DNA of 64,000 bases from Macrostomum lignano (Eukaryota): the NCBI GenBank assembly GCA_002269645.1, contig NIVC01001546.1, positions 1-64,000 of the forward strand. Reading direction: 5' to 3'. The notes beneath the pieces were generated by a model that saw only the letters and a list, made by a program, of their open reading frames with translations, ran no database searches and was not told the origin of the DNA. Each line of letters starts with the position of its first letter. Positions within the stretch are counted from its first letter, which is position 1. Shown in pieces: positions 1-64,000 of this stretch. The translations under genes and the position numbers were made by a program.

Positions 1-690
1 GATGGCTGCTGACTGGACGGATGCTGACTGGATGGTTGCTGACTGGATGGTTGCTGACTGGATGGATGCTGACTGACGAATGGTTGCTGACTGGATGGAT
101 GTTTGCTGACTGGATGGTTGCTGACTGGATTGTTGCTGACTGATGGATGGTTGCTGGACGACGATGGTTGCTGACTGGATGGTTGCTGACTGGATGGTTG
201 CTGACTGGATGGTTGCTGAATGGATGGATGGTTGCTGACTGGATGGTTGCTGACTGGATGGTTGCTGACTGGACGTATGGTTGTGACTGGATGGTTGCCG
301 ACTGGATGGTCGCTGACTGGACGGATGATTGCTGACTGGACGGATGGTTGCTGACTGGACGGATGGTTGCTGACTGGATGACTGCTGACTGGATGGTTGT
401 GACTGGATGGTTGCTGACTGGATGATTGCTGACTGGATTGTTGCTGACTGGATGGACGGTTGCTGACTGGATGGCTGCTGACTGGACGGATGCTGACTGG
501 ATGGTTGCTGACTGGATGGTTGCTGACTGGATGGATGCTGACTGGACGAATGGTTGCTGACTGGATGGATGTTTGCTGACTGGATGGTTGCTGACTGGAT
601 GGTTGCTGACTGGATTGTTGCTGACTGACGGCTGCTGACTGGACGGATGCTGACTGGATGGATAGTTGCTGACTAAATAGTTGCCGACTT
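1..690. repeat. 15-bp minisatellite (GGATGGTTGCTGACT)n, runs off the window start
   Basis: Tandem unit read directly; the 147..335 ORF is a by-product of the repeat. Confidence 0.95.
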
Positions 691-702
691 TAGAATAGCA
701 AG

Positions 703-3700
703 TTAGCGGCTATCAGAATTCGCGGATGAGCACATTCTCAGCAAACGCTTTTGCTCATGCAACTGCGTCTGCACTTTTTGTGCAGAAAAAAGGCTCACGA
801 AATTGTTGTAATCGCAACTTGATACTCGCAAATCTGCAAATGCACGAACTCTACTCACCGCAGTATAAAATAATCCAGCTGGAATAGCTTTCCTGGCGCC
901 TCCTTTGCTAAACGCCACGTACGCTTTTGGAATTGTAAGTCCTTGGCTCTTGTGAATCGTACTAGCCCAAGCCAATCGTAGTGGAAATTGTTGACGCGAC
1001 AATTGGCTCCTCCTTTAAACTTTTCATTCGTTACTGACAGAATTGGCACTACACGAATTGCACGATTATCTTGTACAATTGCCCCATTGCTGGGCCAGAA
1101 TAATTGTCAAATTCAACCCAAATACAATCTGGCCAATCCTTTGGTGATTGCCTTCCAGGAGCGTAGCAAATTCCTCGTACAGTTCCAACTGATCCATTCA
1201 CAAGTCCATTGCGTACTGACAGATTTCTAGTTAGCATTACTCGAGCACCAATACACAAATAGAGTCGCTTCTCCAGATTCGTATCCGATTTTTTATGTTC
1301 CTTCTTTTTGCCACACAATTTTGCTTCGTCTCCTTTACAAATTGCGTTAATTTGCCGCACAGGATTCAATTCGGAAACCATCTTTCCCAATAGCATGTAG
1401 TTGCGATTTCTCACATCCTCGTTAGTGTGATATAAAAATGTACACCCGCTTTGGAAACCTTCAGGCAAAAGGTCGGGAGCATAGACGCGACAATTGTTCA
1501 TCAACGAATTCCAGCAGGCTTCGTCGGCCTTGCCTTCGCGAAGTTTATCCAACAACTGGGCGAATTCCGTATCGTTTGCTTGTCGGACTTGTTCTGTCAG
1601 ATGCACAACCTTTTTGAACTCCATGTACAATTTATAGCCTTCAGATTTCAATATATCGTGCTTCTTTTGATTTGGATTGTAAACGTACAGTTGCGTGTCC
1701 AAAACTGGAGGCAATTGAAACACGTCGCCAATTAGGATTACAGATCGACCACCAAAACTCTGTTTACTGTGTTCTGGAAACAATTCGCGCAAACGAGCAT
1801 CCACCTTACGGAGTAACCTTTGGCCAAGCATGCTAAATTCGTCAATAAAAATGTAGCGCACATCTTTCCACTGCTCTTGCATCTCCATTAGGGATTTCTT
1901 GCCAACACCAGCACTAAAATTTACATTCAATTTCAAAGCCGAGTGCAAAGTTTCGCCTGCAATATTGAAAGCGGCTACGCCTGTTGATGCCATAATTCTG
2001 CATCTTGATTCTCCAATCAACCGACGCAATGTAGAAATCAAGTAGCTTTTTCCAGTTCCAGCGCTACCATACAAAATTGCTTTGAGAGGCTCCGGCTTTT
2101 CGCCTTGGTTTTCTTCGGCTAGTCTTGAAAGCTGCAAATGACTTTCAATTAGGTTGTACATTTCTCGCTGCCGAACATTAAGCGATTCAACACTGTTTAT
2201 CGGCATGTCAGCGACCTCTCTTGCGCCAAGTTTTAGGTCGCTACTTAAAAACGCCTTTGCTTCTCCAACCGTTGGAAACTGGCCGCCACTAGCTGCGCTC
2301 CAGTCAAAATTTTCTGGCGGCTTTGGCAATTGATCTTCTGGACAGGCCAATAGATTTCTCTCGCGATGAAGTGCCCCCACTGCAACCATCCAATCTTCTT
2401 GCTCTTCGTGCTCATAAGTTGGCTGAGCAGCAGATTGCGCATTTGCGTTGGTCATTTCGGGTAGCTCCGCAACTGCTTCGACTTCTTCGTCAGCTTCGTC
2501 GTTGCGCAAATCGTCCAAATTGGGCAGCTGCAGCTCGCATCGATTCTCAGCAGGCATGGCTTCGTACGCTTGCTGCCAGCTTGTGTGCAAACCTTTGGCT
2601 TCTCGCTCATTTCGCCAACAACTGTACAACAAAACCTGCTGCCGATAATAGCCTTCGCGTCTTTCGTCTGATTGCTCATTCGGTCGAAAAAATGGACTGA
2701 TTAGCAAAACTACTTGTTTCGGCCTTTTTGTGCACCTCCCATTAGGGCTGAGACAGTAGTCGGAAAAGAAACGAAACATTGTTACATTTTCCAAATTCTT
2801 TGCACGCTTTGAATACTTGTCGCAACTATTCCTGCAAACACCCTTTTCCTCCACTGCGCGGGTTTCGCCAGTCTGAACAAAAACAAATTCTCGCGAACCC
2901 TTGTACATTGACGTCTGCAATAGCAAATGCATTGCCTCTTGCGCCGAATAATCACGCGCTCCAACTTGCGCCATCAAGTGTTGTTGTACAACACGCCTTG
3001 CAGTGTTGCTACGCTGAAAATTGTTATCGGCATTCTGTTCTGCATTATCTTCCAACTCCTTATGAAGACGCTTTGTCAGCTCCGCCATATAATCCGACTC
3101 CTTTTCGCTTTTTGTCGCATACTTGATCAAATAGCGAATCAAATTCTTCACGGACGAAATCATTTGAACATCGACATTGGCTCTCCACATGCACAGCAAC
3201 TGCGGACTGTGAGAAATCATTCGCTCGTCGTTGCGCTGCGTCTCAACTTGCCAATTTAAACGGGATACTCGCTTTGCAACAGTCTTTTCCTGCGGCTCGC
3301 GCGGATACTTGAATCGGCACTCTTGTTTGCCTTTTACTGTTCGCAAGCACTTTTTACTGCAAATAGTGTGCCTCTCTGTCAAATGCGAAATTAACTGCAA
3401 ATCTTGCTTGTCATTTTCAATCTCTTCCGGTTTCAGTTGAGCTGGATGACCTTGACCTGCTAAACTGCCATTCAAAACTTGATTTCCATAATCCGATTCG
3501 TCCATGGCCAAATTCCAACTACAGATGTACTTGTCAACAAAGCTCGTCAATTCTTCTGCATTCAATGTATTCGATGTCACATCAACACCATCTGGCATCC
3601 AAATGCAACCGTGAACGTGTGGACTTCCGCGACTCTGATATTCTATGCGAAACCAATAATCGTTTACTTTCCAGTGCTCGACCAAAAAACGTTTCAAACA

Positions 3701-6700
3701 TGTTTCAAATCGCAACCAAAACACAGTGTCTGCCATTCCGGGATCTTTTTGCAACTTTGACAACATTTCTGCTCTTAGTTCTACATTGCTTTCATATTGC
3801 TCTGCATCGATTCCCCAGGCATGCTGCAACTCTGGCCAATGTACATCTGCTGCCGATAGTGTCACGAAAAAATGAGGAACACCAAGCGTTCGAATCATGG
3901 CTTCCAATTGCCGTCCTTTACTCTGCCAATAAGCGCTTGTGCCTCGCAAATCTGATGCTCGAACTGACACGCTAGCCAATACTGCCGGGTCATTTAGTGC
4001 TTCAATCATTTCCTTGGCACTTAATCCAGCATACTTGTTGTCGTGTACAAACACGCGACCAACTTCCAGCGCCCTCCAACGCATCACCATATTTTCAATG
4101 TAAAATTTAAACCGCAAATCGGTACGAAATCTTGGACACCGGAATTGCATCAAATGCTTTGCATAGTCGCCCAAACTTAGTCCAAAATTACGTGGCGTAC
4201 TATAATCTCCTGCTCCATCCGGAAAGAGATGAGGATAAGCCAATGTAAAATATCCTTCATCCTGAAATTCGTTTACCGGCTCGTTGCTTCTTGCTGGCCA
4301 TTTCAATTTTTCACTCAAAAATTTGTCTCGTACTGCCGATTCCAATCGACGCAAAGGAGTCTCCAACAGCGAACTAATTGTTTCCTCGAGCTCGTTCGTC
4401 TCGTCCGCATTTTTTTCTACTTGTTGCTGCAATCGCTCAGCTCTGGCTGAGCCGCCTTCTTGCTGTGCCGCCTCGAAATTCACTTCATTGTCAGACTGCA
4501 TTTCGACAATCATACCTTCTACTTGATGAGCATAACCATCTTCAGGCAGATGTAGCAACGCATCATTATTCATTGAAACCTGATACTGTCTAAAGTACTT
4601 GTTGTTTGCCATTAAATAGCGCATCGCATTAGTCACTTTGTCGCGTCGAACTCGCAAATTGTTCATTGTGCCGCTTTGCGCTTCTCCAGGCTGAACACGG
4701 GCTCTTTCGTCGTACATTAAAACAACTGGCAGAGATCGTCTTGGCAGCTCTCGCAAAACGTGCGACTGATCTTGAGGCAACATGATTCCGTGTCCTCTCG
4801 ATTTTGTTTGCTTTTGGGGAAAAATTTGTACCACAACAATAACCGACAAAACTGGCGAAATCAACATTTGCTCTGCTACACTCAAATCTTGCAAATCTTC
4901 TGGCTGCTCCAACATCGGAATCGCATTGTTTTCTTGGCTAAACGATTTCGGCTCATTGTCATCTCTGAAACAACGATCGCACATGTCTTCAGAATCGATG
5001 CTAAAATATTTTCCAGGAAACTTTTCCCTACACACGTAGCACTGTTTCAAATGTGATACTTTTGTTATGTTTTCATTGAAAAAGTCTTGCCTCATCTTTT
5101 TGAACTGGTCTGTGAACGGATTGCGAAGGCACTTTGGCAGATTAGGATCTCCGATTTCATCTTCAACAATTGGAGCATCTTGAGCGCTCTCTTCTGAAGT
5201 GCTGCTCTGCGGAACATTTTCTTTAGCTGGCTGCTGCTCCATTGTAGGCCGCTTTCTGGGTGACGAACGGATCGCTTCATCAGGCTTCTCCTGAGTAGCA
5301 CGTGTCTTTCGTGGTGATGAATACGTAGAAGTAGCTGGAATATTATCAGACTGACGTTTATCTTGCTGCTCCTGCTGCAAAGGTGCCGTCTTCCTAGGCG
5401 ACGATCGAACGGGTTCGCAGATATGATTTTCTGCGTTTGTCAATCTCTGTTTCCGTGGTAAAGAATTTGCATAGTTGACCACTTGCTGCTGGTTTTTCAA
5501 ACGCTCGCTGCGACGAGTAGGAGCACTTGGTACAACGTCGCTCTTCTTTTCTCGACCTCTTCCTTTTTCCAAATGGCAAGAAACGCTTGAAACCGCCGAA
5601 ACTGAGTCGCCACAACCGATGCAACTGCAACATGGTGCTCTCCGAGTGCGACTGCTTCTTCTCAATAAGCTCTGACCAGATACACTAGAGGCTGCAACAG
5701 ACACAGACTCTAATGTGTTTGCTTTAGCGCTCAGTCGACTACTCCGACGCGTAGCGCAACTTGCCTTCCCAACATCCTTTTTACGCCGACTGCGCCGCGG
5801 AACATTTGATGGCACGGACTCTGACACACGATCACTTTTAACTGACTCTGACACATGCTCAATTTCAACTGACTCTGCGCTATCCTCCGCGTCAAGATCG
5901 ACATTCCAATTCCAGACAGAGTTGTTCCGATCCCGAAGCACTTCATATGAATTCGGATGCGCAAACAAACTCGTATTATTTTCCAAGGACTTTGCTTGAT
6001 TTCTACAACGTCCCTTCCAATGCCTACTTTGAACTCGGGTCCAGTCTGCAACCTTTTCAAAAGGCGTCATTGGTGGAGCTGGAGGTGGCATCATTACAAC
6101 AGGATCTTCGACAACATGAACATTCTCGTTGAGAGGGGGCATTTCCACATTCTTGGCGCTCAAATCTCCTTGGCCAGTCGGCCGAACTGAGCTTGCTTCA
6201 TTAACTTCCAAATCATTGACACGAACGATTTCGTAGTGTTGACTACCAGGATTAAACAACAATCGAATAGTAGCCAAACGTTCTCCAATATTCGGTCGGG
6301 AATAATGGCCAGGCCGCGCTAGATTAAGCATGTTTGACTGATAAATAAACACTTCTAGCCGCAACAGTTCACCAATTAGTTCTGGAACTCCGCATGGCAC
6401 GTACATACGGGGACGCCTTGTATCGTCGCGCACTTTTTCCCAATTCAGTCCTGTTTGCATAATTCTTTCCTGATTATTGACATCGCGATGCACCCATTGC
6501 TCGAATTCTGCAGCAACCGCATCTCGAAAATCTTCTACGCTTAGCGATTGATAGGCGGAAAAACCTGGCAGTTCTTGTAATTGTCTCAATATGGCCGTGA
6601 AAAAACAGTTGCCGTCACCTCGTACATTCTCAACGCGACACGAAGAAAAAGGAACCCATACAGGTTGGACTTGTACAGCAGCAGTTACATGACCTTCGGC

Positions 6701-8144
6701 AAAATCCATTGCAGTAGCACCTGTTTCATCTGTAAAAGAATACAACTCTTAAACAGTGAGGTATGATAATTTTAAGGAATTGAGCATTAATTGTATTTTG
6801 CACAAGTCGTAAACACTAAAATCTAATTTTCAATATTCGCAAGCAAAGTCAGATGTAAGAAAGAAAATTAACTTGTACTATGCATAGAAATTCAATAAAA
6901 AATAAAACTCTCACCAGCACTCAAGTAGCCTATAAGTTGCTCATTGTAAGCAGCACCAGAATTGGGCACTTCAGCATCACCTTCGACCACGGGGTATTCC
7001 GAAGCAGCCAGAGCGTCGGCCAGAGCAGCATCATGTTCAGCTAGCAGGGCAGCCAGACCAGCCTCGTCCAGCTTAATCACAGACTCAGTTTTAGCAGCAG
7101 CATCAGCAGAAGCACCAGCTTTAGTCCCAGCAGCGGCAATAGAAGAGGCAGCAGCAGCTTCCGGTTGTACATCTGGCTCTTGAATCTGTTCTTCGCCAGC
7201 AGTTAAATCACCGACAGCAGCAACTTTAATATTATTCTTGGAGCGGCTCCAGTTTTTCTTCTTCGGCCGTCCGCACTTTTTCGCACCTGTTTAAAGTCAC
7301 AGTAAAAAAGAAATTTATAAATCTACCTATATATATATATATATATATATGTCTGTCCATCTATTTCGCTCTAGAGCGTGCCATTCTTGATCAATTTTGA
7401 TAGCGTTTTTTCTAAACTATTGCAGATTTTGCACTGATTATACAGTGGTCAAAATTTCTTAAATCTGCTCAAATTCTAAGGGTGTTAAACATTCGAAAAT
7501 AGAGTTTCTATAATTATTTTAATGATCTGTCAAACAAGGTCAGATTCCAATTGAATTTATTCCCTTTGTCAAAACTATTCAGTCGAAACTACTCAGTCGA
7601 AACTATTGAGTTCACACTATTCAGTCAAAACTACTCAGTCAAGATTATTAAGTCTAAACTATTCAGTTGTAACTATTCAGTTGAAATTATTCTGTCTGTC
7701 AAAACTATTCAGGCGAAACTATTCAATCTAAACTATTGAGTGTGAACTATTGATTTGAGCTGCGTCAGTTAAGAGTTTGAAAAATTCACATTTTTAGACA
7801 TCTGAAAAACACTTTTTTACAGAATTACCTGTGAACTATTCAGTGTGAGTTATAGTGTGAACAATTGAGATTTATTGTTTGGTAAATAAATTGTGTAGTG
7901 CAGGAACTTTTTAGTTTGTCTGTTGCCCAAATGGGCAGCCAAGAATGCTAGTAAAAGCTGGTTTCCTAAGGTGTGAATATTAATAATAAAGGTAGGATTG
8001 CTTTGAAACTATTCCTGAAAGTAGCACCTATCACCTGCAAGTTGCAACAAATGTACAAAACTTACTATTGGCAGCAACAGAAGAAGCACTTGTATCCTTG
8101 TTAATGCTAGTGTTGTCCTTGATGCTGTTTTTGTCGTTGCCCAT
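703..8144 (-). CDS. Helentron/Helitron2-type RepHel protein: AT-hook, OTU protease, Zn finger, HUH Rep and Pif1 helicase; 3 exons; two frameshifts near the 3' end
   Basis: Exons 8144-8066, 7286-6915 and 6729-~1049, with GT-AG sites all in phase 1. Motifs: OTU VRGDGNCFF...HYEIV; Rep FFVTLSAADVHWPEL, IEYQSRGSPHVHGCIW, YLIKYATK; helicase GSAGTGKS, FIDEFSM, GDVFQLPPV, QVRQ. The C-terminal QFPLRLAWASTIHKSQGLT...YTAVSRV lies in 703..1002 after frameshifts near 1080 and 1000. Confidence 0.92.
7322..7951 (+). mobile_element. Non-autonomous canonical Helitron (~630 bp) in intron 1 of the RepHel gene
   Basis: A|TC 5' end at 7322 followed by (TA)n; 3' hairpin GTTGCCCA-AA-TGGGCAGC (7922-7939) then CTAG|T at 7948-7952; AT target site; internal aactattcagt subrepeats. 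Confidence 0.8.
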
Positions 8145-9350
8145 CCTGTCTAAATAAACATGTTAGTAAATATTTCAGAATGATAAAGAAACTAATTAGC
8201 TAAACACAGAAAACATGCTACTCTTTACCAAGTTAACTCAACTCTTTTCTGGTGGCAAATTTAGTTAAACTACGAACACTAGCACTGCTACTGGATTGTG
8301 GATTAATATGCTGCAGCATAATATACTGGCATATAGGCGGTGTGTGCCATGTAGTTTTTGTGCTTTCAACATTTTTTCTTGGATTTAGTGCATATTTTCT
8401 AGAGTTTTTTCAGGCATATTCCATGTTTTTGTACATGCTTCTAGGAATTCTATATCAGCAAAAAAACATCCCTTGGTAAAAATTCACCATAAACTAAGTG
8501 TCTAGCACTTTCAAGCATTGCTTGATATAAGGAGCATTGGCATGTATATATTGTCTAGCAAAAATGCTAAATTTATAATAAATTGAGCAGAATTTATAAA
8601 AAGTGTCCACAAACTTCTACCATTAAGCAGAGTACTACAGATATTTGTACTATGCTAAACATATGAAGAAATAAAAAGAATACTTACTTCAAAACTAAAG
8701 TCTTAAGTCAAAATTATGCAAACAAAAGGAAAATTCAAGTTAAATTTGACTGATAACTACAAAATAAAATGTGAAAGGATGAGTACTTTTAAAAGATATA
8801 TGTAAATATGACTATAATTTATAAAAATATGGAGCAAAAAGCAAAGCAGAGAAAAAAAACGTAAATATTTGGCAGAATACAATTAATTAGCTATAAAATA
8901 ATATTAAAGTACTATACTTCAGTTATATTTCAAATAAAATTTGAAGCTTACACTTACAGTGTAAAACTGATAACAATTGAATATATTACAATTAAAACTT
9001 GTACTTGTAGAATATAATATATTGTACAATAATTATATATAATGTAGTAGGATACGAATAAATAGCGTAACAAAACCGAATATTATAGCTACAGATTGAA
9101 GCTTGAAAATATTTCAGATTTAGATAGCGTTTGCTTAGATAAGTTGCTTTGAAAATTTGGGGTCAAATTTGTCCTACAGCAATAAACTACTGTTAACATA
9201 ACCGATTTAAATTTAAATTTTTGTAGAAATTATAAGGAACAGAACGACTGAAATGTACAGTTTAATTATTTCAAAATTAAATAATTTCGAATTCTATTTT
9301 ACCTTATTGCTTTCTTCAATTAAATTTTGTTATACAATTTATAAAATGCC

Positions 9351-12300
9351 TATTTTCAAAATATACCTCAAAAAGTAAGTTCAACAGCTTTAAAAATGCG
9401 CACGTTTTTACACTTCACGGCTCCAAAAAGTCACCATAGAAGATTTTTGCAGGACGCAAGACTTTTTACGTTACAAAATAGCACTTTTATGTGCATTTTT
9501 TATTCAGTTTCAAAAGGCTTTTTAGTTACCTATTTGGTATTTTTTGTTTTAAAGATTTTTGCGAAATCAGGTCATTTTAACTTGTTACGAAACTGTGGAC
9601 CCACACTTTTACGCAACGCAATGCGCATGATGTCATCTTAAAGCACTTGCTAAATGCTATTTATTGACACTACACTGAAGGCCTGGCGTAGGATAGTTAA
9701 TAAATGGCAGCGTGAAATATAGCAAAAAAACGCATAGTACCGGAACCTCGTAATTCGGTAAAATGTTAATAGCGTCAAAATACGAATTTTCGCACACTAA
9801 CGAAGATGGCAGTCATCTGTACGTGTTTACTGGGCACAATAGTGCTCTTGGAAGCTAAGAACCTCATAGCGAAAATTAATATATTTTCCGCCCTATGTAG
9901 TGCTCAAATGGGTTGTTTTTGCACAAAATCACGTTTTTCGATTTTGAGAGTCAATTAAAAATTTTTTTTGCAACTGACAGACGTGAATGTCACTTTTTCT
10001 GAGAGTATTCATCTAGATGTTTCTAATAAGTACTAATATGGGTCATTCTTATGCTTCACCTATCCTTAGTATAGGTACAAAGTCATTATTTCATTTCCAG
10101 CAAGTCACGTGACCTGGCCTGAGGTGTACAACGCATCGTGCAATGCCAGCGAACATACACTCAAATTAAAGCACTTTTTAAATGCTAACTATTGACACCA
10201 CACTGAAGGCCTGGCGTAGCATCGTTAATAAATGGCAGCGTGAAATATAGCAAAAAAACGCATAACACCGGAACCTCGTAATTCGGTAAATGTTATTAGC
10301 GTAAAAATACGAATTTTCGCACACTAACGAAGATAGCAGTCATCTGTACGTGTTTACTGGGCACAATAGTGCTCTTGGAAGCTAAGAACCTCATAGCGAA
10401 AATCAATAAATTTTTCACCCTATGTGTGCTCATATAGGTTGTTTTTGCACAAAATCACGTTTTTCGATTTTAAAAGTCAATTATAACAAAATTTTGCAAC
10501 TGACAGACGTGAATATCATTTTTTCTGACAGTAGTCATCTAGGTGTTTCTAATAAGTACAAATTTTGGTTCATTCTTACGCTTCACCTATCCTTAGTATA
10601 GGTACAAAGTCATTATTTCATTTCCAGCAAGTCACGTGACCTGACCTGAGGTGTACAACGCATCGTGCAATGACAGCGAACATACATTCAAATTAAAGTA
10701 CATCTAAAATGTAGTTCAATGACACCAAGCGCGTCGCGCTCCGGTAATCCGCTCAAAAGTTACAGGCTAAAAAGTATGTTCGATATGCAAGCCCCCCGTA
10801 CCGTCGTTAAAGTACATTTCTGTACCGGCAGCGACTTCAATAAACTAAGACGAAATTTCAAAATATACATATTGTGCGCAATTTAGTTGTGCACCTTGCC
10901 TAAAAAGTCTGATTTTCCTAGCATGTCGTCGTTTCTTATTTTTTGTACATTTGTATCATGAAAAATACATAAAAATAGCCTAAATCACGTTTATCGACTT
11001 TAGCAGTGTATGGCTCAGAGTCAGTGCAACGAAACGGCTCAAAATGTATTATAAACATGTAGATCTTACCTAAATGACCGCATTCATGTACTTTTTAGAG
11101 TCTCGCAACAAGGTTGAATTTCCTTTATTTCGGTTCGAATACCTACCCGTCGAATATTCGAATGTAATTAACAGGTGCGAATGTACAGTTAAAGTGAGTA
11201 TCTTGGTTAAAGTCGTGCGTCATGTAAGAGTCCCAGGTGCCATTGTTAGAATGACGCAGCTCAAAGGTCGCGCTGACGCGCGACCTTTGAGCTGCGTCAG
11301 TTGAAAGTTGATAAAAATGCGCATTTTTTGACACTTAAAAAACACACTTTTACAGAATTACCTATCAAGGTAAGCATTTAGCGGAAAATAACCAATCAGT
11401 GTCTTGAAGGTCTGAAAATTCGCCAAAAGTTGGGTTCAATCAATTTTTGACTCCATATTGTGAATCCTTATTTTTTGAGATTCAAGATTTGGACGGGTCT
11501 AAAAAAAGTCACTTTTTTGTTGCCATGGCAACCAAGACGCGTTGCTATGGAACTTTCACGTCACACATCTTGTAGCCCTAAATGTTTTACGTCCATAGAG
11601 GGGTCACACATGGTTTCATCTCAAGTGGTTTTAACTCTGCATCAATTTTATTTTCTAAAACGTTGATTTTACGTTGGGGGAGTCTCCGGGACATCTTATC
11701 TCGGTCTCGTTTGTCCCTTAACACTTAAATTTTCAAAATATTTTCAAAATATACCTCAAAAAGTAAGTTCAACAGCTTTAAAAATGCGCACGTTTTTACA
11801 CTTCACGGCTCCAAAAAGTCACCATAGAAGATTTTTGCAGGACGCAAGACTTTTTACGTTACAAAATAGCACTTTTATGTGCATTTTTTATTCAGTTTCA
11901 AAAGGCTTTTTAGTTACCTATTTGGTATTTTTTGTTTTAAAGATTTTTGCGAAATCAGGTCATTTTAACTTGTTACGAAACTGTGGACCCACACTTTTAC
12001 GCAACGCAATGCGCATGATGTCATCTTAAAGCACTTGCTAAATGCTATTTATTGACACTACACTGAAGGCCTGGCGTAGGATAGTTAATAAATGGCAGCG
12101 TGAAATATAGCAAAAAAACGCATAGTACCGGAACCTCGTAATTCGGTAAAATGTTAATAGCGTCAAAATACGAATTTTCGCACACTAACGAAGATGGCAG
12201 TCATCTGTACGTGTTTACTGGGCACAATAGTGCTCTTGGAAGCTAAGAACCTCATAGCGAAAATTAATATATTTTCCGCCCTATGTAGTGCTCAAATGGG

Positions 12301-14104
12301 TTGTTTTTGCACAAAATCACGTTTTTCGATTTTGAGAGTCAATTAAAAATTTTTTTTGCAACTGACAGACGTGAATGTCACTTTTTCTGAGAGTATTCAT
12401 CTAGATGTTTCTAATAAGTACTAATATGGGTCATTCTTATGCTTCACCTATCCTTAGTATAGGTACAAAGTCATTATTTCATTTCCAGCAAGTCACGTGA
12501 CCTGGCCTGAGGTGTACAACGCATCGTGCAATGCCAGCGAACATACACTCAAATTAAAGCACTTTTTAAATGCTAACTATTGACACCACACTGAAGGCCT
12601 GGCGTAGCATCGTTAATAAATGGCAGCGTGAAATATAGCAAAAAAACGCATAACACCGGAACCTCGTAATTCGGTAAATGTTATTAGCGTAAAAATACGA
12701 ATTTTCGCACACTAACGAAGATAGCAGTCATCTGTACGTGTTTACTGGGCACAATAGTGCTCTTGGAAGCTAAGAACCTCATAGCGAAAATCAATAAATT
12801 TTTCACCCTATGTGTGCTCATATAGGTTGTTTTTGCACAAAATCACGTTTTTCGATTTTAAAAGTCAATTATAACAAAATTTTGCAACTGACAGACGTGA
12901 ATATCATTTTTTCTGACAGTAGTCATCTAGGTGTTTCTAATAAGTACAAATTTTGGTTCATTCTTACGCTTCACCTATCCTTAGTATAGGTACAAAGTCA
13001 TTATTTCATTTCCAGCAAGTCACGTGACCTGACCTGAGGTGTACAACGCATCGTGCAATGACAGCGAACATACATTCAAATTAAAGTACATCTAAAATGT
13101 AGTTCAATGACACCAAGCGCGTCGCGCTCCGGTAATCCGCTCAAAAGTTACAGGCTAAAAAGTATGTTCGATATGCAAGCCCCCCGTACCGTCGTTAAAG
13201 TACATTTCTGTACCGGCAGCGACTTCAATAAACTAAGACGAAATTTCAAAATATACATATTGTGCGCAATTTAGTTGTGCACCTTGCCTAAAAAGTCTGA
13301 TTTTCCTAGCATGTCGTCGTTTCTTATTTTTTGTACATTTGTATCATGAAAAATACATAAAAATAGCCTAAATCACGTTTATCGACTTTAGCAGTGTATG
13401 GCTCAGAGTCAGTGCAACGAAACGGCTCAAAATGTATTATAAACATGTAGATCTTACCTAAATGACCGCATTCATGTACTTTTTAGAGTCTCGCAACAAG
13501 GTTGAATTTCCTTTATTTCGGTTCGAATACCTACCCGTCGAATATTCGAATGTAATTAACAGGTGCGAATGTACAGTTAAAGTGAGTATCTTGGTTAAAG
13601 TCGTGCGTCATGTAAGAGTCCCAGGTGCCATTGTTAGAATGACGCAGCTCAAAGGTCGCGCTGACGCGCGACCTTTGAGCTGCGTCAGTTGAAAGTTGAT
13701 AAAAATGCGCATTTTTTGACACTTAAAAAACACACTTTTACAGAATTACCTATCAAGGTAAGCATTTAGCGGAAAATAACCAATCAGTGTCTTGAAGGTC
13801 TGAAAATTCGCCAAAAGTTGGGTTCAATCAATTTTTGACTCCATATTGTGAATCCTTATTTTTTGAGATTCAAGATTTGGACGGGTCTAAAAAAAGTCAC
13901 TTTTTTGTTGCCATGGCAACCAAGACGCGTTGCTATGGAACTTTCACGTCACACATCTTGTAGCCCTAAATGTTTTACGTCCATAGAGGGGTCACACATG
14001 GTTTCATCTCAAGTGGTTTTAACTCTGCATCAATTTTATTTTCTAAAACGTTGATTTTACGTTGGGGGAGTCTCCGGGACATCTTATCTCGGTCTCGTTT
14101 GTCC
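9351..14104. repeat. Tandem duplication of a 2366-bp unit (9351-11716 and 11739-14104; period 2388 bp) with internal ~530-bp subrepeats
   Basis: Identical ORFs offset by exactly 2388 bp (9396/11784, 11074/13462, 11460/13848); unit ends read directly. Confidence 0.95.
11252..11299. other. Perfect 22-bp-stem hairpin (second copy at 13640-13687)
   Basis: TGACGCAGCTCAAAGGTCGCGC-TGAC-GCGCGACCTTTGAGCTGCGTCA. Confidence 0.9.
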
Positions 14105-14173
14105 GAAAAAATTGCCAACGAGGAGCTACGCTCGCTTCGCTCGCTTCGCTCCTCGTTGGCAATTTTTCCGGAC
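14101..14173. other. 26-bp-stem hairpin with a GCTCGCTTCGCTCGC loop; candidate rolling-circle element terminus
   Basis: gtccgaaaaaattgccaacgaggagc ... gctcctcgttggcaatttttccggac with one mismatch, located exactly at the right end of the duplication. Confidence 0.7.
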
Positions 14174-15231
14174 TGCACTTCGACCTAACTAGTTCGCGCA
14201 AATGGGCTGCCTTCTTTACAAGAATGCCGAAGCCACGGAGCGCAAGTGCGCAACGCTAGGGCCATCGAGACCGAGAGCCTGCAATCCAGCCAGGAAAAAA
14301 CAAGCGAAGCTCTTAAGTCCGTAGCCATTGCCTTTGACCGCACCGAGTCGTCAATCGCGCTATTAAGAAAGCCTGCTATACTGCAGCCATACTGATCTAT
14401 AAATTTGTTAAGTTTTCGAGATGCCACAAGTAAGATACTCGTACTTTAAAGAAAATATGTCCAATTTTTAATTCCAAACTTATTCTTGAATTTTGCGTCA
14501 AAAATCCAGGAGCGGTACCGACTCGCCGGTCATTCGGTACATTCGGTTTATTTTAGCTATAAAAGAAATATACAAGAAACTAAAAAAACAGCGTACGTAC
14601 AACAGTTGTTATTCAAAGCATACTCTACTAAATTACATCAATAGTCCAAAGTTTTAAGTATCGATTCAAACCTCAGCTTTTCTTCACTTAATTGTCCATC
14701 GTCAAATCAAAGTATTCCACCGACTTTATCTGAGCACTTCCTCCCTCGTGGATATTCAAAGCGATAGCCGTTACTCCCGATCTGAACTATCTCCACACGA
14801 ACATGTCCTTGTTTAAGGCATCCGATCGTGCATTCGTAGCCTGGTGGGGGTGTTAAATACCCCGTTTCTTCTTGCTGCAAGAAGTAGAAAGGCAGGACGT
14901 TACTGCAAGATCTTTTAAAGATTGTTTTGTTAAACACAAAGTCAAATATCTGCTTACCTTCTTTGACATATCGCTCTGCTAACGCTTTTCTTTCTTTCGA
15001 CTTGTCCATTGCTACTATTGTTATTCAAAAAAATATTTTTCAAGAACGCGGCAAAGTTGGAATTGTTGGACTCCATCTCTTCTCCTTTTATATACAAATT
15101 GTTTACACAGTGCCAGGGAATCCTCTTTGGTTGCTTCGCTTCCCCAGGAAGCGACACTCACTCTGGCCACCCCCTCCGCTGTACAAGGTTAAGTCTCGTT
15201 TTTCGAGCTGTGTGGGAAGAAGGGTCCAGTC

Positions 15232-16080
15232 CACAGACCACTAAGTATAACTAGACTGCGCATGTGGGGCAAGAAATGTGTGCCTCTTTCCAAGTAGGAA
15301 AAATGGCACCCCAGCTCCCACCCCCTCACGATCGATATTTTTGGCGTCCCTCTTTTGCCATGGAACACGGATTGCTAACCATTTAACCAACTTTATGTGC
15401 AACTAGCAATTTAACAGTTTAAATTCAGTATTACTCGTATTTTACGATTTATTTATTAAAAACTAAAAAAACCGTACAAAAACGCTGGCAGACAAAATAA
15501 GACTCTTCGAGCTGATAGCATAGAAGCAATAATAAAAGTAGATGAATAGCTCACCTGGTTCCGAATAGACTATAAATTAAGAAATATCGCTGCTCGAAGT
15601 AGTATCTGCCTCCTTCCGGGTCTTCTACCTGCGCGAAAAAGTTCTTTAGCTTTAGCCTAGTTTTTTCATTCTGATATTTATGAAGAGCATGGCCATGACT
15701 CGAATTAAATGGAGCTTGTGCGACTCGATGCAGTGCTGCTCGCGGATGCCGAATTCGAGTCAAGCTCAGGGAACAGAACAGCTACGTCACTGGAGAATTG
15801 GCTGTTATAGCTGACACGTCGAATAACAGACTCAGCACTGAGCAGCACACGGAAGACATCGCTGCTGGGAAAAATCAAGCCGCCAGTTCCTTCCTTCTTC
15901 AAAACATTCTTCAAGGCAACAAGTGAGCAAGGGGCACGAAAAGCTGGTGGCGTCTCGGAGCTGGCAGTCAGAGCTGACCTGCACAGAGCACATTCGACAA
16001 CTTTCAACATGCTTTGCACAACTGCTCCGGCAATATAGTACACAATAGACTGGAAAATCTCACAATTAGATGCATTCATA
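15232..16080 (-). pseudogene. P-element/THAP9-like transposase C-terminal remnant with a probable element terminus
   Basis: ORF 15705..16112 has YYIAGAVVQSMLKVVECALC...LVALKN...GGLIFPSSDVFRVL, like the P-transposase C-terminus. A shifted frame gives HALHKYQNEKTRLKLKNFF. CACAGAC...TAGAC...GCGCATG at 15232 resembles P-type ends. Confidence 0.6.
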
Positions 16081-17076
16081 CAGTGTCTCACCCTCTCTCC
16101 GCTGTGTCTCACCCTCTAACCGCTGTGTCTCACCCTCTATTCACTGTGTCTCACCCTCTATTCACTGTGTCTCATCCTCTATCCACTGTGTCTCACCCTC
16201 TATCCGCTGTGTCTCACCCCTTATCCACTGTGTCTGACCCTCTATCCACTGTGTCTCACCCTCTATCCACTGTGTCTCACCCTCTATCCGCTGTGTCTCA
16301 CCCTCTATTCACTGTGTCTCACCCTCTATTCACTGTGTCTCACCCTCTATCCACTGTGTCTCACCCTCTATCCGCTGTGTCTCACCCTCTATCCACTGTG
16401 TCTCACCCTCTATCCGCTGTGTCTCACCCTCTATCCACTGTGTCTCACCCTCTATCCACTGTGTCTCACCCTCTATTCACTGTGTCTCACCCTCTATTCA
16501 CTGTGTCTCACCCTCTATCCACTGTGTCTCACCCTCTATCCACTGTGTCTCACCCTCTATCCACTGTGTCTGACCCTCTATCCACTGTGTCTCACCCTCT
16601 ATCCACTGTGTCTCACCCTCTATCCGCTGTGTCTCACCCTCTATCCGCTGTGTCTCACCCTCTATTCACTGTGTCTCACCCTCTATTCACTGTGTCTCAC
16701 CCTCTATTCACTGTGTCTCACCCTCTATCCACTGTGTCTCACCCTCTATCCGCTGTGTCTCACCCTCTATCCACTGTGTCTCACCCTCTATCCGCTGTGT
16801 CTCACCCTCTATTCACTGTGTCTCACCCTCTATCCACTGTGTCTCACCCTCTATCCGCTGTGTCTCACCCTCTATCCACTGTGTCTCACCCTCTATTTGC
16901 TGTGTCTCACCCTCTATCCGCTGTGTCTCACCCTCTATCCACTGTGTCTCACCCTCTATCCGCTGTGTCTCACCCTCTATTCACTGTGTCTCACCCTCTA
17001 TCCACTGTGTCTCACCCTCTATCCGCTGTGTCTCACCCTCTATCCACTGTGTCTCACCCTCTATTTGCTGTGTCTC
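16081..17076. repeat. 21-bp minisatellite (CACTGTGTCTCACCCTCTATC)n, ~47 copies
   Basis: Tandem unit read directly; explains the TVSHPLS repeat ORF. Confidence 0.95.
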
Positions 17077-17390
17077 ACACTCCTATAAAGTTTTCCTACT
17101 GCTTTGTCGCACCTCCAATCATGCCCGTGTATGCTTCCACAGTTTTGCAATCGTTTTAAAAACAGATTAAATAAAAGCGGCACCCGGTCAAAGTAAGTTT
17201 CCTCTAGTAATTTGAGAAGTATTTAATTTCATTAAGTATATTTTTCATAATATTATTTTGCAATGAAATTTTCACAACAGCATTATAACAGCATTAGTAA
17301 CATTTAATAATCTTATTCTAACATACGGAAAAAACTACAGTAAATAAACCAAACACTAGAGCCAAAATCCAAATTTGAAACTGTTCAATA

Positions 17391-20300
17391 TTACTTCTCA
17401 ACTCCGTTCACTGTCACGACTATGTTTCGAGAACCTGCGATGGGGCAAATTGGGGTTGATAACGCGAGTGTTGCGAGCAGTATGACACCAAAAAGTAACA
17501 GTCAGACTGAAGCTGAAAGTTTCATTAACAATCAATCCCAAAACTCAAAGATCCCCAATCCCAAAACTGAAAGATCCCTAATCACAAAACTAAAAGATCC
17601 CTAATCCCAAAACTCAAAGATCCCCAATCCCAAAACTCAAAGATCCCCAATCCCAAAACTCAAAGATCCCCAATCCCAAAACTCAAAGATCCCTAATCCC
17701 AAAACTAAAAGATCCCTAATCCCAAAACTCAAAGATCCCCAATCCCAAAACTGAAAGATCCCCAAATCCCAAAACTCAACGATCATGATTCCAAAACAGA
17801 AAGATCCCAATGCTAACTTATTGATACCAATCCTAAAACTCAAAGATCTCCGATTCCAAAAATCAAAGATACCAAAGATCCCAGTGAAAAGCAGATTAGC
17901 GAGGCCAGACACAAAGCAGACTCACTTTTATGATTCCTGTGCTCGCACAACCAAATACCCTGCCAGGTGCCCAGGCACATCTGGCCATTGCTGATGGGTA
18001 TGGTGAGGCTGCAGCCAAGGATGGCAGCTTTGGCGTGCGCGGGCATGTCGTCGGGGCCTTCGCACGAGTGCTGATAGCGCTGGTCCTGGAGCGAATGAGT
18101 GCATGGGTTGATGACAGGGTCTCTAGATTGATAACAGGGTCTCTAGATTGATAACAGGGTCTCTAGATTGATAACACAGGATCTCTGGATTGATAACACA
18201 GGATCTCTGGATTGATAACACAGGATCTCTAGATTGATAACACAGGATATCTAGATTGATAACACAGGATCTCTAGATTGATAATAGGGCCTCTAGATTG
18301 ATAACACAGGATCTCTAGATTGATAATAGGGCCTCTAGATTGATAACACAGGATCTCTAGATTGATAATAGGGCCTCTAGATTGATAACAGGGTCTCTAG
18401 ATTGATAACAGGGTCTCTAGATTGATAACAGGGTCTCTAGATTGATAACAGGGTCTCTAGATTGATAACAGGGTCTCTAGATTGATAATAGGGCCTCTAG
18501 ATTGATAACACAGGATCTCTAGATTGCTAACAGGGTCTCCAAATTGATAACACAGGATCTCTAGATTGATAACACAGGATCTCTAGATTGATAACGGAAT
18601 CGCTAGATTGCTAACAGGGTCTCCAAATTGATAACACAGGATCTCTAGATTGATAACACAGGGTCTCCAAATTGATAACACAGGATCTCTAGATTGATAA
18701 CACAGGGTCTCCAAATTGATAACACAGGATCTCCAAATTGATAACACAGGGTCTCCAAATTGATAACACAGGATCTCTAGATTGATAACACAGGGTCTCC
18801 AAATTGATAACACAGGATCTCTAGATTGATAACAGGGTCTCTAGATTGATAACACAGGATCTCTAGATTGATAACACAGGATCTCCAAATTGATAACACA
18901 GGATCTCCAAATTGATAACACAGGATCTCCAAATTGATAACACAGGATCTCCAAATTGATAACACAGGATCTCCAAATTGATAACACAGGATCTCCAAAT
19001 TGATAACACAGAATCTCTAGATTGATAACACAGGATCTCTGGATTGATAACACAGGGTCTCCAAATTGATAACACAGGGTCTCTAGATTGATAACACAGG
19101 GTCTCCAAATTGATAACACAGGGTCTCTAGATTGATAACACAGGGTCTCCAAATTGATAACACAGGATCTCTAGATTGATAACACAGGATCTCTAGATTG
19201 ATAACACAGGATCTCTAGATTGATAACACAGGGTCTCCAAATTGATAACACAGGATCTCTAGATTGATAACACAGGGTCTCCAAATTGATAACACAGGAT
19301 CTCTAGATTGATAACACAGGATCTCCAAATTGATAACACAGGGTCTCTAGATTGATAACACAGGGTCTCCAAATTGATAACACAGGATCTCTAGATTGAT
19401 AACACAGGATCTCTAGATTGATAACACAGGATCTCTAGATTGATAACACAGGGTCTCCAGATTGATAACACAGGATCTCTAGATTGATAACACAGGATCT
19501 CTAGATTGATAACACAGGGTCTCCAAATTGATAACACAGGATCTCTAGATTGATAACAGGGTCTCTAGATTAATAACACAGGATCTCTAGATTGATAACA
19601 CAGGATCTCTAGATTGATAACACAGGATCTCTAGATTGATAACACAGGATCTCCAAATTGATAACACAGGATCTCCAAATTGATGACACAGGATCTCTAG
19701 ATTGATAACACAGGATCTCTAGATTGATAACACAGGATCTCTAGATTGATAACACAGGATCTCTAGATTGATAACACTATAACACAGGATCTCCAAATTG
19801 ATAACACAGGATCTCCAAATTGATAACACAGGATCTCTAGATTGATAACACAGGATCTCTAGATTGATAACACAGGATCTCTAGATTGATAACACAGGAT
19901 CTCTAGATTGATAACACAGGATCTCTAGATTGATAACACAGGATATCTAGATTGATAACACAGGATCTCTAGATTGATAACGGAATCGCTAGATTGCTAA
20001 CAGGGTCTCCAAATTGATAACACAGGATCTCTAGATTGATAACACAGGATCTCTAGATTGATAACACAGGATCTCTAGATTGATAACACAGGATCTCTAG
20101 ATTGATAACACAGGATCTCTAGATTGATAACACAGGATCTCTAGATTGATAACACAGGATATCTAGATTGATAACACAGGATCTCTAGATTGATAACGGA
20201 ATCGCTAGATTGCTAACAGGGTCTCCAAATTGATAACACAGGATCTCTAGATTGATAACACAGGATCTCTAGATTGATAACACAGGATCTCTAGATTGAT

Positions 20301-21109
20301 AACACAGGATCTCTAGATTGATAACACAGGATCTCTAGATTGATAACACAGGATCTCTAGATTGATAACACAGGATCTCTAGATTGATAACACAGGATCT
20401 CTAGATTGATAACACAGGATCTCTAGATTGATAACACAGGATCTCTAGATTGATAACAGGGTCTCCAGAAAGGATTTGAAACAACTAGTTCAGTTGTAAA
20501 GAAGGAAGAGTAGAAAGCTTTTTACTTACCTCTGGTACAAGACGATTCAATATCATTTCCATATCAGCTCTAAAAGTTAGAAAATATAAACAAATCAGGC
20601 ACTATCCAACACCACAAACCAAAAGTACACAATATACTCACTTAACGGATGCATCCCAGGACTAAAATTGGAATGATGAGAAATGTACTTTAATAAACAT
20701 TGACGTGTTATAGATTTTCAGTTTTCAGGAACCTTAGGCCACCAAAAGTGCATTTGGCCCCTATCTTTAAGCGTAAAAAATATTGATTGACTTACCTCGT
20801 TCAAGCACAAACTTGCAGAGGTATGCTGAACTGAAAGTACAGCGTGACAGTTGATAAGGACAGGTCATGAAATGCTTGAAATACTTTAGTATATTGAAAT
20901 AGTTTCAATATTATGAGAACGATCAACTCACGCAACAAGTTGACGGTTCCAATTTTGATTTTAGCAATCTCTGGTACAGACTTGATTAGATCCGTGATGT
21001 AGTGACAGCCTCGAGATTTGCCTGACACCTTCAGCACCGTCTGGTACCAGACTGTAGCACCGCTGACTGCGGCGGAGGCTTTCGATGAGTTTGACAGAAA
21101 TAGTGCCGT
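17391..21109 (-). CDS. yjbQ: UPF0047/YjbQ family protein; 6 exons; no genomic ATG
   Basis: Exons (21109 or 21040)-20932, 20830-20796, 20661-20642, 20569-20530, 18085-17926 and 17434-17391, all GT-AG with consistent phases. Protein: WYQTVLKVSGKSRGCHYIT...LQHTSASLCLNESWDASVKADMEMILNRLVPE...EGPDDMPAHAKAAILGCSLTIPISNGQMCLGTWQGIWLCEHR...SRNIVVTVNG. Confidence 0.9.
17535..17775. repeat. 23-bp minisatellite in the last YjbQ intron (GATCCCCAATCCCAAAACTCAAA)
   Basis: Tandem unit read directly. Confidence 0.9.
18112..20462. repeat. 20-22-bp minisatellite (GATTGATAACACAGGATCTCTA)n, ~100 copies, filling a YjbQ intron
   Basis: Tandem unit with GGTCTCCAAA variants, between exons 18085 and 20530. Confidence 0.95.
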
Positions 21110-21219
21110 CTTGCTTTAGAGTTGCTTGTATTATCTTTTAAACTTGGCGTTCTTAATTTTTAATATCGCTTTAATGTTTTAGTTTTTGTATAAAACACAC
21201 GGTCTCTGGGGGAAGTGGA

Positions 21220-21950
21220 CTGTCAGGAGAGACTGAGAAATGTCAGGAAAGGCTTAAAGATGCGGGAAAGGCTTAGAAATGTCAGGAAAGGCTTAGAGAC
21301 GTCAGGAGAGGCTCAGAGATGTCAGGAGAGGCTCAGAGATGTCAGGAGAGACTTAGAGATGTCAGGAGAGGCTCAGAGATGTCAGGAGAGGCTCAGAGAT
21401 GTCAGGAGAGACTTAGAGATGTCAGGAGAGGCTTAGAGATGTCAGGAGAGACTTAGAGATGTCAGGAGAGTCTCAGAGATGTCAAGAGGAACTGAGAAAC
21501 GTCAGGAGAGACTTAGAAATGTCAGGAAAGGCTGAGAAATGTCAGGAGAGGCTTAGAGATATCAGGAGAGGCTTAGAGATGTCAGGAAAGGCTTAGATAT
21601 GTCAGGAGAGGCTTAGAGATGTCAGAAATGCTTAGAGGTGTCAAGAGAGGCTGAGAAACGTCAGGACAGATTTAAAAATGTCAGGAAAGGCTTAGAGGTG
21701 TCAGGAGAGGCTTAGAAATGTCAGGAAAGGCTGAGAACTGTCAGGAGAGGCTTAGAGATATCAGGAGAGGCTTAGAGATGTCAGGAAAGGCTTAGAAATG
21801 TCAGGAGAGGCTTAGAGATGTCAGAAATGCTTAGAGGTGTCAAGAGAGGCTGAGAAATGTCAGGAAAGGCTGAGAACTGTCAGGAGAGGCTTATAGATAA
21901 CAGGAGAGTTCTAGAGATGTCAAGAAAATCTTAGAGATGTCAGGAGAGGC
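21220..21950. repeat. 20-bp minisatellite (CTTAGAGATGTCAGGAGAGG)n upstream of YjbQ
   Basis: Tandem unit read directly. Confidence 0.92.
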
Positions 21951-23138
21951 TTGTAATGTTACTTAAATAACGCTGTAAACTGTCTTTGCGACAAAAATTA
22001 TTTAATTCGAAAAAACAGGAAACTCACAATCTCACAATATGACAACATTTATGATGATTTGGCCACACGCGATGAACTGCGCATGGCGGTGCTCCGATAA
22101 TATACATCAGTAGCAGTAGCATATATATTTCAACCACATATCAATATTACAAGTAGACAAAGCTTTATTTCAATCAGTTGAAGCAAAAATAGGGATTATA
22201 CTTGTACTATTAATTTTCTGAAACACTCACGAGGCTGTAAATTAATTTAATATCTTTAATGACCCAAGCGAACTTACCAAACACCGGATACTGTATGTTT
22301 TACATTCTCTGGAAGGCATATCGTATAATAATTGTACATTATTAAGATGGACCCTAAACTGCAGCAGACAATGCGTCTCGTGCTGTACATTAAACGCCCC
22401 AAAACCGAAGAAGAAAGGTTGCATAACAAATATAACAAAATACACGGCAAAATAACCATGCATGGGGAAAGAGCGGAGAGACAGAGGGACGATTTTGAAA
22501 GCTGAAAGAAACTCAATTAAAATCAAGCAATTAAAGCTGGATAAAACAAATATTTGATTTTAGACAACATACTACTCAATATCGATTTTTATCGAGTAGT
22601 TAATAGGTATTTTTATAGCAAAATATATGCACCGAGTTTTGGCATTCAGGAGTCAACTGAATACGCATCAAGCATCAGGGAGAGGGGAGAGAGAAGATGG
22701 GGAGGAGAGGAGAGAGAGGAGAGTAGCCATTACAGGGTTGCTATCACCGATATGTATCGTTAATAAGTTTATACACTCCGGAGTGAAAATTGGACTTTTT
22801 AGACTTGACTACAAAAGCTGGGGGACAATGAAATAATTAAAGATACAACAGAAAGCACGCAAAAAATTAATTTAACCGTAAAACCCCCAAAGTCATGCAG
22901 CACAGATACTAGAATGTTTAAATATGGTACTAACGAAAGATGCGTTTATCTACTCCGTTTTCAGTAGCATAACTAGAATTTTTGTGTTTTTTTTAAACTT
23001 CGACTTTCTATAACCAGATCCATGCAACTTGGCATACTTCAGCAGTGTTTTCCTATTCAATTGTGTAAACTGAGCAAAAGTACTTATTCTAGTATCTGTG
23101 CAGAAAATAAACAAAGTTAGTAACAATATACATGTAGG

Positions 23139-26100
23139 TCACAGATCTGGTTGACTCGAATCGGTTGGCCGCAGAGCCACGACGGTGCCAGCGGCGACTG
23201 TAACGCCCCGGTCTCTGAGCATGAACTTGCCTAACTCTCTACTATTAGTATAGACGTCGAGGCATAGCGGCCGGTCCAATTGTAGTTCAACTTCGGCGCA
23301 GCAATTGCTGAGTATGTAGCGCGGATGCCGGCGCTCCAGCTGACCAGTGGATTTGTTAATCTGGGCTAGTAGGCGGATTATCGTGACCGGGACTGACACG
23401 GCTTGCTGGTGGAATATTGCTTGGTAGCCCTGGATAGAAAATAGTCGGTAAAGTAATTATAAACTATAAATCACCGCTTTGTAGAAATATGTGATTTCCC
23501 GACCTTCCCGGAGGGGAGTGGAGTTGAAAACTAATCCACTATACTAAATAATAATCATGCAGAAACATTTGATTTCTCAGCCGCCCCGGAGGGGGGTTGG
23601 AATCTAGTCCACTATACTAAATCTTATCAATTCAGAAATACGTGATTTGCCAACCTCTCCGGAGGGGGGTTGGAATCTAGTCCACTATACTAGATCTTAT
23701 CAATTCAGAAATACGTGATTTGCCAACCTTTCCGGAGGGGGGGGGGGTGGAATCTAGTGCACTATACTAAATCTTATCAATTCAGAAATACGTGATTTGC
23801 CAACCTCTCCGGAGGGGGGGGGTTGGAATCTAGTCCACTATACTAAATCTTATCAATTCAGAAATACGTGATTTGCCAACCTCTCCGGAGGGGGGGGTGG
23901 AATCTAGTCCACTATACTAAATCTTATCAATTCAGAAATACGTGATTTGCCAACATCTCCGGAGGGGGGGTTGGAATCTAGTCCACTATACTAAATCTTA
24001 TCAATTCAGAAATACGTGATTTGCCAACCTTTCCGGGGGGGGGGGTGGAATCTAGTCCACTATACTAAATCTTATCAATTCAGAAATACGTGATTTGCCA
24101 ACCTCTCCGGAGGGGGGGGTGGAATCTAGTCCACTATACTAAATCTTATTAATTCAGAAATACGTGATTTGCCAACCTCTCCGGAGGGGGGGTGGAATCT
24201 AGTCCACTATACTAAATCTTATCAATTCATAAATACGTGATTTGCCAACCTCTCCGGAGGGGGGGGGGTTGGAATCTAGTCCACTATACTAAATCTTATC
24301 AATTCAGAAATACGTGATTTGCCAACCTCTCCGGAGGGGGGGGGTGGAATCTAGTCCACTATACTAAATCTTATTAATTCAGAAATACGTGATTTGCCAA
24401 CCTCTCCGGAGGGGGGGGTGGAATCTAGTCCACTATACTAAATCTTATCAATTCAGAAATACGTGATTTGCCAACCTCTCCGGAGGGGGGGTGGAATCTA
24501 GTCCACTATACTAAATCTTATCAATTCATAAATACGTGATTTGCCAACCTCTCCGGAGGGGGGGGGGTTGGAATCTAGTCCACTATACTAAATCTTATCA
24601 ATTCAGAAATACGTGATTTGCCAACCTCTCCGGAGGGGGGGGGTTGGAATCTAGTCCACTATACTAAATCTTATTAATTCAGAAATACGTGATTTGCCAA
24701 CCTCTCCGGAGGGGGGGGGTGGAATCTAGTCCACTATACTAGATCTTATCAATTCAGAAATACGTGATTTGCCAACCTCTCCGGAGGGGGGGGGTTGGAA
24801 TCTAGTCCACTATACTAGATCTTATCAATTCAGAAATACGTGATTTGCCAACCTCTCCGGGGGGGGGGTGGAATCTAGTCCACTATACTAAATCTTATCA
24901 ATTCAGAAATACGTGATTTGCCAACCTCTCCGGAGGGGGGGGGGTGGAATCTAGTCCACTATACTAAATCTTATCAATTCAGAAATACGTGATTTGCCAA
25001 CCTCTCCGGGGGGGGGGGTGGAATCTAGTCCACTATACTAAATCTTATCAATTCAGAAATACGTGATTTGTCAACCTCTCCGGAGGGGGGGGTGGAATCT
25101 AGTCCACTATACTAAATCTTATCAATTCAGAAATACGTGATTTGACAATCTCTCCGGGGGGGTGGAATCTAGTCCACTATACTAAATCTTATCAATTCAG
25201 AAATACGTGATTTGCCAACCTCTCCGGGGGGGGGGGGTGGAATCTAGTCCACTATACTAAATCTTATCAATTCAGAAATACGTGATTTGCCCACCTCTCC
25301 GGAGGGGGGGGGTTGGAATCTAGTCCAATATACTAAAAATATGAAGAGAATCCATTTTTTCTGTGAAAATCATCAAAATTGTTATCAAAAGTCATCAAAA
25401 TTGTCTTTAAATAAGATTCTACTATTTATCGACTTAGTTTATGTCTGAACCATAGATCTTATATTCTAATAATTCTCTGAAGCTTTTGTTAAACATGTAT
25501 ATTAATATAATGTATATTATACTAAGATAAGAAAACAAAGAAAAATTCACCTTAGTAACCGGCTGGCTAACATTTAACAGAAGCAGTTTAGCTCTCAGCC
25601 GATTAGTACACGGACAGGGCGTAGTCACGGAGGACAGCACCGACCCGGGCCCGAAGTGAGCCGGATCGACGCCACCCCCGGAAACGCTGATAGTGCCGGA
25701 ATCGCCGGCAAAGATGGCCGAACCAGAAGCCGCGGAAGCATCCTGACCGCTAGATGTCACAGCTTTAACTGCTACCCGTTGATTAGCCGGCAATAACAAT
25801 AATTTATGACCTGGAGCCGCGTAGCCCGACAGTGCGTTGCCGAAGCAGGCCACCGCGCCGGAGCCGCCGGCGCCGCGACCGCCGGTGGATACCTCCGAGA
25901 TGTAGAAGCGTAGCGGCTTGTCAACCGATCGGGCTGGCGGAGTTAAACGATCTATCAGGTCAACCAGTGTTGGTCCTGATGCGTACCTTTTGGGGTGGCG
26001 ATTAGAAATTATTCGAAGTATTAATCATATTTGTTAATCATATCAACATAGTTTGTTCAGATTTATTATTTGTCTCCAGTGCAATATGTGATTTGACTAG

Positions 26101-28385
26101 AAACCAGACTACTTACCGAAGCTACTGGCTCAACTTACCAAATAGATTATTTAATGAGTATATACTAACTGAACTGAATCTATAAACCAGATTACCGAAT
26201 CTATAAACCAGATTACCGAATCTCCAAACCAGATTAGCAAATCAACAAACCAGATTAGCAAATCAACAAATCAGATTAGCAAATCAACAAATCAGATTAG
26301 CAAATCAACAAACCAGATTAGCAAATCAACAAACCAGATTAGCAAATCTCCAAACCAGATTAGCAAATCAACAAACCAGATTAGCAAATCAACAAACCAG
26401 ATTAGCAAATCAACAAACCAGATTAGCAAATCTCCAAACCAGATTAGCAAATCAACAAACCAGATTAGCAAATCAACAAACCAGATTAGCAAATCAACAA
26501 ACCAGATTAGCAAATCAACAAACCGGATTAACGAATACAAAACCCTGGCTACCGAATCTACAGATCGGGCTACCGAGACTACCAAGCGACTCACCAGGGA
26601 CACAGTTCAGCTGACAAGGGCTTATTGAGATTGGCCCCCTCCAGGCCAGACACGGGACAATAGCTAACGCAGTCCGGCTTAAACCCAACGGATTTCAAAT
26701 ATACGCCAAGTTTGTCGCGAATTTCAGCGAATCGAGTCTCGGACCATTTGGCCGTGTCCATCTTGTTGATGGCTACCACGAGCTGGCCGATGCCCAGACC
26801 CCTGGCTAGCAGGGCATGCTCTCGGGTCTGGCCGCCCTGGTCGAAGCCGCTTTCAAATTCGCCTCTGGTGGCGTTGATCACCAGCAGGGCGGCGTCCGCG
26901 GCCATGGCGCCGCTGATCATGTTCGGTATGAAGTCCTTGTGACCGGGGCAATCTAGAAGATTCACTAGCCGGTGACGCGTGCTCAGCTGACTACGAGCAA
27001 CGTCCATTGTGACGCCGCGTTGGCGCTCCTCTTCGCTTTCGTCTAGGACCCAGGCGAATTGGAAGCTGGGCTTGCCGGCCTTGCGGCACTCCTTTAATGT
27101 ATTTGGCAAGGAGAAGGCGATACTAAGAGTGAGGATAATAGGGATCTGAGTGGCTCGCCCAGCAACTGAGGATCTGGGAGGCTGGCTCAGCAACTGACAC
27201 TCTGGGAGGCTGGCCCAGCAACTGACACTCTGGGAGGCTAGCCCAGCAACTGACACTCTGGGAGGCTGGCCCAGCAACTGACACTCTGGGAGGCTGGCCT
27301 AGCAACTGACACTCTGGGAGGCTGGCCTAGCAACCGACATTCTGAGAAGCTGGCCCAGCGACTGAGGATCTGGGAGGCTGGCCCAACAACTGACACTCTG
27401 GGAGGCTGGCCCAGCGACTGAGGATCTGGGAGGCTGGCCCAACAACTGACACTCTGGGAGGCTGGCCCAGCGACTGAGGATCTGGGAGGCTGGCCCAACA
27501 ACTGATACTCTAAGAGGCTGGCCCAGCAGCTGAGGATCTGGGAGGCTGGCCCAGCGACTGAGGATCTGGGAGGCTGGCCCAGCAACTGAGGATCTGGGAG
27601 GCTGGCCCAGCAACTGAGGATCTGGGAGTTCAGGAAGTTCCAGCCAGGAACTCAAAGACAGAAATTCTAACCACAAACTTTACATATCAAGCTCTAATAC
27701 AACAGCTAGCAGTAAGTACGAGTATAATTGTCAGCCTCACCTGTTCATACCGGTGAATAACTTTCTGACTAACTGCGCCCAGCAGATACAACAAGTGGCC
27801 AATTAGCGTACTTTTACCGGCGTCCACGTGACCAATAATCACTAAATTAATCATGGCCCGGTCGCCCAAGCCAGCGCAATACCGTTTGTAGGCCTCCGCC
27901 GCAGCCGCCGCCGAAGCCGCCGAAGCTTCGGTCGAATCGCCGCCGGCAGAGTCAGGATCGGCGCCGTTTTTTCTAGGCGGCGCCGGGCTGGCGCTACGGG
28001 AGTTGCTGGCGCTACTAGCGGCCTGCTGCTGCTGCTGCTGTTTAGTCGAGAGTAGCCGAGGCGAAGGCGAAGGGACGGATGGCGAGACGGCTACGGCGCC
28101 GGCAAAACCAACTTTGACGCTGTGCGCCGGTCCAGCCGTAGCCACGTGAAGGCGCGCCATTTGTGGCGCCGGCGCCGATTGGGGTGGCTCCTCTTTGACG
28201 TCAGGCAGAGGAGGCTGGGTGATCCGGCCGCCCGTGTCCTTGTCCCGGACAAACAGGTAAGCGTTGGCGGTGGCCGGCGACACGCCGAAGGCCGGCTCGT
28301 CTTCGAACGAGTGGCCGAACGATTCGTCTACGTCGTAGTCTTCGTCGTCGTTTAAAGCGATATTTTTCACTCGACGACGGGACAT
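23139..28385 (-). CDS. HBS1L: HBS1-like translational GTPase; 4 exons; ~622 aa
   Basis: Exons 28385-27741, 27091-26595, 25986-25551 and 23429-23139 total 1869 nt with phases 0/2/0. Motifs: MSRRRVKNI...DDEDYD N-terminus, [61 protein letters not shown]. Confidence 0.95.
23465..25335. repeat. ~73-77-bp minisatellite, ~25 copies with a variable G-run, in HBS1L intron 3
   Basis: Unit GGAATCTAGTCCACTATACTAAATCTTATCAATTCAGAAATACGTGATTTGCCAACCTCTCCGGAG(G)nT; no unique spacers. Confidence 0.95.
26180..26530. repeat. 21-bp minisatellite (AAACCAGATTAGCAAATCAAC)n in HBS1L intron 2
   Basis: Tandem unit read directly. Confidence 0.92.
27140..27630. repeat. 28-bp minisatellite (GAGGATCTGGGAGGCTGGCCCAGCAACT)n in HBS1L intron 1
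   Basis: Tandem unit with GACACTCT variants; same family as 40362-40760. Confidence 0.92.
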
Positions 28386-28484
28386 GATGAGGCTGGCGAG
28401 GCAGAGGCTGGAAGCAGGGAATGGAGCATAGTCGATGGGGGTGGCTCAGAGAGACTAAAAAACGGTAGGGAAGGATGAGACTAG

Positions 28485-28725
28485 AGTACAAAAGGGTGAG
28501 ACTAGATCAGAGAACAGGATGGTGAGACTAGAGAACAGGATGGTGAGACTAGAGAACAGAAGGGTAAGACCAGAGTACAGGAGGGTGAGAACAGAGAACA
28601 GGAGCGAGAGACTAGAGTACAGGAGGGTGAGACTAGAGTACAGGAGAGTGAGAACAGAGAACAGGAGGGTGAGACTAGAGTACAGGAGGGTGAGACTAGA
28701 GAACAGAAAGGTAAGACTAAAGAAC
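28485..28725. repeat. 21-bp minisatellite (GAGACTAGAGTACAGGAGGGT)n upstream of HBS1L
   Basis: Tandem unit read directly. Confidence 0.88.
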
Positions 28726-29269
28726 AGGTGCGTAGGATTAAAAACACTACAAAGAGAACAATAACCAGAAATAAGATGAATAAGAGCAACAGGCGCATTG
28801 GTTCCTGGAGTACTGAATCAAACATGGCATGACCCAGCTTAATAATAGATTTTATTTTGTCATTCACAATCGGTCGCTTTTGATAGAAACAATGATCAGG
28901 GGTTTTCAAAGCTACTTATTATCGAGCCGTGCCAGAAAAAATGCCAGAAAAGGTGGGATAATCGGAATTAGACAGAGTTTCTAAGAATCGGTAGTTTATA
29001 CCCAGTGTCTAAGAATCAGGATTGGACAATGGCAGTTTCTAAGAATCGAGATTAGACAGGGTTTCTAAGAATCGGTAGTTTATACCCAGTGTCTAAGAAT
29101 CAGGATTGGACAATGGCAGTTTCTAAGAATCGAGATTAGACAGGGTTTTTAAGAATTGGAATTAGACTGAGACTTAATGTTTTGGATAGCGGGGATTTCA
29201 AGATTTAAGACTATAAAGGAAAAAGTATGTGGCATAACCAGTCGAACTAAAATGCCAGGAAAAACTCAG

Positions 29270-32200
29270 TTAAGCTGCCTTCTTGGCCGACTTCCGTCTC
29301 AGCTTAGCGGGAGGCGGCGAATCAGATTCCTCGCTGCTGGCCACTTCTTCCGGTTCGGCCACTTTGGCCGAGGCACTCGCAGCTTCCGGCTGTTCAGTTG
29401 GTTCGACATCACCATCCGACGAAGGCGGTAGCCAAACAATGCAACGGGTTGGCCGATAATTCGATTGCAAATCCAGACGGTGCAACAGGTTCAGATTGCC
29501 GGCCTTCTGGTTCAGGCTGGCCAGCACTATGCAGTTGGCGTCTCTGAAATTTAGTTATTATTATATAGATTTAGATTAGTAGCATTGATAATTCGATGAT
29601 TTTCCTTGTATTGCTACTGTCAGTAGTTCAGTTTGGATATAATTAAGTTAAAGTTTTTATACTTTTTAAAATACAATATAAAACAGAGATTTTTGCTTTT
29701 AAGTTGCAAAACTGCAAAGCCTAAATTTCAATTTTCACTATATTAAAATGGTTCGTCATTTCAGGTAGGTATCTATCTATGTGGATTTAATAAAATTAGA
29801 TTGAAAACCAATAGTCATTAAAATAAAACAGATGAAAAGTTACTTTTAGCTTTTGAAATCCTAATTAGTTTAAACTAAAACAGCTGCTTTTAGCTCCTAA
29901 AAACCTAAAACTAAAACATCTACTTTTAGTTCATAAAAACCTAAACTAAAACAGCTACTTTTAGTTCCTAAAAACCTAAACTAAAACAGCTGCTTTTAGC
30001 TCCTAAAAACCTAAAACTAAAACATCTACTTTTAGTTCATAAAAACCTAAACTAAAACAGCTACTTTTAGTTCCTAAAAACCTAAACTAAAACAGCTGCT
30101 TTTAGCTCCTAAAAACCTAAAACTAAAACATCTACTTTTAGTTCATAAAAACCTAAACTAAAACAGCTGCTTTTAGCTCCTAAAAACCTAAACTAAAACA
30201 GCTGCTTTTAGTCCCTAGTTTTAATTTTTAGGTACTAGAAAACCAAAACCGAAACCGGCACTTTTAATCCAAGACTAAATTTAAATTAAACAGCCAGCTA
30301 GCTTTGCCAGATATGCAAAAAAACAATTTGAAAACTTCTTATCCTCATCATTAAACGTACCTGCCAGTACACACGGCCGCAAGCATTTGCCGGTTTTTCT
30401 GACCCCGACCAGCTGCGTCCAACCAAGCGGTCGCGTCCTTGACTCGACCGACCGCCTCCTTCAACAGGTTGCCTTCAGCAATACGTTCTCCGCTAGTAGC
30501 TCTCAAGCAAGTCAGCACACCGTCTGAGCGACCAACAAGCATCGCGGTTTTACACTTTAACGAAGGCCAATCATCTGATGATAAAAATGAATCGTTGCTA
30601 ATCCTAGCACAGGTGACGGCAACTCCAACAGAGCTGCTGATTTTATTGATTTCCCAGCTGTGTTGGCACTCGCAGGTGTCGATGTTGTGCCAGTCTATTG
30701 AGTCGCTGTACACCAGAGCGAACACAGTTGAACTGCACCATAGAATTGAGTCCGGCTGGCGCTTCAGCTTCAGGGCGTAGCTGAGGGGGTTGAGCATGAT
30801 ATTGTGCAGTGAGCTGCTGTTGAAAGGCTATGACAAGTTGTTGTGGCACTGAGCTTCTCAGGGGCTGCTAACCCCTCCTCTACCCCCAGGGTTTCTCAAT
30901 TATGGCTGCTACCCCCTCCTCTACCCCCAGGGTTTCTCAATTATGGCTGCTACCCCCTCCTCTACCCCCAGGTTCCTCAATTATGGCTGCTACCCCTCCT
31001 CTACTCCCAGGGTTTCTCAATTATGGCTGCTACCCCCTCCTCTACCCCCAGGGTTTCTCAATTATGGGTGCTACCCCCTCCTCTACCCCAGGGTTCCTCA
31101 ATTATGGCTGCTACTCTATCTCTAGCCCCAGGGTTTCTCAATTATGGCTGCTACCCCCTCCTCTACCCCCAGGGTTTCTCAATTATGGGTGCTACCGCCT
31201 CCTCTACCCCGGGGTTCCTCAATTATGGCTGCTACCCCCACCTCTACCCCAGGGTTCCTCAATTATGGCTGCTACCCCCTCCTCTACCCCCAGGGTTCCT
31301 CAATTATGGCTGCTACCCCCACCTCTACCCCAGGGTTCCTCAATTATGGCTGCAACCCCCTCCTCTACCCCCAGGGTTTCTCAATTATGGCTGCTACTCT
31401 ATCTCTAGCCCCAGGGTTTCTCAATTATGGCTGCTACTCTATCTCTAGCCCCAGGGTTCCTCAATTATGGCTGCTACTCTATCTCTAGCCCCAGGGTTTC
31501 TCAATTATGGCTGCTACTCTATCTCTACCCCCAGGGTTCCTCAATTATGGCTGCAACCCCCTCCTCTACCCCCAGGGTTTCTCAATTATGGCTGCTACTC
31601 TATCTCTAGCCCCAGGGTTTCTCAATTATGGCTGCTACCCCCTCCTCTACCCCAGGGTTTCTTAATTATGGCTGCTACCCTCTCCTATTACCCCCAGAGT
31701 TTCTCAATTATGGCTGCTACCCCCTTCTTTACCCCCAGGGTTCCTTGATTATGGCTGCAACTCTATCTCTAGCCCCAGGGTTCCTTGATTATGGCTGCAA
31801 CTCTATCTCTAGCCCCAGGGTTTCTCAATTATGGCTGCTACCCCCACCTCTACCCCCAGGGTTCCTCAATTGAATGAATGAGTGATTTTAATAAACGTGT
31901 CATACTCTATTGTTTTACATTTCCTATATAAACCTACATGTAATAAAAGTGTTTTCTATAGAATGAAGAACAGATATGCAAGATAAAACAAATAATTTTA
32001 ACCCAGGGTCATCAAGCTTGCGATAAACAGGAGAGCCAAGAAGATCAGAGCCATTAGAACAGTTACAAGCTGTGTAAACATACATAGAAAACCCGTGTTA
32101 TAGCTAGCTACTGTCAGAAATGCACCTGTTTATAAATTGCTGCATCAAATTAAGATGAAACAAACTGCAAGTTCCAGTGCTAATAAAAATGTTCACTTAT

Positions 32201-33260
32201 AATATATAGCAAACCCTATGTCAGACCCCTAGCGTTAATTTCACACTTTTAACTATAAAAATCTATTTTCTCACTAAACTTATCTACTAGATTCTTAGAA
32301 CAGATCAAGGACGATTCTTAGAACAGTTCAAGAGCGATTCTTAGAAAAGTTTAATGACGATTCTTAGAACAGTTCAAGAGCGATTCTTAGAAAAGTTTAA
32401 TACGATTCTTAGAACAGGTCAAGGACGATTCTTAGAAAATGTCAAGGGCGATTCTTAGAACAGGTCAAGAGTAATTCTTAGAAAAGTTCAGGGACTATTT
32501 TTAGAACAGATTAAGCGCGATTCTTAGAACTGTTTAAGGCCGATTCTTAGAACAGGTCAAGGGCGATTCCAAAAACAGGTCAAGGGTCATTCATAGAACA
32601 GGTCATGGACGATTTTAAAACAGTTTAAGGGCGATTCTTAGAACAGGTCAAGGGCGATTCTTAGAACAGGTCAAGGGCAATTCTAAGAACAGGTCAAGGG
32701 CGATTCTTAGAACAGGTCAACAGAATTTGAACAGAATAACAAAGCAAACAAGCCGGCACTCACGCCTGCCTTCCTCGTATGAGATTCCAGGCACGCAGGG
32801 TGCAATCGTCCCCAATAGACAGAGCCAGCCGACCCGACTGGTGCACTGCCAGAGATCTGACGGCCTCCTTATGCCGACGCATTGTCCGAAGGCACTCCCA
32901 GCCGCGGCAAGACCAAATCGCTAAGCTCTTATCGCTGCTGCAGCTTAGCAGATGAGAATCGCCAAAGAATGCCAGATCCGTAACTCCGCCTTCGTGCTGC
33001 ATCAACTGGCCCAGCTTGCGCAGATTAGACAGATTGTACAGACTAATCTGTTCGTCTCGAGAGCCGCTGGCTAGCCGGCCATTGGGAGACACAGCTAAAC
33101 AAGCTATCGCCTTCAGGTGCGCCGACGCTTCGGTGAATAGAGGCCGAAGTGTACGCGAAAGCGACGAAGATTGATCAGACGGAGTGTCTGCTGACAGATT
33201 GCTGACTGAGTAACCGGCTAGGCCACCCTCTAGGGTGCCGATCACCAGGACTGGGGCGGA
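29270..33260 (-). CDS. PAK1IP1: PAK1-interacting protein 1 (Mak11-like WD40 ribosome biogenesis factor); 3 exons; no genomic ATG
   Basis: Exons 33260-32764, 30780-30361 and 29543-29270 total 1191 nt with phases 2/2. Motifs: VLVIGTLEGGLAGY, LASGSRDEQISLYNL, HEGGVTDLAF, HQSGRLALSIGDDCTLRAWNLIRGRQA-YALK; acidic/basic tail. Confidence 0.88.
29865..30215. repeat. ~35-bp minisatellite in PAK1IP1 intron 2
   Basis: AAAACCTAAACTAAAACAGCTGCTTTTAGCTCCTA tandem. Confidence 0.9.
30865..31870. repeat. ~39-bp minisatellite in PAK1IP1 intron 1
   Basis: CCCCAGGGTTTCTCAATTATGGCTGCTACCCCCTCCTCTA tandem; explains the many MAATPSSTP ORFs. Confidence 0.92.
32285..32720. repeat. ~21-23-bp minisatellite (GATTCTTAGAACAGGTCAAGGGC) in PAK1IP1 intron 1
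   Basis: Imperfect tandem unit. Confidence 0.85.
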
Positions 33261-33349
33261 CTTGTCACGTGACAGCAATTTTAGTAGCAATAAAATTAGT
33301 TTAATGAGAGATAATGCACTGCTAGATAAGCAGATTGACTTAGGAACAA

Positions 33350-34435
33350 TTTTTTGAGAACACTATTCCATTCTGAGAACACTATTTCATTCTGAGACTG
33401 TTTCTGAGAACACTATTCCATTCTGAGAACACTATTTCATTCTGAGACTGTTTTTGAGAACACTATTCCATTCTGGGACTGTTTTTGAGAACACTATTCC
33501 ATTCTGAGAACACTATTTCATTCTGAGACTGTTTTTGAGAACACTATTCCATTCTGAGAACACTATTTGACTCTGAGACTGTTTTTGAGAACACTATTCC
33601 ATTCTGAGAACACTATTCCATTCTGAGACTGTTGTTGAGAACACTATTCCATTCTGAGACTGTTGTTGAGAACACTATTCCATTCTGAGACTGTTTTTGA
33701 GAACACTATTCCATTCTGAGACTGTTTTTGAGAACACTATTCCATTCTGAGACTGTTTTTGAGAACACTATTCCATTCTGAGACTGTTGTTGAGAACACT
33801 ATTCCATTCTGAGACTGTTTTTGAGAACACTATTCCATTCTGAGACTGTTTTTGAGAACAATATTTCATTCTGAGACTGTTTTTGAGAACATTATTCCAT
33901 TCTGAGACTGTTTTTGAGAACCCTATTCCATTCTGAGACTGTTTTTGAGAACACTATTCCATTCTGAGACTGTTGTTGAGAACACAATTCCATTCTGAGA
34001 CTGTTTTTGAGAACACTATTCCATTCTGAGACTGTTGTTGAGAACACTATTCCATTCTGAGACTGTTTTTGAGAACACTATTCCATTCTGAGACTGTTTT
34101 TGAGAACACTATTCCATTCTGAGACTGTTGTTGAGAACACTATTCCATTCTGAGACTGTTTTTGAGAACACTATTCCATTCTGAGACTGTTTTTGAGAAC
34201 AATATTTCATTCTGAGACTGTTTTTGAGAACATTATTCCATTCTGAGACTGTTTTTGAGAACCCTATTCCATTCTGAGACTGTTTTTGAGAACACTATTC
34301 CATTCTGAGACTGTTTTTGAGAACACTATTCCATTCTGAGACTGTTTTTGAGAACACTATTCCATTCTGAGACTGTTTTTGAGAACACTATTCCATTCTG
34401 AGACTGTTTTTGAGAACACTATTCCATTCTGAGGC
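33350..34435. repeat. 31-bp minisatellite (GAGAACACTATTCCATTCTGAGACTGTTTTT)n upstream of PAK1IP1
   Basis: Tandem unit read directly. Confidence 0.94.
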
Positions 34436-35149
34436 TCTAGTGAATAACGTTAGTAAAATAGTAACACACGAAGAACATGTTAATGCCAAAACAGCTAGTA
34501 ACTAAGGGATCATTATGCATATTTTGTATTTGTATAAATATTATTGGTATAATTAATGAAAAAACTTGATTGCACCTCAATAAGCTACTACAGGCTACTA
34601 ATAATGTCTCAGTATCAATAGAATACAAATAGAATAAGTATATTGTAATATATAATAAACATAAGGCTATAAACTCTAAGCAAAAAACTCGAATGATTCC
34701 AATCGAATGTTTGGCGTAAAGAATACCAAAAAAGATTGCTTTATGAAAATATATAAAATAGTCGATATATTGTTGAAAAAAACTTGTCTGCAAAAAATCT
34801 AGAGGCACTACTTGTAACCTAATGGAGTATATAATGAAGATTGATAATGCGTACTGATCAAAGAGAACTACAAGAACAACAAAAAACAATACCTATTGCA
34901 CTCAATATCATAAATTTTATTGTTAACTGGAGATTCATTGTTGCATATAAAATGGGATTGAAAACGTCTAGCAATGGCCTAAATTGCCAATAAATCACCA
35001 TAAAATAGATGCAAACCTATTCAGTATTAGTATTGATAATTCTATAGTAAGCACTAGAATTTATGGTATAAATATTATGTTGGATATACGATGGGCAGCC
35101 TTCACCAGACAGATGATATGACAAATTAAATAGACAAACTGGAATAGGA

Positions 35150-35720
<571 letters not shown>

Positions 35721-35808
35721 TCCAGAGCAGCTAACAGATATAGATAGTCAACAAAGCTCCCCATATGCCCATACTGCTGTTAGTAGCAGCTGACGCGAAG
35801 CCCGCAGT

Positions 35809-37342
35809 CTAAGCCGGCAGCACTTCAGTCTTGAAGTCCTTAGTAACCAGGATGAGCAGGCTGCCGGACTGCGGCACGTCGGCGGCCCCGCTGACCCAGT
35901 TGGCAAGCAGGTCGGCCACAAAGCTCAGCGGAGTCCACTCGCTGAGGCCGGCCTCGCCCATGGCCCGCCTGTTAGCCGGGGTGTCCAGCGTGACGGGCAG
36001 GATAGCCAGGGCGCGGGCGCCGCTGGGTAGGCCCGAGTTTTTCTCGGCAAGCGAGCGAACCTGAGGCCAAATAGGCGAGGTTTGATACAAAATGTGAATA
36101 AGAACACATTGAATGAAAGAAAAGATGAGATAAAGGTAGCGGTTTGAAGAGAAGGAATCCGATCAAGAGAAGAAAATTAAGGGATCAAATGAAGGGCATG
36201 AAGAGATCGGATAAAGGGCATAAGTGGAATGAAAGGATCGAATGAAAGGAAGGGAATGAAGGGATCAAGTGAAGTGAATGTAGGGATCATATGAAAGGAA
36301 TAAAGGGATCAGATGAATGAATGGAATGAAGGGATCAGATGAATGAAGGGAAAGAAGGGATCAGATGAATGAAGGGAATGAAGGGATCAGATGAATGAAG
36401 GGAATGAAGGGATCAGATGAATGAAGGGAATGAAGGGATCATATGAATGAAGGGAATGAAGGGATCAGATGAATGAAGGGAATGAAGGGATCAGATGAAT
36501 GAAGGGAAAGAAGGGATCAGATGAATGAAGGGAATGAAGGGATCAGATGAATGAAGGGAATGAAGGGATCAGATGAATGAAGGGAAAGAAGGGATCAGAT
36601 GAATGAAGGGAATGAAGGGATCAGATGAATGAAGGGAATGAAGGGATCAGATGAATGAAGGGAATGAAGGGATCAGGTGAAGGGAATTAATGGATCGAAT
36701 GGCAGGAAAGGAATAAAGGAATCAGATGAAGGGAATGAAGGGATCATGCGAGAATCATAAAGGGATTCGATAAAGGTCATAAGGGATAAAGGGCATAAGT
36801 AGAATGAAGGGACCGGACAGAAATACTAAAAATGCAGTTGGCACACAGACAGACGAGGGGCCGCTCACCAGGTGATGCACGGCAGCCTTGGCCATGCCGT
36901 AGCCAATCATGCCGGGCGTCGGTCCCAACGCCGGCTGGGCGCCGGTGAGCAGCAGCAGCGAGTCCTTGGAGTCCAGCAGGTGCTTGGCGGCCAGAGAGGC
37001 GGCAATAACGCTAGTCCAGACCGACTGCTTCAGCACCAAGTCGCAGTTGGCAACGAACTTGTCGCTGCCAGCGTCTCCGCCGGCCCAGCCGCCGGCAACG
37101 CAGATCACGGCGTCGAGTTTAGCGCCGTCCAACACTTTGGCAACGTCGGCGGCTACGCCGGCGTGTTGATCGGTTAGACTGCCGCTAGAAGGCGACACGG
37201 CTACGCTAGCATCGGCGTCGGGATTGTCAGCGCCGATGTCTACGCTGCACACCCAGCAGCCCAGCTGCTTGAATTTCATTACGCAGGCTGAGCCAAGGGC
37301 GCCGCGACCGCCGTACACGAGGATTCTTTTAGTTGAGGACAT
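35809..37342 (-). CDS. QDPR: Dihydropteridine reductase (SDR family); 2 exons; ~241 aa
   Basis: Exons 37342-36869 and 36060-35809, phase 0. Motifs: ILVYGGRGALGSAC, ICVAGGWAGG, KQSVWTSVIA, TPGMIGYGMAKAAVHHL-VRSLA, ILPVTLDTPANR. An alternative upstream in-frame ATG lies at 37360. Confidence 0.96.
36150..36750. repeat. 26-bp minisatellite (GAAGGGAATGAAGGGATCAGATGAAT)n in the QDPR intron
   Basis: Tandem unit read directly. Confidence 0.92.
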
Positions 37343-37434
37343 GTTGCTTTTGGCTTGCATGAATTGGGGGGAATTGCTGCTGTTAGTGCCGCCAATGTAG
37401 GTGATTGTAGGAGTTTACTGTCACTGCCACCCAT

Positions 37435-37885
37435 CATCAGTGTCACTCGCCTATCAGTCTGTCACACTTACTCAGTGTCACTCCTCACTCACTCAGTCAC
37501 ACCCACTCAGTGTCACTCTTCACTCACTCTGTCACTCCTACTCAGTGTCACTCCTCACTCACTCTGTCACTCCCACTCAGTGTCACTCCTCACTCACTCT
37601 GTCACTCCCACTCAGTGTCACTCGTCACTCGCCCTGTCACTCCCACTCAGTGTCACTCCTCACTCACTCTGTCACTCCCACTCAGTGTCACTCCTCACTC
37701 GCCCTGTCACTCCCACTCAGTGTCACTCCTCACTCACTCTGTCACTCCCACTCAGTGTCACTCCTCACTTGCCCTGTCACTCCCACTCAGTGTCACTCCT
37801 CACTCACTCTGTCGCTCCCACTCAGTATCACTCCCACTCAGTGTCACTCCTCATTCACTCTGGTCACCTTTCAATCACTCACTCT
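37435..37885. repeat. 35-bp minisatellite (CACTCACTCTGTCACTCCCACTCAGTGTCACTCCT)n upstream of QDPR
   Basis: Tandem unit read directly. Confidence 0.92.
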
Positions 37886-38554
37886 GTCCGGTAAAAACTA
37901 GAAGAAATGATAAAGTCAACGCATTCGACACGATTAAAATAGATAATGCAATTAGCCATATATATAATAATTAATGTATTACCTGCAGATGAATGGTCAC
38001 AAATCAGAATAAAAAATCTATATTACGCGCATATCAGATTCATATCTACTATAGTGGACAACAGCTAACACGAAGGCGCATTGTTTAAATGTTAGCGCTA
38101 AAAGTTACTATTAAAACGAAAGTTGAAATCAATAAAAAATGATTGGAATTATAATTTTGAGAAACGAATTACAACGGCACAATTGTTCAGCGTGGCCATC
38201 TAGCAGACACAGCAGCACTAGCGAAATTCATTTTAATAATAATTATGCCTAAGTCGGGAACAAACCAATACAACTTCAAGGCGGACAGCAGACAGAATGA
38301 AATATTCCAGAACTATAATGAGATAGTACTAAGGTGTCGGTTCATACTACTGGCACACTGGTTGTCCATTTAAACAATCATAATTGCAATTAGAAATTAA
38401 AATTGAAATTCTACACTAAAATAGACAACCGGACAAATTGGATACACCTGGCGAAAGGACACCTTTCTATGCACACGAAATCCTAGTGTAACCTCAACGC
38501 AACTGAAAGCACATTATAACGGGAATGGTGCACATTTATTAAAGCGCGCGGAGC

Positions 38555-38850
38555 AAGTGTACATTCGAGTAAGAGATTGGGGTGAGAGAGTCGGGGGGGT
38601 GGGGCTAGTAAGGAATAATGTACATTGGAGTGAGAGAGTGGGTGGGGTTAGTCGGGAACAATGTACATTTGGGTGGCAGAGTGGGGGCTGGTCGGGATCA
38701 ATGTACATTTGGGTGGTAGAGTGGGGGCTGGTCGGGATCAATGTGCATTTGGGTAAGAGTGGGAGCTAGTCAGGAGTAATGTACATTGGGGTGAAAAATG
38801 AAAAATAATCTAGGGACTAGTCGGGAACAAAGTACATTAGCTGTACACTG
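38555..38850. repeat. Degenerate ~40-bp tandem repeat
   Basis: AATGTACATTTGGG...GGGCTGGTCGGGATC recurring. Confidence 0.7.
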
Positions 38851-40072
38851 GGAGAAATTAGAGTAAATTTGCTTTTTCGATTAATTATTATTCATCACAC
38901 GTGTTCACATAATGATAGACAACAGAATAATCTAAATAGTATTGCACGCTTACAATATTTTTATAAACTTGTGACACACACTCGCATACAATAGGGGCAC
39001 ATTTCCGTACACATAGATAAGTTCCTATACCTGTTTATAAAATAATTAAGTATGTAACGATAGAAAAGAAATCAAAAGGAAGGTAATTATGGAAGTTAAA
39101 AAAACATAGCTGAGGCTAAACTCCAACTGTAAATAATCATCTTTGTTCAAATTGTTTGTTCGATTTAGTGGTAAATCTACATACTAAATTTCATGCTATA
39201 AATTATTACCAGTAGACATAATGATTTTTGTAACCAAGGTAATTACTACTGGACTACCAATCACAAAAGCCGTTACATCAGTGAGTGATTCTTCACAACA
39301 CACAAATGAGCGGACAAAAACACACCTTCTTTTCCTTACTTGAGTCCGTCCACTCAGGGAGAATAAAGGGGACAAAAAATGACTAATTACAAGGATTTTA
39401 ATAAAAGCAAAGTTTTTTAAATAAAATACTTTGATGTTTAATATTGGTCGGTCGGTCAGGTCAGCTTAGACACAAATCTATGGAATGAAGGAGAACAATC
39501 TATAAGAACAATAATGTAAGTTCACTCCACTCTGAAGCTACATGTATGCGCGTGAGTGCACCTGATAGTTAAAAAGCGGCTTTCCCGACTACTCAATCAA
39601 TCAATTTCAAGCAAAAGGGACACCTTTGACATTCACAATATAACTGACACTATAGAAACTTATAATATTAATAATAAAAAAATATTCGACGATCTGAGGG
39701 CACTTGCGTCACTTGATGAATCAGAGTCACATCTCTAGCGTAAGTTAAGCGGCAACACAACGATTCTTGGACGACTCTTTCACGACTCTACACCTCACAT
39801 GACACGCATATGACGCAACAGTCGCCTATCCGTCACACTAGACGCGTTTGAGTCGTTAAAAAAGTCACAAGATCGCCCCAGTGGTGTGCCTTGAAGGTCA
39901 GTCAGACGCGTTTACCAACTGAGCTGCTCTGCCAAAGCACTCGTGGCATTATCTATTCAATCAAACGACATAGCCGCTAACAAAAGCAAAATAAAAAAGC
40001 CTACAACAATTAATCAGTAGGTGAATTTCACAAGAAATTAAAAACAAACAAGCACTGGCTGACAAAATGGAA

Positions 40073-43000
40073 TTAAAGCTTGTAGAATGTCTCCTCAACG
40101 TCATTGGCGGAGACTAATTGCTTTGATCGAACCACCAGTTCGGGATTTGCCAGAGCATCAGCCGGTGAGCAGTCGGCTAAGCCGGGATCAGCCACAGTTG
40201 CCAGGGCAGGGGCGCCAGAGCCGTGCTGGCGCCTGGCCTGCTGGCTGTGCAGATAGCGAGCCGTACGCCTGGCAGGCATGCAGCTGTAGGCAGCCTGGGT
40301 GTCTTCCTCTGATAGGCTGCGGCGTGGGGTGGGGACTCTTGCGTGAGGTTCAGGCTACTCTAACTGAGGATCTGGGAGGCTGGCCCAGCGACTGACACTC
40401 TGGGAGGCTGGCCCAGCAACTGAGGATCTGGGGGTCGCCAAGCGACTGAGGATCTGGGAGGCTGGCCCAGCGACTGAGGATCTGGGAGGCTGGCCCAGCA
40501 ACTGAGGATCTGGGAGGCTGGCCCAGCGACTGAGGATCTGGGAGGCTGGCCCAGCAACTGAGGATCTGGGAGGCTGGCCCAGCAACTGAGGATCTGGGAG
40601 GCTGGCCCAGCAACTGAGGATCTGGGAGGGTCGCCAAGCAACTGAGGATCTGGGAGGCTGGCCCAGCAACTGAGGATCTGGGAGGCTGGCCCAGCAACTG
40701 AGGATCTGGGAGGCTGGCCCAGCAACTGAGGACCCGTGAGGGTGGCCAAGCAACTGAGAACCCCATCAAAGCTCTCATATAGTTTAACATTAGATAAAAC
40801 AAAAAACCAATGTAGAAAGTACGAATAAAACCGACCAGCCCTACCTGCTCTCATTCTCCAATTTTTCAACGTTAGTCTTTAACTGCATAAATTTGAGATC
40901 AAATTTTCTCAAAAATTCGTTAGAATCCATCTCGCTAAAATCTCTGTTGCTAGCAAAAGTTTTCGACCTGGTGACGGATGCAGAAGAAGCCGATTTCATC
41001 GAGTGGTTTGGCTTAGCCGAACTGTTAGCAGCCGCAGCAGGCTGAGCAGGTGGCTCATCATCGGCCACAAACTGCTCAAAGCTGACTTCCGCCTCAACCA
41101 CAGTCGCGGGCGGAGTCGGGTTCCTAGAAGAAGTGCCCGAGGCGGAACCGCTGCGACTGCCAGCTGCCGGCCCAGAAAGCTCGGGCACTTTGATGCTGGA
41201 CTTCAACTGTAGACCATCGTTGCTCCACAAGCCGTTGAGTCTTTTTAGCTCTTCCACCTGAGTGGAAAATTAAGATCATTGAGTTAGGCAGTCAACTAAC
41301 AGCCAGCAAGGAGACAAATTAAGAAGTAAAGTTCAGTGGCCCTTGGCCATAGAGGCACACAGATATGCAAGAAAGTATAGATGTAACTTCGATTAATGTT
41401 CTGTACCAAAGTTCGACAAACGTTTTTATAAGGGCCAGATAAAGAATATACTTCATAGTCGCTGGTCAGATGAGAGTGGAAAGGAGAGGGAATAGATGAG
41501 ATATGAGAGAAAGGAGAGAGGGGAGAGGTGAACCTTTGTGTAGGCCAGAGTTTCAAGTAGGCCAGATTACTCTTGTGAAGTTTTAAAAGACCCAAGGGCC
41601 AGATAAAGAGGGGTTTTGTAGGCCTGGCCACATATAGCTAAATACTATTATTTCAATATACAATATCCATATTTTTAATTCATATATTATCTAAAATAAT
41701 AGAAACTTTTAAAAATTTTGGGATTGCAAGAATTCTATCAACTATCAAATTTGAAGCACCTATCTATATAGGCCTAGAGTAGGAGTCAGCAAACTTTTTA
41801 GAGCAAGGGCTAAATAGCCCAACTTTGAAAGGCTTAGAGGCCAATAACAAACAAATGAAAGACCATACTTGCATCATGCCAATATTTATTTTGTTTTATT
41901 TAGTCTTAATTTAGTCTAGAACTAGACTTTCAACATAGGTTAAGCGTAAGAAAGATAAGACCAAGAGAAAAGAGGGTGAAAGCCTAGGGGGCAGATGGAA
42001 TGCTAGATCTAGCCCTGGGGTTGCAAGTTACTAACTCCTAGCCTAGTCTTTTACTGTACAGTTAAGCAGTTTCTATAGGTCAAAAGGGGCTTTAGAATTA
42101 AAATTAAAGAAATTAATTTTTTTTATATTGAACTTTTTTACTAATACTATAGTTGGCACCCTAGTTTTTATTATAAGACCTAGTGTACCAAATAGCATAA
42201 TGATTCTTATGACAAAAAATCTTATCTATTCTTTATAATCTTTATAATATATGTACTAAATAGCAAATTAAACTTAAATTTCCTATAAGCTTTTCATATA
42301 TTTGTTGTTTATTTGCTATATTACTTAAATATTCTATAAATTTAAAGTTATATATTCATTTTGTTTTTTTATAAATTTCAATATTTTGTAATACTTTCCT
42401 ATTTTTTATGAGGGATGTCCCAGAAGTAGTGTCACTTTTGCTTGCTTCCACAAGTACTAATGTGAGTTGAAAAAAAATAATATGCCTTAAAAGTTAGCAG
42501 CTTAATTTAGCTTTCATGCCATGAAAGCCTGATTTTTATAAGTGCTTCCTGCTGCAAGCAGCATGCATTTGTTTGCATACCCTTAGCCATAAAAATACAC
42601 ACTGCATAGTGCTTCTATGCTTACTCAAAAGAAAGCCACAAGTATAGCTGATCAAGCATAGAGTTGCAAGATAGCAGCTGCAAGATTTGTTCCAGTCATG
42701 GACCCTGGCAGTATGGACCCTAACATGGACCCTAACATTCACTCTATAGAATGGCAGAGACATGCAGTTTTTACACTTTAGAGTCCTAGTCAGAAATGCC
42801 CTGAAATTCCCAAAAACCTGACCCACATTCACAGTCTCAATTCCATTAGTTGACAAACAGTTTACAGGTGGATCAAATAGCTCGAGACTGGCTATAGATA
42901 TCAAAGGCCACCTTTGGGTAAGTTGGCAAAACATACTGCTAGCCAGCCTTGAACTGCTGTCTTGCAACTCTGTGCTTGATCAACTGTACTTGTGGCTTTT

Positions 43001-46000
43001 TTCTAAGTGAGCATAGAAGCACTATGCGGTGTGTATTTCTATGGCTAAGGGTATGCGAACAAATGCATACTGCTTACAACAGGAAACACTTATACTCATA
43101 AAATTTGGACTTTTGTGGCATGAAAGCTAAAATAAGCCGCTAATTTTTAAGGCATATGATTTTTTAGCACACATTAATAATTATGGAAGCAAGCAAAAGT
43201 GACACTACTTCTGGGACATCCCTTGTACAATAGCCTAACAAATAAAGGGGATGTCAACTTAAGCACCAGAATGGAGCCCAAAGTTCAGCTCTGGACCAAA
43301 CCGACTGCAATTGATAACTTGTCGGCCCAGACGACTAGAATCGCCGAGACATCCCATCCCGTTTCAAGTGATGAAGCTCTATTCAATTTGAATATCGCAT
43401 TAGCGGGTGTATTTTATTTCAGCTATTATATATTGTTTGCATTGTAATATTTCCGTCATTTATTTTTTCTGGATTTTAGAGAATGTTTTCGCAGTTTTGA
43501 TTTGACCACTTTAGGCCTAAGATTTTCGATACTGTGCATCAAGTATTTGTAGCATTATTTTAAGTGATATATTTTAAGTGATATATTAATGAAGTTAAGG
43601 TTTTTGTCAGTTTTTCTTTCTTAGTTTTATGACAGGTGCAGATTTGTTGCAGATTGTGTTTTATACTTGCTAGTAATGTCCGATTTTACTTGCTCTCAAT
43701 ATGGTCATCAATTCAGCAAAGCAGCCAATTTGAACCGACATCTCGAAACGACTAGATGTGGTCGCTGCTCATCTGAATCGTCTGGAGCCTTCGTGCCTTC
43801 AAGAAACGCACGAGAGGCGCTTCAGTTTCTTGCGGTCGGTGGTAAGCATGTGAAAGTTTTTTTGAACCCAAACCTTTTTCCACGAACCGCAAATGAGAAG
43901 GAGTTCAAATGTATTTGCGGTCTTAGCTATAGTGATTTCGATAGCTTCTCAGAAATGTTACCAGAAGTATCTCGCCTTCGTATTTTGACAAAGCCGTCTC
44001 AAATATTTTTGTACCTGAAGAAGCTTCGCCAAGGTTGCAGCTTTCAATCATTAGCTTTCGATTTCAACATTTCTGCCCAAAGAGCATGCAACATTTTTTG
44101 GGAGATTGCCAAGGAGCAGTACCTACGGGATCCATATCAACCGAGGTCGAAAGCGTCGACTCCGATTCAGACTCTGCTTGAGGAAAATGTAGTACGCGAT
44201 CAATTTATTCTCGGTGTATTTCACACACTACTCAAAGGCAAGAAGCTTGTTCTTCTAGTGGGTGATCATACTTACTTTTATCTCCCTAAGAGCAGCTCAC
44301 ACCACACGCAAATTCGAACTTACTTTTCCGGCAAGAAAATGAATGTGAACAAAAAAATGGCGGTTGTCAACAGTAGAGGAAAAATTATCTACACCGCTCC
44401 CCTTACTGCCACTATCTCGCCAACAATGGGCGATGGGAATTTGACTGCAATGCAAGTTGACATGGAGGCTGAAGGACTAATAGAGCCCACTTTGTTGCGC
44501 ATTCTATGCTCTGTACAGAAAGATTATCATGTTATTGGCATTTTCGACAAAGGTTACAGCCACCAGCTTTGTTCACCAACTTCGGTTAACTTCCACGACT
44601 TTATAGAGACTAATAGTAAAGGCTGCATGACGCTTCTATTTCTGACCAGTCCAGGTGATCGAGTTCTAAACGAGCAGTTTGAATTTGTAAACAATGAGGC
44701 TCCTGTTGGTGACCGATCAATACCAGGAAAGCTTACATCAATCGAAGCAAATACAAGTTGCTGCACTATGCTTTTCCGTTATCTCGTAGAATGTAGCTTT
44801 GCTGCAATCAAGCAGGACAAATGCATAAATGAGCGACAGGAGCCGTACCAATGGCTACATGCCCCAGAGTTTACCGAATGCAGCCAGCTCAATGTTGTTA
44901 TTGAAAACTCCATGGCAAAATTCAACCGTTCGCATCCAGGATTTCAAGCTATAAGGAGTCTGCCGCCGTCATGGTCAGATTGCTCCATGTTTGAATATGG
45001 ATGGAACTTTGCTAAACGTCTTTTCATTGCGAATGAGCTAGACAAAATTGAGCAACTTGAGTACAATTGCGATTTGACTCGAATACCAACGAGTTCTATC
45101 CAAAAATGGACAGCAGTGGATCCCCTGGACCTTGAAAGTTCAGGGTTCCCCAGCGTTGACGAAAGAAATCTGGAAGAGCTTAGCATCGGCCCATACCACG
45201 TTCTTCAGTCAAAACGCTACATCGAAAATGTCAGAGTTCATGAGGTGCTCAGTAGCTACGCTGGAGACTCGTGGCGCGATTTCGAATTTTTGATTTCTGA
45301 ACTGCCAAGCCATTTAAAATGCTGGAAGTTTCATCAGCGAGCGCCACCAAAGGGGTGGAGCAGTAAGTTTGGAGAATGGAGGCCATCTTGGATATATTTA
45401 GCCATTCTTCATTCCCGTCATTGGTCAAAAACTTACTGAGTTGTCCTTCGTATTTGCAAAACTGCAAGTGGTAACCGATTCGGATTTCGTGACTCGGGGC
45501 TGCTGCATCTGCATGGCTACTTTTCATCCTCAAAGGCCGGAAGCAGGACAGCAGGGTGTGACAGTCATGTTATGGCTGTGGTTAGAATGCTAGGCTGTTA
45601 TGCATATCACCCCGAAAGCTACAACATGTGCAGCAGCAGCTTCTGATTTATTGACAGTGCTTTGCCAAAAGCACTGATTGCCAATCTTTACAATGATCAA
45701 TCTGGTGGTCATCCAGCTCCAAATGCACCTCGCAGAGACAGTGCTGAATTGCAGCAAGATGAACAGAGGCACAGTTCAAATGCTACTGGTTCACTGAATT
45801 CGCCGAAGAAGTTATTTGGGTTGCCAAATAATGGCCTGCAGTGCAACACAAATGCAGCAGTGCAATTGTTTCTCTGCCTGCATTCTAATGGATGCATTTT
45901 AAAAGAGACTAGCAACGACCAAGTCCATCGAGAGCTGCTTCATCATCTGACGGAGATGCAACAGTGGTCTGCAATAGTCACTCCACTGTTAATGGCAGTT

Positions 46001-49000
46001 TGGTTGCAACATCCAGATTCATTTCAAACAAATCAGCACCATTGTGTCAACGAATTTGTTCAAACGCTTCTAATACATCTGGAATTTCTGTCATCAGAGG
46101 CTTTCACAGAATTTTCACTCATTCAAACTTGTCGAGATTGCCAGCGCACAAGTGCTGAAGTTCCATTGGCACAATCGATAACAGTGATTTGCATTCCTCT
46201 CTGTAAGTTTGAGTGCTCAATTGTCAGTTTAGGCAAAATCTTCTGCGCTTTTGTCACTCCTCAAGTAGTGAAATGTTTGGACGCCAATTGCTTGGGCAAT
46301 TGTAATCAAGAGATTGTAGTAACACCTGGAAAGTTTACCCTGATTTATCTTGATTGTGCTAGTATGGATGGCCACCTAAAGCTTCAAACTCCTGTAAGCT
46401 TTTCTTCAAGGTCAGGGGGTGTTTCTACACTTGGTAAGCCAGTGGCCACAATATCACACCATGGAAACCGATTGAAATTGGGACATTTCACAGCAAGCAT
46501 ACTGAGCTGTGTGTGGACGAGAATTGACGACATGAAAGTTATGTCAGACTATAACCCGTTCGTACGTGAGCCTGAGTGCATCGTGCTTGTTGCACTTTTA
46601 AACTCGTAAAAGCATTTTTAGCGAAAATACAATTGTTTTAAGCAAGTGTACTGTACGTTTTGTATTGCAGATTTTAAAGGACATGCAGATTAAGAAACAA
46701 TGTCATCTTACGCATTCTTTATGTACCATAGGTTACATGTGAAGATAATTCAGACTGACATCAAATAACAAAAGCTTAGCATTAGTTCTTTCAATTTCTT
46801 TTAGACTCACAATTAGCTAAAAATTGGAAGTATTTTTTACTGAAGCAAAAAACTTAAACCCAAAAACCGTTTCTTAGGACTGAGAAACTTTTGCAATTAT
46901 GATTTTAATAAGCTATGCGTGAGAGGCATTACTTTATTTGCTTAAAAACGTGTGCTGCTTTGCATGACATGCTTTGTTTTTATTACTTTGATAACTTGTA
47001 CAGCTTTGCATGATATGCTTTGTTTCCATTACGTCATAACTTGTACAGCCTTGTGTGATATTCTTTATTTTACCAATATACATGGTTTCGGTTTATCGTC
47101 AAAAGTTCTGCTTACTAATAACCAAATGAATTTACCAGTTTATTTTTTCAAACTGAGTTTCCAGATTGGCATTTTTAACACTGTTTTGATACGAGCAAAT
47201 CATTTTTATTACTTAACAATCAATATATAATAGCTGAAATAAAATACACCCGCTAATGCGATATTTGAATTGAATAGAGCTTCGTCACTTGAAACTGGAT
47301 GGGATGTCTTGGTGATTCTAGTCGTCTGGGCCGACAAGTTATCAATTGCAGTTGGTTTGGTCCGGAGCTGAACTTCGGGCTCCATTCCAGAGCCTTAAGT
47401 TGACATGAGATCCCCATTTTATCCCCTGGGACCCCAAGGAAGGGATCCGGATGGGATGTCTCGGCGATTCTAGTCATCTGGGCCGACAAGTTATTGATTG
47501 CAGTTGGTTTGGTCCGGAGCTGAACTTTGAGCTCCATTCCAGAGCCTTAAGTTGACATGAGATCCCCATTTTATCCCCTTTATCCCCTGGGACCCCAAGG
47601 AAGGGACCCGGATGGGATGTCTTGGCGATTCTAGTCATCTGGGCCGACAAGTTATTGATTGCAGTCGGTTTGGTCCGGAGCTGAACTTTGGGCTCCATTC
47701 TGGTGCTTAAGTTGACATCCCCTTTAGGTGAATTTAATCAAAATCATTTTTTACTCTTTGATAGCTTGTTGACTTATTATAAATGTATAGTTAAGTTCTT
47801 GATATATTTTTATTTATAACTTTTTTGTTACCATAGTATATATTTCAAAAATATTAAAATTAATATGGTAAATAAAGTTGCTATTATGAAAATTTTCAAA
47901 ATGACATTTGCCTAGGGCCTAGTCTTACTCTTGAATTTTATATATATGCTAGAAAATTGTAGCATACAATGGACAAAAATGGTTAGCATAAAGTATCTTG
48001 CTTATGGAACAATCTGCTAGAAAATTGTATCACAGAGCCAGCATATAGCATAGCAAAAGACTAAAATGTCATAATATAAGATAGGGTCCTAGATTGTTGT
48101 AATTCAAAAAAAGTTTTTTGTCACAACTATAAAAAGGTCATTTATTATTGTAACTATAAAAATGTCCTGTATTATTGCAATACCTGTTTATTATATTTTA
48201 AACTATCTCTACATATAAAAATCAAAACTCTGTCTGTGTGTCTGTGTGTGTATCTGTCTGTGGACAATTTTGATTGCTATGGACTCCCAAACCGCTCAAC
48301 CAAATTACACCAAACTTTACACCCACCCTAAACTTACTACGGAGAATGTCTTAGGCTACCTTTAAATTTCCTAGACTCAAGTTTTCCTACCTAAAAGTAC
48401 AAAAAACTGCTCAAAATACGCGATTTTTTCACTAAATCCTCCATAGTGCCGCTCCACTTTTACCGATTCTCTTCAAATTTGACACAGACAATCTTCAACT
48501 ATTTTAGCACAATTATGTAAAATTTAAAGTCTCAAAGTTAATCCTGAGCGGTGCTGTGCACTTTTAAAATTAGGCTGTTTTTTCAGCGTAGCAACCACCC
48601 CAACCTCCGCCCGCCTCTCTTTCCCGATCTGGGCCCAGATGTGTAAAAGGGGTTTCAAAATTGACTAACTTTCAGCTGCCATAAGTTTGCTCCACGTAAA
48701 GCGATTGACTTTAAACTTGACACAATTCTTTATTGACTCATTCTCTATCTAAATGTAAAGTTTCAACTCTGTAACTCAACCGAAAAAGAAACTGTAAGCA
48801 TGTGAAGTTTGTCTGCTTTTTCTGTTGTTTATGCCACTCACTCACTCATTCCCCCAGCCCAGACGAAGGGTCAGGCAATAGGGCTGAATGTACATAGCAA
48901 ATGTACAGTGTTTTAGAATAACTTTTTAATAGCCTTCTCTGTACCCCCGCGCGTGGAGAGGCTACGTTTAGCCATGACAGTTTAGTGAGAAATTCTAACC

Positions 49001-50392
49001 ACTGTCCTCTGTATTGGTACTACGAGTATTGGCAAACTCTGCAGCAGTTTAACAGTGGATGGCAAATCGAGGGAATCCAGCATCCCCAGCACGGTTTGTA
49101 AAAGCGAAAGATTTATGAAAAGGCGATGCAATGCAATACAACCCTACTAAATTAGTCACAGTCACACCATGGAAATTTAAGCTTTCTCTTAAAAATACTT
49201 TGAAATTTAATTGGCCTCCTAAGAAATGCGTATTTCCTTGGTTGTTAGACTGCTGCAGACTGTGGTTGTGGAGCTGGAGAATGGAGATACACAAATTCCT
49301 CTCAGGGCTGCTAATTGGCCAGAAAGATGACGTGATTAAAGCATGAGAAATGATAACCATGATAGTACTACGTCCTATGATAGTACTTTCGAAGCAGGGA
49401 TCGGTAGATTTTTATCTCAAAGGCCAGATAAAGAATCCAGCTCATTGTTGCGGGCCAGATGAGAGTGAAAAGGAAAAGGAATAGACTATTAGAGAGGGAG
49501 GAGGGGCGAGAGGGGGATAAGAGAAAAGATAAAAGATAACAGGAGAGACGAGAGGGTTGAGGAGAGAGCAGAGAATATGGGACGAAGAAGCGAGAGGAGC
49601 GGAGAGAGAAGGGAGAGGAAATAGTAGAGGTGAGAAGATGGAGAGAGAAGAGAGGAGAGATGAGACAGGATCGATCAGAGAGGAGAAAGGAAGGAGAGAT
49701 GATAGAGTAAAGGGAAGAGGAGGAGAGAGGAAAGAAATGAGATTGTAGAGATGAGACAGATGAAAGGAGAGATGAGAGAGTAAAGATGAGAGATTAAAAA
49801 GGTGAGAGGAGAGTTCAGAGAGACGAGAGAAGATAATAGAGAGAGAGTATAGAAGAGGGAAGAGAAAAGAAGAGAGGAGTAAGGAAAGAGAGGAGTCAGA
49901 AGAGGGGAAAAAAGAGTACACAGGAAAGAGGAGAGTAAATATGACAGAAGAGCGAGGGGGATGAGAGAGCAAAGATGAGAGTGAACAGACGAAGGAGAGA
50001 TGAGAAGTGAGATAAGAGAGATAAAGGAGGAGAGAGTGGAGAGAGAAGAGAGAAGACAAGAGAGGGAGACAGTATAGAAGAGGGAAGAGAAGAGAAGAGA
50101 AGAGGAAAAAGGAGAAAGGAAAGAGAGGAGTCAGAAGAGGTGAAAGAGAAGAGTACAAGTGAGAGAACGTATAAGAGAGTAAAGATGACAGATGAGAGAG
50201 CAGAGATGAGGGTAAACAGACGAGAGATGGGAGAGTAGAGAGAACAGAGGAGAGATAAGAGAGAAGAGATTACAGAAACTAGAGGAGAGAGGAGAGACAG
50301 GGAGAGAGAAGTGAGTGAGGAGAGAGAAGAGGAAAGAGGAGAATGAAGAGGGCAGAGAGTAGAGAGGATAAGAGAGATGGGAGAGGAGAGAT

Positions 50393-50436
<44 letters not shown>

Positions 50437-52605
50437 AGAGCAGAGCAGAGAAAAACAGAAGAGATAAGAGAGAAAAGATAAAAGAAGAGAAAGGAAAGAT
50501 GAGAGAGCAGACGAGAGAGAAGAGAGGTGAGGGAAGAGACGAGAGATGAGGGGAGAGAGGAGAGATAAAACAAAAAAAAGAGATGAGAGGAAAGAGAGAG
50601 AGGAAAGAGTAGAGAGAAGGTAGAGACGAGAGAAAAGGGGGAGAGAGGAGAGGAGAAAGAGAGGAAAGGAGAGTCGAGGGACGAGAGAGAAGAGAGGAAA
50701 CAGAAGAGAAGATACAAGTTGCAATCGATCCAAGGTACGTAGGGAGAGTCAAAGGCAGAGGCCAGAGTTTGCCAATGCATGTTTTAGAGTCAGACAGACA
50801 TTGCCCGACATTCTGCGCAGCATGTACCCCAGCCAACAATATCAAATGTTTGCCTCAAATCCTAATTTTACACGAATGTACTTCATTTTATGTTTACTCT
50901 ATCCTACTAACTATTAACAAGTTTTTGTTTGAGTATGACCTCAGATCTCAGAGCACATGCACAAATATTTCCGGGAATCGGAATTCCCCGGGTTCAAAAT
51001 CCACGGGTTTCAACAGCTTGTAATAAATATTTATTTATGAAATAGCTTAAGCATCTTTGATCTTGAAAGAAACTTAATATTTGATATATTAAAATAAATT
51101 TTAAATTAAAAAATGATTGAAAACCTAATAATATTATAAGACATTGCATTAATAATATTAAATATATGTTCTAACATTATTCATTTCATTCTATGCTTTT
51201 TAAAAAGCCTTATTTCAAATCTGCACAAAAATATTATTTGTTTAAATGTTGTGAACCACAAAAATATTTTTGTGACCAATCTTAGTAATAAACAGTTAAG
51301 AATTTTTGTATAAATAAAAGGCCATAACAGGCCAAAAAAAATTATTTATTTATAAGCTAGCAAATTCACTTAGCAAACTAATAGAATTGTTCTATATTAA
51401 AATTGCTAATTGCAGTATTCAAGAGACTTATTCATTTCTTTAGAGTATCAAGTCATATATTAGGAGTATTAGAAATCCACTGAAAGCAAGTATTGCCTCA
51501 GGGCAATAATAACTATAGAATAGTAGAATTGCTTTACCTTTAAGGCAGGAGAAACTGCCTAAGGGCATGAAATTACTTAGAAGCTATGACCCTCTGATCC
51601 TAGGAATATCTAAGGCTAAGAGAAAACCACTATAGGAGCCATACATGCCTAAAACCTATCCAACCCATCCAAACTGGATGGGTGAAATGGCCACTGGCCA
51701 AGGTAAGTAACAAAATCAAAAACAAAAAATTGGGAGAAGAAAGAAAGGAGAGAAAGAGAAAAGGAAAAGAAAGGAAAGAGTAGAGAGAGAGGGGAAGAGG
51801 AGAGAAAAAGAAAGAAAAGAGAAAAGGCAAGAAAAGTCATACAAAAAAAATTAGGTCACAATTGAGAGGAACTAAGTTGCAATTGGGAGAAACTAAATCA
51901 CAATTGGGAGAAACTAAGTTGCATATCTGGACAAAACTACATAAGTCACACCAGACAGGTAAAATTTTAAGGTTGGGCATGTATGATAAAAGCCAATACT
52001 CAATAGTGAGAATAGCTATAGTGCCTTAGACTGCTCAGGCTAGAAATGCAGTACATATACATATATCACCAATAGATAAATACACACTACCAATAAAATA
52101 GTTATAAACAAAGTACATTCATACACTACCAATAAAAGTTAAGTAACAACAGCAAGATCATCTCAGAGGGAAGAAGAAGCCCTGCAACATTTTAATGGCA
52201 TCAGTGTGATGTGATCATTAGGTCTGAAGACAAAAGTTTGGCCCTTTGACAATTATTTAAAACAGATTGGTAAGTATTTATTATATAACATAAAATATTA
52301 TATGCCTAACAAAAAATGCTCATGCCTAGGTTCTCAAGTTCTTACTCTTAGGCCCTCAAGCATATTCCATATAATGCTAGCAAGCACTAAAAAAATAAAG
52401 CAATAAAGCAATAACAACTTACTGTTGTTTCATATTTAATTGCTAAAGACACAAGAGTGTCACTGGGTTTAACTTTGTGGAGTCTTGTCCTCTGAGATGT
52501 TGTTGAAGCACTTTTTAATGTTGCACCATATGTCCGAATTTTCTTAACTGTATTTTTTGGGACAGTTGATCCAGAAGTAAACAATATATCTTTTTCATCA
52601 GCCAT
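40073..52605 (-). CDS. LYSMD1/2: LysM and putative peptidoglycan-binding domain-containing protein (LYSMD1/2-like); 3 coding exons; 11.2-kb first intron
   Basis: Exons 52605-52423, 41257-40845 and 40337-40073. The LysM domain is split across intron 1: RTYG...HKVKPSDTLVSLAIKYETT|VEELKRLNGLWSNDGLQLKSSIKVP. FLRKFDLKF segment; C-terminal EETFYKL. The exon 3 acceptor was chosen by frame and is less certain. Confidence 0.85.
40362..40760. repeat. 28-bp minisatellite in LYSMD intron 2, same family as the HBS1L intron 1 array
   Basis: GAGGATCTGGGAGGCTGGCCCAGCAACT tandem. Confidence 0.92.
42409..43225. mobile_element. Tc1/mariner-type MITE with ~280-bp TIRs
   Basis: TA|TGAGGGATGTCCCAGAAGTAGTGTCAC ... 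GTGACACTACTTCTGGGACATCCCTTG|TA; long imperfect inverted arms; TA duplication. Confidence 0.8.
43245..47724 (+). mobile_element. PIF/Harbinger-ISL2EU-like DNA transposon, 4.48 kb, with TIRs and a TA flank
   Basis: TA|AAGGGGATGTCAACTTAAGCACCAGAATGG ... CCATTCTGGTGCTTAAGTTGACATCCCCTT|TA. The left end 43245-43440 is inverted relative to 47220-47724, where the terminal module is triplicated. Confidence 0.88.
43676..46609 (+). pseudogene. DDE_Tnp_4-type transposase + SWIM-like finger + USP/UCH (peptidase C19) domain in one frame, broken by two TGA codons
   Basis: N-terminal Zn-finger remnant; HTH LKKLRQGCSFQSLAFDFNIS; DDE residues VGDHTY, IFDKGY, LVECSF; TGA at 45437; SWIM-like KAGSRTAGCDSHV; TGA at 45644; USP boxes GLPNNGLQCNTNAAVQ, HHGNRLKLGHFTA, WTRIDDMKV. 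ORFs 43667 and 45662 are in the same frame (difference 1995 nt). Confidence 0.8.
48206..48985 (+). mobile_element. Probable non-autonomous Helitron
   Basis: A|TCTCTACATATAAAAATC...(GTCT/GTGT)n 5' end typical of such elements; GGCTA-CGTT-TAGCC hairpin then TTAG|T, an imperfect CTAG. Confidence 0.45.
49440..50720. repeat. Cryptic GA-rich low-complexity expansion (~1.3 kb)
   Basis: Purine-rich + strand with a (GA)n core; explains the Leu/Ser ORFs on the minus strand. Confidence 0.9.
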
Positions 52606-53842
52606 TTCTAAGCATCACATTGACAAAGGCAAAATATGATAATTGAATACACTGCAAGTTTAAACTTTAAAGATGAAATTCAATTATTTTTTTGAAATAG
52701 TTAAACTTTAGTTTTAAATCTTTCACAAGGCTTGGCATTGCTTTTCAATTTTTACAACCAATACTTCATTCAAATTTAATCTGGCCTAGTCCTAAATTTT
52801 CTTTAGCCTTAGGAACTGCATTTTAATTTCTTTAAAAGAATTCTTGGAAAATTTACTGAGACTGATTAGTTTTTAAGAGGGACGCAATATGTGCAGCGTG
52901 ATCGAAAAATGCAAGATTTAGGACAGCCCTGGAGAGGAGATGAGTGCTCTATTCTATCTCTAAATGAATTCAATTTACATTAGCTAACTTCAGAGTAAAA
53001 TTTTACACAAAACGATTTTTTTTAATTTGTACACTTCAAGCTTAGGCTGCTTAGATTTATATGAAGACGAGAACAGACAGAATAACTGTGGTGTCAGCCG
53101 TTAGGTAAGGTACCATTTAATTAGAAATTTATAGCATGATGATAAACCCAGCGATTTAAAATCAGCTAACAAAATTGGTTTCTACTAAAAAACATTTAAA
53201 CAACATATCAACATTTTCACGTGCTGACTAGCATGAATGATAAAAATAATTTACTCAGGCAGGTAAATTACTTTAAATATATTATTTTAATTGTTATAGC
53301 TCTTTTAATTTTAGTATGAGTAATTTACAGTGGCATGCTTTACTTTTTAACAGCAGTTTGTTGAAGTACTTCGTTCTATACTTTCTATACTTCGTTCTAT
53401 ACTTCTTTCTATACTTCGTTCTATACTATGCAAGGATATCCCGAGCGATATTCGAGATCAATATACGTAAATAGCAAAAATCTCTGCTTTTAAAGCATGC
53501 ACTAAACACCAGAAATTTTACAAAAAAATAATCAACTAATAAGATTTTCCAGGTATAAACAACCTTAAAAATTGAGCTTGGCGCTTATGATTGGAATGAT
53601 TTTGTGTATTGTTATTCTCATAAAGCTGATATTTCCTTATCTCGACAGTTTTAGGTTGATATTCGATTTTGAGTACTTTCACTTGCTCTCTGTCGCTAAA
53701 AATTTTTAATTGAAAATCTTTACATACAACAAGATCATACAACAAGATGATGTGTTTCGACCTTTCGGCCCCCCCCCCCCTTGTGGGGAAGCCTTCGGGC
53801 CTCAGGTCTCAGAAATAAATCAATTAGAGTCCTGGCGCCCCA

Positions 53843-54050
53843 CCCTGGAGGCTGACAATGCAAATTAAATGAGATTATAATATATTATATTTTTTGCAGA
53901 ATAATGCATTTTGAATACATTATGCTGTTTATAATGGATTATAAATGCTTTAAAATGCATTACAACCATATAATGCAGAAAAAGCGCATTTTTCTGCAAA
54001 AAATATAATATATTATAATCTCATTTAATTTGCATTGTCTGTCTCTAGGG
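53843..54050. mobile_element. 208-bp MITE with CCC...GGG ends and a 2-bp CA duplication (EnSpm/CMC-like)
   Basis: CCCTGGAGGCTGACAATGCAAATT ... AATTTGCATTGTCTGTCTCTAGGG; absent from the mirror arm, which shows the empty site. Confidence 0.75.
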
Positions 54051-54227
54051 CACTCCTGTCAGATGGTAAGCCCCATGGTAGCTTGATCGTGTGGCGAGCA
54101 GTCTAGGTCCTATAGCTAAGAGAGGGACAGCGAGAGACAAGCAGCTCAGGGAGAATTTTGAAGGTAGAAATTAGTTAACCCGCAGGTTAGCTAACTCGCT
54201 GCCACCAGCCCGTACGTTCTGGCTCAC

Positions 54228-57200
54228 TGTAGCATGCGCAGGCAGGCAGTTCGGGCACCTAGTTTGCACTCCGTGACCCCCACCCAGCCTATCCACTTCC
54301 CTCTGCTCGAGCACATCCCAACGCGCACTCAATGAACCGGAAATCTGTGACCAGACAATAAATATACAGGCACAGCCACATTCTATTTCTCCACCTTTTT
54401 GAGTGGCTAACTAACACTCGCAATAACCAGCCAGAGTTGCTCGCTACATTGGCGTCGCAAGCCAGAACCCAATGGCGCTACTACAGCTACAGCCGCCATC
54501 CGCATTCAGCATCAGTGCTGACCCCCACACCGTCAGCAAGCGCTGGACAGAGTGGGCCACCACACTAAAGCGATTCCTGGCAGCATCAGGAATCTTGGAT
54601 GACGCCCAGAAGCAGGAAATCCTCCTGTACACCGCGGGAAAAAAGGTTGCAGACATCTTTAAAGAGATCTCAGAGTCGCGTCCCGCCACTGATCAGCTGG
54701 AGCAGCAAACGCTCGACTCACTCATAGCGGCGCTAACTCAGCACTTTCAAAGACGCGACAATGTGGTGTTCACCCGGTACCAATTCCGCCAGTGCACGCA
54801 GCTGGACGGGGAAGCCATCGACAGCTGGTACAACCGACTGTGCAACGCGGCTGAGGCCTGCCAGTTCGGCGAGCTGCGTCAGTCCCTCATCCGCGACCAG
54901 ATCGTCGCCTGCTGCCGCAGCGAATCCCTCCGAAAGCGGCTGCTCAACGAGCCCAACATCAGCCTCCCCGAGGCCCTCCAGCTGGCAAGAACAAACGAAG
55001 CAGCCAGCCAGCAAGCGGCCATCATGGAGCGCTCGGCAGCCGGACCAGCTGAAGAAGTGCATGCGGCTCGCGACAAGCGCCCCGCCAGGCGCCCGCCAGC
55101 CAGCCCGGCCGACAAATGCCTGAGGCGCGGAGAGCCCGGCCACCGCACATTCAACCGGGCCCAAGGCAAGCGCTGCAGCAACTGCGGCAAGCTGCACCAC
55201 CTGGCGAAGGCGTGCTTAAGCGGCCGCGCACGCATCAACATGGCAGAGCCTGAGCCAGAGGAACCAGCAGTGGCGCACCTGGCGGAGGCGGTATTCTCCA
55301 GCCTCGACCCCAGCCGCAAAAGCGCCACCTTCAAAGCGGTCATCAATGGCTCGAACGTACCCGTCCTGATCGACAGCGGCGCGAGCTGCAACGTGCTCAG
55401 CCAGCAGACCCTTCGCCTAACGGGAGCACCCCAGAGGGCGCTTCAGCCCACGCACACAAGGGTCTATCCTCTCGGAGCAGCGAGGCCCCTGACACCCGCC
55501 GGCCAGATCACTCTGCACACGAAGATCAACGCCAACTCGGAGAGAGTGCGCTTCATCGTCATCAGAGAAGACTGCTTCACAATTCTAGGTCGCGAAACAA
55601 GCACGCAGATGGGGATGCTGAGGGTCGGACCGCAGGCCGAGACAGCTCTCACCGCCGGACTGACACCAGCAGTCAACGACCAGCACCTTCCGCAAGACCT
55701 GCGAATGTCATCGATCATAAAGGAGTTCAGCGACAGGTTTCAAGGAATCGGCTGCATCAAGGGCGTCTCAGTCAGCATCCAGCTGAAGGAAGAAGCGGCG
55801 CCAGTCTGCCACCCTCCGTCTCGAGTTCCGGTGCATCTTAGAACCGCCGTGGAAAAGGAGCTGAAGGACCAGCTAGCAGCCGGCATCCTGGAGCGAGTGA
55901 CGGGGCCCAGCGCTTGGAGTTCACGCATGGTGGTCGTTCCAAAGGCCTCGCCAGGCGAGATCCGCATCACGCAGGACCTGAGGGACGTCAATAAGTACGT
56001 CATCCCAGAAAAACAGCCAATACCGACATTCGAAGAAGTCACCGACGAGATGGCCGGCTCCACCTATTTCTCCGAACTAGACGTTGCCAAGGCCTTCCAC
56101 CAAATCGGGGTCAGCGAGGAGTCCCGGCAGCTGCTCACTTTCTCAACGCCTCTGTGCCTGCTCCGCCTCAAGCGCCTTTGCATGGGATTTACCTCAGCAT
56201 CCGAAATCCTACAGCGCGTCATGACATCTATCCTGAGCGGTTTGAGAGGCGTGCGGTGGGTCCACGACGACATCATTATCTTCGCCAGCACCATAAAAGA
56301 GCACAACGAGAGGCTGCGCAACTACCTTGACAGGCTGCGCCAACACAACGTGACTCTGAACCCCCGCAAATGCCGCATTGCAACCCAGCAGGCCGACTTC
56401 CTGGCCATGCACCTCTCGGCAGCCGGAATCCAACCGACTGAGGAAAAGCTGGAGGCTGTGGCCAACTTCAAGCGACCAGAAAATGCAACGGAGGTGCGGT
56501 CCTTCCTCGGGCTCGTCACATTCGTAGCCCGCTTCATCCCAAACCTCGCCGACAAAGCGAGGCCACTTCGAGAGCTGACCAAGAACAGCGCGAAATGGTC
56601 GTGGGGCCCACAGCAAGCCTCAGCCTTTCAGTCAATCAAGCAGTCGATCGCTCACAGCACGACGCTTGCCTTCTTCAACAAGAACTGCGAGACCAGGTTG
56701 ATCGTCGACGCCAGCCCTACCGGCCTCGGGGTGATTCTCGCCCAGGTGCAACCTGGCGACCTCACCAGGCCAATCGCCTACGCCAGCCGCAGCCTCAGTG
56801 ACACCGAGCAGCGCTACTCGCAGACAGAGAGGGAGGCGCTGGCCGTCAAATTCGGCTGCCTCAAGTTCCACCACTACCTTAGCGGCTGCCCAAAGTTCAA
56901 GGTCATCACCGACCACAAGCCGCTGGTCAGCCTGCTCAGCCCCGGCTCGCGGCCCCCGCCGCGGATCGAGCGCATGGCACTTCGGCTGCAGGATCTCCAC
57001 TTCGAAGTCACCTACCAGCCGGGCGCAGACAACCCAGCAGATGTCCTGAGCCGCCAGCCACGTCCAACACCGCCGAACAACGAGGGCGAGGATCTCGACA
57101 CGGCTTACATCGCAATGACAGCACAGGCAGCAGCGCCGAACAGCATCAGCCTCGACACGATCAAGGTTGCCGCCGCAGGCGACAAGGCGATCCAAGCCGC

Positions 57201-58837
57201 CGTATCCGGGCTCCGGTCCCATCGGTGGGAACTCGATAGCCACGACACGCGCAGCCTGCACGGCTTGCGGCACGAGCTCTCACAACACGATGGACTCCTG
57301 CTCAAAGGGCACCAAATCGTCGTTCCCGCCATTCTGCGCTACCGCTGCCTGCAGCTGGCGCACCAAGGCCACCTGGGTGTCCAGAAAACATTGGCAAGCC
57401 TCCAGACAAAGGTCTGGTGGCCCTCAATTCGGGCCTCCGTCGAGAACTTTGTAAACTCCTGCCTCAGCTGCAAGGCCTGCACGAACACAGCCGAACTGAA
57501 GGCAGCCCCACTCAAGCCGACTGAGCTGCCGCAGGGGCCCTTGCTAGAGCTGGGCCTGGACTTCCTGGGACCCATCAGAGGCCACATGCTGCTGGTGTGC
57601 ACCGACTACTTTTCATGTTTCCCACTGGTACAGACGATGTCGGGGTCGACAGCGGCAGCTCCGGTCATCCGAACCCTCCGCCAGTGGTTCAGCATGTTCG
57701 GCCAGCCAGTCCAGATCACCACCGACAACGGCCCGCCATTCTCGTCCGCAGAATTCAACGCCTTCTTGCGCAGCCAGGGCGTCCACCACCATCGGACTAC
57801 GCCGTTGCATCCCCAAGCCAACGGACTCGTAGAGCGATGCAACCGAGGCCTCAATAAGGCAATCAGAGCGGCGATCCTGGAAGGCAGCGACTGGCAGGTG
57901 GCACTGGACGACTACCTGGCCGCATACCGGTGAACACCGCACGCATCAACCGACATGGCCCCAGCCGACCTGCTATTCGGCCGACAGCTCAACGACACGA
58001 TCCCCAGCTTGCGCCACTCCCGTCCTGTTGATGCCAGGCGACGGACCGTCCGCGGCCACGACTCTAGGGCCAAGGAGCGGATGAAGGCCTTCGCCGACAG
58101 CAAGAGGGGCGCCACCGACCACAGATCACCGAAGGCGACCTCTTACTCCGCCGGCTCACCAACCGCAGCAAGACCGACCCCTTCTTCGAGGTCTCGCCAT
58201 GGACCGTGACAAAAGTCCACGGCAACACCCTGCAGCTCTAGAGGGGCGGCCAGAGGTGCTCCAGGCATGCCACCCACATCAAGCGAGTCTCCCAGGCAGC
58301 CGACGAGTGGCCGAGTGGCCCCGGGGAACGCGACAGCGGACAGAACAGCCCGCCGGATGAACCAACCGGCCTGCCCGAGCCAACCGGCGACCAGGACGTC
58401 CCGCTCGCCAACAGGCCGCACCCCCGACAGGCCAAGGAGACGCCGAAACGCTACGAAGAGGGCGACCGGCGAAAGGCTCCGAAAATTTGACAGCTGGCGG
58501 AACAGCAAGGACTGATCATTGACTCCAATGACTGACACTGATTGCTGGATCGCGCGTAACATGAACCCAATGTTGGACCCAACCCCACCCCGGGTTCCAA
58601 TCCACCAGACGAGGGATGTAGCATGCGCAGGCAGGCAGTTCGGGCACCTAGTTTGCACTCCGTGACCCCCACCCAGCCTATCCACTTCCCTCTGCTCGAG
58701 CACATCCCAACGCGCACTCAATGAACCGGAAATCTGTGACCAGACAATAAATATACAGGCACAGCCACATTCTATTTCTCCACCTTTTTGAGTGGCTAAC
58801 TAACACACGCAATAACCAGCCAGAGTTGCTCGCTACA
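54228..58837 (+). mobile_element. Ty3/Gypsy LTR retrotransposon (Mag-like), 4610 bp
   Basis: 221-bp TG...CA LTRs at 54228-54448 and 58617-58837 with one mismatch seen; 5-bp TSD CTCAC; PBS-like TGGCGTCG; purine tract GAGGGA before the 3' LTR. Confidence 0.96.
54472..57933 (+). CDS. Gag-Pol polyprotein (gag, protease, RT, RNase H, integrase), ending at a premature TGA
   Basis: CSNCGKLHHLAKAC knuckle; LIDSGAS protease; ELDVAKAFHQI and VHDD RT motifs; IVDASPTGLG RNase H; HQGH...CLSC, LDF, TDNG, NGLVER integrase. The integrase C-terminus (TPHAST...LLFGR) continues past the TGA with a frameshift near 58125 and a TAG near 58240. Confidence 0.93.
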   Translation: MALLQLQPPSAFSISADPHTVSKRWTEWATTLKRFLAASGILDDAQKQEILLYTAGKKVADIFKEISESRPATDQLEQQTLDSLIAALTQHFQRRDNVVFTRYQFRQCTQLDGEAIDSWYNRLCNAAEACQFGELRQSLIRDQIVACCRSESLRKRLLNEPNISLPEALQLARTNEAASQQAAIMERSAAGPAEEVHAARDKRPARRPPASPADKCLRRGEPGHRTFNRAQGKRCSNCGKLHHLAKACLSGRARINMAEPEPEEPAVAHLAEAVFSSLDPSRKSATFKAVINGSNVPVLIDSGASCNVLSQQTLRLTGAPQRALQPTHTRVYPLGAARPLTPAGQITLHTKINANSERVRFIVIREDCFTILGRETSTQMGMLRVGPQAETALTAGLTPAVNDQHLPQDLRMSSIIKEFSDRFQGIGCIKGVSVSIQLKEEAAPVCHPPSRVPVHLRTAVEKELKDQLAAGILERVTGPSAWSSRMVVVPKASPGEIRITQDLRDVNKYVIPEKQPIPTFEEVTDEMAGSTYFSELDVAKAFHQIGVSEESRQLLTFSTPLCLLRLKRLCMGFTSASEILQRVMTSILSGLRGVRWVHDDIIIFASTIKEHNERLRNYLDRLRQHNVTLNPRKCRIATQQADFLAMHLSAAGIQPTEEKLEAVANFKRPENATEVRSFLGLVTFVARFIPNLADKARPLRELTKNSAKWSWGPQQASAFQSIKQSIAHSTTLAFFNKNCETRLIVDASPTGLGVILAQVQPGDLTRPIAYASRSLSDTEQRYSQTEREALAVKFGCLKFHHYLSGCPKFKVITDHKPLVSLLSPGSRPPPRIERMALRLQDLHFEVTYQPGADNPADVLSRQPRPTPPNNEGEDLDTAYIAMTAQAAAPNSISLDTIKVAAAGDKAIQAAVSGLRSHRWELDSHDTRSLHGLRHELSQHDGLLLKGHQIVVPAILRYRCLQLAHQGHLGVQKTLASLQTKVWWPSIRASVENFVNSCLSCKACTNTAELKAAPLKPTELPQGPLLELGLDFLGPIRGHMLLVCTDYFSCFPLVQTMSGSTAAAPVIRTLRQWFSMFGQPVQITTDNGPPFSSAEFNAFLRSQGVHHHRTTPLHPQANGLVERCNRGLNKAIRAAILEGSDWQVALDDYLAAYR

Positions 58838-59314
58838 CTCACCACACCGGGACTCTCGAAATCGGGCTTCCGACTAGAAGGGGCTTTGCACTTACCTGCC
58901 AACTAGTGTCTTTTTGCTGTCTATCTCGAAGTCATAGCCGATGACAAAGGAACACTGCTGGGACTTGATCGCATTGGCCATGCAGGTACAGAGGGGACTT
59001 GTGCAGGGGATTCTTGCATGCAGTGGCGAGTCTATGGGGTAACTACATTTTTGGCCTTCAACGCGCCAACTAGCCTCTCATAGCGCTGATGATAGACTAA
59101 CTCGAACTTCAGAGACCGCATGATTCATTACCCGAGCCGCTTGGCGAACCTAGAGTGCACAAAGTACATCTCTGGCGCCGGTTTTGCACTATTGGCAATT
59201 TCGCTCACTGATTTCAAGATAGATTGATCGACTGAGAACTGCCTTGCCATTGGTCCACTGTGACCGGCGCCTACTAGCTTAGCTACTCATCTGAGCCATC
59301 GGCGAACAAAGAAT

Positions 59315-59678
59315 ATTATTTTTTTTATTAGAGGCAGGGGGGGTTGTGTGCACCCTCGCACTTTAAGCGACATAGGCACACAAACGGCGAGAGGCAATAC
59401 TGCCCATTCCACCGACTCCCCTGAGCAGGCATACAAGCGCGCGGATACGTACGCAGGCACACACTCACACAGGAGTGTACAGCGGCCCTAACTTTATATT
59501 ATCGTTAGGCATGTACACTTCACTGCGCCTTTGGGGGTTGGCTCTCAAGGCCGTAAATTGCACGAGCAGAGCCAAGCCGAGATTCCAATTCAGCCCCAAA
59601 TTAATGTGACTGCACTTGGAATCGAGCCTGGGTCGCTGGCACACCAGAGCAGCTGCGCTACCGCTGGGCTACGGCCCC
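59315..59678 (-). mobile_element. tRNA-derived SINE
   Basis: 5' GGGGCCGTAGCCCAGCGG (A box) ... GGCTCGATTCC (B box); A-rich tail; imperfect ~13-bp TSD; absent from the mirror arm. Confidence 0.78.
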
Positions 59679-59949
59679 CTTGCGATCAAAGAAATAAAAC
59701 CGATAAAAATAACTGTCAGATTTAACCTAAAATGCGTTTTACCCCCAAAAGTACTTTGGGATTAGCGATTAGCGGTTTCTCTTCATTATCTTCACTTTCT
59801 ATTTAATAAGAGCTTTCTAATGTATATTTTTTCATTAATTTCTGTCAATCCTACGCGAAAAGTCATAAATCATTTTGTTGCGATTTTGATTGATTTATGG
59901 CCGCACCTGTCATGTTTTTATGACCCTGTGGGAACTGATAGGATCTCCC

Positions 59950-60085
59950 AGTCACGTGATTCTGGGTGGCAACAAGCTTAGCCAATCAGAAAATTCGGCG
60001 CTCATTTTAACAAATCGGCTCAGCCAATCAGAATCCACGTGTTCCATTATAACAAACTGCGGTCCAGTTGGCGGCTATTTAAACC
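59950..60085 (+). promoter_or_regulatory. Putative Pol II promoter in the foldback centre (E-box, two CCAAT boxes, TATA-like)
   Basis: GTCACGTGAT at 59951; GCCAATCAG at 59981 and 60023; TATTTAAA at 60076. Motif match only. Confidence 0.35.
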
Positions 60086-61938
60086 GATGTTTTTGGCCCG
60101 CTCAAACCTCAACCTCCTGGGACCTTAGCCTAGCTTGAGACATCCCGGAGCGCGACCGTCGTTTCTTGATCCCCGGATTGCAACTCCCCCCACCATCATC
60201 AAGGACGAATTCCCCCGGTCAACAGCAGTGAACATCAAAGTTGAGAGCATCACCTGCTAGCTATCTGCGAAGATTGTGACATCAGCATCATTCCGGGTCT
60301 ACAGCTGCGAAGCACTAAGCCGATTCGGTCACTGTGGATTGCCTGGTCTCCGGCTGTTGAGTTTCTGATTGGTTGGGTGAGAAGCTACCTAGACTTGCTT
60401 GATTGGGTGATTCCCTATCTGTCCCCTGTTTCAGTAGCTGGATTAGGCGCACACTTTTGCTCGTTTTGTTCAGTAGTGCTGTTACTGAGGCAGAAATCAT
60501 TCAATAATACTGCTAGTAGTCTGAAACTCCAATTCAATCTGAGGTGTGAAGTGATTTAAGGAGAAGGTTAAATCTGACAGTTATTTTTATCGGTTTTATT
60601 TCTTTGTTCGCCGATGGCTCAGATGAGTAGCTAAGCTAGTAGGCGCCGGTCACAGTGGACCAATGGCAAGGCAGTTCTCAGTCGTTCAATCTATCTTGAA
60701 ATCAGTGAGCGAAATTGCCAATAGTGCAAAATCGGCGCCAGAGATGTACTTGTGCACTCTAGGTTCGCCAAGCGGCTCGGGTAATGAATCATGCGGTCTC
60801 TGAAGTTCGAGTTAGTCTATCATCAGCGCTATGAGAGGCTAGTTGGCGCGTTGAAGGCCAAAAGTACAATTCCTCGTATTTAGCAATGTAATAGTACATG
60901 TAGCTACCCCATAGTCTCGCCACTGCAAGAATCCCCTGCACAAGTCCCCTCTGTACCTGCATGGCCAATGCGATCAAGTCCCAGCAGTGTCCCTTATCAT
61001 CGGCTATGACTTCGAGATAGACAGCAAAAAGACACTAGTTGGCAGGTAAGTGCAAAGCCCCCTCTAGTCGGAAGCCCGATTTCGAGAGTCCCGGTGTGGT
61101 GAGCCGGGACGCACGGGCTGGTGGCAGCGAGTTAGCTTAGTCTGCGGATTAGCTAATTTCTACCTTCAAAATTCTCCCTGCTTGTCTCTCGCTGTCCCTC
61201 TCTTAGCTATAGGACCTAGACTGCTCGCCACACGATCAAGCTACCATGGGGCTGACCATCTGACAGGAGTGGGGGGCCAGGACTCTAATTGATTTATTTC
61301 TGAGACCTAAGGCCCGAAGGCTTCCCCACAAGGGGGCCGAAAGGCTGAAACCCATCACTTTCAGCTTTCTCGCCCAACCAACTTTCAGCCAGAGGAATCA
61401 CAGTGCGCTCAGATTCTGCCGATTGGCATGCCTACTAGCTTTTGGCATAACTTTTTCTTCTGTTGAGGCTGGAGAATTCGGCCAACATCGCTGTGTCGCT
61501 GCACGCTGCACACAGCGGCTGCTGCCGACAACTTGCAATGCCGCTGCTGCTGCGTGCCAGATGGTGTTGATGGAGGCGCTGCTGCATGCTCACGAGTCAC
61601 GACTGGCACTCTGTTGCTGTTGCGTGTCAGCTACGGTGTCGTTGGAGTTGTCCAGTGCAGCTGCTGCCTGCCAATCGATTCAGTGCAACACGGATGCACC
61701 CGTGTTGTGAGTCGATCGCCAGCGTACTTTGAATTGATTTGATAGACTCCTTTACATCATTCTTCTGGCTGATCCATTGTTGGCTTTTGAAGCTTTTTGT
61801 GGCATCTGTTAGAAGCTTTTTAGGGCAAACGAAAATTAGGGGCGCCATAATCGCCAGCTACAAGGGGGGAGGCGACTGCTCCCCTCCACCCCCGCCCCTG
61901 AGCATACATAGCTAGCAATCAAAACAAATACCAGCAAC

Positions 61939-62041
61939 TAAGACGGAATACAATCCCGGGATTCGCAAAGTCCGGGATATCCTGAATCCCGATCCCGAGA
62001 ATCCTGGGATTGACAAAACTTGGGATTTTGTATTCCTTAGC
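61939..62041. mobile_element. Small MITE-like element with ATCCC/GGGAT subrepeats; related degenerate sequence at 63820-63980
   Basis: GGAATACAATCCC ... GGGATTTTGTATTCC inverted ends. Confidence 0.4.
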
Positions 62042-62466
62042 AGCTATACGCCTATAATGTATTGTGTATCTATGGTGATTCTTCGGGCAATTGATAACGG
62101 AAAGGCGTGATAAAACCAGACAAAACCTCAGTGCGAAGTTTAGCTTTTGAATGGGCTGGTGGCAGCTGCAATTTCGCGCTGCATCTGTCCACGGGCAGAT
62201 CCAGCCGTGGCCAAAATATTTGGGTCATACTTTTTATTGGCCTGTCTGTAACATGCAAGCCAGGCCTATTTTTTAATGTCGGGCTGTAGTTCCTTGGTAT
62301 AGCTTGTCCCCCCACCCCTAAAAAAATTCTAAATCTGCCCCTGGCCCTGTGTTTTCGTCTCAACTCATATTTCCTTCTCCTTTTCCACTCTCATGGCCCG
62401 CACGTCCCGCAGCCAAAAGCTAGACTGCGGCGGCAATGGATCGATAGAAGGCTGCGCATGCTGTGG

Positions 62467-63136
62467 GTTGACGGTCGTTTCGTCTGCTGCCAGTTCGTCT
62501 GCCATTCTTTCGTCTGCAAAAATACGATGCAGTCATTTCGTCTGCCTCAAAATGCTAAGACTAAGTACGATGCCAGTACATATAATATTGAAAATAAATA
62601 TCTGTATATCTTAAAAAGTTCTTATAGTGAAGATAACGAACTCATTACGTTAGAAGCACGAACGTACGATCTAACAATATTTTCCCAAGGGACCCATAGG
62701 GATAGTATACAAAAATACACGCATACAACTTTTTGTTTGTTATATGAATTTTTTAAGCTGAATAATTGTTCATAATGAAAATGCACCATCATTGGATAGG
62801 TCATAACAATGCTCATAACAGCCAGCCGATCGTATTCTACAGCGAACTCTGTCTCTGCCTTCAATATTCATAACTGCAGCTTCTTCCATCCATCCATATT
62901 AAGTTCTTTTTTTAACGGATGTTTAAAATTGATATCATATTTCTTTGAAATACTGCAACAAACAAAATTACGCTTAGAAAAACTGACCTCCCACTTTAAC
63001 TTTTTTTGCATGACTCACAATATTTAATTATAAAAAATTAGCTTTGCTAGCTATTTAGCTTTACCTTAATTTTTTCTCAAAAAGTCGTTTCGTCTGCCGG
63101 CAGACGAAAAGGCGGCAGACAAAATGACCGCGCACC
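62467..63136. mobile_element. Non-autonomous Mutator-like (or hAT) element with an 8-9-bp TSD
   Basis: ATGCTGTGG duplicated at 62458-62466 and 63137-63145; imperfect TIRs CGGTCGTTTCGTCTGC / GCAGACAAAATGACCG; repeated TTCGTCTGC subterminal motifs. Confidence 0.7.
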
Positions 63137-64000
63137 ATGCTGTGGGGCCTCCCCTCTCTACTCTTCCAAGTTCCAACAGCGCCATTCCTTCCTTTCTAAA
63201 CCAATAGGCAGCGAGCTATGACTTATTCACCCAATGCCCGTGCATGATAGCTTTGCTACCCCTTCATGCCTTTCTTTCTTACTCGTATTCAGTGGTTCAC
63301 AATTGAAACGAATTGCCATCTTGTCTTGTCCCTTCCCTTAGGCTTAGCTACGGTTATTATTTAGCTGCCTTCAGGCTCCAACACACTAAGCCTCTCTACT
63401 CTTGCTGAAAATTAAATGGCGCTGCCTGCAACACTGCACTGGAACTGCAACACTGCTGCTGCTGTGGCATTAATTCATCCACAAATGACAAATTGTAATA
63501 CCAACACATACATACCTACATACCGACAGACCATTTTTACTTTTTGTAATAGATGGATGTGAGTATTTATTTATTCTATTTCAACTTCAACTAACTAACT
63601 GTTGTCGATGTCGAAAAGTCTTCGCGACTGCTTGAAAATAAACAGAAAGTGTCTATTTGATTTTGATCAATTATTTAAATAATAGGCATATATTTTTTAT
63701 TAGAAGAATGTAAAATTGTAAGTCCTGGATCCTGACTGACTGATTGTCAAAAACTTTCAGATCTAGCTAGAGTAAAAGTGCTACAAATTTTGTAATTTAC
63801 TTAGTCTTATCTTTGACTGGTTTTCCTAAGTCTAAGATTAGGATTGGGATATCTAATTCTAGGACCTTGAAAATCTTGAGATTCTTGGGATTCAGAATTC
63901 AGATATCCCAGACTTTGCCAATGCCAATCCTGGGATCCAAAAAATTGGGCCAAGTGCCTAAGATCCCAAGATCCTAGGATTAAAAAAAGTTTTAATCTTT

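What the first reader, a model, noticed from the sequence alone, without database searches (positions are those of the whole stretch)
33230..33300. PAK1IP1 has no start codon; an in-frame acceptor suggests the spliced leader supplies the AUG
Seen: the frame upstream of SAPVLVIGTLEGGLAGY is closed by a stop with no ATG. The sequence ...ctaattttattgctactaaaattgctgtcacgtgacaag|TCC GCC CCA puts an AG exactly on a codon boundary. Adding an AUG gives MSAPVLVIGT..., where homologues start (human MELVAGCYE), and a ~397-aa protein. Established: flatworm SL exons end in AUG, which can act as the initiator Met. Inference: translation of this gene depends on trans-splicing. A weak cis alternative exists (ATG|gtgatt at 35001-34997).
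Basis: partly seen in the sequence, partly recalled or inferred. Interest (0 to 1): 0.72.

Follow-up and report, generated by a model that had tools for sequence, protein, structure and literature searches.

The report
ATG-less PAK1IP1 start, likely spliced-leader AUG
A flatworm (Macrostomum-type) ribosome-assembly gene has no start codon of its own where its protein should begin, and most likely borrows the AUG at the end of the trans-spliced leader RNA; this mechanism is already documented in flatworms, and it is not shown here because no RNA data could be reached.

Summary
On the minus strand the PAK1IP1 frame is closed by TAG (33365-33363). There is no in-frame ATG before SAPVLVIGT, and the AG at 33262-33261 lies on a codon boundary. 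Adding Met gives a 397-aa protein that is collinear with named PAK1IP1 proteins from their second or third residue.

I could support the unstated premise that this is a flatworm. A 1.6-kb dispersed repeat in the window is 92% identical to a Macrostomum lignano contig, which equals the divergence among copies inside the window. Repeat architecture and codon preferences also fit. The M. lignano spliced leader (SL) ends in ATG|GTAAG, and 45% of its conserved genes are trans-spliced.

Other support:
- A TACTAA branch-like site lies 19 nt upstream, and this AG is the first one after it.
- GC content jumps sharply at this point.
- No GT[AG]AG donor occurs in the 2.5 kb upstream.
- The gene spacing looks operon-like.

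Weaknesses:
- Three of the five upstream AGs are in frame, so the codon-boundary argument alone is weak.
- A more pyrimidine-rich CAG 10 nt downstream is out of frame.
- The codon at the missing Met is AAG, one base from ATG.
- No transcript evidence could be reached.

Verdict: a probable (about 0.65) new example of a known flatworm mechanism. Interest is modest.

The parts
33363..33365 (-). In-frame stop codon TAG that closes the PAK1IP1 frame upstream.
33261..33362 (-). AT-rich stretch of 34 open codons with no ATG (GC 0.23-0.40). I read it as the 3' end of an outron. It contains in-frame AGs at 33364/3, 33340/39 and 33262/1, and out-of-frame AGs at 33323/2 and 33320/19.
33281..33286 (-). 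TACTAA branch-point-like hexamer. Its last A is 19 nt upstream of the AG at 33262/1, and no other AG lies in between.
   Evidence: sequence; CTAAY-type motifs are also seen upstream of cis acceptors
33266..33271 (-). CACGTG E-box, 4 nt upstream of the candidate acceptor. Its significance is unknown.
   Evidence: sequence
33261..33262 (-). Candidate trans-splice acceptor AG (gtgacAAG|TCC), in phase 0 with the coding sequence. The AAG codon (33263-33261) is one substitution from ATG.
33251..33252 (-). Competing AG inside the coding sequence (tccgccccAG|TCC TGG TGA). It is preceded by a pyrimidine-rich CAG context but is out of frame: an SL AUG joined here would give MSW-stop.
32764..33260 (-). 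PAK1IP1 coding exon 1 (SAPVLVIGT...RGRQ, phase-2 donor ggc|GTGAGT). It encodes the WD40 repeats.
30361..30780 (-). PAK1IP1 exon 2 (acceptor ccccctcag|, donor gcag|GTACGT).
29270..29543 (-). PAK1IP1 exon 3, ending with stop codon TAA at 29272-29270.
33351..34433 (.). Tandem array of a 31-bp unit (about 35 copies) immediately upstream of the exon. It fills most of the presumed outron or intercistronic spacer.
34993..35001 (-). The only ATG|GT in the 2.5 kb upstream (ATG|GTGATT). This is the best, but still weak, candidate for a cis-spliced exon carrying the start codon.
34916..34921 (-). The only AATAAA between QDPR and PAK1IP1. It is probably the poly(A) signal of the upstream QDPR gene.
35809..37360 (-). 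Upstream neighbour on the same strand: a QDPR-like gene with two coding exons (37360-36869 and 36060-35809) and its own ATG.
28385..28409 (-). Downstream neighbour HBS1L. Its own ATG is at 28385-28383, preceded by a strong YTNCAG-type acceptor (gcttccag|CCTCTG, exon start 28407).
59732..61360 (.). Dispersed repeat that is 91.7% identical over 1645 bp to M. lignano contig NIVC01001095.1. This is the basis for assigning the window to Macrostomum.

Best explanation
The window comes from Macrostomum lignano or a very close relative. In this flatworm about 30-39% of all genes, and 45% of genes conserved with human, receive one 35-nt spliced leader that ends in ...UUGCAUG.

I propose the following. 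The PAK1IP1 pre-mRNA is transcribed from upstream, possibly as the second gene of a QDPR-PAK1IP1-HBS1L polycistron. Its AT-rich, repeat-filled 5' part behaves as an outron. The spliceosome uses the TACTAA-like branch site at 33286-33281 and the first AG downstream of it (33262/1), and joins the SL to TCC at 33260. The mature mRNA then reads ...UUGC AUG UCC GCC CCA..., so the last three bases of the SL act as the initiator codon. The product is a 397-aa protein, MSAPVLVIGT..., whose N-terminus lies where PAK1IP1 proteins of other animals begin. Translation of this ribosome-biogenesis factor would therefore depend on trans-splicing.

Shown here: the missing ATG, the frame relations, orthology to PAK1IP1, the affinity of the window to Macrostomum, and the sequence features of the site.
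Taken from the literature: the sequence of the SL, and the use of its AUG as initiator in other flatworms.
Inferred: that this site is used, and that the SL AUG initiates translation here.
For: (1) No in-frame ATG lies between the TAG at 33365-33363 and codon 87 of the 397-aa model. The 85 residues in between align to named PAK1IP1 proteins from their residue 3, with 34% identity and E=2e-37. The N-terminal region is therefore translated and needs a start codon within a few codons of 33260.

(2) The AG at 33262/1 is in phase 0. Adding ATG gives an uninterrupted 397-aa ORF across three exons with canonical splice sites.

(3) Taxon. A 1645-bp repeat is 91.7% identical to M. lignano contig NIVC01001095.1, which equals the divergence among copies within the window. 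Minisatellite arrays cover about 23% of the window and about 34% of an M. lignano locus. The preferred codons (CCG, AGC, GGC, CTG, GCC) match the choices in the published M. lignano codon-optimised reporters.

(4) The M. lignano SL is CGGTCTCTTACTGCGAAGACTCAATTTATTGCATG followed by GTAAG. 45.3% of conserved genes and 85% of stem-cell genes are trans-spliced. The ATG is retained in the SLs of two other Macrostomum species and is described there as a likely start codon.

(5) Use of the SL AUG as initiator is documented in Schistosoma and Echinococcus.

(6) Site anatomy. TACTAA lies 19 nt upstream with no AG in between. GC content jumps from 0.27 to 0.60 at 33275-33260. AAG acceptors are used by two cis introns of the neighbouring HBS1L gene. 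The pyrimidine content upstream of the site (0.50) falls within the range of cis acceptors (0.45-0.75).

(7) There are zero GT[AG]AG donors in the 2547 nt upstream on this strand. The shuffle mean is 3.3 and P(0)=0.04. Seven of the eight cis donors inferred in the window have this motif. This fits the definition of an outron: an acceptor with no donor upstream in cis.

(8) Operon-like layout. Five host genes lie on one strand. After removing repeats, the CDS-to-CDS gaps are about 900 bp (QDPR to PAK1IP1) and about 430 bp (PAK1IP1 to HBS1L), below the 1-kb threshold used for M. lignano operons.
Against: - There is no transcript, cDNA, read or annotated protein for this gene. Every exact and homology look-up failed.
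- The AG-on-a-codon-boundary argument is weak. Three of the five upstream AGs are in frame.
- The site is gacAAG, not the YTNCAG motif found at 44% of M. lignano trans-splice sites.
- A more pyrimidine-rich CAG 10 nt downstream (33252/1) and two AGs at 33323/33320 would put the SL AUG out of frame.
- AAG at 33263-33261 is a single A-to-T change from ATG. A start-loss allele, a degenerate duplicate or a base error would look the same. M. lignano carries many duplicated genes.
- M. lignano proteins are present in the searched collection, yet no PAK1IP1 relative was retrieved. The exact species or assembly of the window therefore remains unidentified.
- The taxon assignment rests on one repeat family plus general genome features.
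Confidence: 0.65

Rival explanations
1. Ordinary cis-splicing. A short 5' exon in the AT-rich unique segment (34440-35150) carries the ATG and is spliced over the 31-bp array. It would join either to the AG at 33262/1 (ATG|GTGATT at 35001, giving MSAPV...) or to the CAG at 33252/1 (ATGATATTGAGTGCAATAG|GTATTG at 34911-34893, giving MILSAIVLVIGT...).
For: Frame-compatible combinations exist. Every intron in this window contains a tandem array, so the array upstream of the exon could simply be intron 1. The other ATG-less gene in the window (UPF0047) does have a good cis option of this kind. The CAG at 33252/1 sits in a more pyrimidine-rich CAG context than 33262/1.
Against: The 2.5 kb upstream holds no GT[AG]AG donor, although 7 of the 8 cis donors inferred here, and 65% in M. 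lignano, have that motif. The best candidate donors score at most 7 of 9 consensus positions, and GTATTG scores 5 of 9. The candidate exons overlap the probable 3' UTR and the only AATAAA (34921) of the upstream QDPR gene. The candidate peptides have no support from homologues.
Confidence: 0.15
2. Loss of the start codon or a base error. The ancestral or true sequence is gacATGtcc. The window shows an A-for-T substitution at 33262, either in a decaying duplicate copy of a polyploid genome or as an assembly error. In that case this copy is not translated normally.
For: The codon at exactly the expected Met position is AAG, one substitution from ATG. M. lignano assemblies contain extensive duplicated blocks. 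No identical protein was found in public collections.
Against: The remaining 396 codons, both introns and all splice sites are intact, and residues conserved across the family are kept. A substitution error at one specific base is improbable in itself. In a flatworm an ATG-to-AAG change creates an in-frame acceptor that the SL AUG can rescue, so this rival may describe how the trans-splicing dependence arose and need not compete with it.
Confidence: 0.08
3. Initiation at a non-AUG codon on an mRNA that is not trans-spliced. Candidates are the in-frame near-cognate codons upstream, such as TTG at 33278-33276 (aaaTTGc) or CTG at 33275-33273.
For: Several near-cognate codons lie in frame within 10 codons of the conserved N-terminus.
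Against: Their sequence context is poor and the stretch is AT-rich and looks non-coding. Near-cognate initiation is inefficient (general knowledge) and would be unusual as the only start of a conserved ribosome-biogenesis factor. An organism with an AUG-bearing SL has a simpler solution.
Confidence: 0.04

Closest known systems
Flatworm mRNAs that use the 3'-terminal AUG of the spliced leader as initiator Met. This was first shown by Cheng, Cohen, Ndegwa and Davis (J Biol Chem 2006) for Schistosoma mRNAs, and extended to Echinococcus granulosus by Parkinson et al. (2012, PMC3510090).
   Same: The organism has an SL that ends in AUG. The gene lacks an in-frame genomic AUG at the N-terminus shared with its orthologues. 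An AG acceptor is in frame with no stop in between. The predicted protein becomes full length only when the SL AUG is added.
   Different: The known cases were defined from SL-bearing cDNAs, and initiation at the SL AUG was tested experimentally. Here the SL junction is only predicted from genomic DNA. The species is a free-living macrostomid, for which the papers I could read mention the SL ATG only as a likely start codon.
SL trans-spliced genes and operons of Macrostomum lignano (Wudarski et al. 2017; Ustyantsev and Berezikov 2021).
   Same: The gene is conserved with human. Neighbours lie on the same strand. The intergenic spacers are rich in repeats and fall below 1 kb once the repeats are removed. 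The upstream region lacks a donor.
   Different: The acceptor is gacAAG, not the YTNCAG motif enriched at M. lignano trans-splice sites. I could not consult any SL-read track for this locus.
PAK1IP1 / yeast Mak11, a WD40 factor in 60S ribosome biogenesis.
   Same: The protein is collinear with named PAK1IP1 proteins over the whole length, at 31-34% identity. It shares WD40 repeats, the conserved WECL and LALS.G.D.TLR.WNL motifs, RVKD, VWL and a basic C-terminal tail.
   Different: It has about 20 extra residues in the middle and a shorter basic tail. The gene has only two introns. The C-terminal half is too divergent to hit anything by sequence alone. Its function was not tested.

Membership tests
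mRNAs initiating at the flatworm SL 3'-AUG | The organism has an SL RNA whose exon ends in AUG immediately before the GU donor. | tested here: met
   This is indirect. The window is assigned to Macrostomum by a repeat 91.7% identical over 1645 bp to an M. lignano contig. The M. lignano SL ends ...TTGCATG|GTAAG, and the ATG is kept in M. cliftonense and M. hystrix. There is no SL RNA gene in the window itself.
mRNAs initiating at the flatworm SL 3'-AUG | There is no genomic in-frame AUG at or near the N-terminus shared with orthologues. | tested here: met
mRNAs initiating at the flatworm SL 3'-AUG | A 3' splice acceptor lies in phase 0 with the ORF, with no stop between it and the conserved sequence. 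| tested here: met
   The AG at 33262/1 meets this, and so do 33340/39 and 33364/3. Out-of-frame AGs are also present.
mRNAs initiating at the flatworm SL 3'-AUG | cDNA or RNA-seq reads join the SL to that acceptor. | not testable with these tools
   No transcript data for this organism could be reached. Exact look-ups of MSAPV..., SAPV... and other variants found nothing.
mRNAs initiating at the flatworm SL 3'-AUG | Translation starts at the SL AUG. | not testable with these tools
   This needs ribosome profiling, N-terminal proteomics or reporter assays.
PAK1IP1 / Mak11 | A WD40 beta-propeller protein that is collinear with named PAK1IP1 proteins over its full length. | tested here: met
   Pfam WD40 E=3e-22. 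BLASTP against human PAK1IP1 gives E=2e-37 starting at residue 3. The recalled human sequence was validated by named hits at E of about 1e-200. Alignment.
PAK1IP1 / Mak11 | Reciprocal best hit or phylogenetic orthology among WD40 proteins. | tested here: inconclusive
   The search of protein representatives was swamped by multi-repeat WD40 proteins. Only mammalian PAK1IP1 proteins were retrieved by the profile search.
Macrostomum SL-resolved operon | Adjacent genes lie on the same strand with a repeat-adjusted intergenic distance below 1 kb. | tested here: met
   QDPR stop to the PAK1IP1 acceptor is 2548 bp, or 900 bp after removing 1648 bp of arrays. PAK1IP1 stop to the HBS1L ATG is 884 bp, or 430 bp after removing 454 bp of arrays.
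Macrostomum SL-resolved operon | [quoted passage not shown] | not testable with these tools
   No RNA data.

The most novel reading that the evidence does not exclude
A single ATG-to-AAG substitution at the start codon turned the initiator of PAK1IP1 into an in-frame 3' splice site. The SL AUG now replaces the lost Met exactly. This would make a ribosome-biogenesis gene in an early-branching free-living flatworm obligately dependent on trans-splicing, inside a QDPR-PAK1IP1-HBS1L operon. The same CAAG| configuration at the ATG-less UPF0047 gene 12 kb away hints that this one-step route is recurrent. If so, dependence on the SL AUG predates the parasitic flatworms in which it was described.
Probability: 0.15. 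Interest if true: 0.5.

Novelty: new member of a known kind. Interest (0 to 1): 0.3.

Why it matters
If it is confirmed, three things follow.

(i) It flags a gene that standard gene finders will truncate, start at Met87, or mark as 5'-partial. Annotation of Macrostomum and other flatworm genomes has to add the SL ATG.

(ii) It extends documented dependence on the SL AUG from parasitic flatworms to a macrostomid. That supports the view that the conserved 3' AUG of flatworm SLs is kept because a set of essential genes needs it.

(iii) It couples synthesis of a 60S biogenesis factor to trans-splicing in an animal where 85% of stem-cell genes are trans-spliced.

None of this would surprise a specialist. 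The mechanism has been published since 2006, and the M. lignano genome browser probably already shows SL reads at this locus.

Tried and rejected
- A homology search with exon 1 found nothing. A search with the HBS1L GTPase domain gave only relatives of 65% identity or less, with no taxon signal. The look-up of its best hit led to an unidentified sequencing run.
- Exact look-ups all failed: the Gypsy ORF and a Harbinger-like ORF, six PAK1IP1 N-terminal variants including MSAPV..., and two QDPR variants.
- The search of protein representatives was swamped by multi-WD40 proteins and gave no orthologues.
- PDB sequence searches gave only generic WD40 hits. Neither human PAK1IP1 nor a match to the C-terminal half was found.
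- The metagenome scan gave one unrelated WD40 locus.
- Searches for an SL RNA gene in the window were negative: the M. lignano SL with 3 mismatches, SL-like ...GCATG|GT ends, and ATG|GT followed by an Sm site (which found only LTR copies). Rfam found nothing.
- BLAST of the published M. lignano promoter and UTR sequences against the window gave no real hits.
- PAK1IP1, QDPR and HBS1L were not found in the supplementary tables of two M. lignano papers.
- I briefly thought the first 260 nt of the exon lacked any ATG, which would have hinted at a long leader. That was an artefact of a truncated scan. An out-of-frame ATG lies at 33082, so I dropped the argument.
- I considered the UPF0047 gene as a second independent case. 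It has a good cis-spliced alternative, so it counts only as a lead.
- I considered an acoel origin. The acoel SL (Symsagittifera) does not end in AUG and that genome is 36.7% GC. The repeat match to M. lignano argues against it.
Full report
**What is in the sequence**

The gene lies on the minus strand. I translated the strand upstream of SAPVLVIGTLEGG and listed every ATG, stop and AG.
- The frame is open for 34 codons only (CSQKIVPKSICLSSSALSLIKLILLLLKLLSRDK).
- It is closed by TAG at 33365-33363.
- It holds no in-frame ATG.
- The AG at 33262-33261 is followed by TCC GCC CCA, on a codon boundary.

With canonical junctions the gene has three coding exons: 33260-32764, 30780-30361 and 29543-29270. 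The junctions are ggc|GTGAGT...ccccctcag| and gcag|GTACGT...aaatttcag|. The exons encode 396 codons plus TAA, so adding Met gives 397 aa. The first ATG downstream (33082) is out of frame. The first in-frame ATG (33002) is codon 87 of the 397-aa model.

**Identity of the gene**

Exon 1 carries WD40 repeats. I recalled the human PAK1IP1 sequence from memory and checked it. A profile made from it and the window protein retrieved about 120 mammalian proteins that NCBI and UniRef name p21-activated protein kinase-interacting protein 1, at E=1e-150 to 1e-223.

The window protein aligns collinearly to these from its residue 6 to their residue 3, at 34% identity with E=2e-37. It shares family motifs to the C-terminus. 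The residues before codon 87 are therefore coding, and the family N-terminus falls within three residues of position 33260. A start codon is needed there, and the genome does not supply one.

**Which organism**

Database routes failed to place the window.

I then used the M. lignano histone H2B sequence printed in a paper's supplement. It showed that M. lignano proteins are in the collection, and it let me fetch about 60 kb of M. lignano genomic DNA.

BLASTN of the window against these loci gave a repeat that is not a microsatellite:
- window 59732-61360 matches NIVC01001095.1 at 91.7% identity over 1645 bp;
- window 58838-59313 matches it at 87.5% over 512 bp.

Copies of this family inside the window are 91-92% identical to one another. 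The M. lignano copy is therefore no more distant than the window's own copies.

The genome architecture also agrees:
- Arrays with 14-150-bp units cover about 23% of the window and about 34% of an M. lignano locus. They fill introns and gene spacers in both.
- GC content is 0.43-0.47 in both.
- The preferred codons (Pro CCG, Ser AGC, Gly GGC, Leu CTG, Ala GCC) are the ones chosen in the M. lignano codon-optimised reporters.

I conclude that the window is from M. lignano or a very close relative. I could not establish the exact assembly or species. No PAK1IP1 relative from M. lignano was retrieved, and I cannot explain that.

**What is known about that organism**

- The M. lignano SL is CGGTCTCTTACTGCGAAGACTCAATTTATTGCATG, followed by the donor GTAAG.
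- 30-39% of its genes, 45.3% of genes conserved with human and 85% of neoblast genes are trans-spliced.
- A YTNCAG motif marks 44% of trans-splice acceptors.
- GT[GA]AG is found at 65% of cis donor regions.
- Operons are common. Their spacers are inflated by repeats, with a mode near 100 bp and a working threshold of 1 kb after the repeats are subtracted.
- The SLs of M. cliftonense and M. hystrix keep the terminal ATG, which the authors call a likely start codon.
- All reported flatworm SLs end in AUG.
- In Schistosoma the SL AUG is in frame in 28% of trans-spliced mRNAs, and more than 40 cDNAs need it (citing Cheng et al. 2006).
- In Echinococcus granulosus 143 of 187 SL-bearing clusters are full length only with the SL ATG. 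Use of the SL AUG is conserved for 10 of the 15 SL-library orthologues of Schistosoma japonicum genes known to use it.

**Anatomy of the candidate site**

- Upstream of 33260 the GC content is 0.23-0.40. From 33270 downstream it is 0.57-0.67.
- A TACTAA hexamer (33286-33281) lies 19 nt before the AG, and no other AG lies in between.
- The acceptor is gacAAG. AAG acceptors also serve two cis introns of HBS1L (ttaaag|GAG and ccaaaag|G).
- The pyrimidine content upstream (0.50) is inside the range seen for cis acceptors (0.45-0.75).
- The 2547 nt between the QDPR stop codon and the site contain no GT[AG]AG on this strand. The shuffle mean is 3.3 and P(0)=0.04. Seven of the eight cis donors I inferred in the window have this motif. 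An acceptor with no donor upstream in cis is the stated requirement for SL trans-splicing.
- The only AATAAA in that interval (34921) is best read as the QDPR poly(A) signal.

After removing the arrays, the gap from QDPR to PAK1IP1 is about 900 bp. The gap from PAK1IP1 to HBS1L is about 430 bp. That second spacer holds a single AATAAA at 28856, and a strong gcttccag| acceptor lies 22 nt before the HBS1L ATG. All five host genes in the window lie on the minus strand. The layout fits an SL-resolved gene cluster, in which internal genes must be trans-spliced.

**Weak points**

1. An AG on a codon boundary is expected one time in three. Here three of the five AGs in the open stretch are in frame.
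2. The out-of-frame AGs sit in contexts that look as good or better. ctgcttatctag|cag| (33323 and 33320) and tccgccccag| (33252/1) would give MQCIISH*, MCIISH* and MSW*.
3. The codon in the Met position is AAG, one substitution from ATG. A start-loss allele or duplicate in a genome known for duplications, or a base error, would give the same picture. In a flatworm the same mutation would create the in-frame acceptor, so it may be the origin of the SL dependence and not a true alternative to it.
4. Cis-spliced options exist, but only with poor donors (ATG|GTGATT...AATAG|GTATTG into the CAG at 33252/1).
5. No RNA evidence could be reached with the tools.

**A second case in the window**

The UPF0047/YjbQ-like gene (Pfam PF01894) also opens without an in-frame ATG. 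A TAA lies at 21118-21116, followed by SKTALFLSNSSKASAAVSGATVWYQTVLKVSGKSRGCHYITD. An in-frame agCAAG|ACG lies at 21111/10, and a 20-bp array sits just upstream.

This gene does have consensus donors upstream and a good cis option. ATGTTGTCATATT|GTGAGA at 22048 spliced to ccgccgcag| at 21067 would give MLSYFSGATVWYQ. I therefore treat it as a lead and not as support.

**Weighing the explanations**

In M. lignano the prior that a conserved gene of the growth and ribosome-biogenesis class is trans-spliced is 0.45-0.85. In other flatworms a sizeable minority of trans-spliced mRNAs need the SL AUG. A cis exon that carries only the ATG, or a few codons, and uses a non-consensus donor is several times less likely. 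Error or pseudogene explanations are rarer still.

My estimates, allowing for residual doubt about the taxon and about which AG is used:
- trans-splicing supplies the AUG: about 0.65;
- a cis-spliced ATG exon: about 0.15;
- start-codon loss or base error: about 0.08;
- non-AUG initiation: about 0.04.

**Novelty and interest**

The mechanism has been established since 2006. It is routinely mentioned in flatworm genome papers, and Macrostomum annotators are aware of it. This is a probable new example in a free-living macrostomid, in a 60S biogenesis factor. It is useful for annotation and mildly interesting for the evolution of SL dependence, but it is not surprising. Interest: 0.3.

Noticed in passing
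window 20796-21118 (minus strand); later exon at 17843-18142: A second host gene, UPF0047/YjbQ-like, also lacks an in-frame ATG before its conserved N-terminus (VWYQTVLKVSGKSRGCHYITD). An in-frame agCAAG|ACG lies at 21111/10, and a 20-bp tandem array (21221-21952) lies just upstream. Unlike PAK1IP1, it has a plausible cis-spliced ATG exon (ATGTTGTCATATT|GTGAGA at 22048, joined to ccgccgcag| at 21067).
   Followed up: partly
window 17.8-52.6 kb (minus strand): All five host genes lie on the minus strand: LysM-domain (52605 to about 40844), QDPR (37360-35809), PAK1IP1 (33260-29270), HBS1L (28385 to about 23140) and UPF0047 (about 21109-17843). After subtracting repeats, the QDPR-PAK1IP1 and PAK1IP1-HBS1L spacers are about 900 and about 430 bp. 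Each spacer holds a single AATAAA (34921 and 28856). A strong gcttccag| acceptor lies 22 nt before the HBS1L ATG. This could be an SL-resolved operon.
   Followed up: partly
window 59732-61360 and 58838-59313; also 54051-54227: A dispersed repeat, associated with the LTRs of the Gypsy element, is 87-92% identical to M. lignano contig NIVC01001095.1 (locus L003, 12701-14333). This identifies the window as Macrostomum.
   Followed up: yes
whole window, e.g. 16083-17082, 18114-20458, 23483-25337, 30863-31871, 33351-34433: Minisatellite arrays with 14-150-bp units occupy about 23% of the window. They sit in almost every intron and gene spacer. The same 28-bp unit (ATCTGGGAGGCTGGCCCAGCAACTGAGA) forms arrays in an HBS1L intron (27144-27628) and within the span of the LysM-domain gene (40362-40758).
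   Followed up: partly
window 1049-6745 (minus strand): A long intact ORF of a Helitron (Helitron_like_N, PIF1 helicase, DUF6570; 1898 codons). Its N-terminal region looks like an OTU-type protease, but I did not confirm that with Pfam.
   Followed up: partly
window 54472-57933 (plus strand), flanked by repeats at about 54.0-54.4 and 58.1-58.8 kb: A Ty3/Gypsy-type retrotransposon with an intact 1153-aa gag-pol ORF (RVT_1, RNase H, integrase). Its GC content is 0.61, much higher than the host DNA around it. This suggests a young insertion.
   Followed up: partly
window 9351-9650 and 11739-12038: A perfect direct duplication with 2388-bp spacing (100% identity over at least the 300 nt that the tool compared). 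It is either a recent tandem duplication or an assembly artefact.
   Followed up: no
window 43625-46606 (plus strand), inside the 11-kb intron of the LysM-domain gene: Two long ORFs on the opposite strand to the host gene. One is Harbinger/PIF-like (HTH_Tnp_4, 604 codons). The other has a weak ubiquitin C-terminal hydrolase (UCH) match (320 codons). Together they probably form one transposon.
   Followed up: no
window 33266-33271 (minus strand): A CACGTG E-box lies 4 nt upstream of the candidate acceptor of a ribosome-biogenesis gene. It could be a Myc/Max-type site or chance.
   Followed up: no

Follow-up and report, generated by a model that had tools for sequence, protein, structure and literature searches.

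The window analysed here, a stretch of 64,000 nucleotides of Macrostomum lignano DNA (contig NIVC01001546.1), contains a 4.5-kb element at 43247-47722 (one copy from this genome), bounded by long terminal inverted repeats (TIRs). Between the TIRs lies a single long frame, with no second ORF of at least 100 amino acids. The features, with the family members (L001 and those with P numbers) to which they were compared, are as follows.

43247..43449, + strand: left TIR, about 200 nt, first letters GGGGATGTCAAC; host AAA (43244-43246) just before it
43676..46609, + strand: transposase-SWIM-like-USP frame, 978 codons from ATG to TAA with two TGA codons inside; frame supported by conservation with L001 and other relatives
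43685..43759, + strand: N-terminal zinc finger of C2HC/C2H2 type, degenerate; second Cys replaced by Tyr (CSQYG, against CLRCG in P0001)
43985..44101, + strand: HTH_Tnp_4-like helix-turn-helix, aa 104-142; Pfam E=8e-6, 25.8 bits, just below the cut-off of 27
44264..44791, + strand: DDE catalytic core; D197 (GDHT, 44264-44266), GDGNL motif, D291 (FDKG, 44546-44548), E372 (VEC, 44789-44791)
45437..45439, + strand: in-frame TGA no. 1, opposite CGA (Arg) in L001
45515..45595, + strand: SWIM finger in degenerate form, GYFSSSKAGSRTAGCDSHVMAVVRMLG; other residues stand at three Cys ligand positions of CxCKxGxRTxGCCSH, the family motif
45644..45646, + strand: in-frame TGA no. 2, opposite AGG (Arg) in L001 and Arg in P0009
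45809..46606, + strand: USP (peptidase C19) domain; Cys box GLPNNGLQC (C723, 45842-45844), zinc-ribbon CRDC / CLDANC, His box GHF (H937, 46484-46486), IDD (D951, 46526-46528)
47207..47722, - strand: right TIR; the part that matches the left TIR is its inner arm, 47207-47387

The initial annotation took this region for a TIR-bounded DNA transposon, and the ends bear it out. The window has exactly two copies of the terminal 21-mer GGGGATGTCAACTTAAGCACC, one at 43247 (+) and one at 47722 (-), with a chance expectation of 0, and the inverted-repeat arms match over 117 nt at 96% identity and over 181 nt at 92% identity. In the right TIR the inner arm leads into three tandem units, each made of the terminal ~115 nt and a ~40-nt spacer (starting at 47297, 47449 and 47610). 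The outermost unit bears the exact terminus, and host TTT (47723-47725) comes directly after it. In this one copy the junctions run ...CAAATAAA, then GGGG...CCCC, then TTTAGG, and may be read with host AAA and TTT at the ends; AAGGGG termini flanked by a duplicated TA (2 bp) would suit the sequence equally well.

The N-terminal ~670 aa of the protein constitute an IS5/PIF-Harbinger-type (PHIS) DDE transposase with a zinc finger, an HTH_Tnp_4-like helix-turn-helix, a D/D/E triad and a degenerate SWIM finger; judged by its sequence, it belongs to the PHIS superfamily. The triad had been reported as retained, and the family alignment is indeed conserved at D197, D291 and E372. The profiles that the initial annotation named for checking were found in part: UCH scored above its cut-off, HTH_Tnp_4 slightly below, and Pfam DDE_Tnp_4 and SWIM gave no match to the window copy. 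The DDE_Tnp_4 cut-off is passed by the close relatives P0006 and P0007. Among 101 phmmer homologues, DDE_Tnp_4 was detected in 28, HTH_Tnp_4 in 23 (E<=0.001) and DDE_Tnp_1 in 19, and distant relatives also score on PF01609.

The SWIM-like segment noticed earlier between the two stops is a real motif, but a degenerate one whose zinc ligands are gone in this lineage. Where relatives have CxCKxGxRTxGCCSH, the window copy has SSSKAGSRTAGCDSH, with S-S-S...C-D-S-H at the ligand positions; it lacks the CxCxnCxH signature of SWIM (PF04434) and has no Pfam match at E<=1. Since the relatives carry the motif, and Pfam SWIM is the sole or top match in four of seven of their segments (in one over the cut-off, 20.6 against 19.6), we read the window segment as the degenerate descendant of a SWIM finger.

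After this finger and a ~70-aa linker, the USP domain occupies the C-terminal ~270 aa. As the initial annotation implied, Pfam UCH (PF00443) matches this region (45647-46606), with 25.5 bits against a cut-off of 23.9. A family profile compared with the PDB found USP2, USP46, USP12 and USP15 at E~5e-23 with the whole domain covered, D951 pairing with Asn574 of USP2 in the profile alignment. An AlphaFold2 model of the domain (pLDDT 82.8, pTM 0.84) was searched with Foldseek: the top 50 matches were all USPs (E down to 7e-17, TM 0.66-0.77), the best being USP18, USP12, USP2 and USP35 (E~1e-16, TM~0.7). The triad had likewise been described as retained, and it stands in columns conserved across the family: C723, H937 (LGHF) and D951 are kept in all USP-bearing members (P0009, P0010, P0031, P0033, P0059 and P0066). 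Alignment and model thus present a genuine USP/C19 fold with an intact triad, predicted to be catalytically competent.

Is the fusion peculiar to this copy? We searched 1.84 billion proteins by phmmer with the whole protein; all relatives are metagenome or Logan contigs. Uninterrupted transposase-USP proteins of 955-1639 aa were found in P0010 (1048 aa; a cluster of 20, mostly of 1048-1050 aa), P0031 (955 aa, aligned to positions 76-969 of the query in one stretch), P0033 (1119 aa, on 19 contigs) and P0059 (1639 aa). Fused relatives share only 22-49% identity in the transposase, with domain order and catalytic residues kept. Phmmer matches to the USP were almost only transposase-linked proteins or fragments, not cellular USPs. 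In the P0010 family, the transposase has a dN/dS of 0.16 and the USP one of 0.42-0.47, which indicates that both parts are under purifying selection, the USP evolving faster. In the transposase tree, USP-less members are interleaved with USP-bearing ones, so that the USP appears dispensable in at least some lineages.

We looked for TIRs on the relatives' contigs and found none, and P0033 contigs from different Tara samples share 99.5% identity, like a single-copy gene of an abundant organism. Both observations would suit a domesticated host gene, a transposase-derived deubiquitinase of which the window copy is a pseudogene. However, the contigs are too short to reach element ends, and in the P0010 cluster numerous full-length variants, distinct but nearly identical, each lie on a short contig of their own, the usual picture when repeats are assembled. 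The DDE triad, moreover, is conserved throughout the family, and the window copy itself has ~200-nt TIRs, the exact 21-nt terminus and the AAA and TTT flanks. Domestication is therefore improbable, and copy number and architecture suggest that the relatives are mobile.

The ORFs at 43667-45439 and 45662-46609 share one frame and, as initially described, the only in-frame stops between the ATG at 43676 and the TAA at 46607-46609 are the two TGA codons; the absence of any Met upstream of the Cys box was also confirmed. That the two parts are separated by two TGA codons, the most read-through-prone stop, could speak for a two-gene element with separate transposase (ORF1) and USP (ORF2), the latter expressed through splicing, re-initiation or programmed TGA read-through. 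This we consider very unlikely. The stop positions are not conserved: L001, the nearest relative (metagenomic, 49% identical), reads through both with Arg codons, its own TGA sits opposite a Trp (TGG) of the window copy, and P0010, P0031, P0033 and P0059 are continuous. Alignment with relatives shows the inter-stop segment to be conserved coding sequence, and the Cys box has no Met of its own from which to start. In the other long ORFs of the window no TGA interrupts the frame, which makes TGA an ordinary stop in this DNA. P0009 overlaps the tail of L001 and then continues into a USP (Pfam UCH E=1e-14), marking the same lineage; together with the uninterrupted relatives, this upholds the proposal that the ancestor was one ~980-aa protein. 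TGA no. 1 reads as a copy-specific nonsense mutation, probably due to CpG decay. Least probable of all is a one-off capture (transduplication) of a host USP fragment by the window copy, fused in frame by chance and functionless: DNA transposons often pick up host fragments and the Pfam score is weak, but this is refuted by the intact diverged fusions with their catalytic residues; the selection on the USP of the P0010 family and the scarcity of cellular USPs among the phmmer matches also speak against it.

The Arg codons of L001 opposite both stops, the intact diverged fusions and the purifying selection in one family argue that the fusion is ancestral and the window copy dead, inactivated, as its sequence indicates, by two Arg-to-stop mutations and the loss of a zinc-finger cysteine. 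Because intact relatives occur in marine metagenomes, we take the fusion to be real and conserved, a design on which little has been written. We are thus confident that the element is a non-functional copy of an autonomous PHIS (IS5/PIF-Harbinger/ISL2EU/Spy) cut-and-paste transposon, with a single gene for a transposase-USP of ~975 aa. The ancestral protein would have comprised, in order, a zinc finger, HTH_Tnp_4, an RNase-H-like DDE core, a SWIM-type finger, the linker and the USP/C19 domain. Its transposase may excise the element and insert it at AAATTT-like sites with no or minimal target duplication, like Spy. The USP, whose role we infer, would act in cis, carried by the transposase to the transposition site, where it could deubiquitinate the transposase or transpososome and shield it from proteasomal turnover, or else free chromatin or repair factors of ubiquitin where the double strand is broken. 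The roles first proposed for it, resisting turnover or removing ubiquitin from H2A/H2B, are speculation.

More tentatively, there may exist a widespread but so far unrecognised Spy-like PHIS clade in animals and marine eukaryotes, whose common ancestor passed on an active USP as an integral C-terminal domain, with repeated losses since, and in which ubiquitin removal at the transpososome or the break is a step of transposition; we regard this broader picture as possible, though doubtful. If true, no family of cut-and-paste transposases before this one would have had a USP built in, and it would offer a tractable way of finding out why ubiquitin/SUMO proteases have been recruited by so many unrelated transposons. 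Ginger1, MULEs, Helitrons and Zisupton, which are unrelated superfamilies, carry OTU or Ulp1 proteases, and to our knowledge nobody has shown why. USP adds a third fold to the proteases of this pathway, and here it is fused directly to a PHIS-type DDE transposase. Its occurrence in diverged lineages, with conserved catalytic residues and signs of purifying selection, strengthens the case that DNA transposition generally needs, or gains from, the manipulation of ubiquitin-type modification. The intact P0010, P0031 and P0033 (955-1119 aa) are suited to the existing cell-based Spy assays. Annotators may also mistake such ORFs for 'ubiquitin carboxyl-terminal hydrolases' of the host.

Among known elements, Spy transposons (Han et al. 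2014, PMC4122938; Diaby et al. 2024, PMC11304231), also of the PHIS superfamily, enter AAATTT sites at the middle and duplicate no target sequence. By their published description they share with the window element one long ORF, in which an N-terminal region for DNA binding precedes the DDE core, a transposase part of ~670-700 aa, ends that start with GG and, on the reading with AAA and TTT flanks, directly adjoin these host letters, and invertebrate animal hosts; TIR length is very variable in Spy. Hyvu-Spy-1 of Hydra vulgaris has an unexplained and uncommented ORF of 963 aa, near the size of the window protein. The terminal consensus of Spy, GGANNNNG, is unmatched by GGGGATGT of the window element, as is the triad spacing (D(79-80)D(44-62)E against D-94-D-81-E), for which the published residue assignment may differ. 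The same two papers describe no USP and mention neither SWIM nor C2H2, whereas the window element carries a USP. The window element is at most a candidate member of Spy.

PIF/Harbinger and ISL2EU elements share with the window family a DDE_Tnp_4-type domain, an HTH_Tnp_4 motif (in the window copy a candidate one, just below the cut-off) and the motifs DxTx, GDxxL, DxGY and (V/I)Exx(F/H) (PMC4482050), and all favour AT-rich targets. However, PIF/Harbinger elements have a 3-bp TWA duplication and a Myb/SANT ORF2, whereas the window flanks are non-identical (TAA against TTA) and there is no second ORF; ISL2EU elements have an AT duplication (A-AT-T), a THAP domain and a YqaJ ORF2, all absent here (no Pfam THAP or YqaJ match). 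In the PHIS domain tables of Han et al. 2015 (PMC4482050), none of the families surveyed is shown with a UCH, peptidase or SWIM domain.

The initial annotation knew of no described PHIS transposase-USP fusion. Scarcely described it is, but the claim is tempered by two precedents, which with the uncommented Hydra ORF are the only ones we found in the literature: UCH in Helitron-like elements (PMC11417382), and a single sentence in Bao, Kapitonov & Jurka 2010 (PMC2836005), citing Gladyshev & Arkhipova 2009, on Trichomonas vaginalis XP_001314237.1, which combines transposase_11/PF01609 with Peptidase C19. Like the window family, the latter joins an IS4/IS5-type DDE transposase to a C19 ubiquitin hydrolase in one protein; it is, however, a protist protein given without element structure, whereas the window element is animal and TIR-bounded, and it was absent among our 105 phmmer matches. 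More broadly, Ginger1 transposases have a C-terminal OTU or Ulp1, MULEs carry Ulp1, and Helitron-like elements carry OTU as well as UCH (PMC2836005, PMC11417382). These share with the window element a ubiquitin/SUMO cysteine protease within or beside the transposition enzyme, conserved in position and with catalytic residues retained. They differ in protease fold, USP/C19 here against OTU or Ulp1/C48 in other transposons, and in transposase superfamily, which is PHIS here and integrase-like, Mutator or rolling-circle in the other protease carriers.

The element spans 4476 bp of the 64-kb window (43247-47722) and contains one long frame of 978 codons, from an ATG at 43676 to a TAA at 46607-46609. 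Only two in-frame stops, TGA at 45437-45439 and TGA at 45644-45646, interrupt it, and no second ORF of at least 100 aa lies between the terminal inverted repeats (TIRs). The initial annotation, which had described a DDE transposase fused in a single frame to a USP (C19) deubiquitinase and closed only by these two TGAs, was correct in both coordinates and description. It was also right that the USP part lacks a Met of its own: from the second TGA up to the Cys box, none occurs.

The nearest relative we found, protein P0001 on the JGI metagenome contig L001, is 49% identical over the transposase. When L001 is translated beyond the end of P0001, the in-frame homology carries on. The first TGA of the window aligns with a CGA (Arg) codon of L001 (SKTY*VVLR versus SKSHRVLLR) and the second with an AGG (Arg) codon (SSSF*FIDSALP versus PSRRFVDTRLP). 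Conversely, a TGA in L001, which also has one frameshift, aligns with a TGG (Trp) codon in the window. Since each sequence is open where the other is closed, their common ancestor was open throughout, and both TGAs are mutations private to the window copy. L001 runs out in the linker ahead of the USP. However, a 362-aa fragment from a like source, P0009, overlaps its tail with an identical stretch of 17 aa and then proceeds into a USP domain (Pfam UCH, E=1e-14).

We searched 1.84 billion representative proteins with the read-through protein by phmmer and obtained 105 matches, four of which are uninterrupted transposase-USP proteins:

Uninterrupted transposase-USP proteins among the phmmer matches
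P0031: 955 aa; aligned in a single stretch to residues 76-969 of the query
P0010: 1048 aa; transposase at 5-658, UCH at 748-1032; cluster of 20 members, mostly 1048-1050 aa
P0033: 1119 aa; UCH at 823-1089; present on 19 Tara/ENA contigs
P0059: 1639 aa; C2H2 fingers, transposase and UCH, in this order

The initial annotation had left open whether other copies read through both TGAs, or whether all share the stop at 45644. L001 has Arg codons at both positions, and in these four proteins the frame is uninterrupted. The reciprocal open positions with L001, the overlap with P0009 and the intact fusions found elsewhere all support the ancestral single protein that it had proposed. The window copy itself is dead: nonsense mutations close its frame twice, and a Cys of the zinc finger is replaced by Tyr.

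In the C-terminal part, Pfam UCH exceeds its cut-off on 45647-46606, the profile match on which the USP assignment depended. A profile built from nine transposon-linked USP regions matched USP2, USP46, USP12, USP15, USP36 and USP21 in the PDB over the whole domain (E from 5e-23 to 1e-20), while phmmer of either the transposase half or the USP half against PDB sequences gave no matches. AlphaFold2 modeled the USP with a pLDDT of 82.8 and a pTM of 0.84 from the nine-sequence alignment, versus a pLDDT of 33 from the single sequence. The best 50 Foldseek matches of this model in the PDB are all USPs (E down to 7e-17, TM about 0.7), including USP18, USP12, USP2, USP46, USP35, USP21 and USP1. The catalytic triad reported earlier is indeed retained: C723, H937 and D951, the latter aligned to Asn574 of USP2, are present in the window copy and conserved across all USP-bearing relatives. 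Two zinc-ribbon cysteines are conserved as well.

The transposase half is more weakly recognized in the window copy itself. A profile check suggested by the initial annotation gave only a near-threshold match to HTH_Tnp_4 (25.8 bits versus 27) and none to DDE_Tnp_4, but relatives P0006 and P0007 exceed the DDE_Tnp_4 cut-off. Pfam matches among 101 homologues comprise DDE_Tnp_4 (28), HTH_Tnp_4 (23) and DDE_Tnp_1 (19); the remoter homologues show full-length DDE_Tnp_4 matches overlapping DDE_Tnp_1. The proposed DDE triad falls in conserved columns of the family alignment (D197 in GDHT, D291 in FDKG, E372 in VEC), as does a GDGNL motif. Motifs and profiles together identify a DDE transposase of the IS5/PIF-Harbinger/ISL2EU/Spy ('PHIS') type. 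The N-terminus of P0001 presents a C2HC-type finger, CLRCGKCF...H....C, whose second Cys is a Tyr in the window copy, another sign of decay.

Between the two domains, the 'SWIM-like' label of the initial annotation is justified by descent but not by the zinc ligands. Patterns of the form C-x-[CS]...R...C-x-H or C-x-C...C-x-H occur in 34 of the 105 homologues, 25 of them with the full CxCxnCxH, and the typical form is CxCKxGxRTxGCCSH. Pfam SWIM was the sole or best family match in four of seven tested segments, one of which passed the gathering cut-off (20.6 versus 19.6). The window (SSSKAGSRTAGCDSH) and L001 (SSSKAGSRTAGCDCH) retain the backbone of the motif with three Cys ligands substituted, so that the window lineage probably no longer binds zinc at this segment. 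As the loss is common to both sequences, it is a trait of the lineage and not decay of the window copy. We discarded the idea of a SWIM motif hidden by two compensating frameshifts (frame +1 reads RGCCIC), since frame 0 is conserved with respect to L001 and other relatives. A Zisupton/KDZ affiliation, considered because of the combination of SWIM and protease, was also rejected.

How widespread is the fusion among relatives? Proteins P0002, P0004, P0005, P0006 and P0012 end shortly past the SWIM finger, and no USP was found downstream on the two contigs checked, L009 (P0004 cluster) and L010 (P0002 cluster). In a neighbor-joining tree (483 core columns), one clade (bootstrap 87%), separate from classical proteins with HTH_Tnp_4 plus DDE_Tnp_4, holds members with and without a USP, intermixed. 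This distribution is compatible with a USP that was ancestral and repeatedly lost, or that was gained several times. In the P0010 family, the transposase has a dN/dS of 0.16 and the USP one of 0.42-0.47; we compared contig L015 with L007 and L008, as L007 versus L008 rests on too few differences. The non-synonymous deficit in the USP has a P-value of about 0.01 by our rough normal approximation. Constraint acts on both parts, more loosely on the USP.

Almost all transposon relatives are of marine or environmental metagenomic origin or derive from Logan assemblies; when the clusters of 30 homologues were looked up, the one organism recovered was a springtail, for a distant protein. The family is largely missed by a word-index homologue search (one match with the read-through protein, two with an 18-sequence alignment), and a related-locus pattern search with a two-sequence alignment in the metagenome collection gave 341 pattern sites and no confirmed locus. 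On contigs L002-L014, which are short or single-locus, we found no convincing TIRs, element boundaries or AAA|TTT flanks. Several relatives carry an N-terminal extension of 360-590 aa with C2H2 fingers, absent from the window element. In intact metagenomic USP-bearing families, the transposase-USP ORF is immediately preceded by another ORF of 454-592 aa (L007 202-1944, L008 115-1893, L002 1568-2932), which has C2H2 fingers and a tail that is acidic and of low complexity. In the P0010 family this ORF is homologous to the extension that P0002, P0004 and P0005 carry on their transposase, and a stop or an intron may have split what is one protein.

The terminal 21-mer GGGGATGTCAACTTAAGCACC has two exact occurrences in the 64-kb window, on opposite strands and one per element end, where none is expected by chance. 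The left TIR arm (43247 to about 43449, plus strand) pairs with 47207-47387 (181 nt, 92%) and with the outermost unit, 47610-47726 (117 nt, 96%). The right TIR is compound: about 115 terminal nt and a spacer of about 40 nt are repeated three times in tandem within 47297-47722 (unit starts 47297, 47449 and 47610; periods 152 and 161 nt). Only the outermost unit has the exact terminus, finishing in ...GTTGACATCCCC versus ...GTTGACATGA in the two inner ones. Replication slippage or aborted or nested insertions are possible origins of this triplication. The element is directly preceded by host AAA (43244-43246) and followed by host TTT (47723-47725), AAATTT once rejoined, a coincidence we roughly estimate at 5e-4 in a window of 57% A+T. 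However, the flanking bases also prolong the TIR complementarity (TAAA/TTTA), so that a 2-bp TA duplication with AAGGGG termini fits equally well. A foldback or MITE-like structure at 42404-43230, with inverted arms of about 275 nt (42404-42677 and 42954-43230; 85-89% complementary), ends 16 nt short of the left end; the element therefore adjoins another repeat.

The remainder of the window combines other mobile elements, tandem repeats and host exons:

Other features of the window
1049-6745, minus: intact Helitron-like ORF, 1898 aa (Helitron_like_N, the HLE2/Helentron marker DUF6570, PIF1 helicase, Pif1 2B domain)
16014-17159, 30843-31448, 37355-37974, 40350-40869, 49442-50845: minisatellite-like tandem arrays with long ORFs of repeated, including Ser/Leu-rich, peptides
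26591-28385, minus: host exon, EF-Tu-type GTPase (HBS1/eRF3/eEF1A-like)
32760-33290, minus: host exon, WD40 protein
36755-37360, minus: host exon, dihydropteridine reductase (QDPR), 55-65% identical to many invertebrate and vertebrate QDPRs, with no close match
54472-57933, plus: intact LTR retrotransposon pol-like ORF, 1153 aa (aspartyl protease, RVT_1, RT_RNaseH, Integrase_H2C2, rve)

The ORFs of the minisatellite arrays are very likely spurious, in non-coding repeats. By its QDPR exon, the host is a metazoan that the protein collection does not represent. The Helitron-like ORF has an OTU-like GDGNCFF motif near its N-terminus, with no Pfam call at E≤0.001.

Given the observed architecture, conserved catalytic residues and purifying selection, a working scheme can be proposed. 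The N-terminal finger and HTH would bind the TIRs, the DDE core would cut and join at AAATTT-like sites, and the USP, tethered to the transposase, would strip ubiquitin in cis or locally. We favor a role in keeping the transposase or transpososome from being degraded or extracted in a ubiquitin-dependent way; alternatively, the USP may edit the ubiquitination of histones or repair factors at the break.

To which PHIS group does the element belong? It resembles Spy in its AAA|TTT flanks, single ORF, long GG-initial TIRs and transposase portion of about 670 aa (PMC4122938; PMC11304231). However, it matches neither the DDE spacing nor the GGANNNNG terminus of published Spy elements; we therefore consider it Spy-like in insertion site and do not file it as Spy. 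It shows neither the TWA duplication and Myb ORF2 of Harbinger nor the AT duplication, THAP domain and YqaJ ORF2 of ISL2EU.

For the PHIS families surveyed by Han et al. 2015 (PMC4482050), the domain tables list neither UCH nor ubiquitin, peptidase or SWIM. Among the entries covered from the 2024 Spy catalogue (PMC11304231), intact insect Spy ORFs do not exceed 716 aa. Its supplementary Table S1 lists Hyvu-Spy-1 from Hydra vulgaris, with 102 copies and a single ORF of 963 aa, on which the authors make no comment. The excess of about 270 aa over the other intact Spy ORFs covered (≤716 aa) corresponds roughly in size to a USP domain. With this ORF as a lead, USP-bearing Spy elements may already be in the literature, unnoticed. 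One sentence in Bao, Kapitonov and Jurka 2010 (PMC2836005), drawing on Gladyshev and Arkhipova 2009 and our source for this precedent, mentions a Trichomonas vaginalis protein combining transposase_11 (PF01609) and Peptidase C19; there the authors suggest a wide involvement of the ubiquitin pathway in transposition. UCH domains have also been reported in Helitron-like HLE2 elements (PMC11417382). No additional report emerged from full-text searches that paired transposase, PHIS or Harbinger with USP, UCH or C19. The family of the window element and its architecture appear undescribed, as the initial annotation had suspected, but the fusion of a transposase with a ubiquitin hydrolase has, as a general idea, a precedent in the Trichomonas protein and the UCH domains of HLE2 elements.
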